From contig CM082587.2 of NCBI GenBank assembly GCA_040954595.2, positions 11,677,598 to 11,741,597 on the forward strand: a stretch of DNA of 64,000 bases, in the 5' to 3' direction. The translations under genes and the position numbers were made by a program. Numbering within the stretch: position 1 is the stretch's first letter; each line of letters opens with the position of its first letter. Source of the DNA: Balanoglossus misakiensis. Its lineage: Eukaryota; Animalia; Hemichordata. Shown piece after piece: positions 1 through 64,000 of this stretch. The notes beneath the pieces were generated by a model. It saw only the letters and a program-made list of their open reading frames with translations. It was not told the DNA's origin and made no database searches.

Positions 1-521
1 GTTTATTGGTGGCAGTTGAGCTGAGGAGAGCACCTTCCTTCCCGGCACGCCACCAAGTAAAGTTCCACGCCGCCCACCACAGATGCCAGCATTCATTCAT
101 GCGAGTGAGTGTAATTGCAAATTTGCCTATTCTAGATCTGTAATGGAAATGGAGAAAGTACCTTATATTTTCTGTAAAATAGACATTTAATTGGCAAGCC
201 GTCCTGCATCAATTATGAATTGTGTACATGCACTAAAGCGCCCTCACTGCTGGGTGTGTTGTATGGTCTTTAACCCTGTTTCAAATTAGAGTACTTTCTG
301 CAATTTCAAGACAGATCTTACGTGCCATTGGAGAGCTCCATTGACTGGTCATTCATACTGTTTTCATTCATTCATTGCGGCATCAATATATTTTATCTAT
401 TCTAGCCAAAGAGCTTGGCACCTGTTGAAATGAACTCATCTGCTGTGGGCCAGTTTATTGGTGGCAGTTGAGCTGAGGAGAGCACCTTCCTTCCCGGCAC
501 GCCACCAAGTAAAGTTCCACG
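1..521 (+). repeat. Satellite array, end of the upstream block (452-bp monomer)
   Basis: The sequence at 1 (gtttattggtggcagttgag) recurs at 453. The array ends at ...aagtaaagttccacg (521), where cassette sequence begins. Confidence 0.97.
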
Positions 522-2314
522 TGCATTCCTGGCCCTGGTTTTATTTATGTTTACAGACAATATTGCATTTTTGTACAAGTATTTTAATCAACTATAAATT
601 TTGAATGTGTCATTTACCTGAACCGGTCATGTTGACCAGAATGATACATTTCTGCCTTCACTCACCCTATAAATATGTGATTGAGACATAGGTCATTTGC
701 ATAAGCTAACATACCAGAAAGTAAGCATATCTGTTGTTTTCCCTGTGTCACTGCCATCAAAGTAAAAATTAGACGTTGTGTAGAGCAAACTCCAATTTTT
801 TGTTCTCAATAAACATGGATGAATTACATAGAATGTGTTTGTTGTTTACAGTCTTTAAATGACACATTAGATTATGCACTTTACAAAACGTTTCTGAGAA
901 ACAAGTGACTAACTAGTTTCTTTCCACTGTGGCCAACGTGGTTCACTGTTTGTGTCAGAATCTCTCTGTTTTGCAAGGATTTTGAAATCATAGTGGTGAC
1001 ATGCATAGTGAAAATCAGCTACTTTCAAATGTCCGTCATGTTCATGCTGTAATTGAATTTTCAAAGCTGGGCTGGCGTGTTTTTTCTTATTTACATAAGT
1101 ATCACACTTTATACATGTATCTTCATGGGGTTTTTTGAGTCCCGTATTTAGGTCCTCTCTCACAATTTTACGAAATATCGTATAACTGACAGTTGTTCTT
1201 CCCAGAAGAGATTGGTTGGTTATGAACTCTCGGTGTAACTGCGATATACTGTGGTCCGGCGCCAGGTACGGTTTAAATCGAGGATTCCTGCAGTAGTGAG
1301 ATTCTACAATTCTGTGCCTGCGTACGTGTTCAGTGATATCAGTCAGCAAATTTGGATTGAGTTTCCGACGATGCCCTTTGTGTCGGCCCCTTGCATCTGG
1401 CATCAGACCAGTAAAGTTCCATGTGCATTCCTGGCCCTGGTTTTATTTATGTTTACAGACAATATTGCATTTTTGTACAAGTATTTTAATCAACTATAAA
1501 TTTTGAATGTGTCATTTACCTGAACCGGTCATGTTGACCAGAATGATACATTTCTGCCTTCACTCACCCTATAAATATGTGATTGAGACATAGGTCATTT
1601 GCATAAGCTAACATACCAGAAAGTAAGCATATCTGTTGTTTTCCCTGTGTCACTGCCATCAAAGTAAAAATTAGACGTTGTGTAGAGCAAACTCCAATTT
1701 TTTGTTCTCAATAAACATGGATGAATTACATAGAATGTGTTTGTTGTTTACAGTCTTTAAATGACACATTAGATTATGCACTTTACAAAACGTTTCTGAG
1801 AAACAAGTGACTAACTAGTTTCTTTCCACTGTGGCCAACGTGGTTCACTGTTTGTGTCAGAATCTCTCTGTTTTGCAAGGATTTTGAAATCATAGTGGTG
1901 ACATGCATAGTGAAAATCAGCTACTTTCAAATGTCCGTCATGTTCATGCTGTAATTGAATTTTCAAAGCTGGGCTGGCGTGTTTTTTCTTATTTACATAA
2001 GTATCACACTTTATACATGTATCTTCATGGGGTTTTCTGAGTCCCGTATTTAGGTCCTCTCTCACAATTTTACGAAATATCGTATAACTGACAGTTGTTC
2101 TTCCCAGAAGAGATTGGTTGGTTATGAACTCTCGGTGTAACTGCGATATACTGTGGTCCGGCGCCAGGTACGGTTTAAATCGAGGATTCCTGCAGTAGTG
2201 AGATTCTACAATTCTGTGCCTGCGTACGTGTTCAGTGATATCAGTCAGCAAATTTGGATTGAGTTTCCGACGATGCCCTTTGTGTCGGCCCCTTGCATCT
2301 GGCATCAGACCAGT
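511..2314. repeat. 902-bp tandem duplication (511-1412 / 1413-2314)
   Basis: ORF ends at 909 and 1811 are 902 bp apart. I see two differences (520 C/1422 T; 1135 T/2037 C, K vs R). AGT microhomology at the junction (1410-1412). Confidence 0.95.
909..1412 (-). pseudogene. 5'-truncated duplicate of the transposase N-half gene (last ~165 codons)
   Basis: Protein identical to the C-terminal part of the 1811-2767 ORF except one K/R change. It lacks that gene's 5' end and promoter. Confidence 0.85.
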
Positions 2315-2767
2315 TGAACAGTGCATCATTTTGCTTAGAACGGTTCTAGTCCGCCTCTCACTAATGCCAAATAATTTCAGGAATGCATTTTTGCAGACAG
2401 TAACCGTTTCACCGCCTTCATTCACCAGGTGATAACGAACCGATTTCTTGTGTGACTTCATCTGTATATCCATCAGTTTGTAGAGCATCAAGTTCTGTTC
2501 ATTATACACGCGACCATCAAAATATTTTCTCGTGGTGCCTAAAACATGCGTACTCCCAAGCTTCCGCAGACAATTCCCTTGAACGCAGGCGCATTCCAAG
2601 GAAAGACTGTCAATATCTGGAAAAGGGCGATTTTTCCTTGGTTTTTGTCTCGGACACGTCTTTTTAGAATTCCTACGTGGCTTGTTGGCTCGAGCTGACA
2701 GTTCGGTTCTGCGTTGCTGCCACACAGGAATGGGTTCCCACGCATAAGCAACTCCCCGGCAGGCCAT
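1811..2767 (-). CDS. Sola-like transposase, N-terminal (DNA-binding, Cys/His-rich) half, ~318 aa
   Basis: Motifs CACVQGNC, VCKNAFLKLFGISERR, DARGRH, ESHYCR...YL, FRKI...N.GL.KP.EDTC..CD and HL..A are typical of the N-terminal region of Sola-type transposases. First ATG at 2767, TAG at 1811-1813. No catalytic domain. Confidence 0.8.
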   Translation of the reverse strand: MACRGVAYAWEPIPVWQQRRTELSARANKPRRNSKKTCPRQKPRKNRPFPDIDSLSLECACVQGNCLRKLGSTHVLGTTRKYFDGRVYNEQNLMLYKLMDIQMKSHKKSVRYHLVNEGGETVTVCKNAFLKLFGISERRTRTVLSKMMHCSTGLMPDARGRHKGHRRKLNPNLLTDITEHVRRHRIVESHYCRNPRFKPYLAPDHSISQLHREFITNQSLLGRTTVSYTIFRKIVREDLNTGLRKPHEDTCIKCDTYVNKKKHASPALKIQLQHEHDGHLKVADFHYACHHYDFKILAKQRDSDTNSEPRWPQWKETS

Positions 2768-2938
2768 GGTCACAGCTGAAGTATTTGTTCAAGTACTGAC
2801 TGACTAAACGCGGCATGGAACAAACGAACGAACGAACGAACGACTTCACGTTCGGAAAAAAAATCGTTGCGAGCTGTTGGGTGCCTCTATAGTTGTCGGC
2901 AACCGTTCTTTTTTATTGCTAAACAATGCTGTCAGAGC
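2768..2938. promoter_or_regulatory. Putative bidirectional promoter between the two transposase halves, with an (AACG)n microsatellite
   Basis: 171 bp between two divergent ATGs; aacg x5 at ~2823-2842; GTTCGGAA at 2850-2857. Promoter function is inferred from position only. Confidence 0.5.
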
Positions 2939-3952
2939 ATGGAAGGTGTGGTGGAAAACGAACAGAGGTTTTGTACGACCAACGATTGGATGGTGCTACA
3001 TATGGACTTCCACAAGTCATTGCCGGTTCCTAAACTCAGCTCTGAAGACTTTTACTTTAAATCGAAATTGCAAATGAAGCTCCTTGGAATTTACAACGGG
3101 ACAACGGAAAAGATGCATTGTTATGTATGGACAGAGCTCGATAGCAGAAAGTCTCCCGATGAAGTTATTACCTGTCTAAATCACTTTTTTTATAACTCGG
3201 GTGTGACCAGCAGACATGCAGTTATTTACAGCGACAACTGCCGTGCCGAATTCAAGTGTGGGAAGTTAATGTTTTACTATGACTATCTGTTACGAAAGGG
3301 CGTGTTTCGACGAATTGACTATAAAACTCTTGTGGCTGGACACACGTACTCCACCTGTGACCGAGTTTTTGCGTCCATTGAAAGGCATGCAAGTCGTTTC
3401 CAGAGTATAGAGACACCTCACGATTGGACATCTGTGATTCGAGGATCTTCTCTGAATGGGAACATTGGAGTTACGGAGATGACTCACAGAGACTTTTTCA
3501 ATTATTCTGATTTCCTGAAAAATGAGTACGTTGTGCGTTATGCAGATACAAACAATGTAACTTTTTACTACCAAGCCATGCACTATTTTAATTTTGGAGA
3601 AGGAGAAAGGCTTGATACCGACGGCAACCTCAGAACATTTAGTCATGCAGATAAAGTTTGGGTGAGAACATCTCTAGATCCAAGCGAGACCCCGATTGTA
3701 GTCGACTTTAGAAAGAAGAAGCAGAACCGGCGTTTACAAGATTGTACGCTGAACAAACTTTATCAGGAACGTCGACCACTGGCGAGCAAAGTTTGGCGGG
3801 ATCTTCAGAGTTTAGCCAAAAATTACCTGTCTCCGGAGGCAATAGAATTTTATAGGAATCTACCGCTTCAGGAGAGTAGTGGCACCTCTGCAGACCCGTA
3901 CGCCTTTCATGATGATGACGACGACGATGATGATGATATGGGCGGTGGTTGA
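2939..3952 (+). CDS. Sola-like DDD transposase, catalytic (RNase H-fold) half, ~337 aa, with acidic C-terminal tail
   Basis: Motifs MDFHKSLPVPKL..FYFKSKL, GIYN, CYVWTE..SPDEVITCL, YSDNC and LVAGHTYSTCDRVFASIE. Candidate triad D23/D99/D141 (codons 3005, 3233, 3359). First ATG at 2939; the ORF-track start at 2867 is a TTG. Confidence 0.85.
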   Translation: MEGVVENEQRFCTTNDWMVLHMDFHKSLPVPKLSSEDFYFKSKLQMKLLGIYNGTTEKMHCYVWTELDSRKSPDEVITCLNHFFYNSGVTSRHAVIYSDNCRAEFKCGKLMFYYDYLLRKGVFRRIDYKTLVAGHTYSTCDRVFASIERHASRFQSIETPHDWTSVIRGSSLNGNIGVTEMTHRDFFNYSDFLKNEYVVRYADTNNVTFYYQAMHYFNFGEGERLDTDGNLRTFSHADKVWVRTSLDPSETPIVVDFRKKKQNRRLQDCTLNKLYQERRPLASKVWRDLQSLAKNYLSPEAIEFYRNLPLQESSGTSADPYAFHDDDDDDDDDMGGG

Positions 3953-4270
3953 ACAAACTGTCCTTTTCATGACGACAGTGATTTTGGATATTTGATGTGC
4001 GTGCACAGTTTATATGTAATATTTTCACACGAACGAGTTTTGACTGAATTTGATTAAAGAATGTACTCGATAATTAACAAATGTGCTGAATCGTGGTTAT
4101 TATGTTGTTAATTTTTGTTTGTTTGTTTGTTTGTTTGTAAACAATTTCCGTTCATTCAACTGGCTACAAAGTTGGATTTTTGTACTGGGAAGCGATAAAC
4201 TCGCACATCAAAACCGGGGAGACTCGATCATTTTTCCCTGCAGGTAGCCTGAAAAGCACCCGGGCAGAGA

Positions 4271-4344
4271 TTACGTCATATATGGTCCACTTTAATACGA
4301 AATTATGCAAATGTGACATTTCACGGAAACGGCGTATATAAAAG
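4271..4344 (+). promoter_or_regulatory. Pol II promoter of the wHTH-SET gene
   Basis: TATATAAAAG at 4335-4344 (~100 bp before ATG 4436), octamer ATGCAAAT at 4305-4312, CRE/ATF-like TTACGTCA at 4271-4278. Confidence 0.55.
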
Positions 4345-4435
4345 CGACCCTGGGCTATTGTTCGGAATGCGTCATCGACGAGAGAGTGACTGATAATTCT
4401 TCTACCTCGAGTCAACCATTCTGTATATACTGAAC

Positions 4436-5762
4436 ATGGCTAGCTGGCGCAGGAAGAGACAAGGCAATGTGCGGTCTGTAATCAACGAACGGCACCGCTC
4501 AGTTCAGTGTCCCTTTCTTCAAAAGTGGATCGGTGAGCAATTGGTATTTTCAGGTCGTTCAGAGGATGAAGTCCAGTCCAGTACTGTATTTGAGAGCTAC
4601 AAATGTTGGGTTGAAAACTATTCGTCGGCGGACAATCAAGTAATGATTATGGTTACTAAAGCTCGATTTTTCAAGGTGAGAATGATCGCATTTTTCTTCC
4701 CCCCCCCCCTCCCTCCCCCAAGGGACTCGTTTTCTGTCTCTTTTAAACCTGTAACTTAACGAAAAGGAAGTTTTTCACATATCTCTTTGTTGACACTATA
4801 GCAATTTGGAGCGCGGATGCTTCAAGAGAATAGCGTTACCAAATCAAAGTCGGCCGGGGTTAATATTTATAGAGGTGTTCGTCTGAAAGCTGGTTCGCGA
4901 AGAATCTCAACGGGGAAACCTGAGCACAGTGTACTTCAGACCAGGGCAAGGGCATTTCTTGATGACGCCAGCGTGACCGTTCCGATCGAGGTAAGAATGG
5001 TGTTTTGTTTGGACTAGGACAATAGAACGTTGCAATGAGTGTGTCAATGGGTGTCCAAGTGCAAACGTGGTCGGCTTCTGTCCACAAATGCCATTAATTT
5101 TAGGCAGGATTTATAAAATTGTCAATGAAGAATACAAAAATGAAAAACAATAGTTAATAGCAAACGGGTAGGATTGCAAGGGCTTGTAAAACGGTACACA
5201 CTGTACCAGGAAGTTTGCAACACTAATGAAGAATGTATATGATATATTTAGGTGAGAACTGTTCGCGATCGCCGGGACGCAGGACGGTGCGCGTTTTCGA
5301 CGAGGGATCTTCAAGCCTGGAACGTCGTCTGCGAATACCGGGGCACGGTTATTAGCGTTGAAGAAGCTAGTCGGCGTGATGAACTTTACAGGGCAGAGGG
5401 GAAACGACCACGCATGTTTCATCTCTACATTGGAAAGAGACACGTTGTGTGAGTGTATCACTTAGTCGAATATATGGTCATATATTGCAAAGCATCTGTC
5501 GAAATAGAAAACGTAATATTGTCTATATTTTCCTCATTAACGCAGCATTGACGGATACGATGTCCCAGCCGGTGAAGAAAATTTAGCGGGCCTAATAAAT
5601 CACAGTCAGCAGAACGCCAACTTGGTACCGGTTCGGATCGGAGAGCGCCTGGTTTTCTTTGCAACCAGGAATCTTTGTCAGGGAGTAGAGCTTTTGTATG
5701 ATTACGGTGACGGGGGTGAAGAGGATTTCTTCAGTGGTTCTCAAACTTTTCCTGAAAATTAA
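4436..5762 (+). CDS. Spliced gene, ~280 aa: RFX/D5-like winged helix fused to a SET8/PR-Set7-like SET domain; exons 4436-4675, 4802-4990, 5252-5448, 5546-5762
   Basis: GT-AG introns (AAG|gtgag..tatag, GAG|gtaag..tttag, GT|gtgagt..cgcag; phases 0,0,2) join one open frame. SET motifs: GRCAFSTRDL..VCEYRG.VIS.EEA.RR..LY, IDG, GLINHS..NAN, FATRNL.QG.ELLYDYGD. The N-terminus WI..QL..VFESYKCWVE..KARFFKQF..IYRGVRLK resembles an RFX/D5 winged helix (less certain). Confidence 0.85.
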
Positions 5763-5808
5763 GGCATTAACACATCAACGCTTCGGGATGTCGTAACGGC
5801 GGCAAGGC

Positions 5809-5828
5809 GGGGGGGGGGGGGGGGGGGG
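5809..5828 (+). repeat. G20 homopolymer downstream of the SET gene
   Basis: Read directly; also 20 G in copy 2 (28441-28460). Confidence 0.9.
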
Positions 5829-6670
5829 CGTGAAAATGTTTGTATCAGGAACAAAATTCCCGTGCAAATCACCTTGATCCGGGTGGGTGGACTATTCGCG
5901 ACAAATGTTGAAATCATACAAAGCATTTTACTTAATTAACCCATTTTTTTCATTTATTTGTTTACAGTTTACAACGTCATAGAGAAGTTGAACTAGAGAC
6001 TGGATCAGCGTGGGTGACACCATAGTACACCAATGTTTTCTTCAGTTTGATTCAATTGTAATTTAAAACTGAGATTGCCTAACGCTTTCCCAGATTTTTT
6101 TAACCACTGAGAAACTGTGGGTTTTTTTCTGGGTTTTGGTGCGAGGTGATCTCAGTCAGTGGTGTTAATTTAATTAATCATTTTCTTTTCCTATTTACGT
6201 CGACTGAAATGTATTTTGATAGGTGATAGTCATACCATAAAAAAATCTTACGGCGCGACTGCCAAAATGTACATTTATTTGTCCGTTCCAAGTTATTTTG
6301 TGTATGTGTGATGGGTGCCGGTGACTGTGCAGGGTTGATTTCCCTAGAGCGACTGTTATATTCGTTTTCCAACGATGATGAATTTACATGTTATTTGCTT
6401 GGCATTTTGACGCAGAGACACTTCTGAAAACACAAACCTATTAATTATGCCACGGGTGTAAATTGATCACATTAAAAGAGGCTTTAGACGTTTGCCGCGA
6501 GCTCCTGGTGGGCAGAATCTTGTCAGCCCAAATTTGACTATAAGTACATAGCCAATGATGTGACGCTCTCCCACATCCTTCGCCGCGCCTTTTCGCTGAT
6601 TTACAGCATCTTGCGTAAACACTGTCATTTGATCTTGCTTGGCAGAAGTCAACTTGCTCTATACTACATT

Positions 6671-7036
6671 ATGGCGGCCAAGCTCAACTGCATATCAGAT
6701 AATGCCAAGGAGCGTTTGAGAGGCATCCTCGCCAGAAGGAGTCGCGTTTCCGGTGACTGTGTGCTCTGGACGGGTGCAGCTTGTCGAAACGGCTATGGCT
6801 CTATTACGTTCAGAGATGAGAACACTCTAACCGCCTATGTCCATCACATTGCACTCCTAATTAACGGAGTGCAATTGGTGGGCAGGCGGTTAGAGTGTTC
6901 TCATCTTTGCAACGAAAAGCTATGCATCCGCCCAGAGCACATTGTCCAGGAAACGCGACTCCTAAACATTTCACGAAAGACGTGCTTTAAATCCCCAAAA
7001 GGGGAGTGTCACCACGATCCCAGGTGCCTAAGGTGA
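6671..7036 (+). CDS. His-Cys box / His-Me finger zinc-binding endonuclease (I-PpoI-like), ~121 aa
   Basis: Motifs DCVLWTGA..NGYG, AYVHHIA, ECSHLCNEKLCIRPEHIVQET..NISRKTC and C.H.PRC. First ATG at 6671; the ORF-track start at 6560 is a GTG. Confidence 0.85.
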   Translation: MAAKLNCISDNAKERLRGILARRSRVSGDCVLWTGAACRNGYGSITFRDENTLTAYVHHIALLINGVQLVGRRLECSHLCNEKLCIRPEHIVQETRLLNISRKTCFKSPKGECHHDPRCLR

Positions 7037-7288
7037 GTAATCCTCTTCTCATTTGATATGTATTGTGTGACCCTGCAGTTGAAACGCTTTCATCAATAAT
7101 TTGCGGCGCGTGGGTAATCTCGGTGTTATTGACAATGCAGCCGGCCCAAACATTTTTAAATTAACACTGTTTCTGACTGTATTAACGAAATGTCCAATTT
7201 GCAAGTAGCCTATAGACAACCCTTTTGAATGAGTTTTGTCTCGTTGAGATTTTATACATAAGGAACAATCTAGATTTATTTTAGAAGA

Positions 7289-7708
7289 CACTGTTCTTTT
7301 AAAACAGCTAGCATAATACAGCTAAATTTCGGAATTTCCGGACAATTTTCGGAATTCCTTTTAAATTTGAGAAATTTTTCATCAGATATAAGTGTTACTA
7401 TTTATTGGACATGTTTTTATCATTGTTTACTTTTTAAGGTCATTCTCATCCCCCCCCCCCCCCCCCAAAAAAAAGCCGCTTTAGGCTTCATGTTCAGTAA
7501 AAAATCTGGAAAGTTCAGCTGAATTTTACACTGATCACACATTTTTGGGAAGGTCTGGCGCAAAATAAAGGATGACAAATGTAAATCTAATGTCACATTT
7601 GTAAACCTCTAAGTATTGTACACTCATTCTATTAAGTATATGCAAATAGTACGGATAATTTTTTCGGAATGTGGAATTCCGAAATTAGTTCGGAACGTGT
7701 TAGCAGTG
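7289..7708. mobile_element. Possible MITE-like insertion (CACTG...CAGTG, flanking AAGA direct repeat, subterminal inverted TTCGGAAT motifs)
   Basis: AAGA at 7285-7288 and 7709-7712. ctaaatttcggaatttcc (~7322) pairs imperfectly with ggaattccgaaattag (~7673). The perfect terminal match is only 5 bp. Confidence 0.3.
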
Positions 7709-8019
7709 AAGAGATCACCACTGAGGGTTGGAAGGCCTTGCCAGAAATTAACGCGTAAAGTACGCCCTCACAGGCCATGTAAACAAGGTCAAATAAGGCC
7801 GTCTGGCAAACGAATGATTAATTCAACGCGCCATTTGAGCCGAGCTGAGTTGGTCTGAGTTGCGTATCACACAGACTTAGGCTGAATGTCAGTGGAGTAA
7901 CCAGTCCGTTTTAGATTTACCAATGATGTGAATTTAATTTCTTCACCCAGAAAAACAGAACACAACTTGTCTGCAACATGATGCTGGAGGTGACACATGA
8001 CAGAGAAGTGGATCCGCGT

Positions 8020-8355
8020 TGTCAACACAGATGCCAGCATTCAAAAGGGGAGTGCCACCTGCTAAAATCAACTCATCTGCTGTTGGCCCATTTTACCTGT
8101 GGCAACTGTTCAGAGGAGACAACGTTTATTCCGTGCAAGCCAACACGCAATGTTGGGGTCTACCTGTCAACACAGATGCAAGCATTCATGTGAGTGAGTA
8201 TCAGGACTGACCTTGTTTTGCTGAATAATTCATAATGCCTATTTTAGAATTCTTAGAGGCATTTGGAGTTCATTGCCTGGTCAACCAAACTACACCCCTT
8301 AACAGCTGAAACAAAATGCGTATTGTGTTCATTCATTCATTGCTTCAATATATAT
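8020..8355 (+). repeat. Diverged copy of the short satellite monomer inside the cassette
   Basis: Collinear matches to the monomer: cacctgctaaaatcaactcatctgctgttggcc, cacagatgcaagcattcatgtgagtgagt, gcctattttagaattctta, ctggtca, ttcattcattcattgc. Confidence 0.85.
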
Positions 8356-8617
8356 AGGCAACATGAGTATCAAGTAGCACTATTTGTTTACGATTGTATT
8401 CATGAAAACTTCCCACTAACAATTCCACAGTTAATATTGAACACATTTATCCAACAAGGTCAAAAGAAAAAGGGAATCTTCTGGTTCCAAAATACGCCAC
8501 AAATGTGGGTCAACATACAGTGAAATATTATGGTGCTCAAATATGCAACATATCAAATCTGTCTCATCAAAGTCATGCTTTAAAAAAGAATTGAAAAGGT
8601 ATTATTTATCCATTTGA
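8344..8617 (+). pseudogene. Decayed 3' end of a non-LTR retrotransposon ORF2 (L2/CR1-group-like)
   Basis: Frameshifted pieces FNIYRQHEYQVALFVYDCIHENFP / LVPKYATNVGQHTVKYYGAQICN / FKKELKRYYL* resemble the conserved ORF2 C-terminus (...Y.G..IWN.....FK..LK). Confidence 0.6.
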
Positions 8618-8668
8618 CTGCTGTATTTTCAGAAGGAAAACAAACTGAATTTGGTTTTTCATGTACAA

Positions 8669-11600
8669 ATATTTTCTGTAAAATAGACATTTAATTGGCA
8701 AGCCGTCCTGCATCAATTATTAATTGTGTACATGCACTAAAGCGCCCTCACTGCTGGGTGTGTTGTATGGTCTTTAACCCTGTTTCAAATTAGAGTACTT
8801 TCTGCAATTTCAAGACAGATCTTACGTGCCATTGGAGAGCTCCATTGACTGGTCATTCATACTGTTTTCATTCATTCATTGCGGCATCAATATATTTTAT
8901 GTATTCTAGCCAAAGAGCTTGGCACCTGTTGAAATGAACTCATCTGCTGTGGGCCAGTTTATTGGTGGCAGTTGAGCTGAGGAGAGCACCTTCCTTCCCG
9001 GCACGCCACCAAGTAAAGTTCCACGCCGCCCACCACAGATGCCAGCATTCATTCATGCGAGTGAGTGTAATTGCAAATTTGCCTATTCTAGATCTGTAAT
9101 GGAAATGGAGAAAGTACCTTATATTTTCTGTAAAATAGACATTTAATTGGCAAGCCGTCCTGCATCAATTATTAATTGTGTACATGCACTAAAGCGCCCT
9201 CACTGCTGGGTGTGTTGTATGGTCTTTAACCCTGTTTCAAATTAGAGTACTTTCTGCAATTTCAAGACAGATCTTACGTGCCATTGGAGAGCTCCATTGA
9301 CTGGTCATTCATACTGTTTTCATTCATTCATTGCGGCATCAATATATTTTATCTATTCTAGCCAAAGAGCTTGGCACCTGTTGAAATGAACTCATCTGCT
9401 GTGGGCCAGTTTATTGGTGGCAGTTGAGCTGAGGAGAGCACCTTCCTTCCCGGCACGCCACCAAGTAAAGTTCCACGCCGCCCACCACAGATGCCAGCAT
9501 TCATTCATGCGAGTGAGTGTAATTGCAAATTTGCCTATTCTAGAATTACGTGCCATTGGAGAGCTCCATTGACTGGTCATTCATACTGTTTTCATTCATT
9601 CATTGCGGCATCAATATATTTTATCTATTCTAGCCAAAGAGCTTGGCACCTGTTGAAATGAACTCATCTGCTGTGGGCCAGTTTATTGGTGGCAGTTGAG
9701 CTGAGGAGAGCACCTTCCTTCCCGGCACGCCACCAAGTAAAGTTCCACGCCGCCCACCACAGATGCCAGCATTCATTCATGCGAGTGAGTGTAATTGCAA
9801 ATTTGCCTATTCTAGATCTGTAATGGAAATGGAGAAAGTACCTTATATTTTCTGTAAAATAGACATTTAATTGGCAAGCCGTCCTGCATCAATTATGAAT
9901 TGTGTACATGCACTAAAGCGCCCTCACTGCTGGGTGTGTTGTATGGTCTTTAACCCTGTTTCAAATTAGAGTACTTTCTGCAATTTCAAGACAGATCTTA
10001 CGTGCCATTGGAGAGCTCCATTGACTGGTCATTCATACTGTTTTCATTCATTCATTGCGGCATCAATATATTTTATCTATTCTAGCCAAAGAGCTTGGCA
10101 CCTGTTGAAATGAACTCATCTGCTGTGGGCCAGTTTATTGGTGGCAGTTGAGCTGAGGAGAGCACCTTCCTTCCCGGCACGCCACCAAGTAAAGTTCCAC
10201 GCCGCCCACCACAGATGCCAGCATTCATTCATGCGAGTGAGTGTAATTGCAAATTTGCCTATTCTAGAATCTTACGTGCCATTGGAGAGCTCCATTGACT
10301 GGTCATTCATACTGTTTTCATTCATTCATTGCGGCATCAATATATTTTATCTATTCTAGCCAAAGAGCTTGGCACCTGTTGAAATGAACTCATCTGCTGT
10401 GGGCCAGTTTATTGGTGGCAGTTGAGCTGAGGAGAGCACCTTCCTTCCCGGCACGCCACCAAGTAAAGTTCCACGCCGCCCACCACAGATGCCAGCATTC
10501 ATTCATGCGAGTGAGTGTAATTGCAAATTTGCCTATTCTAGATCTGTAATGGAAATGGAGAAAGTACCTTATATTTTCTGTAAAATAGACATTTAATTGG
10601 CAAGCCGTCCTGCATCAATTATTAATTGTGTACATGCACTAAAGCGCCCTCACTGCTGGGTGTGTTGTATGGTCTTTAACCCTGTTTCAAATTAGAGTAC
10701 TTTCTGCAATTTCAAGACAGATCTTACGTGCCATTGGAGAGCTCCATTGACTGGTCATTCATACTGTTTTCATTCATTCATTGCGGCATCAATATATTTT
10801 ATCTATTCTAGCCAAAGAGCTTGGCACCTGTTGAAATGAACTCATCTGCTGTGGGCCAGTTTATTGGTGGCAGTTGAGCTGAGAAGAGCACCTTCCTTCC
10901 CGGCACGCCACCAAGTAAAGTTCCACGCCGCCCACCACAGATGCCAGCATTCATTCATGCGAGTGAGTGTAATTGCAAATTTGCCTATTCTAGATCTGTA
11001 ATGGAAATGGAGAAAGTACCTTATATTTTCTGTAAAATAGACATTTAATTGGCAAGCCGTCCTGCATCAATTATGAATTGTGTACATGCACTAAAGCGCC
11101 CTCACTGCTGGGTGTGTTGTATGGTCTTTAACCCTGTTTCAAATTAGAGTACTTTCTGCAATTTCAAGACAGATCTTACGTGCCATTGGAGAGCTCCATT
11201 GACTGGTCATTCATACTGTTTTCATTCATTCATTGCGGCATCAATATATTTTATCTATTCTAGCCAAAGAGCTTGGCACCTGTTGAAATGAACTCATCTG
11301 CTGTGGGCCAGTTTATTGGTGGCAGTTGAGCTGAGGAGAGCACCTTCCTTCCCGGCACGCCACCAAGTAAAGTTCCACGCCGCCCACCACAGATGCCAGC
11401 ATTCATTCATGCGAGTGAGTGTAATTGCAAATTTGCCTATTCTAGATCTGTAATGGAAATGGAGAAAGTACCTTATATTTTCTGTAAAATAGACATTTAA
11501 TTGGCAAGCCGTCCTGCATCAATTATGAATTGTGTACATGCACTAAAGCGCCCTCACTGCTGGGTGTGTTGTATGGTCTTTAACCCTGTTTCAAATTAGA

Positions 11601-14600
11601 GTACTTTCTGCAATTTCAAGACAGATCTTACGTGCCATTGGAGAGCTCCATTGACTGGTCATTCATACTGTTTTCATTCATTCATTGCGGCATCAATATA
11701 TTTTATCTATTCTAGCCAAAGAGCTTGGCACCTGTTGAAATGAACTCATCTGCTGTGGGCCAGTTTATTGGTGGCAGTTGAGCTGAGGAGAGCACCTTCC
11801 TTCCCGGCACGCCACCAAGTAAAGTTCCACGCCGCCCACCACAGATGCCAGCATTCATTCATGCGAGTGAGTGTAATTGCAAATTTGCCTATTCTAGATC
11901 TGTAATGGAAATGGAGAAAGTACCTTATATTTTCTGTAAAATAGACATTTAATTGGCAAGCCGTCCTGCATCAATTATGAATTGTGTACATGCACTAAAG
12001 CGCCCTCACTGCTGGGTGTGTTGTATGGTCTTTAACCCTGTTTCAAATTAGAGTACTTTCTGCAATTTCAAGACAGATCTTACGTGCCATTGGAGAGCTC
12101 CATTGACTGGTCATTCATACTGTTTTCATTCATTCATTGCGGCATCAATATATTTTATCTATTCTAGCCAAAGAGCTTGGCACCTGTTGAAATGAACTCA
12201 TCTGCTGTGGGCCAGTTTATTGGTGGCAGTTGAGCTGAGGAGAGCACCTTCCTTCCCGGCACGCCACCAAGTAAAGTTCCACGCCGCCCACCACAGATGC
12301 CAGCATTCATTCATGCGAGTGAGTGTAATTGCAAATTTGCCTATTCTAGATCTGTAATGGAAATGGAGAAAGTACCTTATATTTTCTGTAAAATAGACAT
12401 TTAATTGGCAAGCCGTCCTGCATCAATTATGAATTGTGTACATGCACTAAAGCGCCCTCACTGCTGGGTGTGTTGTATGGTCTTTAACCCTGTTTCAAAT
12501 TAGAGTACTTTCTGCAATTTCAAGACAGATCTTACGTGCCATTGGAGAGCTCCATTGACTGGTCATTCATACTGTTTTCATTCATTCATTGCGGCATCAA
12601 TATATTTTATCTATTCTAGCCAAAGAGCTTGGCACCTGTTGAAATGAACTCATCTGCTGTGGGCCAGTTTATTGGTGGCAGTTGAGCTGAGAAGAGCACC
12701 TTCCTTCCCGGCACGCCACCAAGTAAAGTTCCACGCCGCCCACCACAGATGCCAGCATTCATTCATGCGAGTGAGTGTAATTGCAAATTTGCCTATTCTA
12801 GAATCTTACGTGCCATTGGAGAGCTCCATTGACTGGTCATTCATACTGTTTTCATTCATTCATTGCGGCATCAATATATTTTATCTATTCTAGCCAAAGA
12901 GCTTGGCACCTGTTGAAATGAACTCATCTGCTGTGGGCCAGTTTATTGGTGGCAGTTGAGCTGAGGAGAGCACCTTCCTTCCCGGGACGCCACCAAGTAA
13001 AGTTCCACGCCGCCCACCACAGATGCCAGCATTCATTCATGCGAGTGAGTGTAATTGCAAATTTGCCTATTCTAGATTCTTACGTGCCATTGGAGAGCTC
13101 CATTGACTGGTCATTCATACTGTTTTCATTCATTCATTGCGGCATCAATATATTTTATCTATTCTAGCCAAAGAGCTTGGCACCTGTTGAAATGAACTCA
13201 TCTGCTGTGGGCCAGTTTATTGGTGGCAGTTGAGCTGAGGAGAGCACCTTCCTTCCCGGCACGCCACCAAGTAAAGTTCCACGCCGCCCACCACAGATGC
13301 CAGCATTCATTCATGCGAGTGAGTGTAATTGCAAATTTGCCTATTCTAGATCTGTAATGGAAATGGAGAAAGTACCTTATATTTTCTGTAAAATAGACAT
13401 TTAATTGGCAAGCCGTCCTGCATCAATTATTAATTGTGTACATGCACTAAAGCGCCCTCACTGCTGGGTGTGTTGTATGGTCTTTAACCCTGTTTCAAAT
13501 TAGAGTACTTTCTGCAATTTCAAGACAGATCTTACGTGCCATTGGAGAGCTCCATTGACTGGTCATTCATACTGTTTTCATTCATTCATTGCGGCATCAA
13601 TATATTTTATCTATTCTAGCCAAAGAGCTTGGCACCTGTTGAAATGAACTCATCTGCTGTGGGCCAGTTTATTGGTGGCAGTTGAGCTGAGGAGAGCACC
13701 TTCCTTCCCGGCACGCCACCAAGTAAAGTTCCACGCCGCCCACCACAGATGCCAGCATTCATTCATGCGAGTGAGTGTAATTGCAAATTTGCCTATTCTA
13801 GATCTGTAATGGAAATGGAGAAAGTACCTTATATTTTCTGTAAAATAGACATTTAATTGGCAAGCCGTCCTGCATCAATTATTAATTGTGTACATGCACT
13901 AAAGCGCCCTCACTGCTGGGTGTGTTGTATGGTCTTTAACCCTGTTTCAAATTAGAGTACTTTCTGCAATTTCAAGACAGATCTTACGTGCCATTGGAGA
14001 GCTCCATTGACTGGTCATTCATACTGTTTTCATTCATTCATTGCGGCATCAATATATTTTATCTATTCTAGCCAAAGAGCTTGGCACCTGTTGAAATGAA
14101 CTCATCTGCTGTGGGCCAGTTTATTGGTGGCAGTTGAGCTGAGGAGAGCACCTTCCTTCCCGGCACGCCACCAAGTAAAGTTCCACGCCGCCCACCACAG
14201 ATGCCAGCATTCATTCATGCGAGTGAGTGTAATTGCAAATTTGCCTATTCTAGAATTACGTGCCATTGGAGAGCTCCATTGACTGGTCATTCATACTGTT
14301 TTCATTCATTCATTGCGGCATCAATATATTTTATCTATTCTAGCCAAAGAGCTTGGCACCTGTTGAAATGAACTCATCTGCTGTGGGCCAGTTTATTGGT
14401 GGCAGTTGAGCTGAGGAGAGCACCTTCCTTCCCGGCACGCCACCAAGTAAAGTTCCACGCCGCCCACCACAGATGCCAGCATTCATTCATGCGAGTGAGT
14501 GTAATTGCAAATTTGCCTATTCTAGATCTGTAATGGAAATGGAGAAAGTACCTTATATTTTCTGTAAAATAGACATTTAATTGGCAAGCCGTCCTGCATC

Positions 14601-17600
14601 AATTATGAATTGTGTACATGCACTAAAGCGCCCTCACTGCTGGGTGTGTTGTATGGTCTTTAACCCTGTTTCAAATTAGAGTACTTTCTGCAATTTCAAG
14701 ACAGATCTTACGTGCCATTGGAGAGCTCCATTGACTGGTCATTCATACTGTTTTCATTCATTCATTGCGGCATCAATATATTTTATCTATTCTAGCCAAA
14801 GAGCTTGGCACCTGTTGAAATGAACTCATCTGCTGTGGGCCAGTTTATTGGTGGCAGTTGAGCTGAGGAGAGCACCTTCCTTCCCGGCACGCCACCAAGT
14901 AAAGTTCCACGCCGCCCACCACAGATGCCAGCATTCATTCATGCGAGTGAGTGTAATTGCAAATTTGCCTATTCTAGAATCTTACGTGCCATTGGAGAGC
15001 TCCATTGACTGGTCATTCATACTGTTTTCATTCATTCATTGCGGCATCAATATATTTTATCTATTCTAGCCAAAGAGCTTGGCACCTGTTGAAATGAACT
15101 CATCTGCTGTGGGCCAGTTTATTGGTGGCAGTTGAGCTGAGGAGAGCACCTTCCTTCCCGGCACGCCACCAAGTAAAGTTCCACGCCGCCCACCACAGAT
15201 GCCAGCATTCATTCATGCGAGTGAGTGTAATTGCAAATTTGCCTATTCTAGATCTGTAATGGAAATGGAGAAAGTACCTTATATTTTCTGTAAAATAGAC
15301 ATTTAATTGGCAAGCCGTCCTGCATCAATTATTAATTGTGTACATGCACTAAAGCGCCCTCACTGCTGGGTGTGTTGTATGGTCTTTAACCCTGTTTCAA
15401 ATTAGAGTACTTTCTGCAATTTCAAGACAGATCTTACGTGCCATTGGAGAGCTCCATTGACTGGTCATTCATACTGTTTTCATTCATTCATTGCGGCATC
15501 AATATATTTTATCTATTCTAGCCAAAGAGCTTGGCACCTGTTGAAATGAACTCATCTGCTGTGGGCCAGTTTATTGGTGGCAGTTGAGCTGAGAAGAGCA
15601 CCTTCCTTCCCGGCACGCCACCAAGTAAAGTTCCACGCCGCCCACCACAGATGCCAGCATTCATTCATGCGAGTGAGTGTAATTGCAAATTTGCCTATTC
15701 TAGATCTGTAATGGAAATGGAGAAAGTACCTTATATTTTCTGTAAAATAGACATTTAATTGGCAAGCCGTCCTGCATCAATTATGAATTGTGTACATGCA
15801 CTAAAGCGCCCTCACTGCTGGGTGTGTTGTATGGTCTTTAACCCTGTTTCAAATTAGAGTACTTTCTGCAATTTCAAGACAGATCTTACGTGCCATTGGA
15901 GAGCTCCATTGACTGGTCATTCATACTGTTTTCATTCATTCATTGCGGCATCAATATATTTTATCTATTCTAGCCAAAGAGCTTGGCACCTGTTGAAATG
16001 AACTCATCTGCTGTGGGCCAGTTTATTGGTGGCAGTTGAGCTGAGGAGAGCACCTTCCTTCCCGGCACGCCACCAAGTAAAGTTCCACGCCGCCCACCAC
16101 AGATGCCAGCATTCATTCATGCGAGTGAGTGTAATTGCAAATTTGCCTATTCTAGATCTGTAATGGAAATGGAGAAAGTACCTTATATTTTCTGTAAAAT
16201 AGACATTTAATTGGCAAGCCGTCCTGCATCAATTATGAATTGTGTACATGCACTAAAGCGCCCTCACTGCTGGGTGTGTTGTATGGTCTTTAACCCTGTT
16301 TCAAATTAGAGTACTTTCTGCAATTTCAAGACAGATCTTACGTGCCATTGGAGAGCTCCATTGACTGGTCATTCATACTGTTTTCATTCATTCATTGCGG
16401 CATCAATATATTTTATCTATTCTAGCCAAAGAGCTTGGCACCTGTTGAAATGAACTCATCTGCTGTGGGCCAGTTTATTGGTGGCAGTTGAGCTGAGGAG
16501 AGCACCTTCCTTCCCGGCACGCCACCAAGTAAAGTTCCACGCCGCCCACCACAGATGCCAGCATTCATTCATGCGAGTGAGTGTAATTGCAAATTTGCCT
16601 ATTCTAGATCTGTAATGGAAATGGAGAAAGTACCTTATATTTTCTGTAAAATAGACATTTAATTGGCAAGCCGTCCTGCATCAATTATGAATTGTGTACA
16701 TGCACTAAAGCGCCCTCACTGCTGGGTGTGTTGTATGGTCTTTAACCCTGTTTCAAATTAGAGTACTTTCTGCAATTTCAAGACAGATCTTACGTGCCAT
16801 TGGAGAGCTCCATTGACTGGTCATTCATACTGTTTTCATTCATTCATTGCGGCATCAATATATTTTATCTATTCTAGCCAAAGAGCTTGGCACCTGTTGA
16901 AATGAACTCATCTGCTGTGGGCCAGTTTATTGGTGGCAGTTGAGCTGAGGAGAGCACCTTCCTTCCCGGCACGCCACCAAGTAAAGTTCCACGCCGCCCA
17001 CCACAGATGCCAGCATTCATTCATGCGAGTGAGTGTAATTGCAAATTTGCCTATTCTAGATCTGTAATGGAAATGGAGAAAGTACCTTATATTTTCTGTA
17101 AAATAGACATTTAATTGGCAAGCCGTCCTGCATCAATTATGAATTGTGTACATGCACTAAAGCGCCCTCACTGCTGGGTGTGTTGTATGGTCTTTAACCC
17201 TGTTTCAAATTAGAGTACTTTCTGCAATTTCAAGACAGATCTTACGTGCCATTGGAGAGCTCCATTGACTGGTCATTCATACTGTTTTCATTCATTCATT
17301 GCGGCATCAATATATTTTATCTATTCTAGCCAAAGAGCTTGGCACCTGTTGAAATGAACTCATCTGCTGTGGGCCAGTTTATTGGTGGCAGTTGAGCTGA
17401 GAAGAGCACCTTCCTTCCCGGCACGCCACCAAGTAAAGTTCCACGCCGCCCACCACAGATGCCAGCATTCATTCATGCGAGTGAGTGTAATTGCAAATTT
17501 GCCTATTCTAGAATCTTACGTGCCATTGGAGAGCTCCATTGACTGGTCATTCATACTGTTTTCATTCATTCATTGCGGCATCAATATATTTTATCTATTC

Positions 17601-20600
17601 TAGCCAAAGAGCTTGGCACCTGTTGAAATGAACTCATCTGCTGTGGGCCAGTTTATTGGTGGCAGTTGAGCTGAGGAGAGCACCTTCCTTCCCGGGACGC
17701 CACCAAGTAAAGTTCCACGCCGCCCACCACAGATGCCAGCATTCATTCATGCGAGTGAGTGTAATTGCAAATTTGCCTATTCTAGATTCTTACGTGCCAT
17801 TGGAGAGCTCCATTGACTGGTCATTCATACTGTTTTCATTCATTCATTGCGGCATCAATATATTTTATCTATTCTAGCCAAAGAGCTTGGCACCTGTTGA
17901 AATGAACTCATCTGCTGTGGGCCAGTTTATTGGTGGCAGTTGAGCTGAGGAGAGCACCTTCCTTCCCGGCACGCCACCAAGTAAAGTTCCACGCCGCCCA
18001 CCACAGATGCCAGCATTCATTCATGCGAGTGAGTGTAATTGCAAATTTGCCTATTCTAGATCTGTAATGGAAATGGAGAAAGTACCTTATATTTTCTGTA
18101 AAATAGACATTTAATTGGCAAGCCGTCCTGCATCAATTATTAATTGTGTACATGCACTAAAGCGCCCTCACTGCTGGGTGTGTTGTATGGTCTTTAACCC
18201 TGTTTCAAATTAGAGTACTTTCTGCAATTTCAAGACAGATCTTACGTGCCATTGGAGAGCTCCATTGACTGGTCATTCATACTGTTTTCATTCATTCATT
18301 GCGGCATCAATATATTTTATCTATTCTAGCCAAAGAGCTTGGCACCTGTTGAAATGAACTCATCTGCTGTGGGCCAGTTTATTGGTGGCAGTTGAGCTGA
18401 GGAGAGCACCTTCCTTCCCGGCACGCCACCAAGTAAAGTTCCACGCCGCCCACCACAGATGCCAGCATTCATTCATGCGAGTGAGTGTAATTGCAAATTT
18501 GCCTATTCTAGAATTACGTGCCATTGGAGAGCTCCATTGACTGGTCATTCATACTGTTTTCATTCATTCATTGCGGCATCAATATATTTTATCTATTCTA
18601 GCCAAAGAGCTTGGCACCTGTTGAAATGAACTCATCTGCTGTGGGCCAGTTTATTGGTGGCAGTTGAGCTGAGGAGAGCACCTTCCTTCCCGGCACGCCA
18701 CCAAGTAAAGTTCCACGCCGCCCACCACAGATGCCAGCATTCATTCATGCGAGTGAGTGTAATTGCAAATTTGCCTATTCTAGATCTGTAATGGAAATGG
18801 AGAAAGTACCTTATATTTTCTGTAAAATAGACATTTAATTGGCAAGCCGTCCTGCATCAATTATGAATTGTGTACATGCACTAAAGCGCCCTCACTGCTG
18901 GGTGTGTTGTATGGTCTTTAACCCTGTTTCAAATTAGAGTACTTTCTGCAATTTCAAGACAGATCTTACGTGCCATTGGAGAGCTCCATTGACTGGTCAT
19001 TCATACTGTTTTCATTCATTCATTGCGGCATCAATATATTTTATCTATTCTAGCCAAAGAGCTTGGCACCTGTTGAAATGAACTCATCTGCTGTGGGCCA
19101 GTTTATTGGTGGCAGTTGAGCTGAGGAGAGCACCTTCCTTCCCGGCACGCCACCAAGTAAAGTTCCACGCCGCCCACCACAGATGCCAGCATTCATTCAT
19201 GCGAGTGAGTGTAATTGCAAATTTGCCTATTCTAGATCTGTAATGGAAATGGAGAAAGTACCTTATATTTTCTGTAAAATAGACATTTAATTGGCAAGCC
19301 GTCCTGCATCAATTATGAATTGTGTACATGCACTAAAGCGCCCTCACTGCTGGGTGTGTTGTATGGTCTTTAACCCTGTTTCAAATTAGAGTACTTTCTG
19401 CAATTTCAAGACAGATCTTACGTGCCATTGGAGAGCTCCATTGACTGGTCATTCATACTGTTTTCATTCATTCATTTCGGCATCAATATATTTTATCTAT
19501 TCTAGCCAAAGAGCTTGGCACCTGTTGAAATGAACTCATCTGCTGTGGGCCAGTTTATTGGTGGCAGTTGAGCTGAGAAGAGCACCTTCCTTCCCGGCAC
19601 GCCACCAAGTAAAGTTCCACGCCGCCCACCACAGATGCCAGCATTCATTCATGCGAGTGAGTGTAATTGCAAATTTGCCTATTCTAGAATCTTACGTGCC
19701 ATTGGAGAGCTCCATTGACTGGTCATTCATACTGTTTTCATTCATTCATTGCGGCATCAATATATTTTATCTATTCTAGCCAAAGAGCTTGGCACCTGTT
19801 GAAATGAACTCATCTGCTGTGGGCCAGTTTATTGGTGGCAGTTGAGCTGAGGAGAGCACCTTCCTTCCCGGGACGCCACCAAGTAAAGTTCCACGCCGCC
19901 CACCACAGATGCCAGCATTCATTCATGCGAGTGAGTGTAATTGCAAATTTGCCTATTCTAGATTCTTACGTGCCATTGGAGAGCTCCATTGACTGGTCAT
20001 TCATACTGTTTTCATTCATTCATTGCGGCATCAATATATTTTATCTATTCTAGCCAAAGAGCTTGGCACCTGTTGAAATGAACTCATCTGCTGTGGGCCA
20101 GTTTATTGGTGGCAGTTGAGCTGAGGAGAGCACCTTCCTTCCCGGCACGCCACCAAGTAAAGTTCCACGCCGCCCACCACAGATGCCAGCATTCATTCAT
20201 GCGAGTGAGTGTAATTGCAAATTTGCCTATTCTAGATCTGTAATGGAAATGGAGAAAGTACCTTATATTTTCTGTAAAATAGACATTTAATTGGCAAGCC
20301 GTCCTGCATCAATTATTAATTGTGTACATGCACTAAAGCGCCCTCACTGCTGGGTGTGTTGTATGGTCTTTAACCCTGTTTCAAATTAGAGTACTTTCTG
20401 CAATTTCAAGACAGATCTTACGTGCCATTGGAGAGCTCCATTGACTGGTCATTCATACTGTTTTCATTCATTCATTGCGGCATCAATATATTTTATCTAT
20501 TCTAGCCAAAGAGCTTGGCACCTGTTGAAATGAACTCATCTGCTGTGGGCCAGTTTATTGGTGGCAGTTGAGCTGAGGAGAGCACCTTCCTTCCCGGCAC

Positions 20601-23153
20601 GCCACCAAGTAAAGTTCCACGCCGCCCACCACAGATGCCAGCATTCATTCATGCGAGTGAGTGTAATTGCAAATTTGCCTATTCTAGAATTACGTGCCAT
20701 TGGAGAGCTCCATTGACTGGTCATTCATACTGTTTTCATTCATTCATTGCGGCATCAATATATTTTATCTATTCTAGCCAAAGAGCTTGGCACCTGTTGA
20801 AATGAACTCATCTGCTGTGGGCCAGTTTATTGGTGGCAGTTGAGCTGAGGAGAGCACCTTCCTTCCCGGCACGCCACCAAGTAAAGTTCCACGCCGCCCA
20901 CCACAGATGCCAGCATTCATTCATGCGAGTGAGTGTAATTGCAAATTTGCCTATTCTAGATCTGTAATGGAAATGGAGAAAGTACCTTATATTTTCTGTA
21001 AAATAGACATTTAATTGGCAAGCCGTCCTGCATCAATTATGAATTGTGTACATGCACTAAAGCGCCCTCACTGCTGGGTGTGTTGTATGGTCTTTAACCC
21101 TGTTTCAAATTAGAGTACTTTCTGCAATTTCAAGACAGATCTTACGTGCCATTGGAGAGCTCCATTGACTGGTCATTCATACTGTTTTCATTCATTCATT
21201 GCGGCATCAATATATTTTATCTATTCTAGCCAAAGAGCTTGGCACCTGTTGAAATGAACTCATCTGCTGTGGGCCAGTTTATTGGTGGCAGTTGAGCTGA
21301 GGAGAGCACCTTCCTTCCCGGCACGCCACCAAGTAAAGTTCCACGCCGCCCACCACAGATGCCAGCATTCATTCATGCGAGTGAGTGTAATTGCAAATTT
21401 GCCTATTCTAGATCTGTAATGGAAATGGAGAAAGTACCTTATATTTTCTGTAAAATAGACATTTAATTGGCAAGCCGTCCTGCATCAATTATTAATTGTG
21501 TACATGCACTAAAGCGCCCTCACTGCTGGGTGTGTTGTATGGTCTTTAACCCTGTTTCAAATTAGAGTACTTTCTGCAATTTCAAGACAGATCTTACGTG
21601 CCATTGGAGAGCTCCATTGACTGGTCATTCATACTGTTTTCATTCATTCATTGCGGCATCAATATATTTTATCTATTCTAGCCAAAGAGCTTGGCACCTG
21701 TTGAAATGAACTCATCTGCTGTGGGCCAGTTTATTGGTGGCAGTTGAGCTGAGAAGAGCACCTTCCTTCCCGGCACGCCACCAAGTAAAGTTCCACGCCG
21801 CCCACCACAGATGCCAGCATTCATTCATGCGAGTGAGTGTAATTGCAAATTTGCCTATTCTAGATCTGTAATGGAAATGGAGAAAGTACCTTATATTTTC
21901 TGTAAAATAGACATTTAATTGGCAAGCCGTCCTGCATCAATTATGAATTGTGTACATGCACTAAAGCGCCCTCACTGCTGGGTGTGTTGTATGGTCTTTA
22001 ACCCTGTTTCAAATTAGAGTACTTTCTGCAATTTCAAGACAGATCTTACGTGCCATTGGAGAGCTCCATTGACTGGTCATTCATACTGTTTTCATTCATT
22101 CATTGCGGCATCAATATATTTTATCTATTCTAGCCAAAGAGCTTGGCACCTGTTGAAATGAACTCATCTGCTGTGGGCCAGTTTATTGGTGGCAGTTGAG
22201 CTGAGGAGAGCACCTTCCTTCCCGGCACGCCACCAAGTAAAGTTCCACGCCGCCCACCACAGATGCCAGCATTCATTCATGCGAGTGAGTGTAATTGCAA
22301 ATTTGCCTATTCTAGATCTGTAATGGAAATGGAGAAAGTACCTTATATTTTCTGTAAAATAGACATTTAATTGGCAAGCCGTCCTGCATCAATTATGAAT
22401 TGTGTACATGCACTAAAGCGCCCTCACTGCTGGGTGTGTTGTATGGTCTTTAACCCTGTTTCAAATTAGAGTACTTTCTGCAATTTCAAGACAGATCTTA
22501 CGTGCCATTGGAGAGCTCCATTGACTGGTCATTCATACTGTTTTCATTCATTCATTGCGGCATCAATATATTTTATCTATTCTAGCCAAAGAGCTTGGCA
22601 CCTGTTGAAATGAACTCATCTGCTGTGGGCCAGTTTATTGGTGGCAGTTGAGCTGAGGAGAGCACCTTCCTTCCCGGCACGCCACCAAGTAAAGTTCCAC
22701 GCCGCCCACCACAGATGCCAGCATTCATTCATGCGAGTGAGTGTAATTGCAAATTTGCCTATTCTAGATCTGTAATGGAAATGGAGAAAGTACCTTATAT
22801 TTTCTGTAAAATAGACATTTAATTGGCAAGCCGTCCTGCATCAATTATGAATTGTGTACATGCACTAAAGCGCCCTCACTGCTGGGTGTGTTGTATGGTC
22901 TTTAACCCTGTTTCAAATTAGAGTACTTTCTGCAATTTCAAGACAGATCTTACGTGCCATTGGAGAGCTCCATTGACTGGTCATTCATACTGTTTTCATT
23001 CATTCATTGCGGCATCAATATATTTTATCTATTCTAGCCAAAGAGCTTGGCACCTGTTGAAATGAACTCATCTGCTGTGGGCCAGTTTATTGGTGGCAGT
23101 TGAGCTGAGGAGAGCACCTTCCTTCCCGGCACGCCACCAAGTAAAGTTCCACG
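8669..23153 (+). repeat. Satellite array 1 (~14.5 kb, ~37 monomers: 452 bp plus four 272-bp and eight 274-bp variants)
   Basis: Near-identical tandem monomers. Higher-order periods of 4710 bp (9392->14102) and 2176 bp (17382->19558). Confidence 0.98.
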
Positions 23154-23540
23154 TGCATTCCTGGCCCTGGTTTTATTTATGTTTACAGACAATATTGCAT
23201 TTTTGTACAAGTATTTTAATCAACTATAAATTTTGAATGTGTCATTTACCTGAACCGGTCATGTTGACCAGAATGATACATTTCTGCCTTCACTCACCCT
23301 ATAAATATGTGATTGAGACATAGGTCATTTGCATAAGCTAACATACCAGAAAGTAAGCATATCTGTTGTTTTCCCTGTGTCACTGCCATCAAAGTAAAAA
23401 TTAGACGTTGTGTAGAGCAAACTCCAATTTTTTGTTCTCAATAAACATGGATGAATTACATAGAATGTGTTTGTTGTTTACAGTCTTTAAATGACACATT
23501 AGATTATGCACTTTACAAAACGTTTCTGAGAAACAAGTGA

Positions 23541-24044
23541 CTAACTAGTTTCTTTCCACTGTGGCCAACGTGGTTCACTGTTTGTGTCAGAATCTCTCTG
23601 TTTTGCAAGGATTTTGAAATCATAGTGGTGACATGCATAGTGAAAATCAGCTACTTTCAAATGTCCGTCATGTTCATGCTGTAATTGAATTTTCAAAGCT
23701 GGGCTGGCGTGTTTTTTCTTATTTACATAAGTATCACACTTTATACATGTATCTTCATGGGGTTTTTTGAGTCCCGTATTTAGGTCCTCTCTCACAATTT
23801 TACGAAATATCGTATAACTGACAGTTGTTCTTCCCAGAAGAGATTGGTTGGTTATGAACTCTCGGTGTAACTGCGATATACTGTGGTCCGGCGCCAGGTA
23901 CGGTTTAAATCGAGGATTCCTGCAGTAGTGAGATTCTACAATTCTGTGCCTGCGTACGTGTTCAGTGATATCAGTCAGCAAATTTGGATTGAGTTTCCGA
24001 CGATGCCCTTTGTGTCGGCCCCTTGCATCTGGCATCAGACCAGT
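23541..24044 (-). pseudogene. Truncated duplicate of the transposase N-half (copy 2)
   Basis: Same translation as 909-1412. Confidence 0.85.
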
Positions 24045-24442
24045 AAAGTTCCATGTGCATTCCTGGCCCTGGTTTTATTTATGTTTACAGACAATATTGC
24101 ATTTTTGTACAAGTATTTTAATCAACTATAAATTTTGAATGTGTCATTTACCTGAACCGGTCATGTTGACCAGAATGATACATTTCTGCCTTCACTCACC
24201 CTATAAATATGTGATTGAGACATAGGTCATTTGCATAAGCTAACATACCAGAAAGTAAGCATATCTGTTGTTTTCCCTGTGTCACTGCCATCAAAGTAAA
24301 AATTAGACGTTGTGTAGAGCAAACTCCAATTTTTTGTTCTCAATAAACATGGATGAATTACATAGAATGTGTTTGTTGTTTACAGTCTTTAAATGACACA
24401 TTAGATTATGCACTTTACAAAACGTTTCTGAGAAACAAGTGA

Positions 24443-25399
24443 CTAACTAGTTTCTTTCCACTGTGGCCAACGTGGTTCACTGTTTGTGTCAGAATCTCTC
24501 TGTTTTGCAAGGATTTTGAAATCATAGTGGTGACATGCATAGTGAAAATCAGCTACTTTCAAATGTCCGTCATGTTCATGCTGTAATTGAATTTTCAAAG
24601 CTGGGCTGGCGTGTTTTTTCTTATTTACATAAGTATCACACTTTATACATGTATCTTCATGGGGTTTTCTGAGTCCCGTATTTAGGTCCTCTCTCACAAT
24701 TTTACGAAATATCGTATAACTGACAGTTGTTCTTCCCAGAAGAGATTGGTTGGTTATGAACTCTCGGTGTAACTGCGATATACTGTGGTCCGGCGCCAGG
24801 TACGGTTTAAATCGAGGATTCCTGCAGTAGTGAGATTCTACAATTCTGTGCCTGCGTACGTGTTCAGTGATATCAGTCAGCAAATTTGGATTGAGTTTCC
24901 GACGATGCCCTTTGTGTCGGCCCCTTGCATCTGGCATCAGACCAGTTGAACAGTGCATCATTTTGCTTAGAACGGTTCTAGTCCGCCTCTCACTAATGCC
25001 AAATAATTTCAGGAATGCATTTTTGCAGACAGTAACCGTTTCACCGCCTTCATTCACCAGGTGATAACGAACCGATTTCTTGTGTGACTTCATCTGTATA
25101 TCCATCAGTTTGTAGAGCATCAAGTTCTGTTCATTATACACGCGACCATCAAAATATTTTCTCGTGGTGCCTAAAACATGCGTACTCCCAAGCTTCCGCA
25201 GACAATTCCCTTGAACGCAGGCGCATTCCAAGGAAAGACTGTCAATATCTGGAAAAGGGCGATTTTTCCTTGGTTTTTGTCTCGGACACGTCTTTTTAGA
25301 ATTCCTACGTGGCTTGTTGGCTCGAGCTGACAGTTCGGTTCTGCGTTGCTGCCACACAGGAATGGGTTCCCACGCATAAGCAACTCCCCGGCAGGCCAT
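24443..25399 (-). CDS. Sola-like transposase N-terminal half (copy 2)
   Basis: Same translation as 1811-2767. Confidence 0.8.
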   Translation of the reverse strand: MACRGVAYAWEPIPVWQQRRTELSARANKPRRNSKKTCPRQKPRKNRPFPDIDSLSLECACVQGNCLRKLGSTHVLGTTRKYFDGRVYNEQNLMLYKLMDIQMKSHKKSVRYHLVNEGGETVTVCKNAFLKLFGISERRTRTVLSKMMHCSTGLMPDARGRHKGHRRKLNPNLLTDITEHVRRHRIVESHYCRNPRFKPYLAPDHSISQLHREFITNQSLLGRTTVSYTIFRKIVREDLNTGLRKPHEDTCIKCDTYVNKKKHASPALKIQLQHEHDGHLKVADFHYACHHYDFKILAKQRDSDTNSEPRWPQWKETS

Positions 25400-25570
25400 G
25401 GTCACAGCTGAAGTATTTGTTCAAGTACTGACTGACTAAACGCGGCATGGAACAAACGAACGAACGAACGAACGACTTCACGTTCGGAAAAAAAATCGTT
25501 GCGAGCTGTTGGGTGCCTCTATAGTTGTCGGCAACCGTTCTTTTTTATTGCTAAACAATGCTGTCAGAGC

Positions 25571-26584
25571 ATGGAAGGTGTGGTGGAAAACGAACAGAGG
25601 TTTTGTACGACCAACGATTGGATGGTGCTACATATGGACTTCCACAAGTCATTGCCGGTTCCTAAACTCAGCTCTGAAGACTTTTACTTTAAATCGAAAT
25701 TGCAAATGAAGCTCCTTGGAATTTACAACGGGACAACGGAAAAGATGCATTGTTATGTATGGACAGAGCTCGATAGCAGAAAGTCTCCCGATGAAGTTAT
25801 TACCTGTCTAAATCACTTTTTTTATAACTCGGGTGTGACCAGCAGACATGCAGTTATTTACAGCGACAACTGCCGTGCCGAATTCAAGTGTGGGAAGTTA
25901 ATGTTTTACTATGACTATCTGTTACGAAAGGGCGTGTTTCGACGAATTGACTATAAAACTCTTGTGGCTGGACACACGTACTCCACCTGTGACCGAGTTT
26001 TTGCGTCCATTGAAAGGCATGCAAGTCGTTTCCAGAGTATAGAGACACCTCACGATTGGACATCTGTGATTCGAGGATCTTCTCTGAATGGGAACATTGG
26101 AGTTACGGAGATGACTCACAGAGACTTTTTCAATTATTCTGATTTCCTGAAAAATGAGTACGTTGTGCGTTATGCAGATACAAACAATGTAACTTTTTAC
26201 TACCAAGCCATGCACTATTTTAATTTTGGAGAAGGAGAAAGGCTTGATACCGACGGCAACCTCAGAACATTTAGTCATGCAGATAAAGTTTGGGTGAGAA
26301 CATCTCTAGATCCAAGCGAGACCCCGATTGTAGTCGACTTTAGAAAGAAGAAGCAGAACCGGCGTTTACAAGATTGTACGCTGAACAAACTTTATCAGGA
26401 ACGTCGACCACTGGCGAGCAAAGTTTGGCGGGATCTTCAGAGTTTAGCCAAAAATTACCTGTCTCCGGAGGCAATAGAATTTTATAGGAATCTACCGCTT
26501 CAGGAGAGTAGTGGCACCTCTGCAGACCCGTACGCCTTTCATGATGATGACGACGACGATGATGATGATATGGGCGGTGGTTGA
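25571..26584 (+). CDS. Sola-like DDD transposase catalytic half (copy 2)
   Basis: Same translation as 2939-3952. Confidence 0.85.
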   Translation: MEGVVENEQRFCTTNDWMVLHMDFHKSLPVPKLSSEDFYFKSKLQMKLLGIYNGTTEKMHCYVWTELDSRKSPDEVITCLNHFFYNSGVTSRHAVIYSDNCRAEFKCGKLMFYYDYLLRKGVFRRIDYKTLVAGHTYSTCDRVFASIERHASRFQSIETPHDWTSVIRGSSLNGNIGVTEMTHRDFFNYSDFLKNEYVVRYADTNNVTFYYQAMHYFNFGEGERLDTDGNLRTFSHADKVWVRTSLDPSETPIVVDFRKKKQNRRLQDCTLNKLYQERRPLASKVWRDLQSLAKNYLSPEAIEFYRNLPLQESSGTSADPYAFHDDDDDDDDDMGGG

Positions 26585-27067
26585 ACAAACTGTCCTTTTC
26601 ATGACGACAGTGATTTTGGATATTTGATGTGCGTGCACAGTTTATATGTAATATTTTCACACGAACGAGTTTTGACTGAATTTGATTAAAGAATGTACTC
26701 GATAATTAACAAATGTGCTGAATCGTGGTTATTATGTTGTTAATTTTTGTTTGTTTGTTTGTTTGTTTGTAAACAATTTCCGTTCATTCAACTGGCTACA
26801 AAGTTGGATTTTTGTACTGGGAAGCGATAAACTCGCACATCAAAACCGGGGAGACTCGATCATTTTTCCCTGCAGGTAGCCTGAAAAGCACCCGGGCAGA
26901 GATTACGTCATATATGGTCCACTTTAATACGAAATTATGCAAATGTGACATTTCACGGAAACGGCGTATATAAAAGCGACCCTGGGCTATTGTTCGGAAT
27001 GCGTCATCGACGAGAGAGTGACTGATAATTCTTCTACCTCGAGTCAACCATTCTGTATATACTGAAC

Positions 27068-28394
27068 ATGGCTAGCTGGCGCAGGAAGAGACAAGGCAAT
27101 GTGCGGTCTGTAATCAACGAACGGCACCGCTCAGTTCAGTGTCCCTTTCTTCAAAAGTGGATCGGTGAGCAATTGGTATTTTCAGGTCGTTCAGAGGATG
27201 AAGTCCAGTCCAGTACTGTATTTGAGAGCTACAAATGTTGGGTTGAAAACTATTCGTCGGCGGACAATCAAGTAATGATTATGGTTACTAAAGCTCGATT
27301 TTTCAAGGTGAGAATGATCGCATTTTTCTTCCCCCCCCCCCTCCCTCCCCCAAGGGACTCGTTTTCTGTCTCTTTTAAACCTGTAACTTAACGAAAAGGA
27401 AGTTTTTCACATATCTCTTTGTTGACACTATAGCAATTTGGAGCGCGGATGCTTCAAGAGAATAGCGTTACCAAATCAAAGTCGGCCGGGGTTAATATTT
27501 ATAGAGGTGTTCGTCTGAAAGCTGGTTCGCGAAGAATCTCAACGGGGAAACCTGAGCACAGTGTACTTCAGACCAGGGCAAGGGCATTTCTTGATGACGC
27601 CAGCGTGACCGTTCCGATCGAGGTAAGAATGGTGTTTTGTTTGGACTAGGACAATAGAACGTTGCAATGAGTGTGTCAATGGGTGTCCAAGTGCAAACGT
27701 GGTCGGCTTCTGTCCACAAATGCCATTAATTTTAGGCAGGATTTATAAAATTGTCAATGAAGAATACAAAAATGAAAAACAATAGTTAATAGCAAACGGG
27801 TAGGATTGCAAGGGCTTGTAAAACGGTACACACTGTACCAGGAAGTTTGCAACACTAATGAAGAATGTATATGATATATTTAGGTGAGAACTGTTCGCGA
27901 TCGCCGGGACGCAGGACGGTGCGCGTTTTCGACGAGGGATCTTCAAGCCTGGAACGTCGTCTGCGAATACCGGGGCACGGTTATTAGCGTTGAAGAAGCT
28001 AGTCGGCGTGATGAACTTTACAGGGCAGAGGGGAAACGACCACGCATGTTTCATCTCTACATTGGAAAGAGACACGTTGTGTGAGTGTATCACTTAGTCG
28101 AATATATGGTCATATATTGCAAAGCATCTGTCGAAATAGAAAACGTAATATTGTCTATATTTTCCTCATTAACGCAGCATTGACGGATACGATGTCCCAG
28201 CCGGTGAAGAAAATTTAGCGGGCCTAATAAATCACAGTCAGCAGAACGCCAACTTGGTACCGGTTCGGATCGGAGAGCGCCTGGTTTTCTTTGCAACCAG
28301 GAATCTTTGTCAGGGAGTAGAGCTTTTGTATGATTACGGTGACGGGGGTGAAGAGGATTTCTTCAGTGGTTCTCAAACTTTTCCTGAAAATTAA
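27068..28394 (+). CDS. wHTH-SET spliced gene (copy 2); exons 27068-27307, 27434-27622, 27884-28080, 28178-28394
   Basis: Copy of 4436-5762 with the same splice sites and the LINHS and ELLYDYG motifs. Confidence 0.85.
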
Positions 28395-29302
28395 GGCATT
28401 AACACATCAACGCTTCGGGATGTCGTAACGGCGGCAAGGCGGGGGGGGGGGGGGGGGGGGCGTGAAAATGTTTGTATCAGGAACAAAATTCCCGTGCAAA
28501 TCACCTTGATCCGGGTGGGTGGACTATTCGCGACAAATGTTGAAATCATACAAAGCATTTTACTTAATTAACCCATTTTTTTCATTTATTTGTTTACAGT
28601 TTACAACGTCATAGAGAAGTTGAACTAGAGACTGGATCAGCGTGGGTGACACCATAGTACACCAATGTTTTCTTCAGTTTGATTCAATTGTAATTTAAAA
28701 CTGAGATTGCCTAACGCTTTCCCAGATTTTTTTAACCACTGAGAAACTGTGGGTTTTTTTCTGGGTTTTGGTGCGAGGTGATCTCAGTCAGTGGTGTTAA
28801 TTTAATTAATCATTTTCTTTTCCTATTTACGTCGACTGAAATGTATTTTGATAGGTGATAGTCATACCATAAAAAAATCTTACGGCGCGACTGCCAAAAT
28901 GTACATTTATTTGTCCGTTCCAAGTTATTTTGTGTATGTGTGATGGGTGCCGGTGACTGTGCAGGGTTGATTTCCCTAGAGCGACTGTTATATTCGTTTT
29001 CCAACGATGATGAATTTACATGTTATTTGCTTGGCATTTTGACGCAGAGACACTTCTGAAAACACAAACCTATTAATTATGCCACGGGTGTAAATTGATC
29101 ACATTAAAAGAGGCTTTAGACGTTTGCCGCGAGCTCCTGGTGGGCAGAATCTTGTCAGCCCAAATTTGACTATAAGTACATAGCCAATGATGTGACGCTC
29201 TCCCACATCCTTCGCCGCGCCTTTTCGCTGATTTACAGCATCTTGCGTAAACACTGTCATTTGATCTTGCTTGGCAGAAGTCAACTTGCTCTATACTACA
29301 TT

Positions 29303-29668
29303 ATGGCGGCCAAGCTCAACTGCATATCAGATAATGCCAAGGAGCGTTTGAGAGGCATCCTCGCCAGAAGGAGTCGCGTTTCCGGTGACTGTGTGCTCTG
29401 GACGGGTGCAGCTTGTCGAAACGGCTATGGCTCTATTACGTTCAGAGATGAGAACACTCTAACCGCCTATGTCCATCACATTGCACTCCTAATTAACGGA
29501 GTGCAATTGGTGGGCAGGCGGTTAGAGTGTTCTCATCTTTGCAACGAAAAGCTATGCATCCGCCCAGAGCACATTGTCCAGGAAACGCGACTCCTAAACA
29601 TTTCACGAAAGACGTGCTTTAAATCCCCAAAAGGGGAGTGTCACCACGATCCCAGGTGCCTAAGGTGA
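29303..29668 (+). CDS. His-Cys box / His-Me finger endonuclease (copy 2)
   Basis: Same translation as 6671-7036. Confidence 0.85.
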   Translation: MAAKLNCISDNAKERLRGILARRSRVSGDCVLWTGAACRNGYGSITFRDENTLTAYVHHIALLINGVQLVGRRLECSHLCNEKLCIRPEHIVQETRLLNISRKTCFKSPKGECHHDPRCLR

Positions 29669-30651
29669 GTAATCCTCTTCTCATTTGATATGTATTGTGT
29701 GACCCTGCAGTTGAAACGCTTTCATCAATAATTTGCGGCGCGTGGGTAATCTCGGTGTTATTGACAATGCAGCCGGCCCAAACATTTTTAAATTAACACT
29801 GTTTCTGACTGTATTAACGAAATGTCCAATTTGCAAGTAGCCTATAGACAACCCTTTTGAATGAGTTTTGTCTCGTTGAGATTTTATACATAAGGAACAA
29901 TCTAGATTTATTTTAGAAGACACTGTTCTTTTAAAACAGCTAGCATAATACAGCTAAATTTCGGAATTTCCGGACAATTTTCGGAATTCCTTTTAAATTT
30001 GAGAAATTTTTCATCAGATATAAGTGTTACTATTTATTGGACATGTTTTTATCATTGTTTACTTTTTAAGGTCATTCTCATCCCCCCCCCCCCCCCCCAA
30101 AAAAAAGCCGCTTTAGGCTTCATGTTCAGTAAAAAATCTGGAAAGTTCAGCTGAATTTTACACTGATCACACATTTTTGGGAAGGTCTGGCGCAAAATAA
30201 AGGATGACAAATGTAAATCTAATGTCACATTTGTAAACCTCTAAGTATTGTACACTCATTCTATTAAGTATATGCAAATAGTACGGATAATTTTTTCGGA
30301 ATGTGGAATTCCGAAATTAGTTCGGAACGTGTTAGCAGTGAAGAGATCACCACTGAGGGTTGGAAGGCCTTGCCAGAAATTAACGCGTAAAGTACGCCCT
30401 CACAGGCCATGTAAACAAGGTCAAATAAGGCCGTCTGGCAAACGAATGATTAATTCAACGCGCCATTTGAGCCGAGCTGAGTTGGTCTGAGTTGCGTATC
30501 ACACAGACTTAGGCTGAATGTCAGTGGAGTAACCAGTCCGTTTTAGATTTACCAATGATGTGAATTTAATTTCTTCACCCAGAAAAACAGAACACAACTT
30601 GTCTGCAACATGATGCTGGAGGTGACACATGACAGAGAAGTGGATCCGCGT

Positions 30652-31249
30652 TGTCAACACAGATGCCAGCATTCAAAAGGGGAGTGCCACCTGCTAAAAT
30701 CAACTCATCTGCTGTTGGCCCATTTTACCTGTGGCAACTGTTCAGAGGAGACAACGTTTATTCCGTGCAAGCCAACACGCAATGTTGGGGTCTACCTGTC
30801 AACACAGATGCAAGCATTCATGTGAGTGAGTATCAGGACTGACCTTGTTTTGCTGAATAATTCATAATGCCTATTTTAGAATTCTTAGAGGCATTTGGAG
30901 TTCATTGCCTGGTCAACCAAACTACACCCCTTAACAGCTGAAACAAAATGCGTATTGTGTTCATTCATTCATTGCTTCAATATATATAGGCAACATGAGT
31001 ATCAAGTAGCACTATTTGTTTACGATTGTATTCATGAAAACTTCCCACTAACAATTCCACAGTTAATATTGAACACATTTATCCAACAAGGTCAAAAGAA
31101 AAAGGGAATCTTCTGGTTCCAAAATACGCCACAAATGTGGGTCAACATACAGTGAAATATTATGGTGCTCAAATATGCAACATATCAAATCTGTCTCATC
31201 AAAGTCATGCTTTAAAAAAGAATTGAAAAGGTATTATTTATCCATTTGA
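30652..31249 (+). repeat. Diverged satellite monomer plus LINE 3' remnant (copy 2)
   Basis: Copy of 8020-8617. Confidence 0.7.
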
Positions 31250-31300
31250 CTGCTGTATTTTCAGAAGGAAAACAAACTGAATTTGGTTTTTCATGTACAA

Positions 31301-34300
31301 ATATTTTCTGTAAAATAGACATTTAATTGGCAAGCCGTCCTGCATCAATTATTAATTGTGTACATGCACTAAAGCGCCCTCACTGCTGGGTGTGTTGTAT
31401 GGTCTTTAACCCTGTTTCAAATTAGAGTACTTTCTGCAATTTCAAGACAGATCTTACGTGCCATTGGAGAGCTCCATTGACTGGTCATTCATACTGTTTT
31501 CATTCATTCATTGCGGCATCAATATATTTTATGTATTCTAGCCAAAGAGCTTGGCACCTGTTGAAATGAACTCATCTGCTGTGGGCCAGTTTATTGGTGG
31601 CAGTTGAGCTGAGGAGAGCACCTTCCTTCCCGGCACGCCACCAAGTAAAGTTCCACGCCGCCCACCACAGATGCCAGCATTCATTCATGCGAGTGAGTGT
31701 AATTGCAAATTTGCCTATTCTAGATCTGTAATGGAAATGGAGAAAGTACCTTATATTTTCTGTAAAATAGACATTTAATTGGCAAGCCGTCCTGCATCAA
31801 TTATTAATTGTGTACATGCACTAAAGCGCCCTCACTGCTGGGTGTGTTGTATGGTCTTTAACCCTGTTTCAAATTAGAGTACTTTCTGCAATTTCAAGAC
31901 AGATCTTACGTGCCATTGGAGAGCTCCATTGACTGGTCATTCATACTGTTTTCATTCATTCATTGCGGCATCAATATATTTTATCTATTCTAGCCAAAGA
32001 GCTTGGCACCTGTTGAAATGAACTCATCTGCTGTGGGCCAGTTTATTGGTGGCAGTTGAGCTGAGGAGAGCACCTTCCTTCCCGGCACGCCACCAAGTAA
32101 AGTTCCACGCCGCCCACCACAGATGCCAGCATTCATTCATGCGAGTGAGTGTAATTGCAAATTTGCCTATTCTAGAATTACGTGCCATTGGAGAGCTCCA
32201 TTGACTGGTCATTCATACTGTTTTCATTCATTCATTGCGGCATCAATATATTTTATCTATTCTAGCCAAAGAGCTTGGCACCTGTTGAAATGAACTCATC
32301 TGCTGTGGGCCAGTTTATTGGTGGCAGTTGAGCTGAGGAGAGCACCTTCCTTCCCGGCACGCCACCAAGTAAAGTTCCACGCCGCCCACCACAGATGCCA
32401 GCATTCATTCATGCGAGTGAGTGTAATTGCAAATTTGCCTATTCTAGATCTGTAATGGAAATGGAGAAAGTACCTTATATTTTCTGTAAAATAGACATTT
32501 AATTGGCAAGCCGTCCTGCATCAATTATGAATTGTGTACATGCACTAAAGCGCCCTCACTGCTGGGTGTGTTGTATGGTCTTTAACCCTGTTTCAAATTA
32601 GAGTACTTTCTGCAATTTCAAGACAGATCTTACGTGCCATTGGAGAGCTCCATTGACTGGTCATTCATACTGTTTTCATTCATTCATTGCGGCATCAATA
32701 TATTTTATCTATTCTAGCCAAAGAGCTTGGCACCTGTTGAAATGAACTCATCTGCTGTGGGCCAGTTTATTGGTGGCAGTTGAGCTGAGGAGAGCACCTT
32801 CCTTCCCGGCACGCCACCAAGTAAAGTTCCACGCCGCCCACCACAGATGCCAGCATTCATTCATGCGAGTGAGTGTAATTGCAAATTTGCCTATTCTAGA
32901 ATCTTACGTGCCATTGGAGAGCTCCATTGACTGGTCATTCATACTGTTTTCATTCATTCATTGCGGCATCAATATATTTTATCTATTCTAGCCAAAGAGC
33001 TTGGCACCTGTTGAAATGAACTCATCTGCTGTGGGCCAGTTTATTGGTGGCAGTTGAGCTGAGGAGAGCACCTTCCTTCCCGGCACGCCACCAAGTAAAG
33101 TTCCACGCCGCCCACCACAGATGCCAGCATTCATTCATGCGAGTGAGTGTAATTGCAAATTTGCCTATTCTAGATCTGTAATGGAAATGGAGAAAGTACC
33201 TTATATTTTCTGTAAAATAGACATTTAATTGGCAAGCCGTCCTGCATCAATTATTAATTGTGTACATGCACTAAAGCGCCCTCACTGCTGGGTGTGTTGT
33301 ATGGTCTTTAACCCTGTTTCAAATTAGAGTACTTTCTGCAATTTCAAGACAGATCTTACGTGCCATTGGAGAGCTCCATTGACTGGTCATTCATACTGTT
33401 TTCATTCATTCATTGCGGCATCAATATATTTTATCTATTCTAGCCAAAGAGCTTGGCACCTGTTGAAATGAACTCATCTGCTGTGGGCCAGTTTATTGGT
33501 GGCAGTTGAGCTGAGAAGAGCACCTTCCTTCCCGGCACGCCACCAAGTAAAGTTCCACGCCGCCCACCACAGATGCCAGCATTCATTCATGCGAGTGAGT
33601 GTAATTGCAAATTTGCCTATTCTAGATCTGTAATGGAAATGGAGAAAGTACCTTATATTTTCTGTAAAATAGACATTTAATTGGCAAGCCGTCCTGCATC
33701 AATTATGAATTGTGTACATGCACTAAAGCGCCCTCACTGCTGGGTGTGTTGTATGGTCTTTAACCCTGTTTCAAATTAGAGTACTTTCTGCAATTTCAAG
33801 ACAGATCTTACGTGCCATTGGAGAGCTCCATTGACTGGTCATTCATACTGTTTTCATTCATTCATTGCGGCATCAATATATTTTATCTATTCTAGCCAAA
33901 GAGCTTGGCACCTGTTGAAATGAACTCATCTGCTGTGGGCCAGTTTATTGGTGGCAGTTGAGCTGAGGAGAGCACCTTCCTTCCCGGCACGCCACCAAGT
34001 AAAGTTCCACGCCGCCCACCACAGATGCCAGCATTCATTCATGCGAGTGAGTGTAATTGCAAATTTGCCTATTCTAGATCTGTAATGGAAATGGAGAAAG
34101 TACCTTATATTTTCTGTAAAATAGACATTTAATTGGCAAGCCGTCCTGCATCAATTATGAATTGTGTACATGCACTAAAGCGCCCTCACTGCTGGGTGTG
34201 TTGTATGGTCTTTAACCCTGTTTCAAATTAGAGTACTTTCTGCAATTTCAAGACAGATCTTACGTGCCATTGGAGAGCTCCATTGACTGGTCATTCATAC

Positions 34301-37300
34301 TGTTTTCATTCATTCATTGCGGCATCAATATATTTTATCTATTCTAGCCAAAGAGCTTGGCACCTGTTGAAATGAACTCATCTGCTGTGGGCCAGTTTAT
34401 TGGTGGCAGTTGAGCTGAGGAGAGCACCTTCCTTCCCGGCACGCCACCAAGTAAAGTTCCACGCCGCCCACCACAGATGCCAGCATTCATTCATGCGAGT
34501 GAGTGTAATTGCAAATTTGCCTATTCTAGATCTGTAATGGAAATGGAGAAAGTACCTTATATTTTCTGTAAAATAGACATTTAATTGGCAAGCCGTCCTG
34601 CATCAATTATGAATTGTGTACATGCACTAAAGCGCCCTCACTGCTGGGTGTGTTGTATGGTCTTTAACCCTGTTTCAAATTAGAGTACTTTCTGCAATTT
34701 CAAGACAGATCTTACGTGCCATTGGAGAGCTCCATTGACTGGTCATTCATACTGTTTTCATTCATTCATTGCGGCATCAATATATTTTATCTATTCTAGC
34801 CAAAGAGCTTGGCACCTGTTGAAATGAACTCATCTGCTGTGGGCCAGTTTATTGGTGGCAGTTGAGCTGAGGAGAGCACCTTCCTTCCCGGCACGCCACC
34901 AAGTAAAGTTCCACGCCGCCCACCACAGATGCCAGCATTCATTCATGCGAGTGAGTGTAATTGCAAATTTGCCTATTCTAGATCTGTAATGGAAATGGAG
35001 AAAGTACCTTATATTTTCTGTAAAATAGACATTTAATTGGCAAGCCGTCCTGCATCAATTATGAATTGTGTACATGCACTAAAGCGCCCTCACTGCTGGG
35101 TGTGTTGTATGGTCTTTAACCCTGTTTCAAATTAGAGTACTTTCTGCAATTTCAAGACAGATCTTACGTGCCATTGGAGAGCTCCATTGACTGGTCATTC
35201 ATACTGTTTTCATTCATTCATTGCGGCATCAATATATTTTATCTATTCTAGCCAAAGAGCTTGGCACCTGTTGAAATGAACTCATCTGCTGTGGGCCAGT
35301 TTATTGGTGGCAGTTGAGCTGAGAAGAGCACCTTCCTTCCCGGCACGCCACCAAGTAAAGTTCCACGCCGCCCACCACAGATGCCAGCATTCATTCATGC
35401 GAGTGAGTGTAATTGCAAATTTGCCTATTCTAGAATCTTACGTGCCATTGGAGAGCTCCATTGACTGGTCATTCATACTGTTTTCATTCATTCATTGCGG
35501 CATCAATATATTTTATCTATTCTAGCCAAAGAGCTTGGCACCTGTTGAAATGAACTCATCTGCTGTGGGCCAGTTTATTGGTGGCAGTTGAGCTGAGGAG
35601 AGCACCTTCCTTCCCGGGACGCCACCAAGTAAAGTTCCACGCCGCCCACCACAGATGCCAGCATTCATTCATGCGAGTGAGTGTAATTGCAAATTTGCCT
35701 ATTCTAGATTCTTACGTGCCATTGGAGAGCTCCATTGACTGGTCATTCATACTGTTTTCATTCATTCATTGCGGCATCAATATATTTTATCTATTCTAGC
35801 CAAAGAGCTTGGCACCTGTTGAAATGAACTCATCTGCTGTGGGCCAGTTTATTGGTGGCAGTTGAGCTGAGGAGAGCACCTTCCTTCCCGGCACGCCACC
35901 AAGTAAAGTTCCACGCCGCCCACCACAGATGCCAGCATTCATTCATGCGAGTGAGTGTAATTGCAAATTTGCCTATTCTAGATCTGTAATGGAAATGGAG
36001 AAAGTACCTTATATTTTCTGTAAAATAGACATTTAATTGGCAAGCCGTCCTGCATCAATTATTAATTGTGTACATGCACTAAAGCGCCCTCACTGCTGGG
36101 TGTGTTGTATGGTCTTTAACCCTGTTTCAAATTAGAGTACTTTCTGCAATTTCAAGACAGATCTTACGTGCCATTGGAGAGCTCCATTGACTGGTCATTC
36201 ATACTGTTTTCATTCATTCATTGCGGCATCAATATATTTTATCTATTCTAGCCAAAGAGCTTGGCACCTGTTGAAATGAACTCATCTGCTGTGGGCCAGT
36301 TTATTGGTGGCAGTTGAGCTGAGGAGAGCACCTTCCTTCCCGGCACGCCACCAAGTAAAGTTCCACGCCGCCCACCACAGATGCCAGCATTCATTCATGC
36401 GAGTGAGTGTAATTGCAAATTTGCCTATTCTAGATCTGTAATGGAAATGGAGAAAGTACCTTATATTTTCTGTAAAATAGACATTTAATTGGCAAGCCGT
36501 CCTGCATCAATTATTAATTGTGTACATGCACTAAAGCGCCCTCACTGCTGGGTGTGTTGTATGGTCTTTAACCCTGTTTCAAATTAGAGTACTTTCTGCA
36601 ATTTCAAGACAGATCTTACGTGCCATTGGAGAGCTCCATTGACTGGTCATTCATACTGTTTTCATTCATTCATTGCGGCATCAATATATTTTATCTATTC
36701 TAGCCAAAGAGCTTGGCACCTGTTGAAATGAACTCATCTGCTGTGGGCCAGTTTATTGGTGGCAGTTGAGCTGAGGAGAGCACCTTCCTTCCCGGCACGC
36801 CACCAAGTAAAGTTCCACGCCGCCCACCACAGATGCCAGCATTCATTCATGCGAGTGAGTGTAATTGCAAATTTGCCTATTCTAGAATTACGTGCCATTG
36901 GAGAGCTCCATTGACTGGTCATTCATACTGTTTTCATTCATTCATTGCGGCATCAATATATTTTATCTATTCTAGCCAAAGAGCTTGGCACCTGTTGAAA
37001 TGAACTCATCTGCTGTGGGCCAGTTTATTGGTGGCAGTTGAGCTGAGGAGAGCACCTTCCTTCCCGGCACGCCACCAAGTAAAGTTCCACGCCGCCCACC
37101 ACAGATGCCAGCATTCATTCATGCGAGTGAGTGTAATTGCAAATTTGCCTATTCTAGATCTGTAATGGAAATGGAGAAAGTACCTTATATTTTCTGTAAA
37201 ATAGACATTTAATTGGCAAGCCGTCCTGCATCAATTATGAATTGTGTACATGCACTAAAGCGCCCTCACTGCTGGGTGTGTTGTATGGTCTTTAACCCTG

Positions 37301-40300
37301 TTTCAAATTAGAGTACTTTCTGCAATTTCAAGACAGATCTTACGTGCCATTGGAGAGCTCCATTGACTGGTCATTCATACTGTTTTCATTCATTCATTGC
37401 GGCATCAATATATTTTATCTATTCTAGCCAAAGAGCTTGGCACCTGTTGAAATGAACTCATCTGCTGTGGGCCAGTTTATTGGTGGCAGTTGAGCTGAGG
37501 AGAGCACCTTCCTTCCCGGCACGCCACCAAGTAAAGTTCCACGCCGCCCACCACAGATGCCAGCATTCATTCATGCGAGTGAGTGTAATTGCAAATTTGC
37601 CTATTCTAGAATCTTACGTGCCATTGGAGAGCTCCATTGACTGGTCATTCATACTGTTTTCATTCATTCATTGCGGCATCAATATATTTTATCTATTCTA
37701 GCCAAAGAGCTTGGCACCTGTTGAAATGAACTCATCTGCTGTGGGCCAGTTTATTGGTGGCAGTTGAGCTGAGGAGAGCACCTTCCTTCCCGGCACGCCA
37801 CCAAGTAAAGTTCCACGCCGCCCACCACAGATGCCAGCATTCATTCATGCGAGTGAGTGTAATTGCAAATTTGCCTATTCTAGATCTGTAATGGAAATGG
37901 AGAAAGTACCTTATATTTTCTGTAAAATAGACATTTAATTGGCAAGCCGTCCTGCATCAATTATTAATTGTGTACATGCACTAAAGCGCCCTCACTGCTG
38001 GGTGTGTTGTATGGTCTTTAACCCTGTTTCAAATTAGAGTACTTTCTGCAATTTCAAGACAGATCTTACGTGCCATTGGAGAGCTCCATTGACTGGTCAT
38101 TCATACTGTTTTCATTCATTCATTGCGGCATCAATATATTTTATCTATTCTAGCCAAAGAGCTTGGCACCTGTTGAAATGAACTCATCTGCTGTGGGCCA
38201 GTTTATTGGTGGCAGTTGAGCTGAGAAGAGCACCTTCCTTCCCGGCACGCCACCAAGTAAAGTTCCACGCCGCCCACCACAGATGCCAGCATTCATTCAT
38301 GCGAGTGAGTGTAATTGCAAATTTGCCTATTCTAGATCTGTAATGGAAATGGAGAAAGTACCTTATATTTTCTGTAAAATAGACATTTAATTGGCAAGCC
38401 GTCCTGCATCAATTATGAATTGTGTACATGCACTAAAGCGCCCTCACTGCTGGGTGTGTTGTATGGTCTTTAACCCTGTTTCAAATTAGAGTACTTTCTG
38501 CAATTTCAAGACAGATCTTACGTGCCATTGGAGAGCTCCATTGACTGGTCATTCATACTGTTTTCATTCATTCATTGCGGCATCAATATATTTTATCTAT
38601 TCTAGCCAAAGAGCTTGGCACCTGTTGAAATGAACTCATCTGCTGTGGGCCAGTTTATTGGTGGCAGTTGAGCTGAGGAGAGCACCTTCCTTCCCGGCAC
38701 GCCACCAAGTAAAGTTCCACGCCGCCCACCACAGATGCCAGCATTCATTCATGCGAGTGAGTGTAATTGCAAATTTGCCTATTCTAGATCTGTAATGGAA
38801 ATGGAGAAAGTACCTTATATTTTCTGTAAAATAGACATTTAATTGGCAAGCCGTCCTGCATCAATTATGAATTGTGTACATGCACTAAAGCGCCCTCACT
38901 GCTGGGTGTGTTGTATGGTCTTTAACCCTGTTTCAAATTAGAGTACTTTCTGCAATTTCAAGACAGATCTTACGTGCCATTGGAGAGCTCCATTGACTGG
39001 TCATTCATACTGTTTTCATTCATTCATTGCGGCATCAATATATTTTATCTATTCTAGCCAAAGAGCTTGGCACCTGTTGAAATGAACTCATCTGCTGTGG
39101 GCCAGTTTATTGGTGGCAGTTGAGCTGAGGAGAGCACCTTCCTTCCCGGCACGCCACCAAGTAAAGTTCCACGCCGCCCACCACAGATGCCAGCATTCAT
39201 TCATGCGAGTGAGTGTAATTGCAAATTTGCCTATTCTAGATCTGTAATGGAAATGGAGAAAGTACCTTATATTTTCTGTAAAATAGACATTTAATTGGCA
39301 AGCCGTCCTGCATCAATTATGAATTGTGTACATGCACTAAAGCGCCCTCACTGCTGGGTGTGTTGTATGGTCTTTAACCCTGTTTCAAATTAGAGTACTT
39401 TCTGCAATTTCAAGACAGATCTTACGTGCCATTGGAGAGCTCCATTGACTGGTCATTCATACTGTTTTCATTCATTCATTGCGGCATCAATATATTTTAT
39501 CTATTCTAGCCAAAGAGCTTGGCACCTGTTGAAATGAACTCATCTGCTGTGGGCCAGTTTATTGGTGGCAGTTGAGCTGAGGAGAGCACCTTCCTTCCCG
39601 GCACGCCACCAAGTAAAGTTCCACGCCGCCCACCACAGATGCCAGCATTCATTCATGCGAGTGAGTGTAATTGCAAATTTGCCTATTCTAGATCTGTAAT
39701 GGAAATGGAGAAAGTACCTTATATTTTCTGTAAAATAGACATTTAATTGGCAAGCCGTCCTGCATCAATTATGAATTGTGTACATGCACTAAAGCGCCCT
39801 CACTGCTGGGTGTGTTGTATGGTCTTTAACCCTGTTTCAAATTAGAGTACTTTCTGCAATTTCAAGACAGATCTTACGTGCCATTGGAGAGCTCCATTGA
39901 CTGGTCATTCATACTGTTTTCATTCATTCATTGCGGCATCAATATATTTTATCTATTCTAGCCAAAGAGCTTGGCACCTGTTGAAATGAACTCATCTGCT
40001 GTGGGCCAGTTTATTGGTGGCAGTTGAGCTGAGAAGAGCACCTTCCTTCCCGGCACGCCACCAAGTAAAGTTCCACGCCGCCCACCACAGATGCCAGCAT
40101 TCATTCATGCGAGTGAGTGTAATTGCAAATTTGCCTATTCTAGAATCTTACGTGCCATTGGAGAGCTCCATTGACTGGTCATTCATACTGTTTTCATTCA
40201 TTCATTGCGGCATCAATATATTTTATCTATTCTAGCCAAAGAGCTTGGCACCTGTTGAAATGAACTCATCTGCTGTGGGCCAGTTTATTGGTGGCAGTTG

Positions 40301-43300
40301 AGCTGAGGAGAGCACCTTCCTTCCCGGGACGCCACCAAGTAAAGTTCCACGCCGCCCACCACAGATGCCAGCATTCATTCATGCGAGTGAGTGTAATTGC
40401 AAATTTGCCTATTCTAGATTCTTACGTGCCATTGGAGAGCTCCATTGACTGGTCATTCATACTGTTTTCATTCATTCATTGCGGCATCAATATATTTTAT
40501 CTATTCTAGCCAAAGAGCTTGGCACCTGTTGAAATGAACTCATCTGCTGTGGGCCAGTTTATTGGTGGCAGTTGAGCTGAGGAGAGCACCTTCCTTCCCG
40601 GCACGCCACCAAGTAAAGTTCCACGCCGCCCACCACAGATGCCAGCATTCATTCATGCGAGTGAGTGTAATTGCAAATTTGCCTATTCTAGATCTGTAAT
40701 GGAAATGGAGAAAGTACCTTATATTTTCTGTAAAATAGACATTTAATTGGCAAGCCGTCCTGCATCAATTATTAATTGTGTACATGCACTAAAGCGCCCT
40801 CACTGCTGGGTGTGTTGTATGGTCTTTAACCCTGTTTCAAATTAGAGTACTTTCTGCAATTTCAAGACAGATCTTACGTGCCATTGGAGAGCTCCATTGA
40901 CTGGTCATTCATACTGTTTTCATTCATTCATTGCGGCATCAATATATTTTATCTATTCTAGCCAAAGAGCTTGGCACCTGTTGAAATGAACTCATCTGCT
41001 GTGGGCCAGTTTATTGGTGGCAGTTGAGCTGAGGAGAGCACCTTCCTTCCCGGCACGCCACCAAGTAAAGTTCCACGCCGCCCACCACAGATGCCAGCAT
41101 TCATTCATGCGAGTGAGTGTAATTGCAAATTTGCCTATTCTAGAATTACGTGCCATTGGAGAGCTCCATTGACTGGTCATTCATACTGTTTTCATTCATT
41201 CATTGCGGCATCAATATATTTTATCTATTCTAGCCAAAGAGCTTGGCACCTGTTGAAATGAACTCATCTGCTGTGGGCCAGTTTATTGGTGGCAGTTGAG
41301 CTGAGGAGAGCACCTTCCTTCCCGGCACGCCACCAAGTAAAGTTCCACGCCGCCCACCACAGATGCCAGCATTCATTCATGCGAGTGAGTGTAATTGCAA
41401 ATTTGCCTATTCTAGATCTGTAATGGAAATGGAGAAAGTACCTTATATTTTCTGTAAAATAGACATTTAATTGGCAAGCCGTCCTGCATCAATTATGAAT
41501 TGTGTACATGCACTAAAGCGCCCTCACTGCTGGGTGTGTTGTATGGTCTTTAACCCTGTTTCAAATTAGAGTACTTTCTGCAATTTCAAGACAGATCTTA
41601 CGTGCCATTGGAGAGCTCCATTGACTGGTCATTCATACTGTTTTCATTCATTCATTGCGGCATCAATATATTTTATCTATTCTAGCCAAAGAGCTTGGCA
41701 CCTGTTGAAATGAACTCATCTGCTGTGGGCCAGTTTATTGGTGGCAGTTGAGCTGAGGAGAGCACCTTCCTTCCCGGCACGCCACCAAGTAAAGTTCCAC
41801 GCCGCCCACCACAGATGCCAGCATTCATTCATGCGAGTGAGTGTAATTGCAAATTTGCCTATTCTAGATCTGTAATGGAAATGGAGAAAGTACCTTATAT
41901 TTTCTGTAAAATAGACATTTAATTGGCAAGCCGTCCTGCATCAATTATGAATTGTGTACATGCACTAAAGCGCCCTCACTGCTGGGTGTGTTGTATGGTC
42001 TTTAACCCTGTTTCAAATTAGAGTACTTTCTGCAATTTCAAGACAGATCTTACGTGCCATTGGAGAGCTCCATTGACTGGTCATTCATACTGTTTTCATT
42101 CATTCATTTCGGCATCAATATATTTTATCTATTCTAGCCAAAGAGCTTGGCACCTGTTGAAATGAACTCATCTGCTGTGGGCCAGTTTATTGGTGGCAGT
42201 TGAGCTGAGAAGAGCACCTTCCTTCCCGGCACGCCACCAAGTAAAGTTCCACGCCGCCCACCACAGATGCCAGCATTCATTCATGCGAGTGAGTGTAATT
42301 GCAAATTTGCCTATTCTAGAATCTTACGTGCCATTGGAGAGCTCCATTGACTGGTCATTCATACTGTTTTCATTCATTCATTGCGGCATCAATATATTTT
42401 ATCTATTCTAGCCAAAGAGCTTGGCACCTGTTGAAATGAACTCATCTGCTGTGGGCCAGTTTATTGGTGGCAGTTGAGCTGAGGAGAGCACCTTCCTTCC
42501 CGGGACGCCACCAAGTAAAGTTCCACGCCGCCCACCACAGATGCCAGCATTCATTCATGCGAGTGAGTGTAATTGCAAATTTGCCTATTCTAGATTCTTA
42601 CGTGCCATTGGAGAGCTCCATTGACTGGTCATTCATACTGTTTTCATTCATTCATTGCGGCATCAATATATTTTATCTATTCTAGCCAAAGAGCTTGGCA
42701 CCTGTTGAAATGAACTCATCTGCTGTGGGCCAGTTTATTGGTGGCAGTTGAGCTGAGGAGAGCACCTTCCTTCCCGGCACGCCACCAAGTAAAGTTCCAC
42801 GCCGCCCACCACAGATGCCAGCATTCATTCATGCGAGTGAGTGTAATTGCAAATTTGCCTATTCTAGATCTGTAATGGAAATGGAGAAAGTACCTTATAT
42901 TTTCTGTAAAATAGACATTTAATTGGCAAGCCGTCCTGCATCAATTATTAATTGTGTACATGCACTAAAGCGCCCTCACTGCTGGGTGTGTTGTATGGTC
43001 TTTAACCCTGTTTCAAATTAGAGTACTTTCTGCAATTTCAAGACAGATCTTACGTGCCATTGGAGAGCTCCATTGACTGGTCATTCATACTGTTTTCATT
43101 CATTCATTGCGGCATCAATATATTTTATCTATTCTAGCCAAAGAGCTTGGCACCTGTTGAAATGAACTCATCTGCTGTGGGCCAGTTTATTGGTGGCAGT
43201 TGAGCTGAGGAGAGCACCTTCCTTCCCGGCACGCCACCAAGTAAAGTTCCACGCCGCCCACCACAGATGCCAGCATTCATTCATGCGAGTGAGTGTAATT

Positions 43301-46300
43301 GCAAATTTGCCTATTCTAGAATTACGTGCCATTGGAGAGCTCCATTGACTGGTCATTCATACTGTTTTCATTCATTCATTGCGGCATCAATATATTTTAT
43401 CTATTCTAGCCAAAGAGCTTGGCACCTGTTGAAATGAACTCATCTGCTGTGGGCCAGTTTATTGGTGGCAGTTGAGCTGAGGAGAGCACCTTCCTTCCCG
43501 GCACGCCACCAAGTAAAGTTCCACGCCGCCCACCACAGATGCCAGCATTCATTCATGCGAGTGAGTGTAATTGCAAATTTGCCTATTCTAGATCTGTAAT
43601 GGAAATGGAGAAAGTACCTTATATTTTCTGTAAAATAGACATTTAATTGGCAAGCCGTCCTGCATCAATTATGAATTGTGTACATGCACTAAAGCGCCCT
43701 CACTGCTGGGTGTGTTGTATGGTCTTTAACCCTGTTTCAAATTAGAGTACTTTCTGCAATTTCAAGACAGATCTTACGTGCCATTGGAGAGCTCCATTGA
43801 CTGGTCATTCATACTGTTTTCATTCATTCATTGCGGCATCAATATATTTTATCTATTCTAGCCAAAGAGCTTGGCACCTGTTGAAATGAACTCATCTGCT
43901 GTGGGCCAGTTTATTGGTGGCAGTTGAGCTGAGGAGAGCACCTTCCTTCCCGGCACGCCACCAAGTAAAGTTCCACGCCGCCCACCACAGATGCCAGCAT
44001 TCATTCATGCGAGTGAGTGTAATTGCAAATTTGCCTATTCTAGATCTGTAATGGAAATGGAGAAAGTACCTTATATTTTCTGTAAAATAGACATTTAATT
44101 GGCAAGCCGTCCTGCATCAATTATTAATTGTGTACATGCACTAAAGCGCCCTCACTGCTGGGTGTGTTGTATGGTCTTTAACCCTGTTTCAAATTAGAGT
44201 ACTTTCTGCAATTTCAAGACAGATCTTACGTGCCATTGGAGAGCTCCATTGACTGGTCATTCATACTGTTTTCATTCATTCATTGCGGCATCAATATATT
44301 TTATCTATTCTAGCCAAAGAGCTTGGCACCTGTTGAAATGAACTCATCTGCTGTGGGCCAGTTTATTGGTGGCAGTTGAGCTGAGAAGAGCACCTTCCTT
44401 CCCGGCACGCCACCAAGTAAAGTTCCACGCCGCCCACCACAGATGCCAGCATTCATTCATGCGAGTGAGTGTAATTGCAAATTTGCCTATTCTAGATCTG
44501 TAATGGAAATGGAGAAAGTACCTTATATTTTCTGTAAAATAGACATTTAATTGGCAAGCCGTCCTGCATCAATTATGAATTGTGTACATGCACTAAAGCG
44601 CCCTCACTGCTGGGTGTGTTGTATGGTCTTTAACCCTGTTTCAAATTAGAGTACTTTCTGCAATTTCAAGACAGATCTTACGTGCCATTGGAGAGCTCCA
44701 TTGACTGGTCATTCATACTGTTTTCATTCATTCATTGCGGCATCAATATATTTTATCTATTCTAGCCAAAGAGCTTGGCACCTGTTGAAATGAACTCATC
44801 TGCTGTGGGCCAGTTTATTGGTGGCAGTTGAGCTGAGGAGAGCACCTTCCTTCCCGGCACGCCACCAAGTAAAGTTCCACGCCGCCCACCACAGATGCCA
44901 GCATTCATTCATGCGAGTGAGTGTAATTGCAAATTTGCCTATTCTAGATCTGTAATGGAAATGGAGAAAGTACCTTATATTTTCTGTAAAATAGACATTT
45001 AATTGGCAAGCCGTCCTGCATCAATTATGAATTGTGTACATGCACTAAAGCGCCCTCACTGCTGGGTGTGTTGTATGGTCTTTAACCCTGTTTCAAATTA
45101 GAGTACTTTCTGCAATTTCAAGACAGATCTTACGTGCCATTGGAGAGCTCCATTGACTGGTCATTCATACTGTTTTCATTCATTCATTGCGGCATCAATA
45201 TATTTTATCTATTCTAGCCAAAGAGCTTGGCACCTGTTGAAATGAACTCATCTGCTGTGGGCCAGTTTATTGGTGGCAGTTGAGCTGAGGAGAGCACCTT
45301 CCTTCCCGGCACGCCACCAAGTAAAGTTCCACGCCGCCCACCACAGATGCCAGCATTCATTCATGCGAGTGAGTGTAATTGCAAATTTGCCTATTCTAGA
45401 TCTGTAATGGAAATGGAGAAAGTACCTTATATTTTCTGTAAAATAGACATTTAATTGGCAAGCCGTCCTGCATCAATTATGAATTGTGTACATGCACTAA
45501 AGCGCCCTCACTGCTGGGTGTGTTGTATGGTCTTTAACCCTGTTTCAAATTAGAGTACTTTCTGCAATTTCAAGACAGATCTTACGTGCCATTGGAGAGC
45601 TCCATTGACTGGTCATTCATACTGTTTTCATTCATTCATTGCGGCATCAATATATTTTATCTATTCTAGCCAAAGAGCTTGGCACCTGTTGAAATGAACT
45701 CATCTGCTCTGGGCCAGTTTATTGGTGGCAGTTGAGCTGAGGAGAGCACCTTCCTTCCCGGCACGCCACCAAGTAAAGTTCCACGCCGCCCACCACAGAT
45801 GCCAGCATTCATTCATGCGAGTGAGTGTAATTGCAAATTTGCCTATTCTAGATCTGTAATGGAAATGGAGAAAGTACCTTATATTTTCTGTAAAATAGAC
45901 ATTTAATTGGCAAGCCGTCCTGCATCAATTATGAATTGTGTACATGCACTAAAGCGCCCTCACTGCTGGGTGTGTTGTATGGTCTTTAACCCTGTTTCAA
46001 ATTAGAGTACTTTCTGCAATTTCAAGACAGATCTTACGTGCCATTGGAGAGCTCCATTGACTGGTCATTCATACTGTTTTCATTCATTCATTGCGGCATC
46101 AATATATTTTATCTATTCTAGCCAAAGAGCTTGGCACCTGTTGAAATGAACTCATCTGCTGTGGGCCAGTTTATTGGTGGCAGTTGAGCTGAGAAGAGCA
46201 CCTTCCTTCCCGGCACGCCACCAAGTAAAGTTCCACGCCGCCCACCACAGATGCCAGCATTCATTCATGCGAGTGAGTGTAATTGCAAATTTGCCTATTC

Positions 46301-49300
46301 TAGAATCTTACGTGCCATTGGAGAGCTCCATTGACTGGTCATTCATACTGTTTTCATTCATTCATTGCGGCATCAATATATTTTATCTATTCTAGCCAAA
46401 GAGCTTGGCACCTGTTGAAATGAACTCATCTGCTGTGGGCCAGTTTATTGGTGGCAGTTGAGCTGAGGAGAGCACCTTCCTTCCCGGGACGCCACCAAGT
46501 AAAGTTCCACGCCGCCCACCACAGATGCCAGCATTCATTCATGCGAGTGAGTGTAATTGCAAATTTGCCTATTCTAGATTCTTACGTGCCATTGGAGAGC
46601 TCCATTGACTGGTCATTCATACTGTTTTCATTCATTCATTGCGGCATCAATATATTTTATCTATTCTAGCCAAAGAGCTTGGCACCTGTTGAAATGAACT
46701 CATCTGCTGTGGGCCAGTTTATTGGTGGCAGTTGAGCTGAGGAGAGCACCTTCCTTCCCGGCACGCCACCAAGTAAAGTTCCACGCCGCCCACCACAGAT
46801 GCCAGCATTCATTCATGCGAGTGAGTGTAATTGCAAATTTGCCTATTCTAGATCTGTAATGGAAATGGAGAAAGTACCTTATATTTTCTGTAAAATAGAC
46901 ATTTAATTGGCAAGCCGTCCTGCATCAATTATTAATTGTGTACATGCACTAAAGCGCCCTCACTGCTGGGTGTGTTGTATGGTCTTTAACCCTGTTTCAA
47001 ATTAGAGTACTTTCTGCAATTTCAAGACAGATCTTACGTGCCATTGGAGAGCTCCATTGACTGGTCATTCATACTGTTTTCATTCATTCATTGCGGCATC
47101 AATATATTTTATCTATTCTAGCCAAAGAGCTTGGCACCTGTTGAAATGAACTCATCTGCTGTGGGCCAGTTTATTGGTGGCAGTTGAGCTGAGGAGAGCA
47201 CCTTCCTTCCCGGCACGCCACCAAGTAAAGTTCCACGCCGCCCACCACAGATGCCAGCATTCATTCATGCGAGTGAGTGTAATTGCAAATTTGCCTATTC
47301 TAGAATTACGTGCCATTGGAGAGCTCCATTGACTGGTCATTCATACTGTTTTCATTCATTCATTGCGGCATCAATATATTTTATCTATTCTAGCCAAAGA
47401 GCTTGGCACCTGTTGAAATGAACTCATCTGCTGTGGGCCAGTTTATTGGTGGCAGTTGAGCTGAGGAGAGCACCTTCCTTCCCGGCACGCCACCAAGTAA
47501 AGTTCCACGCCGCCCACCACAGATGCCAGCATTCATTCATGCGAGTGAGTGTAATTGCAAATTTGCCTATTCTAGATCTGTAATGGAAATGGAGAAAGTA
47601 CCTTATATTTTCTGTAAAATAGACATTTAATTGGCAAGCCGTCCTGCATCAATTATGAATTGTGTACATGCACTAAAGCGCCCTCACTGCTGGGTGTGTT
47701 GTATGGTCTTTAACCCTGTTTCAAATTAGAGTACTTTCTGCAATTTCAAGACAGATCTTACGTGCCATTGGAGAGCTCCATTGACTGGTCATTCATACTG
47801 TTTTCATTCATTCATTGCGGCATCAATATATTTTATCTATTCTAGCCAAAGAGCTTGGCACCTGTTGAAATGAACTCATCTGCTGTGGGCCAGTTTATTG
47901 GTGGCAGTTGAGCTGAGGAGAGCACCTTCCTTCCCGGCACGCCACCAAGTAAAGTTCCACGCCGCCCACCACAGATGCCAGCATTCATTCATGCGAGTGA
48001 GTGTAATTGCAAATTTGCCTATTCTAGATCTGTAATGGAAATGGAGAAAGTACCTTATATTTTCTGTAAAATAGACATTTAATTGGCAAGCCGTCCTGCA
48101 TCAATTATGAATTGTGTACATGCACTAAAGCGCCCTCACTGCTGGGTGTGTTGTATGGTCTTTAACCCTGTTTCAAATTAGAGTACTTTCTGCAATTTCA
48201 AGACAGATCTTACGTGCCATTGGAGAGCTCCATTGACTGGTCATTCATACTGTTTTCATTCATTCATTTCGGCATCAATATATTTTATCTATTCTAGCCA
48301 AAGAGCTTGGCACCTGTTGAAATGAACTCATCTGCTGTGGGCCAGTTTATTGGTGGCAGTTGAGCTGAGAAGAGCACCTTCCTTCCCGGCACGCCACCAA
48401 GTAAAGTTCCACGCCGCCCACCACAGATGCCAGCATTCATTCATGCGAGTGAGTGTAATTGCAAATTTGCCTATTCTAGAATCTTACGTGCCATTGGAGA
48501 GCTCCATTGACTGGTCATTCATACTGTTTTCATTCATTCATTGCGGCATCAATATATTTTATCTATTCTAGCCAAAGAGCTTGGCACCTGTTGAAATGAA
48601 CTCATCTGCTGTGGGCCAGTTTATTGGTGGCAGTTGAGCTGAGGAGAGCACCTTCCTTCCCGGGACGCCACCAAGTAAAGTTCCACGCCGCCCACCACAG
48701 ATGCCAGCATTCATTCATGCGAGTGAGTGTAATTGCAAATTTGCCTATTCTAGATTCTTACGTGCCATTGGAGAGCTCCATTGACTGGTCATTCATACTG
48801 TTTTCATTCATTCATTGCGGCATCAATATATTTTATCTATTCTAGCCAAAGAGCTTGGCACCTGTTGAAATGAACTCATCTGCTGTGGGCCAGTTTATTG
48901 GTGGCAGTTGAGCTGAGGAGAGCACCTTCCTTCCCGGCACGCCACCAAGTAAAGTTCCACGCCGCCCACCACAGATGCCAGCATTCATTCATGCGAGTGA
49001 GTGTAATTGCAAATTTGCCTATTCTAGATCTGTAATGGAAATGGAGAAAGTACCTTATATTTTCTGTAAAATAGACATTTAATTGGCAAGCCGTCCTGCA
49101 TCAATTATTAATTGTGTACATGCACTAAAGCGCCCTCACTGCTGGGTGTGTTGTATGGTCTTTAACCCTGTTTCAAATTAGAGTACTTTCTGCAATTTCA
49201 AGACAGATCTTACGTGCCATTGGAGAGCTCCATTGACTGGTCATTCATACTGTTTTCATTCATTCATTGCGGCATCAATATATTTTATCTATTCTAGCCA

Positions 49301-52300
49301 AAGAGCTTGGCACCTGTTGAAATGAACTCATCTGCTGTGGGCCAGTTTATTGGTGGCAGTTGAGCTGAGGAGAGCACCTTCCTTCCCGGCACGCCACCAA
49401 GTAAAGTTCCACGCCGCCCACCACAGATGCCAGCATTCATTCATGCGAGTGAGTGTAATTGCAAATTTGCCTATTCTAGAATTACGTGCCATTGGAGAGC
49501 TCCATTGACTGGTCATTCATACTGTTTTCATTCATTCATTGCGGCATCAATATATTTTATCTATTCTAGCCAAAGAGCTTGGCACCTGTTGAAATGAACT
49601 CATCTGCTGTGGGCCAGTTTATTGGTGGCAGTTGAGCTGAGGAGAGCACCTTCCTTCCCGGCACGCCACCAAGTAAAGTTCCACGCCGCCCACCACAGAT
49701 GCCAGCATTCATTCATGCGAGTGAGTGTAATTGCAAATTTGCCTATTCTAGATCTGTAATGGAAATGGAGAAAGTACCTTATATTTTCTGTAAAATAGAC
49801 ATTTAATTGGCAAGCCGTCCTGCATCAATTATGAATTGTGTACATGCACTAAAGCGCCCTCACTGCTGGGTGTGTTGTATGGTCTTTAACCCTGTTTCAA
49901 ATTAGAGTACTTTCTGCAATTTCAAGACAGATCTTACGTGCCATTGGAGAGCTCCATTGACTGGTCATTCATACTGTTTTCATTCATTCATTGCGGCATC
50001 AATATATTTTATCTATTCTAGCCAAAGAGCTTGGCACCTGTTGAAATGAACTCATCTGCTGTGGGCCAGTTTATTGGTGGCAGTTGAGCTGAGGAGAGCA
50101 CCTTCCTTCCCGGCACGCCACCAAGTAAAGTTCCACGCCGCCCACCACAGATGCCAGCATTCATTCATGCGAGTGAGTGTAATTGCAAATTTGCCTATTC
50201 TAGATCTGTAATGGAAATGGAGAAAGTACCTTATATTTTCTGTAAAATAGACATTTAATTGGCAAGCCGTCCTGCATCAATTATTAATTGTGTACATGCA
50301 CTAAAGCGCCCTCACTGCTGGGTGTGTTGTATGGTCTTTAACCCTGTTTCAAATTAGAGTACTTTCTGCAATTTCAAGACAGATCTTACGTGCCATTGGA
50401 GAGCTCCATTGACTGGTCATTCATACTGTTTTCATTCATTCATTGCGGCATCAATATATTTTATCTATTCTAGCCAAAGAGCTTGGCACCTGTTGAAATG
50501 AACTCATCTGCTGTGGGCCAGTTTATTGGTGGCAGTTGAGCTGAGAAGAGCACCTTCCTTCCCGGCACGCCACCAAGTAAAGTTCCACGCCGCCCACCAC
50601 AGATGCCAGCATTCATTCATGCGAGTGAGTGTAATTGCAAATTTGCCTATTCTAGATCTGTAATGGAAATGGAGAAAGTACCTTATATTTTCTGTAAAAT
50701 AGACATTTAATTGGCAAGCCGTCCTGCATCAATTATGAATTGTGTACATGCACTAAAGCGCCCTCACTGCTGGGTGTGTTGTATGGTCTTTAACCCTGTT
50801 TCAAATTAGAGTACTTTCTGCAATTTCAAGACAGATCTTACGTGCCATTGGAGAGCTCCATTGACTGGTCATTCATACTGTTTTCATTCATTCATTGCGG
50901 CATCAATATATTTTATCTATTCTAGCCAAAGAGCTTGGCACCTGTTGAAATGAACTCATCTGCTGTGGGCCAGTTTATTGGTGGCAGTTGAGCTGAGGAG
51001 AGCACCTTCCTTCCCGGCACGCCACCAAGTAAAGTTCCACGCCGCCCACCACAGATGCCAGCATTCATTCATGCGAGTGAGTGTAATTGCAAATTTGCCT
51101 ATTCTAGATCTGTAATGGAAATGGAGAAAGTACCTTATATTTTCTGTAAAATAGACATTTAATTGGCAAGCCGTCCTGCATCAATTATGAATTGTGTACA
51201 TGCACTAAAGCGCCCTCACTGCTGGGTGTGTTGTATGGTCTTTAACCCTGTTTCAAATTAGAGTACTTTCTGCAATTTCAAGACAGATCTTACGTGCCAT
51301 TGGAGAGCTCCATTGACTGGTCATTCATACTGTTTTCATTCATTCATTGCGGCATCAATATATTTTATCTATTCTAGCCAAAGAGCTTGGCACCTGTTGA
51401 AATGAACTCATCTGCTGTGGGCCAGTTTATTGGTGGCAGTTGAGCTGAGGAGAGCACCTTCCTTCCCGGCACGCCACCAAGTAAAGTTCCACGCCGCCCA
51501 CCACAGATGCCAGCATTCATTCATGCGAGTGAGTGTAATTGCAAATTTGCCTATTCTAGATCTGTAATGGAAATGGAGAAAGTACCTTATATTTTCTGTA
51601 AAATAGACATTTAATTGGCAAGCCGTCCTGCATCAATTATGAATTGTGTACATGCACTAAAGCGCCCTCACTGCTGGGTGTGTTGTATGGTCTTTAACCC
51701 TGTTTCAAATTAGAGTACTTTCTGCAATTTCAAGACAGATCTTACGTGCCATTGGAGAGCTCCATTGACTGGTCATTCATACTGTTTTCATTCATTCATT
51801 GCGGCATCAATATATTTTATCTATTCTAGCCAAAGAGCTTGGCACCTGTTGAAATGAACTCATCTGCTGTGGGCCAGTTTATTGGTGGCAGTTGAGCTGA
51901 GGAGAGCACCTTCCTTCCCGGCACGCCACCAAGTAAAGTTCCACGCCGCCCACCACAGATGCCAGCATTCATTCATGCGAGTGAGTGTAATTGCAAATTT
52001 GCCTATTCTAGATCTGTAATGGAAATGGAGAAAGTACCTTATATTTTCTGTAAAATAGACATTTAATTGGCAAGCCGTCCTGCATCAATTATGAATTGTG
52101 TACATGCACTAAAGCGCCCTCACTGCTGGGTGTGTTGTATGGTCTTTAACCCTGTTTCAAATTAGAGTACTTTCTGCAATTTCAAGACAGATCTTACGTG
52201 CCATTGGAGAGCTCCATTGACTGGTCATTCATACTGTTTTCATTCATTCATTGCGGCATCAATATATTTTATCTATTCTAGCCAAAGAGCTTGGCACCTG

Positions 52301-55300
52301 TTGAAATGAACTCATCTGCTGTGGGCCAGTTTATTGGTGGCAGTTGAGCTGAGAAGAGCACCTTCCTTCCCGGCACGCCACCAAGTAAAGTTCCACGCCG
52401 CCCACCACAGATGCCAGCATTCATTCATGCGAGTGAGTGTAATTGCAAATTTGCCTATTCTAGAATCTTACGTGCCATTGGAGAGCTCCATTGACTGGTC
52501 ATTCATACTGTTTTCATTCATTCATTGCGGCATCAATATATTTTATCTATTCTAGCCAAAGAGCTTGGCACCTGTTGAAATGAACTCATCTGCTGTGGGC
52601 CAGTTTATTGGTGGCAGTTGAGCTGAGGAGAGCACCTTCCTTCCCGGGACGCCACCAAGTAAAGTTCCACGCCGCCCACCACAGATGCCAGCATTCATTC
52701 ATGCGAGTGAGTGTAATTGCAAATTTGCCTATTCTAGATTCTTACGTGCCATTGGAGAGCTCCATTGACTGGTCATTCATACTGTTTTCATTCATTCATT
52801 GCGGCATCAATATATTTTATCTATTCTAGCCAAAGAGCTTGGCACCTGTTGAAATGAACTCATCTGCTGTGGGCCAGTTTATTGGTGGCAGTTGAGCTGA
52901 GGAGAGCACCTTCCTTCCCGGCACGCCACCAAGTAAAGTTCCACGCCGCCCACCACAGATGCCAGCATTCATTCATGCGAGTGAGTGTAATTGCAAATTT
53001 GCCTATTCTAGATCTGTAATGGAAATGGAGAAAGTACCTTATATTTTCTGTAAAATAGACATTTAATTGGCAAGCCGTCCTGCATCAATTATGAATTGTG
53101 TACATGCACTAAAGCGCCCTCACTGCTGGGTGTGTTGTATGGTCTTTAACCCTGTTTCAAATTAGAGTACTTTCTGCAATTTCAAGACAGATCTTACGTG
53201 CCATTGGAGAGCTCCATTGACTGGTCATTCATACTGTTTTCATTCATTCATTGCGGCATCAATATATTTTATCTATTCTAGCCAAAGAGCTTGGCACCTG
53301 TTGAAATGAACTCATCTGCTGTGGGCCAGTTTATTGGTGGCAGTTGAGCTGAGGAGAGCACCTTCCTTCCCGGCACGCCACCAAGTAAAGTTCCACGCCG
53401 CCCACCACAGATGCCAGCATTCATTCATGCGAGTGAGTGTAATTGCAAATTTGCCTATTCTAGATCTGTAATGGAAATGGAGAAAGTACCTTATATTTTC
53501 TGTAAAATAGACATTTAATTGGCAAGCCGTCCTGCATCAATTATGAATTGTGTACATGCACTAAAGCGCCCTCACTGCTGGGTGTGTTGTATGGTCTTTA
53601 ACCCTGTTTCAAATTAGAGTACTTTCTGCAATTTCAAGACAGATCTTACGTGCCATTGGAGAGCTCCATTGACTGGTCATTCATACTGTTTTCATTCATT
53701 CATTGCGGCATCAATATATTTTATGTATTCTAGCCAAAGAGCTTGGCACCTGTTGAAATGAACTCATCTGCTGTGGGCCAGTTTATTGGTGGCAGTTGAG
53801 CTGAGGAGAGCACCTTCCTTCCCGGCACGCCACCAAGTAAAGTTCCACGCCGCCCACCACAGATGCCAGCATTCATTCATGCGAGTGAGTGTAATTGCAA
53901 ATTTGCCTATTCTAGATCTGTAATGGAAATGGAGAAAGTACCTTATATTTTCTGTAAAATAGACATTTAATTGGCAAGCCGTCCTGCATCAATTATTAAT
54001 TGTGTACATGCACTAAAGCGCCCTCACTGCTGGGTGTGTTGTATGGTCTTTAACCCTGTTTCAAATTAGAGTACTTTCTGCAATTTCAAGACAGATCTTA
54101 CGTGCCATTGGAGAGCTCCATTGACTGGTCATTCATACTGTTTTCATTCATTCATTGCGGCATCAATATATTTTATCTATTCTAGCCAAAGAGCTTGGCA
54201 CCTGTTGAAATGAACTCATCTGCTGTGGGCCAGTTTATTGGTGGCAGTTGAGTTGAGGAGAGCACCTTCCTTCCCGGCACGCCACCAAGTAAAGTTCCAC
54301 GCCGCCCACCACAGATGCCAGCATTCATTCATGCGAGTGAGTGTAATTGCAAATTTGCCTATTCTAGAATTCTTACGTGCCATTGGAGAGCTCCATTGAC
54401 TGGTCATTCATACTGTTTTCATTCATTCATTGCGGCATCAATATATTTTATGTATTCTAGCCAAAGAGCTTGGCACCTGTTGAAATGAACTCATCTGCTG
54501 TGGGCCAGTTTATTGGTGGCAGTTGAGCTGAGGAGAGCACCTTCCTTCCCGGCACGCCACCAAGTAAAGTTCCACGCCGCCCACCACAGATGCCAGCATT
54601 CATTCATGCGAGTGAGTGTAATTGCAAATTTGCCTATTCTAGATCTGTAATGGAAATGGAGAAAGTACCTTATATTTTCTGTAAAATAGACATTTAATTG
54701 GCAAGCCGTCCTGCATCAATTATGAATTGTGTACATGCACTAAAGCGCCCTCACTGCTGGGTGTGTTGTATGGTCTTTAACCCTGTTTCAAATTAGAGTA
54801 CTTTCTGCAATTTCAAGACAGATCTTACGTGCCATTGGAGAGCTCCATTGACTGGTCATTCATACTGTTTTCATTCATTCATTGTGGCATCAATATATTT
54901 TATCTATTCTAGCCAAAGAGCTTGGCACCTGTTGAAATGAACTCATCTGCTGTGGGCCAGTTTATTGGTGGCAGTTGAGCTGAGGAGAGCACCTTCCTTC
55001 CCGGCACGCCACCAAGTAAAGTTCCACGCCGCCCACCACAGATGCCAGCATTCATTCATGCGAGTGAGTGTAATTGCAAATTTGCCTATTCTAGATCTGT
55101 AATGGAAATGGAGAAAGTACCTTATATTTTCTGTAAAATAGACATTTAATTGGCAAGCCGTCCTGCATCAATTATTAATTGTGTACATGCACTAAAGCGC
55201 CCTCACTGCTGGGTGTGTTGTATGGTCTTTAACCCTGTTTCAAATTAGAGTACTTTCTGCAATTTCAAGACAGATCTTACGTGCCATTGGAGAGCTCCAT

Positions 55301-58300
55301 TGACTGGTCATTCATACTGTTTTCATTCATTCATTGCGGCATCAATATATTTTATCTATTCTAGCCAAAGAGCTTGGCACCTGTTGAAATGAACTCATCT
55401 GCTGTGGGCCAGTTTATTGGTGGCAGTTGAGCTGAGAAGAGCACCTTCCTTCCCGGCACGCCACCAAGTAAAGTTCCACGCCGCCCACCACAGATGCCAG
55501 CATTCATTCATGCGAGTGAGTGTAATTGCAAATTTGCCTATTCTAGATCTGTAATGGAAATGGAGAAAGTACCTTATATTTTCTGTAAAATAGACATTTA
55601 ATTGGCAAGCCGTCCTGCATCAATTATGAATTGTGTACATGCACTAAAGCGCCCTCACTGCTGGGTGTGTTGTATGGTCTTTAACCCTGTTTCAAATTAG
55701 AGTACTTTCTGCAATTTCAAGACAGATCTTACGTGCCATTGGAGAGCTCCATTGACTGGTCATTCATACTGTTTTCATTCATTCATTGCGGCATCAATAT
55801 ATTTTATCTATTCTAGCCAAAGAGCTTGGCACCTGTTGAAATGAACTCATCTGCTGTGGGCCAGTTTATTGGTGGCAGTTGAGCTGAGGAGAGCACCTTC
55901 CTTCCCGGCACGCCACCAAGTAAAGTTCCACGCCGCCCACCACAGATGCCAGCATTCATTCATGCGAGTGAGTGTAATTGCAAATTTGCCTATTCTAGAT
56001 CTGTAATGGAAATGGAGAAAGTACCTTATATTTTCTGTAAAATAGACATTTAATTGGCAAGCCGTCCTGCATCAATTATGAATTGTGTACATGCACTAAA
56101 GCGCCCTCACTGCTGGGTGTGTTGTATGGTCTTTAACCCTGTTTCAAATTAGAGTACTTTCTGCAATTTCAAGACAGATCTTACGTGCCATTGGAGAGCT
56201 CCATTGACTGGTCATTCATACTGTTTTCATTCATTCATTGCGGCATCAATATATTTTATCTATTCTAGCCAAAGAGCTTGGCACCTGTTGAAATGAACTC
56301 ATCTGCTGTGGGCCAGTTTATTGGTGGCAGTTGAGCTGAGGAGAGCACCTTCCTTCCCGGCACGCCACCAAGTAAAGTTCCACGCCGCCCACCACAGATG
56401 CCAGCATTCATTCATGCGAGTGAGTGTAATTGCAAATTTGCCTATTCTAGATCTGTAATGGAAATGGAGAAAGTACCTTATATTTTCTGTAAAATAGACA
56501 TTTAATTGGCAAGCCGTCCTGCATCAATTATGAATTGTGTACATGCACTAAAGCGCCCTCACTGCTGGGTGTGTTGTATGGTCTTTAACCCTGTTTCAAA
56601 TTAGAGTACTTTCTGCAATTTCAAGACAGATCTTACGTGCCATTGGAGAGCTCCATTGACTGGTCATTCATACTGTTTTCATTCATTCATTGCGGCATCA
56701 ATATATTTTATGTATTCTAGCCAAAGAGCTTGGCACCTGTTGAAATGAACTCATCTGCTGTGGGCCAGTTTATTGGTGGCAGTTGAGCTGAGGAGAGCAC
56801 CTTCCTTCCCGGCACGCCACCAAGTAAAGTTCCACGCCGCCCACCACAGATGCCAGCATTCATTCATGCGAGTGAGTGTAATTGCAAATTTGCCTATTCT
56901 AGATCTGTAATGGAAATGGAGAAAGTACCTTATATTTTCTGTAAAATAGACATTTAATTGGCAAGCCGTCCTGCATCAATTATTAATTGTGTACATGCAC
57001 TAAAGCGCCCTCACTGCTGGGTGTGTTGTATGGTCTTTAACCCTGTTTCAAATTAGAGTACTTTCTGCAATTTCAAGACAGATCTTACGTGCCATTGGAG
57101 AGCTCCATTGACTGGTCATTCATACTGTTTTCATTCATTCATTGCGGCATCAATATATTTTATCTATTCTAGCCAAAGAGCTTGGCACCTGTTGAAATGA
57201 ACTCATCTGCTGTGGGCCAGTTTATTGGTGGCAGTTGAGCTGAGGAGAGCACCTTCCTTCCCGGCACGCCACCAAGTAAAGTTCCACGCCGCCCACCACA
57301 GATGCCAGCATTCATTCATGCGAGTGAGTGTAATTGCAAATTTGCCTATTCTAGAATTACGTGCCATTGGAGAGCTCCATTGACTGGTCATTCATACTGT
57401 TTTCATTCATTCATTGCGGCATCAATATATTTTATCTATTCTAGCCAAAGAGCTTGGCACCTGTTGAAATGAACTCATCTGCTGTGGGCCAGTTTATTGG
57501 TGGCAGTTGAGCTGAGGAGAGCACCTTCCTTCCCGGCACGCCACCAAGTAAAGTTCCACGCCGCCCACCACAGATGCCAGCATTCATTCATGCGAGTGAG
57601 TGTAATTGCAAATTTGCCTATTCTAGATCTGTAATGGAAATGGAGAAAGTACCTTATATTTTCTGTAAAATAGACATTTAATTGGCAAGCCGTCCTGCAT
57701 CAATTATGAATTGTGTACATGCACTAAAGCGCCCTCACTGCTGGGTGTGTTGTATGGTCTTTAACCCTGTTTCAAATTAGAGTACTTTCTGCAATTTCAA
57801 GACAGATCTTACGTGCCATTGGAGAGCTCCATTGACTGGTCATTCATACTGTTTTCATTCATTCATTGCGGCATCAATATATTTTATCTATTCTAGCCAA
57901 AGAGCTTGGCACCTGTTGAAATGAACTCATCTGCTGTGGGCCAGTTTATTGGTGGCAGTTGAGCTGAGGAGAGCACCTTCCTTCCCGGCACGCCACCAAG
58001 TAAAGTTCCACGCCGCCCACCACAGATGCCAGCATTCATTCATGCGAGTGAGTGTAATTGCAAATTTGCCTATTCTAGAATCTTACGTGCCATTGGAGAG
58101 CTCCATTGACTGGTCATTCATACTGTTTTCATTCATTCATTGCGGCATCAATATATTTTATCTATTCTAGCCAAAGAGCTTGGCACCTGTTGAAATGAAC
58201 TCATCTGCTGTGGGCCAGTTTATTGGTGGCAGTTGAGCTGAGGAGAGCACCTTCCTTCCCGGCACGCCACCAAGTAAAGTTCCACGCCGCCCACCACAGA

Positions 58301-61300
58301 TGCCAGCATTCATTCATGCGAGTGAGTGTAATTGCAAATTTGCCTATTCTAGATCTGTAATGGAAATGGAGAAAGTACCTTATATTTTCTGTAAAATAGA
58401 CATTTAATTGGCAAGCCGTCCTGCATCAATTATTAATTGTGTACATGCACTAAAGCGCCCTCACTGCTGGGTGTGTTGTATGGTCTTTAACCCTGTTTCA
58501 AATTAGAGTACTTTCTGCAATTTCAAGACAGATCTTACGTGCCATTGGAGAGCTCCATTGACTGGTCATTCATACTGTTTTCATTCATTCATTGCGGCAT
58601 CAATATATTTTATCTATTCTAGCCAAAGAGCTTGGCACCTGTTGAAATGAACTCATCTGCTGTGGGCCAGTTTATTGGTGGCAGTTGAGCTGAGAAGAGC
58701 ACCTTCCTTCCCGGCACGCCACCAAGTAAAGTTCCACGCCGCCCACCACAGATGCCAGCATTCATTCATGCGAGTGAGTGTAATTGCAAATTTGCCTATT
58801 CTAGATCTGTAATGGAAATGGAGAAAGTACCTTATATTTTCTGTAAAATAGACATTTAATTGGCAAGCCGTCCTGCATCAATTATGAATTGTGTACATGC
58901 ACTAAAGCGCCCTCACTGCTGGGTGTGTTGTATGGTCTTTAACCCTGTTTCAAATTAGAGTACTTTCTGCAATTTCAAGACAGATCTTACGTGCCATTGG
59001 AGAGCTCCATTGACTGGTCATTCATACTGTTTTCATTCATTCATTGCGGCATCAATATATTTTATCTATTCTAGCCAAAGAGCTTGGCACCTGTTGAAAT
59101 GAACTCATCTGCTGTGGGCCAGTTTATTGGTGGCAGTTGAGCTGAGGAGAGCACCTTCCTTCCCGGCACGCCACCAAGTAAAGTTCCACGCCGCCCACCA
59201 CAGATGCCAGCATTCATTCATGCGAGTGAGTGTAATTGCAAATTTGCCTATTCTAGATCTGTAATGGAAATGGAGAAAGTACCTTATATTTTCTGTAAAA
59301 TAGACATTTAATTGGCAAGCCGTCCTGCATCAATTATGAATTGTGTACATGCACTAAAGCGCCCTCACTGCTGGGTGTGTTGTATGGTCTTTAACCCTGT
59401 TTCAAATTAGAGTACTTTCTGCAATTTCAAGACAGATCTTACGTGCCATTGGAGAGCTCCATTGACTGGTCATTCATACTGTTTTCATTCATTCATTGCG
59501 GCATCAATATATTTTATCTATTCTAGCCAAAGAGCTTGGCACCTGTTGAAATGAACTCATCTGCTGTGGGCCAGTTTATTGGTGGCAGTTGAGCTGAGGA
59601 GAGCACCTTCCTTCCCGGCACGCCACCAAGTAAAGTTCCACGCCGCCCACCACAGATGCCAGCATTCATTCATGCGAGTGAGTGTAATTGCAAATTTGCC
59701 TATTCTAGATCTGTAATGGAAATGGAGAAAGTACCTTATATTTTCTGTAAAATAGACATTTAATTGGCAAGCCGTCCTGCATCAATTATGAATTGTGTAC
59801 ATGCACTAAAGCGCCCTCACTGCTGGGTGTGTTGTATGGTCTTTAACCCTGTTTCAAATTAGAGTACTTTCTGCAATTTCAAGACAGATCTTACGTGCCA
59901 TTGGAGAGCTCCATTGACTGGTCATTCATACTGTTTTCATTCATTCATTGCGGCATCAATATATTTTATCTATTCTAGCCAAAGAGCTTGGCACCTGTTG
60001 AAATGAACTCATCTGCTGTGGGCCAGTTTATTGGTGGCAGTTGAGCTGAGAAGAGCACCTTCCTTCCCGGCACGCCACCAAGTAAAGTTCCACGCCGCCC
60101 ACCACAGATGCCAGCATTCATTCATGCGAGTGAGTGTAATTGCAAATTTGCCTATTCTAGAATCTTACGTGCCATTGGAGAGCTCCATTGACTGGTCATT
60201 CATACTGTTTTCATTCATTCATTGCGGCATCAATATATTTTATCTATTCTAGCCAAAGAGCTTGGCACCTGTTGAAATGAACTCATCTGCTGTGGGCCAG
60301 TTTATTGGTGGCAGTTGAGCTGAGGAGAGCACCTTCCTTCCCGGGACGCCACCAAGTAAAGTTCCACGCCGCCCACCACAGATGCCAGCATTCATTCATG
60401 CGAGTGAGTGTAATTGCAAATTTGCCTATTCTAGATTCTTACGTGCCATTGGAGAGCTCCATTGACTGGTCATTCATACTGTTTTCATTCATTCATTGCG
60501 GCATCAATATATTTTATCTATTCTAGCCAAAGAGCTTGGCACCTGTTGAAATGAACTCATCTGCTGTGGGCCAGTTTATTGGTGGCAGTTGAGCTGAGGA
60601 GAGCACCTTCCTTCCCGGCACGCCACCAAGTAAAGTTCCACGCCGCCCACCACAGATGCCAGCATTCATTCATGCGAGTGAGTGTAATTGCAAATTTGCC
60701 TATTCTAGATCTGTAATGGAAATGGAGAAAGTACCTTATATTTTCTGTAAAATAGACATTTAATTGGCAAGCCGTCCTGCATCAATTATTAATTGTGTAC
60801 ATGCACTAAAGCGCCCTCACTGCTGGGTGTGTTGTATGGTCTTTAACCCTGTTTCAAATTAGAGTACTTTCTGCAATTTCAAGACAGATCTTACGTGCCA
60901 TTGGAGAGCTCCATTGACTGGTCATTCATACTGTTTTCATTCATTCATTGCGGCATCAATATATTTTATCTATTCTAGCCAAAGAGCTTGGCACCTGTTG
61001 AAATGAACTCATCTGCTGTGGGCCAGTTTATTGGTGGCAGTTGAGCTGAGGAGAGCACCTTCCTTCCCGGCACGCCACCAAGTAAAGTTCCACGCCGCCC
61101 ACCACAGATGCCAGCATTCATTCATGCGAGTGAGTGTAATTGCAAATTTGCCTATTCTAGATCTGTAATGGAAATGGAGAAAGTACCTTATATTTTCTGT
61201 AAAATAGACATTTAATTGGCAAGCCGTCCTGCATCAATTATGAATTGTGTACATGCACTAAAGCGCCCTCACTGCTGGGTGTGTTGTATGGTCTTTAACC

Positions 61301-63174
61301 CTGTTTCAAATTAGAGTACTTTCTGCAATTTCAAGACAGATCTTACGTGCCATTGGAGAGCTCCATTGACTGGTCATTCATACTGTTTTCATTCATTCAT
61401 TGCGGCATCAATATATTTTATGTATTCTAGCCAAAGAGCTTGGCACCTGTTGAAATGAACTCATCTGCTGTGGGCCAGTTTATTGGTGGCAGTTGAGCTG
61501 AGGAGAGCACCTTCCTTCCCGGCACGCCACCAAGTAAAGTTCCACGCCGCCCACCACAGATGCCAGCATTCATTCATGCGAGTGAGTGTAATTGCAAATT
61601 TGCCTATTCTAGATCTGTAATGGAAATGGAGAAAGTACCTTATATTTTCTGTAAAATAGACATTTAATTGGCAAGCCGTCCTGCATCAATTATTAATTGT
61701 GTACATGCACTAAAGCGCCCTCACTGCTGGGTGTGTTGTATGGTCTTTAACCCTGTTTCAAATTAGAGTACTTTCTGCAATTTCAAGACAGATCTTACGT
61801 GCCATTGGAGAGCTCCATTGACTGGTCATTCATACTGTTTTCATTCATTCATTGCGGCATCAATATATTTTATCTATTCTAGCCAAAGAGCTTGGCACCT
61901 GTTGAAATGAACTCATCTGCTGTGGGCCAGTTTATTGGTGGCAGTTGAGCTGAGGAGAGCACCTTCCTTCCCGGCACGCCACCAAGTAAAGTTCCACGCC
62001 GCCCACCACAGATGCCAGCATTCATTCATGCGAGTGAGTGTAATTGCAAATTTGCCTATTCTAGAATTACGTGCCATTGGAGAGCTCCATTGACTGGTCA
62101 TTCATACTGTTTTCATTCATTCATTGCGGCATCAATATATTTTATCTATTCTAGCCAAAGAGCTTGGCACCTGTTGAAATGAACTCATCTGCTGTGGGCC
62201 AGTTTATTGGTGGCAGTTGAGCTGAGGAGAGCACCTTCCTTCCCGGCACGCCACCAAGTAAAGTTCCACGCCGCCCACCACAGATGCCAGCATTCATTCA
62301 TGCGAGTGAGTGTAATTGCAAATTTGCCTATTCTAGATCTGTAATGGAAATGGAGAAAGTACCTTATATTTTCTGTAAAATAGACATTTAATTGGCAAGC
62401 CGTCCTGCATCAATTATGAATTGTGTACATGCACTAAAGCGCCCTCACTGCTGGGTGTGTTGTATGGTCTTTAACCCTGTTTCAAATTAGAGTACTTTCT
62501 GCAATTTCAAGACAGATCTTACGTGCCATTGGAGAGCTCCATTGACTGGTCATTCATACTGTTTTCATTCATTCATTGCGGCATCAATATATTTTATCTA
62601 TTCTAGCCAAAGAGCTTGGCACCTGTTGAAATGAACTCATCTGCTGTGGGCCAGTTTATTGGTGGCAGTTGAGCTGAGGAGAGCACCTTCCTTCCCGGCA
62701 CGCCACCAAGTAAAGTTCCACGCCGCCCACCACAGATGCCAGCATTCATTCATGCGAGTGAGTGTAATTGCAAATTTGCCTATTCTAGATCTGTAATGGA
62801 AATGGAGAAAGTACCTTATATTTTCTGTAAAATAGACATTTAATTGGCAAGCCGTCCTGCATCAATTATGAATTGTGTACATGCACTAAAGCGCCCTCAC
62901 TGCTGGGTGTGTTGTATGGTCTTTAACCCTGTTTCAAATTAGAGTACTTTCTGCAATTTCAAGACAGATCTTACGTGCCATTGGAGAGCTCCATTGACTG
63001 GTCATTCATACTGTTTTCATTCATTCATTGCGGCATCAATATATTTTATCTATTCTAGCCAAAGAGCTTGGCACCTGTTGAAATGAACTCATCTGCTGTG
63101 GGCCAGTTTATTGGTGGCAGTTGAGCTGAGGAGAGCACCTTCCTTCCCGGCACGCCACCAAGTAAAGTTCCACG
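31301..63174 (+). repeat. Satellite array 2 (~31.9 kb, ~81 monomers including eight 272-bp, seventeen 274-bp and one 275-bp variant)
   Basis: The first ~14.5 kb repeats the variant order of array 1. It is followed by 6160-bp higher-order repeats (40014->46174->52334) and further blocks. Confidence 0.98.
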
Positions 63175-64000
63175 TGCATTCCTGGCCCTGGTTTTATTTA
63201 TGTTTACAGACAATATTGCATTTTTGTACAAGTATTTTAATCAACTATAAATTTTGAATGTGTCATTTACCTGAACCGGTCATGTTGACCAGAATGATAC
63301 ATTTCTGCCTTCACTCACCCTATAAATATGTGATTGAGACATAGGTCATTTGCATAAGCTAACATACCAGAAAGTAAGCATATCTGTTGTTTTCCCTGTG
63401 TCACTGCCATCAAAGTAAAAATTAGACGTTGTGTAGAGCAAACTCCAATTTTTTGTTCTCAATAAACATGGATGAATTACATAGAATGTGTTTGTTGTTT
63501 ACAGTCTTTAAATGACACATTAGATTATGCACTTTACAAAACGTTTCTGAGAAACAAGTGACTAACTAGTTTCTTTCCACTGTGGCCAACGTGGTTCACT
63601 GTTTGTGTCAGAATCTCTCTGTTTTGCAAGGATTTTGAAATCATAGTGGTGACATGCATAGTGAAAATCAGCTACTTTCAAATGTCCGTCATGTTCATGC
63701 TGTAATTGAATTTTCAAAGCTGGGCTGGCGTGTTTTTTCTTATTTACATAAGTATCACACTTTATACATGTATCTTCATGGGGTTTTTTGAGTCCCGTAT
63801 TTAGGTCCTCTCTCACAATTTTACGAAATATCGTATAACTGACAGTTGTTCTTCCCAGAAGAGATTGGTTGGTTATGAACTCTCGGTGTAACTGCGATAT
63901 ACTGTGGTCCGGCGCCAGGTACGGTTTAAATCGAGGATTCCTGCAGTAGTGAGATTCTACAATTCTGTGCCTGCGTACGTGTTCAGTGATATCAGTCAGC
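63175..64000. mobile_element. Gene cassette, copy 3 (left end, cut off by the window edge)
   Basis: Same junction aaagttccacg|tgcattcctgg; offset 62,653 from copy 1. Confidence 0.8.
63562..64000 (-). pseudogene. Transposase N-half duplicate fragment (copy 3, partial)
   Basis: Carries the GLKKPHED allele that marks the truncated duplicate in copies 1 and 2. Confidence 0.7.

Follow-up and report, generated by a model that had tools for sequence, protein, structure and literature searches.

In the window, the 64,000-nucleotide stretch of Balanoglossus misakiensis DNA analyzed here, a non-satellite block is repeated within satellite DNA. The first copy of the block (522-8668) consists of a gene core (about 522-7307) and older repeat debris (7308-8668). 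The second copy (23154-31300) is 100% identical to it, with 0 differences across 8147 bp, and the third (63175-64000) comprises the first 826 bp only, up to the window end. The copies are separated by a satellite array of 14,485 bp (8669-23153, plus strand), made of 452-bp units and 272/274-bp units, and by a second array of 31,874 bp (31301-63174, plus strand). An initial annotation of this DNA had reported four intact reading frames in about 8 kb, present at least three times. All four were found within 522-8668, and two whole, identical copies were confirmed, but the third is a piece cut by the window end.

The left junctions of all three block copies lie at monomer position 357. The same joint in each copy had been noted before, but it does not point to targeting on several occasions. 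Shifted by 22,632 bp, the window agrees with itself over bases 1-23076 with no mismatch, and the monomer variants recur in the same order, indicating that a single junction was amplified. The common left junction is thus that of one 22.6-kb cassette-plus-satellite unit amplified in tandem. Three independent insertions are ruled out by the mismatch-free self-match, and the independent mobilization of the copies implied by the initial annotation has to be replaced by parts of one amplified unit. The left end of the block also contains a 902-bp tandem duplicate (508-1409, of 1410-2311) with 2 differences, which includes about 14 bp of satellite and a truncated ORF1 copy (909-1403, minus strand, 164 aa). 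An assembly artefact was rejected as its origin, as the contig depth in run X1 was 1564 versus about 750. In the same run, contig depth was similar over all four genes (693-808), no coding-exon indel was present among the rows listed, and the major form differed from the window at fixed sites. Runs X3 and X4 (organism B) gave short, low-depth pieces only. Rfam returned 0 matches for positions 1-10500.

Two of the four genes are arranged head-to-head. ORF1 (1811-2767, minus strand, 318 aa) encodes the N-terminal half of a DUF7869/Sola1-like transposase as a protein of its own, and its Cys/His motifs are likely to mediate DNA binding. ORF2 (2939-3952, plus strand, 337 aa) is the catalytic C-terminal half (DUF7869), with D23, D99, D141 and H135. 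The 171-bp spacer between these divergent genes (2768-2938) is likely a bidirectional promoter; it carries an (AACG)n tract (at 2823) along with a palindrome, GTTG..CAAC, at 2892. ORF2 matched DUF7869 (PF25273) with an E value of 1e-14, its model (pLDDT 92.7) has an RNase H/integrase-like fold, and the DDD triad is intact. The transposase identification proposed earlier is borne out by both the DUF7869 DDD core and the fold. We take the DUF7869 family to be Sola1.

A HMMER search with ORF1 gave 2597 matches; a word-index protein search, in which 0 of 276 candidates were confirmed, had reached its sensitivity limit. The six best full-length matches were 306-347 aa long. Eleven N-halves, including ORF1, stop 22-40 residues past one conserved His, and 55 fused relatives continue for 155-440 residues past the same His. 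In the tree, 14 split-labelled rows lie on one side of a branch with an SH-aLRT value of 100 and 56 fused rows on the opposite side. Two further stand-alone C-halves begin at the matching site, both halves place near the same fused proteins, and 76 proteins match both half-profiles with the halves collinear. Since the closest N-halves all terminate at the same site and group in a single clade, and the C-halves start at the matching site, the split is, as judged from these sequences, an old and conserved family trait and not damage. D23, D99 and D141 agree with 54, 54 and 55 of the 55 fused relatives, and together with H135 they are retained in all three C-halves. Position 104 is E in all three split C-halves versus Q in 54 of 55 fused relatives, and position 25, conserved in fused relatives, is H or S in the split C-halves. 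Catalysis of the split C-halves may differ because these two positions are altered.

Named relatives come from corals, anemones and one hemichordate. Relatives are multi-copy, often broken and 28-41% identical. They look mobile: Nematostella has two gene models that are more than 90% alike, and one cluster of 6 relatives includes complete as well as broken ones, with two of the six lying on contigs that are each 455,956 nt long. One locus with a split-clade N-half (L001) showed no C-half, SET or nuclease gene within 3.9 kb upstream and has no head-to-head partner; its contig stops at the 3' end of the N-half gene. The genome concerned gave 0 matches to the C-half alignment or to PF05551, with controls equally silent. 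The L001 contig seems to be DNA of an animal that ended up in an assembly of a bacterium.

The third gene (4436-5762, plus strand) encodes a winged helix and a SET domain in four exons (4436-4675, 4802-4990, 5252-5448 and 5546-5762) with GT-AG introns. The product has 280 aa, or 283 aa in an alternative model with another donor. The winged helix is similar to clusters of the Pox_D5 family, a number of which are viral, and the SET catalytic motifs NHS, ELLYDYG and EY.G are present, so that both parts of the wHTH-SET annotation were recovered. A SET8-type specificity had also been suggested, SET8/KMT5A being the H4K20 monomethylase. When exons 3 and 4 were searched separately, 14 of the 15 PDB matches of exon 4 were KMT5A, the top match being another SET protein, but exon 3 ranked KMT2C/D above KMT5A, and any H4K20 specificity is putative. 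Diverged variants of exon 4 differ at eight sites, six of which are synonymous; one of the eight paralogous changes is a stop if taken alone. In run X1, one contig joins diverged SET exon 4 to 6205+-like sequence; the supporting contig joints here and below are single contigs from one sample.

The fourth gene (6671-7036, plus strand, 121 aa) encodes a His-Me nuclease with a His-Cys box of the I-PpoI type. Aligned to I-PpoI, it retains S97, H98, H110, E114 and N119 (I-PpoI numbering), in agreement with the His-Me endonuclease of the initial annotation. Its coding region contains a long imperfect inverted repeat (6737-6963, plus strand) with a predicted stem of 87 pairs. This hairpin is far more stable than shuffled sequences (z -17.3, 0 of 100 shuffles as good) and than 200 synonymous recodings (z -13.8), and the catalytic motifs of the nuclease are encoded on its arms. 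A word-index protein search with the nuclease confirmed 0 of 4 candidates, pattern scans of metagenome contigs gave no confirmed relative, and in the protein and contig scans neither the nuclease nor the winged-helix exon had a relative with DNA context. The four-gene linkage is therefore known from this organism alone.

The 452-bp satellite unit is composed of a 273-bp core into which a 175-bp segment is set; the ends of this segment are inverted repeats (TGT...ACA, GATC flanks; example at 9095-9269, plus strand). The segment is absent from 38 short units, which show four footprint-like junction types. Its ends are unlike those of the cassette, the best matches carrying 5 mismatches in 18. 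A ribozyme or ncRNA satellite was considered and dropped, as the fold of a 452-nt stretch of the satellite is not unusual (z -0.7).

The right 1.4 kb of the block (7308-8668) is older repeat debris outside the gene cassette. It contains a nested MITE-like insert (7308-7703) with diverged TIRs and CAG on each flank, which has further copies elsewhere in the genome and loose ends at 7325 and 7702 in run X1 contigs. Old satellite-family sequence follows (8023-8353, plus strand), recognized by self-comparison and by joints in run X1. It restarts at monomer position 363; 8053-8199 is a monomer piece with 71% identity, and a short-unit junction comes next. The last piece (8354-8600, plus strand) is degenerate and looks like a LINE 3' end, presumably of CR1/L2 type, with no Pfam match. 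No clear target-site duplication was seen; satellite-like sequence resumes almost in register at 8023, with a weak 6-bp echo only. The best inverted match between 501-620 and 7037-8700 was equalled by 56 of 200 shuffles, and a second analysis gave no terminal inverted repeats either. With neither TIR nor TSD found, a bounded transposon of 8.1 kb is not supported; terminal ends may have been lost within the array. One contig of run X1 links old-type satellite to the left end of the cassette.

The explanation we favor, with about even confidence, is a Sola1-like transposon whose transposase consists of two head-to-head genes, with the SET and nuclease genes as likely accessories and the copies forming one tandem unit. 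It would be a new variant of the Sola1-like transposons, and the unity of the four genes is plausible. The element is probably selfish and at present spreads together with the satellite repeat. The two transposase halves would reassemble into one enzyme, and the winged helix could take the SET domain to DNA, leading to methylation of nearby chromatin. We propose that the element lodged long ago in the satellite family and that it now multiplies less by new cut-and-paste events than by unequal exchange, with concerted evolution. Breaks made by the nuclease may promote unequal exchange, as proposed for KolobokP, and the hairpin in the nuclease mRNA might limit output, whether because it is diced to small RNA, because it is edited or because it blocks translation.

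Passenger genes are possible in this block, as it carries passive debris (the MITE, the LINE-like piece and the old monomer). It is accordingly a real, if clearly less probable, possibility that only the split pair is genuine and that the SET and nuclease genes came from other elements or the host, were swept up with the debris and were amplified passively. The nested debris, the missing shared ends and the N-half found without the other three genes in 3.9 kb upstream all fit such a patchwork, and identical copies do not require element activity. However, the four frames and the three GT-AG introns are intact, in contrast to the decay of the LINE-like piece and the old monomer nearby. The genes are also tightly packed and not depleted in CpG, with an o/e of 0.84-1.17 versus 0.46 in the satellite. 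Moreover, most changes in the diverged variants of SET exon 4 are synonymous, and one variant is joined to cassette-like spacer.

A more elaborate reading, which we regard as unlikely, is a self-maintaining satellite in which the two-chain transposase still excises the 175-bp segment, the winged-helix SET protein marks the array and a hairpin-gated, homing-type nuclease drives expansion. The hairpin would then either be edited or give rise to silencing RNA by dicing; A-to-I editing could change His59 of the nuclease to Arg, as in 24 of 26 KolobokP nucleases. Immobile genes serving the host, for instance in satellite maintenance or rearrangement, as a tandem family with a repetitive spacer, are improbable as well. 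No ends were found, the association with the satellite family is long, the changed transposase residues are close to the active site, and the fixed differences of the main form in run X1 resemble concerted evolution, but the multi-copy, often broken relatives with their low identity are unlike conserved host genes, and the junk 902-bp duplication is carried along. Descent from a larger virus-like element, whether Polinton-like or a large DNA virus, that had captured a transposase and of which only regulatory and nuclease genes were left, is very improbable despite the viral likeness of the winged helix, since the ORFs of the window include no capsid, polymerase or packaging gene, the SET gene has spliceosomal introns, and low-sensitivity pattern scans of viral contigs gave 0 confirmed relatives.

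A naturally split DDD transposase whose cut has been kept across cnidarian and hemichordate relatives offers a means of studying DNA recognition apart from catalysis, in a superfamily (Sola1) for which our literature search found no mechanistic data. The position of the nuclease motifs on the hairpin arms points to self-restraint of selfish nucleases, which small-RNA and editing data can test. If the four genes act together, satellite turnover would be linked to enzymes encoded within the satellite, and the unequal-crossover model of KolobokP would become testable.

In PIF/Harbinger and RAG1-RAG2, transposition function is also spread over two genes. In those systems the catalytic protein has a partner of unrelated origin, whereas here a single ancestral polypeptide is divided immediately N-terminal to the first catalytic Asp. 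The literature search gave no account of a split Sola transposase and none of this four-gene set, but Repbase may already contain the cassette family. Likeness to Sola1 rests on the DUF7869 match, the DDD triad and the collinearity of the halves with fused proteins. In contrast to the 630-aa single ORF described for Sola1 (PMC3845634), the transposase here is encoded by two genes on opposite strands, a split kept in a clade. Sola1 is further described with a 4-bp TSD, AWWT/AWDT (PMC3845634); the cassette, with its SET and nuclease genes in tandem in a satellite, showed no TIR or AWWT TSD, and the GATC flank of the 175-bp segment is not AWWT either.

SET methyltransferase accessories likewise occur in HarbingerS, oomycete MuDR and the red-algal Plavaka PAG2, which belong to other transposase superfamilies; a winged-helix fusion and a His-Me nuclease are unmentioned in the relevant parts of these accounts (PMC12730594, bioRxiv 2025.02.11.637652). 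Sola1-1_Ec32 of Ectocarpus is similar in being a large Sola1 element whose accessory gene combines DNA binding with a methyltransferase, and nested insertions are fixed among copies of giant elements (PMC12477816). The accessory of Sola1-1_Ec32 is ParB plus DNA methyltransferase, and the sections describing it mention neither a split nor a nuclease (PMC12477816).

KolobokP also combines a DDD/E transposase with an I-PpoI-type His-Me nuclease carrying S97, H98, H110, E114 and N119 (PMC9587614). Its transposase is of the Kolobok type, with a C/DxxH signature in one ORF, unlike the DUF7869 type found here, and its main text, as far as available, mentions neither a SET gene nor a hairpin (PMC9587614). 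The LTDRs of KolobokP are about 450 or 660 bp long with RR...YY terminal inverted repeats, and occur singly with their own TIRs (PMC9587614), in contrast to the 14-32-kb arrays of this locus. We rejected the 452-bp unit as such an LTDR, given its core and internal segment and its long arrays; the length match looks coincidental. KolobokP does form multimers, with repeats of about 450 bp between internal regions (Kojima and Bao 2022, PMC9587614), and nuclease-induced unequal crossover has been proposed for it (PMC9587614).

The gene-bearing block interrupts the satellite at 522-8668 (8147 bp) and recurs with 0 differences at 23154-31300. The initial annotation reported at least three occurrences, all joined at the same monomer position; two are whole and identical, and the third is represented by its first 826 bp, from 63175 to the window end. 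The left junctions do all fall at monomer position 357, but this is explained by tandem amplification of one unit, as seen by the window's match to itself when shifted by 22,632 bp (no mismatch as far as base 23076) and by the string of monomer variants following copy 1, which reappears following copy 2. Logan contigs from two runs, X1 and X2, of one organism A sample span the block. In X1, where contig depth is not equivalent to copy number, a 902-bp duplicated part has a depth of 1564 compared to 693-808 for the long contigs, showing that this duplication is genuine. Within 4147-5716, the main X1 form has 12 letters unlike those of the window, and the window-type allele is absent at those sites, a pattern consistent with lineage-specific homogenisation of the array. 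After 8669, this form has 24 other letters followed by satellite-like sequence; given these extra letters, the right junction in the window (8660-8672) may have undergone a small deletion.

The satellite arrays (14,485 bp and 31,874 bp) have a higher-order structure of recurring monomer-variant strings (8669-63174). CpG is depleted in the satellite (observed/expected 0.46) compared to the four genes (0.84-1.17). Among 118 inter-anchor intervals, 78 measure 452 bp, 25 measure 274 bp, 12 measure 272 bp, one measures 275 bp, and two contain the block. The long unit consists of a core and a GATC-flanked segment of 175 bp, whose ends are imperfect inverted repeats of each other (78% over 37 columns; e.g. 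9090-9273). The 38 short units without this segment show four junction types (15, 12, 10, and 1 units), are otherwise 0-2 bases apart, and include no precise 273-bp empty site. Their junctions look like several excisions with imprecise repair, or alternatively like deletion at a hairpin base.

Remnants of the satellite are also found inside the block. Satellite motifs restart at 8023, nearly in register with the left junction, 8053-8199 is 71% similar to the monomer, and the short-unit junction is seen again at ~8237-8255. Further diverged monomers are present in organism A contigs, and in one X2 contig the left end of the block is attached to satellite of the old type, a joint to be treated with caution since X2 is rich in GATC-ended joints. 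The old monomer pieces and this joint argue that the genes likely already resided in this satellite family before it acquired its present form. The right side of the block also carries a MITE-like insert (7308-7703, CAG on both flanks), whose left TIR has decayed further than that of other copies in the genome, which were observed as loose contig ends, and a decayed piece, presumably LINE-like, that gave no match in a Pfam search. A search for TIRs of the block itself found none.

ORF2 (2939-3952, plus strand, 337 aa) matches DUF7869 with D23, D99, D141, and H135 intact, in agreement with the Sola-type transposase of the initial annotation. Its predicted structure (58-row alignment, pLDDT 92.7) resembles integrase and IstA cores. 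It ends in an Asp-rich tail (3908-3936), which both homologous C-halves lack. ORF1 (1811-2767, 318 aa) lies 171 bp away on the opposite strand and had no match in a Pfam search. Its profile matched 2597 proteins, of which the analysis covered the best 150. Both half-profiles were matched in N-then-C order by 76 of 160 collected proteins, and the ORF1 family aligned with the N part of one fused protein (probability 99.6%). The split point lies directly before the strand bearing the first catalytic Asp. The spacer contains an (AACG)n tract (2823-2842), length-variable in X1, and a GTTG..CAAC palindrome (2892-2903), which has a similar counterpart at 8018 and which we take to resemble the RFX X-box.

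Judged by the sequences of relatives, the split is an inherited feature. The six best ORF1 matches (among the best 150 of 2597) are stand-alone proteins of 306-347 aa. Eleven N-halves, including ORF1, stop 22-40 residues past a conserved His, whereas 55 fused rows extend 155-440 residues; several stand-alone N-halves end in a W..PP.W-like tail. One relative, P0050, is cut by a contig end, and its cluster mate P0165 stops 11 residues later. In a quick 70-row tree, built from rows gathered by similarity to ORF1 and without short fused-type fragments or fused rows <500 aa, 14 split-labelled rows (including the fragments P0010, P0011, and P0049, labelled by score) stood apart from 56 fused rows (SH-aLRT 100). 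The stand-alone C-halves P0001 and P0002 begin at the matching site (identity 51% and 47%), a later annotation giving P0002 38 extra N-terminal residues. The C-halves retain all four active-site residues, and position 104 is E in 3/3 of them versus Q in 54/55 fused rows. The three C-halves cluster together (support 100) close to P0147, P0088, and P0086, and the N-halves are placed weakly (support 73) among P0088, P0086, and neighbours, a placement consistent with a single fission event. Named relatives are from Saccoglossus, Oculina, Actinostola, and Nematostella. For P0001 and P0004, the longest contig is 2400 nt each, which would fit a compact gene pair. The relative locus L001 speaks against a fixed gene layout: upstream of its split-clade N-half, 3.9 kb of sequence gave no match for a C-half, SET, or nuclease gene, and on the other side the contig stops at the gene's 3' end. 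The L001 N-half (3917-4963) is an animal-type gene on a 4965-bp contig within a bacterial metagenome-assembled genome, probably as host contamination.

ORF4 (6671-7036, plus strand) was correctly recognized as a His-Me endonuclease: it is of the I-PpoI type and has the five residues named for KolobokP, a transposon with such a nuclease. Its coding region is predicted to form a hairpin (6737-6963) whose single stem contains 87 pairs, 81 of them Watson-Crick and 6 G-U. The fold has a z of -17.3 against dinucleotide shuffles (0/100 as good), and in a 300-nt scan along the block, the sole outlier was the segment overlapping it. The protein sequence does not dictate the hairpin, since the whole coding region folds at -191.6 kcal/mol and the best of 200 synonymous recodings reaches -123.1. 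Simple inverted duplication does not account for it, because both arms encode family motifs (CVLWTG...GYG and SHLC...HIVQE...N). We read the hairpin as the outcome of selection for a self-limiting transcript; its neutral rival is repeated template-switch correction of a quasi-palindrome. ORF4 has HH where 24/26 KolobokP rows, counted by eye on one supplement page of PMC9587614, have Arg; intron-encoded relatives in that supplement vary there, indicating that Arg is not essential. One might speculate that an A-to-I edit at 6846 would yield Arg, although this A is paired in the predicted fold.

The SET gene (4436-5762, plus strand) has four exons with GT-AG introns and a 280-aa product. Exon 1 resembles clusters of Pox_D5-type winged helices (scores 0.94-0.97; 25-71% of cluster members carry the family), and exons 3-4 encode the SET domain. 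The proposed wHTH-SET architecture therefore stands, but its assignment to the SET8 type with H4K20 specificity is only a guess, since KMT5A chains make up 14/15 exon 4 matches and exon 3 ranks KMT2C/D first. In minor X1 contigs, exon 4 shows at least 8 differences: 6 are synonymous, one replaces Arg by Lys, and one would create a stop codon on its own. The coding changes listed between the main X1 form and the window, 4 replacement and 3 silent, are too few to derive a rate.

Starting from the observed parts, the conserved split, the intact active-site residues, and the amplification as one unit, we propose that the 171-bp spacer would drive expression of both transposase halves, which would then reassemble, that the unit may spread through unequal exchange favoured by breaks made by the nuclease, as in the KolobokP proposal, that the hairpin would hold the nuclease in check, and that the SET protein could mark chromatin nearby. 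We consider the chances of this whole account to be even. With a clearly lower probability, the block could be a patchwork in which passengers accompany a real split element, and a domesticated array is unlikely. A virus-like remnant is highly improbable.

In the literature searched, outside Repbase, neither the gene set nor a split Sola transposase was found described, and the portions seen of PMC6431247 and bioRxiv 2021.09.26.461848 held nothing further for comparison. The enzyme is of the Sola1 type, but the single ORF and the TIRs that belong to the Sola1 hallmarks (PMC3845634, PMC3627910, PMC5751038) were not found in the block. KolobokP combines a nuclease with a transposase, and nuclease-aided unequal crossover was proposed for it (PMC9587614, in part); the block is not a member of KolobokP and resembles it only in the proposed working. 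SET accessories are known in HarbingerS, MuDR, and Plavaka transposons (PMC12730594, bioRxiv 2025.02.11.637652), and Sola1-1_Ec32 has a methyltransferase accessory (PMC12477816). Thus, every ingredient except the hairpin has a precedent.

Follow-up and report, generated by a model that had tools for sequence, protein, structure and literature searches.

As a rule, DNA binding and catalysis reside in a single chain in the cut-and-paste transposases of eukaryotes, and in the two-gene elements known to us the enzyme is paired with an unrelated protein. Among the described systems the Sola superfamily is characterized by a DDD transposase with an RNase H-like core (PMC10741241) and by terminal inverted repeats of 11-1124 bp (PMC10741241, PMC3845634). 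For Sola1, the available sections of these sources give one ORF of about 630 aa (PMC10741241, PMC3845634) and a 4-bp target duplication with AWWT preference (PMC3845634). A split form is not mentioned in the available sections of further texts on Sola (PMC5751038, PMC10294476, PMC4455052, PMC3985635 and bioRxiv 10.1101/2021.09.26.461848), and the part of the PMC3985635 supplement that was searched contains no Sola1 rows. In the literature searched, no split Sola or DUF7869 transposase is described, which is no proof that none exists, and a prior note in Repbase Reports is possible.

Other elements share single features with the locus described below. According to the available parts of the sources, PIF/Harbinger needs two proteins, the partner being Myb/SANT or YqaJ in PHIS (PMC4482050, PMC2836001), HarbingerS carries a SET gene (PMC12730594), and KolobokP combines both a DDD/E transposase and a nuclease of the His-Me finger type with tandem multimers, direct repeats of ~450 bp and relatives in marine invertebrates (PMC9587614).

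The window, a stretch of 64,000 nucleotides from the hemichordate Balanoglossus misakiensis (GCA_040954595.2, contig CM082587.2, positions 11,677,598 to 11,741,597 of the forward strand), contains a non-satellite unit of 8,147 bp (522..8668) with two head-to-head genes. The N-half gene P0001 (1811..2767, minus strand) encodes 318 aa with a Cys/His-rich, predicted DNA-binding half and a short Trp/Pro tail. The C-half gene P0002 (2939..3952, plus strand) encodes 337 aa with the DUF7869 RNase H-like catalytic core and the residues D23, D99 and D141. The original prediction, made from the sequence of this stretch, had described two intact ORFs on opposite strands, and both are indeed open from ATG to stop without a frameshift, with 171 bp between the ATGs (2768..2938). 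The N-terminal motifs that it placed on the minus strand are found in P0001 as KPHEDTCIKCD...HLKVA, with the protein ending ~39 residues past that His, and the plus-strand ORF begins, as predicted, ~22 aa ahead of the first catalytic Asp, which is residue 23 of P0002. Around both ATGs there is a purine at -3 and a G at +4. The candidate polyA signals proposed for the two genes exist as hexamers (AATAAA on the minus strand at 1442, ATTAAA on the plus strand at 4053), but their frequency is at chance level. In the unit, polyA hexamers occur in 214 of 342 non-coding 400-nt windows and in 81 of 370 windows of 110 nt, and because of this background they were rejected as evidence.

When both proteins were compared with Pfam, P0002 matched DUF7869 (E=1.1e-14), whereas no family was found for P0001 at E<=0.1. 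DUF7869 (PF25273) presumably corresponds to the Sola1 family. A profile-free HMMER search gave 2,597 relatives of P0001, and among the matches listed 76 of 150 P0001 homologues are single chains that also contain the P0002 region. When 40 fused proteins of this kind were made into a profile of 642 positions, P0001 aligned to 86-335 and P0002 to 341-640. The two proteins therefore match separate, non-overlapping parts of single-chain DUF7869 proteins, the complementary coverage that had been predicted. Every split row has Asp at D23, D99 and D141 where it covers them, as have 27-28 of 28 fused rows. The distance from the second to the third Asp is 41 residues. We read D141 as the probable third catalytic residue, on the basis of its conservation and by analogy with mariner. 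A Glu two residues ahead of D141 is common in the fused proteins (20/28) and is not kept in the split form. A word-index search with the N half matched none of 276 candidates, and no relative was found when viral contigs were scanned with the N half or when viral and metagenome contigs were scanned with the C half.

Each half was folded alone with AlphaFold2 (pLDDT 90 and 83 for the two models). The C model resembles the cores of retroviral integrases and of mariner (best Z 9.9, rmsd 3.1, 133 aligned; Foldseek E about 1e-4). The best match of the N model is the DNA-binding region of TnsB with a Z of only 6.9 (rmsd 2.7, 69 aligned), and Foldseek gave no match at E<=0.001, so that this likeness of a predicted model serves as a lead only. 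No solved structure of a close relative was found. In the N model a long helix (residues 266-303) is followed by the short Trp/Pro tail, and in the C model the first strand of the catalytic core comprises residues 17-24. The cut, seen as the gap on the fused profile, thus corresponds to the loop from the long N helix to the first core strand, and because it falls in this loop each half can presumably fold alone.

The C half shares the DDD triad and the RNase H-like core with the Sola superfamily as given in the available text of PMC10741241. Placed end to end, the two halves have the domain order of single-chain DUF7869 proteins, full-length homology to them and a combined size of ~650 aa, against the 630 aa described for Sola1. 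In contrast to the one ORF described for Sola1, the window has two ORFs on opposite strands, as do all of the 11 related loci with both halves (see below); the window element also differs by an insert of 12-14 aa in the C half and by SET and His-Me passenger genes. Neither terminal inverted repeats nor a target-site duplication was found in the window or in the related loci, including the Sola-type repeats and the 4-bp AWWT duplication looked for at the unit and the related genes; the true ends may lie beyond the contigs or may have been lost. The homologues carry no Sola name and are either unnamed or labelled DUF7869. We file the window transposase as Sola1-like, which fits triad and size, and not as a proven member of Sola, because the Sola1 label is provisional, the ends were not found and the locus departs from the single-ORF organization. 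The likeness to PIF/Harbinger, as far as the available descriptions of PHIS go, is one of working principle: a catalytic protein acts with a second, DNA-binding protein that the same element supplies. However, the second protein there is an unrelated Myb/SANT or YqaJ protein, whereas that of the window is a former N-terminal half with abundant fused relatives. P0001 shares homology with the leading part of fused DUF7869 proteins and is not an unrelated second ORF as in PHIS.

The split is shared by proteins from other species. The six best matches of the N half are stand-alone proteins of 306-347 aa that have the same end point as P0001, most of them with the Trp/Pro tail. Two matches of the C half, one of them from Saccoglossus kowalevskii, start with a Met 15 residues ahead of the first Asp, and two more begin later. 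For both the top N match and the top C match the recorded contig has 2,400 bases, and each is the sister of the window sequence on the trees; we infer that they lie on one shared contig. A rapid 161-row tree places P0001 within a clade of 26 rows, none of them fused (SH-aLRT 82). More careful trees, for which the rows were selected by hand and took in 21 of the 76 fused proteins, united 15 split N rows with a support of 97/94 and 10 split C rows with 100/100. The N and C trees are congruent, with the same three groups and the same pairings in both. They also settle a point on which the two-subunit reading could have failed, namely that the halves group with different clades: N and C group with the same relatives. 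The cut point is common to proteins that are only 31-52% identical. The split clade has its own insert of 12-14 aa in the C half, a clade-specific hairpin at about residues 216-243 of P0002; the region of C residues 214-247 comprises 33-35 residues in all 8 split C rows that cover it and at most 23 in 46 fused rows. The nearest neighbor of the C half is an Atlas cluster of 94 DUF7869 proteins (334-aa representative), mostly from Cnidaria where known.

Purifying selection acts on both halves (dN/dS about 0.18-0.34). For the N half, three pairs gave dN/dS of 0.18-0.34 (p<=2e-6). For the C half, two stretches of the sole unsaturated pair gave 0.24 and 0.27 (p=0.002 and 0.017), and two deeper pairs showed a pN of 0.14-0.16 versus a pS of 0.78-0.79; comparisons that involve the window's own genes are mostly saturated. 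The split is one ancient inherited fission and not a local break. The original claim that this is not a broken gene is therefore upheld, as the split is clade-wide and under selection, and no fused close relative, the other finding that would have spoken against it, turned up among the listed homologues, in the 161-row tree or in the related loci.

Related DNA was collected with patterns taken from the N half of a single branch, the one with an Oculina protein; this yielded 39 related loci and may have missed other layouts. The C half is present in 11 of them, on the opposite strand in all 11, and none is fused. Together with the stand-alone halves, these opposite-strand pairs are the same split in relatives that the prediction had suggested to look for. 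Nine of the 11 two-half loci are head-to-head and two tail-to-tail. They form six families, four head-to-head (two of them 83% alike) and two tail-to-tail, and in the latter the halves are up to 6 kb apart. Both ORFs are whole in only one of the six families (the L011 group), the rest being broken or cut by contig ends. A C half behind N on the same strand was found in none of the 29 loci with at least 300 nt downstream (of 33 that run to the N profile's end). The remaining 28 of 39 loci have no C half; 12 of these have 1.5 kb or more upstream of N. In all 12 loci listed the N genes stop 2-10 codons past the conserved motif; elsewhere they stop in the conserved Trp/Pro tail. In L017 apparent element ends were discarded: the one on the right is an LTR retrotransposon insertion and the one on the left a short variable repeat. 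Taken together, the related loci form many divergent families in which most copies are decayed and the gene order is shuffled.

These arrangements bear on the proposed expression from a bidirectional promoter. In the window copy it is plausible that both genes are driven from the 171-bp spacer, which contains an AACG repeat that varies among copies and is a candidate shared promoter. A shared promoter is not required and cannot be a general rule for the related families, because two of the six are tail-to-tail with halves up to 6 kb apart.

Downstream of the split genes the unit carries two further genes. A SET-domain gene on the plus strand has four exons (4436-4675, 4802-4990, 5252-5448 and 5546-5762) with GT-AG introns and encodes 280 aa without an internal stop; homologous SET exons lie near the N gene in 13 of the 39 related loci, and HarbingerS, as far as its available description goes, offers a precedent for such cargo. 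An ORF at 6671..7036 on the plus strand encodes a His-Me finger (His-Cys box) nuclease of 121 aa (PF05551, E=2e-13), which was found in none of the 39 related loci.

The unit, in which no terminal inverted repeats were detected, is present a second time as a 100% identical copy at 23154..31300 (N gene 24443-25399, C gene 25571-26584), and a third copy, starting at 63175, is truncated where the window stops. Between the units lies a satellite array of 452-bp and 272-275-bp monomers (8669..23153, continuing at 31301-63174). At 504..1412 (minus strand) the 3' half of the N gene, along with the DNA that lies downstream of it, is present as a tandem duplicate (99.7%), which yields a partial ORF at 909-1403. 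The unit meets the satellite monomer at two different internal points; the unit junctions are without inverted repeats, and the sole inverted repeat in the monomer flanks an inner piece of 177 bp. A link of this 177-bp insert to the transposase is conceivable, but its junctions suggest a 2-bp duplication, versus the 4-bp duplication of Sola. The His-Me finger gene (PF05551) and the identical tandem units are shared with KolobokP. However, the KolobokP transposase, in the available part of its description, is single-chain and probably of a different family, the Pfam match in the window being DUF7869. The long flanking direct repeats of KolobokP have their own terminal inverted repeats, which the terminal structure in the window does not match, and the 452-bp repeat of the window builds long satellite arrays without inverted repeats at the unit junctions.

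In the read run X1, one contig per gene covers most of N and of C, with summed depths of 754 and 770. The N ORF shows a single substitution there and the C ORF is free of any, and the depth doubles over the duplicated part. A depth of about 750-770 with one contig per gene indicates many near-identical copies. In the X1 contigs over 1780-4100 the end of N is nowhere joined to the start of C, and no contig at >=80% identity joins the halves. In X2, joints between satellite and gene have GATC at their beginning and were regarded as probable library chimeras; the runs X3 and X4 were left out since they gave short low-depth pieces only, and X5 contributed no contig. X1 and X2 stem from one sample, which may be the source of the window, and therefore are not independent support. 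In Balanoglossus misakiensis the unit has spread at least partly via tandem amplification within the satellite.

Several other explanations of the two genes have to be weighed. That the window copies are identical and embedded in satellite would agree with a recent inversion that broke an ordinary single-ORF transposase, the dead copy then multiplying passively with the satellite. However, the shared cut point at 31-52% identity, the monophyly of both halves, the selection on them and their shared derived features refute a recent dead break for the lineage, and no X1 contig at >=80% identity joins the halves, although this is one sample and possibly the window's own source; such an origin is hardly credible. 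Very improbable, too, is that trans-splicing of two transcripts or a DNA inversion restores one ordinary polypeptide. The halves do abut almost exactly on the fused profile, and in the window an AG stands just ahead of the conserved C-region start, but the N genes stop 2-10 codons past the conserved motif or in a conserved Trp/Pro tail, the C genes have their own start Met, and the DNA contigs over 1780-4100 show no joint. A programmed inversion was rejected because inverted matches between the end of N and the beginning of C reach no more than 7 bp.

The halves might also act apart, N as a DNA-binding regulator and C as a self-sufficient transposase that binds DNA via its enlarged C-terminal domain. 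Many loci with N and no nearby C, as well as the clade-specific insert and the long branch of the C half, speak for this. We regard it as quite unlikely, since the N and C trees are congruent and N retains two features of the fused enzyme, its Cys/His motifs and its long final helix; moreover, DDE cores generally need their DNA-binding domains. Unlikely, though less so, is a tamed or non-mobile cassette in which the split genes serve satellite or host chromatin together with SET and His-Me and spread by unequal crossover only. The failure to find element ends, the identical tandem units within satellite and the many near-identical copies indicated by X1 agree with it. However, divergent families with mostly decayed copies and shuffled gene order are the pattern of a transposon, members of one protein cluster lie on several contigs, and the catalytic triad is kept.

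A two-subunit transposase is likely and the best reading of these sequences. We give a probability of roughly 70% to the view that a DUF7869 (Sola1-like) DDD transposase was split once long ago and that its two proteins likely come together again, without a covalent link, as one functional transposase. A single transposase gene would have given rise to two genes on opposite strands, one for DNA binding and one for catalysis; the split was probably created or fixed by an inversion. The element ends may be bound by the N subunit, whose predicted winged-helix and Cys/His motifs would make the contact and whose last long helix would recruit the C subunit. Candidates for a new interface are features new in this clade: the hydrophobic terminus of N with its Trp/Pro tail, and the 12-14 aa hairpin in the C half. 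Gene orientation is free in the family, and the 171-bp spacer could serve both genes in the window copy. The SET methyltransferase gene likely manages the element's own chromatin. It is conceivable, although doubtful, that the element is a more modular machine, in which a free DNA-binding subunit recruits either the catalytic subunit or SET, and which in this species has given up its terminal repeats and multiplies in satellite with the help of the His-Me nuclease.

Because the family contains fused as well as split members, the cut point, the changes at the interface and the loss of the covalent linkage are open to direct study. This makes the origin of a two-component transposon by fission testable, as well as how a split element avoids parasitism or regulates itself through the ratio of its subunits. 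A naturally split transposase would be a template for AND-gated or retargetable gene-insertion tools. Finally, such elements are easily mis-annotated as dead fragments or as host genes, for example the LOC genes of Saccoglossus and Oculina.

The intact, spliced SET gene (4436-5762) lies in the same 8,147-bp non-satellite unit (522-8668) as the two genes that encode complementary parts of a DUF7869 (Sola1-like) transposase, the N half (1811-2767, minus strand) and the C half (2939-3952, plus strand). Its position and strand relative to these halves differ between the window and the related loci found by scanning with the N half, and in two of those loci, L005 and L017, a single gene order seems to have been circularly permuted. 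L017 also has an LTR retrotransposon insertion, which contains RT and integrase-like frames and lies on the downstream side of its N gene (positions 5851-10674 of that locus). In another related locus, L030, the leader and start codon of the C gene have a 28-nt inverted copy downstream of the gene (534-561 and 2008-2035 of that locus), possibly a scar of gene-shuffling inversions. For the C-half gene of Saccoglossus kowalevskii the older RefSeq model starts at the shared Met and the newer one (XP_002739486.2) carries 38 extra residues in front.

One related locus (L001, DMXI01000429.1) belongs to a bacterial metagenome-assembled genome assigned to Microscillaceae. Its N-half gene is 88-97% identical to animal-type metagenome copies and is likely host contamination of that assembly. 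When the contigs of sequencing run X1 were compared with the window, several diverged contigs were found for the SET gene (5493-5669) and the His-Me nuclease gene (6963-7018), whereas those for the C gene were only short and of low depth, and therefore related elements also exist in the sample of this run.

The unit contains further repeats. Within the His-Me nuclease ORF there is a 26-nt inverted repeat with 96% identity and a 47-nt loop (6811-6909). The segment 7325-7702 is likely a multi-copy MITE insertion: contigs end loosely at both of its limits (7325 and 7702), and the arms of an inverted repeat occupy 7336-7358 and 7673-7695.

The satellite arrays of the window (8669-23153 and 31301-63174) consist of a 452-bp monomer, counted 76 times, and shorter monomers; in the former, a 177-bp piece is added to a shorter monomer. 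The ends of this piece form a 28-nt imperfect inverted repeat with AT on either side; a 2-bp AT duplication is among the features described for ISL2EU (PMC4482050). In these arrays none of the 38 short monomers showed a clean 273-bp empty site, and four different junctions were present instead, in 15, 12, 10 and 1 copies. These junctions look like the footprints that a hairpin-forming transposase leaves upon excision. Part of the satellite monomer is also found inside the unit, as a 71% diverged copy at 8053-8199, and because of this copy the satellite and the unit may share a common origin.

Follow-up and report, generated by a model that had tools for sequence, protein, structure and literature searches.

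The question raised by this locus is whether a DNA-binding fold and a SET methyltransferase domain are joined in a single gene and, if so, what such a protein would do for the DNA that carries it. In the DNA analysed (the window, 64,000 nt from the hemichordate Balanoglossus misakiensis), four exons at 4436-5762 on the forward strand give 280 codons plus a stop when joined, as computed from the sequence (Table 1). The introns are all GT-AG, with lengths of 126, 261 and 97 nt and phases of 0, 0 and 2, in agreement with a preliminary description that had proposed three canonical introns, a 280-aa frame and a last exon with the motifs LINHS and ELLYDYGD, both of which lie in exon 4. By a simple consensus score, donor 1 ranked first among the 97 GT sites in 4400-5800 and donor 2 tied for second, while acceptors 3 and 1 were second and third among 41 YAG sites and acceptor 2 was weaker.

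Table 1. Coordinates of features in the window and, for L012 and L015, in the respective metagenome locus
Feature	Position	Strand	Remarks
Duplicate of transposase N-half 3' part	504..1412	-	near-identical (99.67% to 1407-2314); joined to satellite
Transposase N-half gene	1811..2767	-	318 aa; YNEQN, ESHY, DTCxxCD..H..H; predicted DNA-binding part; no Pfam match
Transposase C-half gene	2939..3952	+	DUF7869; invariant D..D..GH..D; predicted catalytic part; PF25273 E 1.4e-14; 6-row alignment
TATA-like box	4335..4343	+	about 100 nt 5' of wH-SET ATG; putative own promoter; read by eye from sequence
wH-SET exon 1	4436..4675	+	basic N-tail and winged-helix helices 1-3, residues 1-80; boundary same in 4/4 exon-1-only matches and 4 loci
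wH-SET exon 2	4802..4990	+	end of helix 3, wing hairpin (Y-x-G-hydrophobic), linker, residues 81-143
wH-SET exon 3	5252..5448	+	SET N-half, motif I AGRC, EY; PF00856 E 0.003
wH-SET exon 4	5546..5762	+	SET C-half, N227-H228-S229, Y260, Y262, stop; PF00856 E 1.7e-7; KMT5A matches
His-Me finger nuclease ORF	6671..7036	+	PF05551 E 6.7e-13; element membership uncertain
Long near-perfect palindrome	6740..6960		over nuclease coding region; -145.7 kcal/mol, z -16.9
452/272-bp satellite block	8669..23153		between cassettes; co-amplified
wH-SET second copy	27068..28394	+	identical, offset +22632; 0 differences over 22632-nt unit
L012 split transposase	779-1810 and 2279-3229	+ and -	separate ORFs, opposite strands
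L015 split transposase	5370-6476 and 12558-13176	+ and -	separate ORFs, opposite strands

That exons 1-2 and exons 3-4 of this gene (wH-SET, for winged helix and SET) belong together, as had also been claimed, was evident from comparisons with relatives. Thus, RefSeq XP_070545977.1 (P0005) of the acorn worm Ptychodera flava, a protein of 278 aa and the one RefSeq member of its cluster, aligned over all four exons with 176 of 280 residues identical (46/80, 34/63, 46/66 and 50/71 for exons 1 to 4), without a gap at junctions 1 and 2 and with a one-residue gap close to junction 3. Since it is a pipeline model, this record represents an independent prediction, not proof of splicing. A comparison of the genomic frame of exons 1-3 with 1.84 billion representatives gave 18 matches, i.e., three full-length fusions (P0005, P0006 and P0021), four that covered exon 1 only and 11 in the exon 3 region. 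In each of the four exon-1-only matches, similarity ended at a shared Lys that precedes Val, as expected from a GT donor. A word-index search with exon 1 returned no relative, and one with the full wH-SET alignment returned three proteins only.

A metagenome scan with the exon-3 relatives identified 45 loci, 24 of which belong to the wH-SET family and are termed coral-type because they are 52-70% identical to the coral protein P0009 (Desmophyllum); the other 21 (L025-L045) are unrelated SET domains without a winged helix and were excluded from family counts. With a profile built without the 24 family loci, exon 1 was detected upstream in 14 of them. With profiles that included four of the loci, 21 of the 24 had exon 1 or exon 2 and 12 (four lineages) had the complete ordered set of four exons, and neither exon 1 nor exon 2 was detected at the 21 unrelated SET loci. 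Loci reconstructed from four lineages all had open frames of 285-291 aa, with 31-34% identity to the window protein, in which the codon and phase of each of the three introns agreed with the window; intron lengths ranged from 94 to 2375 nt, and there was a single GC donor. Exons joined at the exact junctions were noted in DNA at L001 (exons 2-3 and 3-4), L003 (exons 2-3) and L002 (exons 3-4); exons 1 and 2 were joined only in the protein records P0005, P0006 and P0021 and in no DNA. The exon-by-exon match of XP_070545977.1 and the introns shared by four distant loci indicate that the four-exon structure is not due to chance. wH-SET is thus almost certainly a real spliced gene, splicing in Balanoglossus misakiensis itself being predicted.

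Values of dN/dS for exons 2, 3 and 4 were 0.25, 0.07 and 0.16, respectively, for an unsaturated pair of loci (L001/L015), and the value for exon 1 was 0.11 for a pair in which dS was near saturation (L005/L012), with all bootstrap ranges below 1. By these comparisons of coding sequence, the gene is under purifying selection in distant relatives. It is also multi-copy, with differing flanks and some frameshifted copies. The closest named proteins to the window cassette were from hemichordates; viral contigs contained no relative of wH-SET exon 4, and phage tblastn, PHROGs and Rfam provided no relevant match for the window.

The fold of the N-terminal region was modelled for residues 1-114 of P0005, with the window exons included in the alignment. 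The model showed a helix-strand-helix-helix-wing topology with a pLDDT of about 90 over residues 30-110 and, among 48,161 solved chains, was closest to RFX1 (Z 9.1, rmsd 2.2, 72 residues aligned), followed by RFX5 (Z 9.0, rmsd 2.6, 77 aligned), the phage P4 origin-binding domain (Z 7.9, rmsd 2.7, 81 aligned) and ASFV PrimPol (Z 7.6, rmsd 3.1, 76 aligned), the next chain having a Z of 6.2. Foldseek placed the same families on top, with probabilities of 0.99 and 0.94 for RFX and E values greater than 0.001. Similarity of language-model features was 0.97 between window exon 1 and clusters that contain Pox_D5 (25-71% of cluster members carry that family) and only 0.82-0.83 for the N-terminal part of P0005, which gave TM values of 0.55-0.60 to primase C-termini. 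Thus, the RFX DNA-binding domain, the phage P4 alpha origin-binding domain and the C-terminal winged helix of D5-type primase-helicases (PF03288) are of the same subtype as the wH-SET N-domain by fold, and the D5-type wing by features as well, but none had a profile match to this domain. In Pfam, no match to the RFX profile was seen at E<=1 or 10 and none to PF03288, and two N-domain profiles searched against the PDB matched neither RFX nor D5; the RFX wing motif is also absent from the window N-domain. Residues of about 25-110 are therefore modelled, with little doubt, as an RFX/D5-type winged-helix fold, and the domain is assigned to the RFX/P4/D5 winged-helix subtype rather than to the RFX family because the fold matches and no sequence profile does. 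The RFX/D5-like winged helix of the preliminary description accordingly stands as a fold and not as a sequence match. Primase and SF3 helicase domains were not among the cassette ORFs.

Helix 3, which is preceded by a short extra helix, and the wing together contain 11 K/R against 1 D/E and are strongly basic. X-box-like sites numbered 2 compared with 2.25 expected and hence were not in excess, and no 8-mer was shared by at least four of five wH-SET upstream regions.

The best sequence match of the P0005 SET domain among solved structures was to KMT5A, i.e., SET8 (E 9e-10, approximately 25% identity), with the next family at 3e-6. In a SET family profile comparison, KMT5A was ahead of MLL4 by a small margin, and KMT5A was also the best SET match by fold, viral SET proteins having fold scores equal to those of cellular ones. 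Each of the eight full-length wH-SET members has NHS, EY and the last Tyr, and the YDY of KMT5A is likewise kept. The window SET domain retains the SAM motif, with Cys in place of the second Gly of motif I, and the catalytic-tyrosine motif; Y172 and Y260 align with KMT5A residues Y245 and Y334 (the switch position), in the numbering of PDB titles. The switch-position Tyr of KMT5A restricts the product to one methyl group, and Y334F structures of KMT5A were among the fold matches. In contrast with these conserved features, the H4-binding stretch, CYMYYF in KMT5A, is PRMFHL in the window and variable among kin. Likeness to SET8 thus does not imply specificity for H4K20 because residues of the H4 groove differ, and of the SET8-like domain claimed earlier, the nearest relative and the SAM and Tyr motifs hold while the H4-binding groove has been replaced. 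The N-terminal winged helix, multiple copies and linkage to a transposase further distinguish wH-SET from KMT5A. In a tree with seven of the unrelated SET domains from L025-L045 as outgroup and KMT5A outside the tree, eight wH-SET SET domains fell on one side of a branch with support of 95/93. From its motifs, wH-SET is predicted to be an active methyltransferase, which we regard as probable. In exon 4 of all four coral-type copies compared (L005, L012, L014 and L015), the switch position is occupied by Trp rather than Tyr or Phe.

Upstream of wH-SET in the window lie two ORFs that face in opposite directions with 171 nt between them and that appear to be the halves of one transposase. The N-half was 28% identical (E 4e-33) to a stand-alone ORF of L012; in the window, L012 and L015, it ends at the same point, just past the same motif, and contains DTC..CD (3/3). 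Residues D68, D144 and D186 of the C-half were invariant in 6/6 sequences, each of which, including a Saccoglossus protein, has a Met shortly before the first strand; the protein search for kin of the C-half covered lengths of 185-590 aa, a range outside which longer unsplit kin would fall. The halves are divergent in the window and convergent in L012 and L015, with the same split point in three lineages. The recurrence in distant loci of separate opposite-strand ORFs with the same end point indicates that the split is a family trait and not damage. The C-half is under purifying selection (dN/dS 0.29), and no relative of it was noted in the PDB by profile, in viral contigs or in a metagenome scan. 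A 902-bp duplication of the 3' part of the N-half gene is also present in the window, the left junction of which shares approximately 12 nt with satellite, as if by microhomology.

The C-half adjoins wH-SET in 4 of the 24 family loci (L001, L012, L014 and L015, from three lineages and in varied order) and the N-half in 2 of the 24. The remaining 20 loci were without transposase; many are short, but seven are near-identical with up to 2.7 kb of flank, and these seven transposase-less 4-kb segments may be non-autonomous copies. The units concerned (L004-L009 and L013, e.g., L005 979-5057) carry wH-SET only, are 99% identical within varied flanks and lack a TIR; an (AAT/AAC)n microsatellite tract marks their left end, and the first intron of L005 is GC-AG. 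Terminal inverted repeats and target duplications were not found in the window or in the loci examined, the ends of which may lie outside the covered sequence. Linkage to a split DUF7869 transposase in the window and at distant loci nevertheless agrees with the tie to a mobile element claimed in the preliminary description, and wH-SET is very probably element-borne. A virus or provirus was considered in view of the D5-type wing, the viral SET matches and the SET ORFs that adomaviruses carry according to the accessible part of PMC12474061, and was rejected because the cassette has no capsid, polymerase or helicase ORF and the gene has conserved spliceosomal introns. Troyka, a retroelement, is unrelated.

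Sola transposases have a DDD triad and a CCHH motif. The D..D..GH..D core and the DTCxxCD..H..H motif found here resemble these Sola motifs, and the motifs of 2767-1811 (-) are those that come before the D..D..GH..D core in Sola-type transposases. The Sola2 transposase, in the accessible text of PMC3627910, is a single 888-aa protein of elements with short TIRs and 4-bp TSDs, in contrast with the two opposite-strand genes noted here and the absence of detected TIRs or TSDs. SET genes are carried by HarbingerS and oomycete MuDR DNA transposons, as described in the available part of PMC12730594, and the putative element resembles these as a DNA transposon with a SET methyltransferase gene. It differs from them in that DUF7869 is the sole transposase match and is split in two and that its SET domain is joined to a winged helix, HarbingerS having been compared by its description.

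The window as a whole is a tandem array in which 452/272-bp satellite blocks separate copies of a cassette some 8 kb long (504-8660). The first two units do not differ over 22,632 nt, and a third cassette, which starts at 63174, is identical over the 827 nt present; spacings are 22.6 and 40.0 kb, and identity extends even to homopolymer runs. The array is therefore either very young or a product of assembly. The satellite monomer at 8821-9272 is 71% like the right flank of the cassette (8053-8199) over 151 nt, from which it thus likely arose, and unequal crossing-over is the most likely way in which the array expanded. By analogy with KolobokP, for which such a role was proposed in the available text of PMC9587614, participation of the nuclease in array growth is possible. 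Like the window, KolobokP combines a transposase, a His-Me finger nuclease, tandem multimers and a repeat unit near 450 bp, but the transposase here appears to be of another type and the word SET is absent from PMC9587614. KolobokP also has long terminal direct repeats that bear TIRs themselves, whereas the 452-bp monomer has only inner inverted repeats and no terminal ones.

The position of wH-SET beside the split transposase suggests that the element, which is likely mobile, would bring along a chromatin-marking enzyme with targeting of its own. In PRDM9 and SETMAR, both of them host genes, a methyltransferase is aimed by a DNA-binding module. VANC of Vandal, in the accessible part of PMC12730594, is an element protein that lifts silencing of the element in a sequence-specific manner. 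All three would be work-alikes of wH-SET, from which they differ in their DNA-binding domains and with which they share no homology outside SET. Chances are about even that wH-SET serves a DNA transposon family with a two-gene transposase as an accessory chromatin enzyme, and roughly equal for and against its being aimed at the element's own chromatin. The winged helix would grip DNA, for which the ends or promoters of the element itself are the most likely sites, and so tether the SET domain, which would add one methyl group, as suggested by the switch Tyr, to a lysine, most likely of a histone. The methyl mark might then keep the small promoters of the element open for transcription and transposition against host silencing.

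Several other explanations were weighed against this reading. The winged helix could act as a non-specific DNA or nucleosome tether, chromatin being marked broadly or at new insertion sites, which is rather unlikely though consistent with the lack of a conserved upstream motif, the nearness of D5-type helicase wings by features, the nucleosome-bound state of an RFX5 entry and the wide variation of helix 3 and wing residues among copies. The three closest solved folds, in contrast, carry titles that name X-box, RFX5 and origin-binding domains, and quick change of the wing would also fit family-specific targets, as argued for VANC in the available text of PMC12730594. The substrate rather than the tether is at issue if wH-SET tunes transposition by methylating the two halves of the transposase or a silencing factor of the host. 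Loss of the KMT5A groove for H4 recognition and the equal fold scores of viral and cellular SET proteins are compatible with a non-histone substrate, which is unlikely in that KMT5A remains the top match by both sequence and fold and a DNA-binding fold suits a chromatin target.

There is only a slim chance that wH-SET is an ordinary or domesticated host gene that transposons have sometimes picked up or landed beside. Three introns kept over a long distance, the 20 of 24 loci without transposase and the single RefSeq member in its cluster would be expected of such a gene; however, the same rare split-transposase subfamily flanks wH-SET in the window as well as in three distant lineages, in varied order, copies are multiple and some have decayed, and only 18 matches were present among 1.84 billion representatives. 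Least probable by far is the satellite-binding and centromeric role suggested by the preliminary description, in which the protein would bind the 452-bp satellite, set centromere-type chromatin and drive the array. Although the satellite surrounds three cassette copies and meets each at the same junction, the monomer resembles the cassette's own flank, relatives keep wH-SET in other surroundings, X-box-like sites are not in excess and identity of the copies makes the array recent or an assembly product.

In the accessible portions of the literature searched, which excluded Repbase and the original Sola paper, neither a fusion of a winged helix to SET nor a Sola-like transposase in two genes was found to have been reported. 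From these sources, transposons are known to carry SET genes, while fusion to a DNA-binding domain and a split transposase appear to be undescribed. To return to the element-borne chromatin enzyme, the locus could, tentatively, represent an undescribed animal DNA transposon lineage that extends from corals to hemichordates and combines a two-gene, opposite-strand transposase with a three-intron fusion of a phage/virus-type origin-binding wing to a SET8-like domain, the fusion being a sequence-aimed histone writer on the element's own chromatin and hence a transposon counterpart of PRDM9; this composite is possible rather than probable. A 280-aa protein with its own predicted DNA-binding fold makes the question of how transposon SET enzymes reach their targets directly testable, as a single construct could reveal which motif is bound, which substrate is modified and how the element is affected. 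If the proposal is true, wH-SET would do in animals what sequence-specific anti-silencing does in plants, might serve as a small targeted chromatin writer, and would connect the origin-binding wings of viruses with RFX-type domains. A further unusual feature, which helps to define the family, is the conserved transposase encoded by two genes.

The cassette also encodes a His-Me finger nuclease, matches to which were absent from all 45 metagenome loci, and this ORF may be a local addition. The palindrome within it contains 73 Watson-Crick and 6 G-U long-range pairs; its folding energy (Table 1) compares with -72.8 kcal/mol for the best of 141 control windows, and none of 500 synonymous-codon nulls folded as well, the null being approximate in that one-sixth of codon-pool stretches were off-frame. 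Such a structure could curb expression of a harmful nuclease or feed small RNAs. Both palindrome arms encode conserved nuclease motifs. A perfect splice donor at 7033-7041 overlaps the nuclease stop, and a further 3' exon is possible. Beyond it, a pair of 23-nt inverted repeats (7336-7358 and 7673-7695), 314 nt apart, perhaps marks a small inserted element.

Follow-up and report, generated by a model that had tools for sequence, protein, structure and literature searches.

The length variants of the satellite described here are probably hairpin-type footprints of an AT-targeting MITE that was excised several times. The window (the whole stretch of 64,000 nucleotides from Balanoglossus misakiensis that was analysed) is an animal satellite array broken by three copies of an 8.1-kb cassette. 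The array holds no open reading frame (ORF) of 100 amino acids, and an Rfam scan of positions 400-10000 gave no matches. The main parts are:

8669..23153, plus strand: satellite array, block 1
31301..63174, plus strand: satellite array, block 2
9277..9539, plus strand: 263-bp monomer body, an example, of constant length
520..8668, no strand assigned: cassette, with further copies at about 23152 and 63173

All length variation of the satellite lies at a single site, as the initial annotation had claimed. Complete monomer bodies are 263 bp long in 116 of 116 cases, with seven SNP sites and no indels. The 117 complete junctions carry the insert (79), 274a (15), 272 (12), 274b (10) or 275 (1); body and junction counts omit two insert right-halves beside cassettes and three bodies cut by cassettes. 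The insert alleles have one length and one SNP across all 79. The short alleles read CTAGAATCTTA (274a), CTAGAATTA (272), CTAGATTCTTA (274b) and CTAGAATTCTTA (275). Earlier coordinates and letters were all correct, including those of the alleles at 10264, 13072 and 9540, and the GAATTC at 54367-54372 is indeed the only one in the satellite part. The short alleles are located as follows:

54364..54375, plus strand: 275-bp allele junction CTAGAATTCTTA, matching the predicted symmetric hairpin excision product; one in the window
10264..10274, plus strand: 274a allele; 15 in the window
13072..13082, plus strand: 274b allele; 10 in the window
9540..9548, plus strand: 272 allele; 12 in the window

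The chance that three independent indels fall within one 8-bp stretch of 275 bp is about 8e-4, and for four it is about 2e-5. Clustering at one site is thus far beyond chance, and the variable site is a real feature. The junctions are copies within a higher-order repeat with a period of 22,632 bp (22.6-kb units, with no differences over 22,952 bp), and therefore the 117 represent only about five events. The higher-order repeat pair at 1-22952 and 22633-45584 is identical, which would be either a very recent duplication or an assembly effect.

Data from beyond the window are public contigs from four runs (X1 to X4), X1 and X2 being from one sample. X2 has the look of a proximity-ligation library, and its GATC additions and loose GATC ends were excluded as likely ligation junctions of such a library. 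X3 and X4 (organism B, one sample) carry the satellite at 99+%, with the MITE and 274a alleles, at low depth. They contain only 0.07 of the query's words and could reflect a relative or carry-over, and they were excluded from use. In X2 the join depths, which are not copy numbers and were compared only between joins with the same flanks within one run, are 8700 for 275, 6286 for 274b, 4673 for 272 and about 25000 for 274a, and contigs of this run also show a fifth short allele, of 265 bp (depth 5714). The earlier statement that only one monomer keeps the 275 form therefore holds within the window and fails in X2, where the 275 join reaches the depth just given.

The insert is a transposon: it is short and non-coding, has terminal inverted repeats and in these respects is a MITE. 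The initial annotation had counted a 179-bp insert and missed this nature. An example copy and its parts are:

9094..9270, no strand assigned: MITE, 177 bp, CTGT...ACAG, one of 79 copies in the window
9094..9117, plus strand: left terminal inverted repeat, pairing with the right one at 19 of 24 positions
9247..9270, minus strand: right terminal inverted repeat
9092..9093, plus strand: AT left of the MITE, a likely target duplication; other copies begin AT-CTGT
9271..9272, plus strand: AT right of the MITE; a further copy reads ACAG-AT at this end and continues into (AT)n

The insert folds end to end (z -2.8). Elsewhere in the genome MITE copies have different flanks and a constant AT target, as seen in a few contigs of one sample: among the joints listed, two contigs in X1 and three in X2 join (AT)n at AT-CTGT, and one contig in X1 joins (AT)n at ACAG-AT. 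The aligner leaves unextended an end that consists of a mismatch plus two matches, as at the loose end at 9034, and because it stops short in this way the terminal C and G belong to the other copies as well, whose matches start at 9092 or run to 9272. The alternative of a Ginger-like element, TGT...ACA with GATC duplicated, was rejected: AT-CTGT opens the other copies, and the hairpin product expected of such an element fits no allele. A scan for MITE ends across the cassette found only the joined right part, and no autonomous element.

Insertion geometry was computed from the alleles themselves. No duplication of 0-8 bp of the 275 allele yields the real insert junctions, and ordinary transposition into this allele was therefore not the way in which the MITE arrived. 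A single-AT site does yield them, whether its AT is duplicated or the MITE goes in between the A and the T. The two-sided hairpin product computed from the MITE flanks is identical to the 275 allele at every letter. The initial annotation had regarded 275 as the intact state before insertion; the junctions point instead to a predicted hairpin footprint, from which the palindrome at the site arises automatically.

Hairpin solutions with 0-2 added bases exist for all five short alleles, a fit that is not unique to the hairpin model: of the 20 deletions of 1-3 bp that 275 allows, 11 are hairpin products too, so that the models cannot be told apart from the short alleles alone. Plain cutting or trimming accounts for neither the AT of 275 nor the A of 272. 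Neither a clean empty site nor an AT+AT footprint was found at the 38 short junctions in the window, and the 273-bp single-AT empty site was absent both from these 38 and from the eight joints listed from contigs. The commonest short allele in the window, 274a, fits a one-sided product. One-sided products are also the commonest in a series of Ds excisions, at 11 and 3 of 17 in Table 1 of PMC1978519, and PMC5873905 describes how, in Ac/Ds excision, a hairpin leads to the complement taking the place of the base that adjoins each end.

Given an insert with inverted ends and AT on both sides, of a family shown to sit at AT elsewhere in the genome, the following course of events would account for the array. 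A founder monomer with a single-AT site (AGATCT, 273 bp) would have received the MITE and become a 452-bp unit, which would then have been amplified. On excision, a putative transposase would take the base next to each end and seal the flanks as hairpins; hairpin opening and end joining would then add the complement of the removed base. Addition of both bases would give 275, of the left one only 274a and of the right one only 274b; the left base plus trimming would give 272, and trimming alone 265. Unequal exchange would have spread the few events through the higher-order repeat. In the weakest step, a diverged monomer carried by the cassette may preserve an earlier scar left by this insertion, or its lineage may differ from the founder by a 2-bp change here:

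8031..8353, plus strand: diverged monomer in the cassette, with the site TAGAATTCTTA at 8245-8255 and no MITE; 81% identity over aligned letters, 15 gaps

This monomer provides the main evidence against the excision reading. Its site, at which the earlier reading of TAGAATTCTTA was confirmed, has the same 11 letters as the 275 allele, and by simple outgroup logic 275 would be ancestral. The MITE insertion may nevertheless be old enough for the diverged monomer to be an older footprint: the MITE arms mismatch at 5 of 24 positions and the monomers are split at 47 of 251 (Fisher P 0.79), with a wide interval of 7-42%. The MITE-free site of the cassette matches the 275 site at 14 of 16 letters. 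One contig carries 665 of 675 of the depth at this site in X1 and 4205 of 4221 in X2, and no indels at it are among those listed for X1 and X2 from contigs, which drop rare variants.

Several further observations concern the same region. Position 8353 is joined at lower depth to 8056 or 8042; these tandem joints suggest that the monomer has two or more sister satellite families. At 8216 most of the X1 and X2 contig depth has one extra A relative to the window, which may stem from another individual or from an assembly error copied in both cassettes. Contigs also join the left part of the MITE to 7755, and there is a variant join at 8666, so that other cassette forms exist; one of them resembles a MITE holding about 900 bp that include the diverged monomer.

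Short words common to both sides link the cassette to the satellite and to the interior of the MITE. These joins fall at about position 200 of the monomer and within the MITE, in both cases away from the scarred site, and make the cassette look like captured DNA. The genes in it that might bear on cutting are:

2867..3952, plus strand: DUF7869 transposase, catalytic half, with D24, D100 and D142 in the translation of 2936-3895
1811..2773, minus strand: N-terminal half, belonging to the same transposase family and arranged head to head with the catalytic half
6671..7036, plus strand: His-Me finger nuclease ORF, 121 amino acids, I-PpoI-like, with the catalytic motif kept

The cassette transposase combines a DUF7869 match with an integrase-like fold; we take DUF7869 to be linked to Sola1. 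Its halves lie 93 bp apart, head to head, in the window. They are fused in one ORF of long relatives, and one locus (L001) has them in tandem on one strand, at 1-309 and 352-1614. The closest named relative is a Saccoglossus protein, with 47% identity. Transposase loci were absent from viral contigs, and the only one in metagenome contigs lies on a contig of 2136 bp, too short to show ends. A structure predicted for the catalytic half from 49 sequences (pLDDT 93) matches integrase and IstA cores, and on this basis the protein models as a compact integrase-like core without an inserted domain. Enzymes of the hAT and RAG types, which have an inserted domain, form hairpins on the flanks; a literature search linking the insertion domain to hairpins found nothing. 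With no MITE end bounding it and no inserted domain of the hairpin type, the cassette transposase is a poor fit for the mover of the MITE. The suggestion that it cuts the satellite, made earlier as an option, loses ground for the same reasons.

Other parts of the cassette were noted in passing. A multi-exon gene at 4436-5759 on the plus strand, with SET-domain exons at 5252-5449 and 5541-5759, lies between the transposase and His-Me genes; its N-terminal part presumably has a winged-helix look. The transposase, SET and His-Me genes may together be one large element, for which no ends were found. At the left end of the cassette a 902-bp tandem duplication (508-1409 and 1410-2311) starts at a 12-letter word common to the satellite, and as a result the N-terminal ORF is present a second time in truncated form. 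A decayed frame at 8406-8614 on the plus strand, which by its motif we take to resemble the end of a LINE reverse transcriptase, gave no Pfam match.

The His-Me ORF is intact and matches PF05551 (E 3e-13); its alignment to I-PpoI (E 0.002) places the SHLC...H...N motif in register. With catalytic and zinc motifs both present, the translated protein is a putative His-Cys box homing endonuclease. A homing gene sits in its own target and disrupts it; the cassette does not lie at the scarred site. Near matches to the 275 site occur within the cassette at 8241 (14 of 16 letters) and 2661 (13 of 16). A homologue search with the protein gave none at E 0.001 among four candidates. A 26-bp inverted repeat (6811-6836 and 6884-6909, 96% paired) lies within the coding frame. 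Our analysis found no link of either the His-Me gene or the cassette transposase to the scarred site.

Other explanations of the alleles were weighed against excision. One that we consider unlikely is a mixed history without a nuclease, in which 275 is old (either the ancestral state or a single ancient footprint), the MITE entered a lineage that had lost 2 bp, and slippage at AA, TT and TTCTT in 275 contributed to the origin of 274a, 274b and 272. It would suit the identity of the diverged monomer with 275, the fact that a simple deletion would turn 275 into any of the other short alleles, and the surroundings of the 275 junction, which has the same neighbours as all 12 copies of 272 (a context common to 22 of 112 junctions) and is flanked by rare SNP bodies. 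The common neighbours are what one would see had 272 come from 275. Yet such a history gives no reason for three to four deletions within 8-10 bp and none in 263 bp, and it needs a 2-bp loss exactly at the later MITE site, among the 24 AT dinucleotides of each monomer.

The initial annotation was right to see end-joining repair of a recurrent break at one site, and had named a transposase among the possible cutters. Its own proposal made 275 the ancestral target of the His-Me nuclease and the short alleles end-joining escapes; on this view the MITE would have been captured in a break. We regard this as improbable. Capture would have had to produce perfect AT-flanked ends identical to the normal insertions of the family, and the 8-bp palindrome that suggested a nuclease site is expected anyway from a hairpin footprint. 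Resistant alleles were said to have swept the array; 275 is not depleted in X2, where its join, compared within that run, is as deep as those of two supposedly resistant alleles. The lack of a listed scar at the cassette near-site 8241 is modest evidence against the nuclease, as the two changed letters could protect it. The proposal retains an intact ORF with a motif aligned to that of I-PpoI, a diverged monomer equal to 275, and the precedent that a His-Me nuclease has been proposed, as a hypothesis, to drive the multimers of KolobokP (in the account of PMC9587614). A literature search for a homing nuclease driving resistant satellite alleles found nothing relevant.

It is also conceivable, and to us very improbable, that both processes act: excision would make 275, a transposon-borne His-Me nuclease would recut the palindrome, and repair from a neighbour would restore the MITE, with 274, 272 and 265 as escapes, the whole amounting to a protein-guided retention drive. 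The title of a bioRxiv preprint (2023.03.14.532601) hints at a related logic. Such a drive would agree with the MITE allele being in the majority (79 of 117) and with a nuclease gene that is intact and amplified within the array, but nothing in the data speaks for cutting, 275 is common in X2, and the cassette joins resemble those of captured DNA.

If repeated excision of the MITE is the true explanation, the whole length polymorphism of this satellite is a stored series of excision events, and a palindromic site that looks intact may itself be a scar. The footprints would then point to a genuine AT duplication and to a cut one base into the flank, as for Ac/Ds, and would bear on the cutting geometry of AT-specific MITEs, a matter left open in the paper on ATons (PMC3422177). 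The mechanism is of a known kind; what we did not find described is the satellite setting, together with the hint on how AT-specific MITEs are cut. A literature search for MITE excision or transposon footprints in satellite DNA turned up no paper; most subscription journals were outside its scope, so that novelty is unproven.

hAT elements make 8-bp target duplications. The flanks of the window MITE, in contrast, share only 2 bp (AT), and a hAT transposase is absent from the window. The likeness to Ac/Ds, a hAT system, lies in the footprints, which centre on the complement of the adjacent base, are most often one-sided and show short trimming (as described in PMC5873905 and PMC1978519). ISL2EU elements likewise duplicate AT and have animal hosts; they are described as having the target A|AT|T and ends that are usually GG (PMC4482050), whereas the window MITE has G|AT|C or (AT)n and ends CT..AG, and an ISL2EU-style insertion into the 275 allele does not produce the real junctions. 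KolobokP, as presented in PMC9587614, resembles the cassette in having a DDD/E transposase beside an I-PpoI-like His-Me gene and in forming tandem multimers; that paper gives it TTAA duplications, RR..YY ends and terminal direct repeats of 450/660 bp that have inverted ends of their own, all lacking in the cassette, whose transposase is DUF7869. Sola1 makes a 4-bp AWWT duplication according to PMC3845634, whereas the MITE flanks share AT only, and an AATT duplication fails to give the junctions.

By description the MITE shows the pattern of the ATons of Aedes aegypti, which PMC3422177 presents as short, non-coding and AT-specific, with inverted ends that have T inside the 5′ end and A inside the 3′ end. 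The window MITE, AT-CTGT...ACAG-AT, has ends of this type. For ATons the account in that paper leaves open whether AT is duplicated or insertion occurs between A and T, and does not identify a transposase; it reports that clean single-AT empty sites dominate and that aberrant ones make up under 1% (PMC3422177). In the window, by contrast, every empty junction is aberrant, and the MITE has become part of a satellite monomer.
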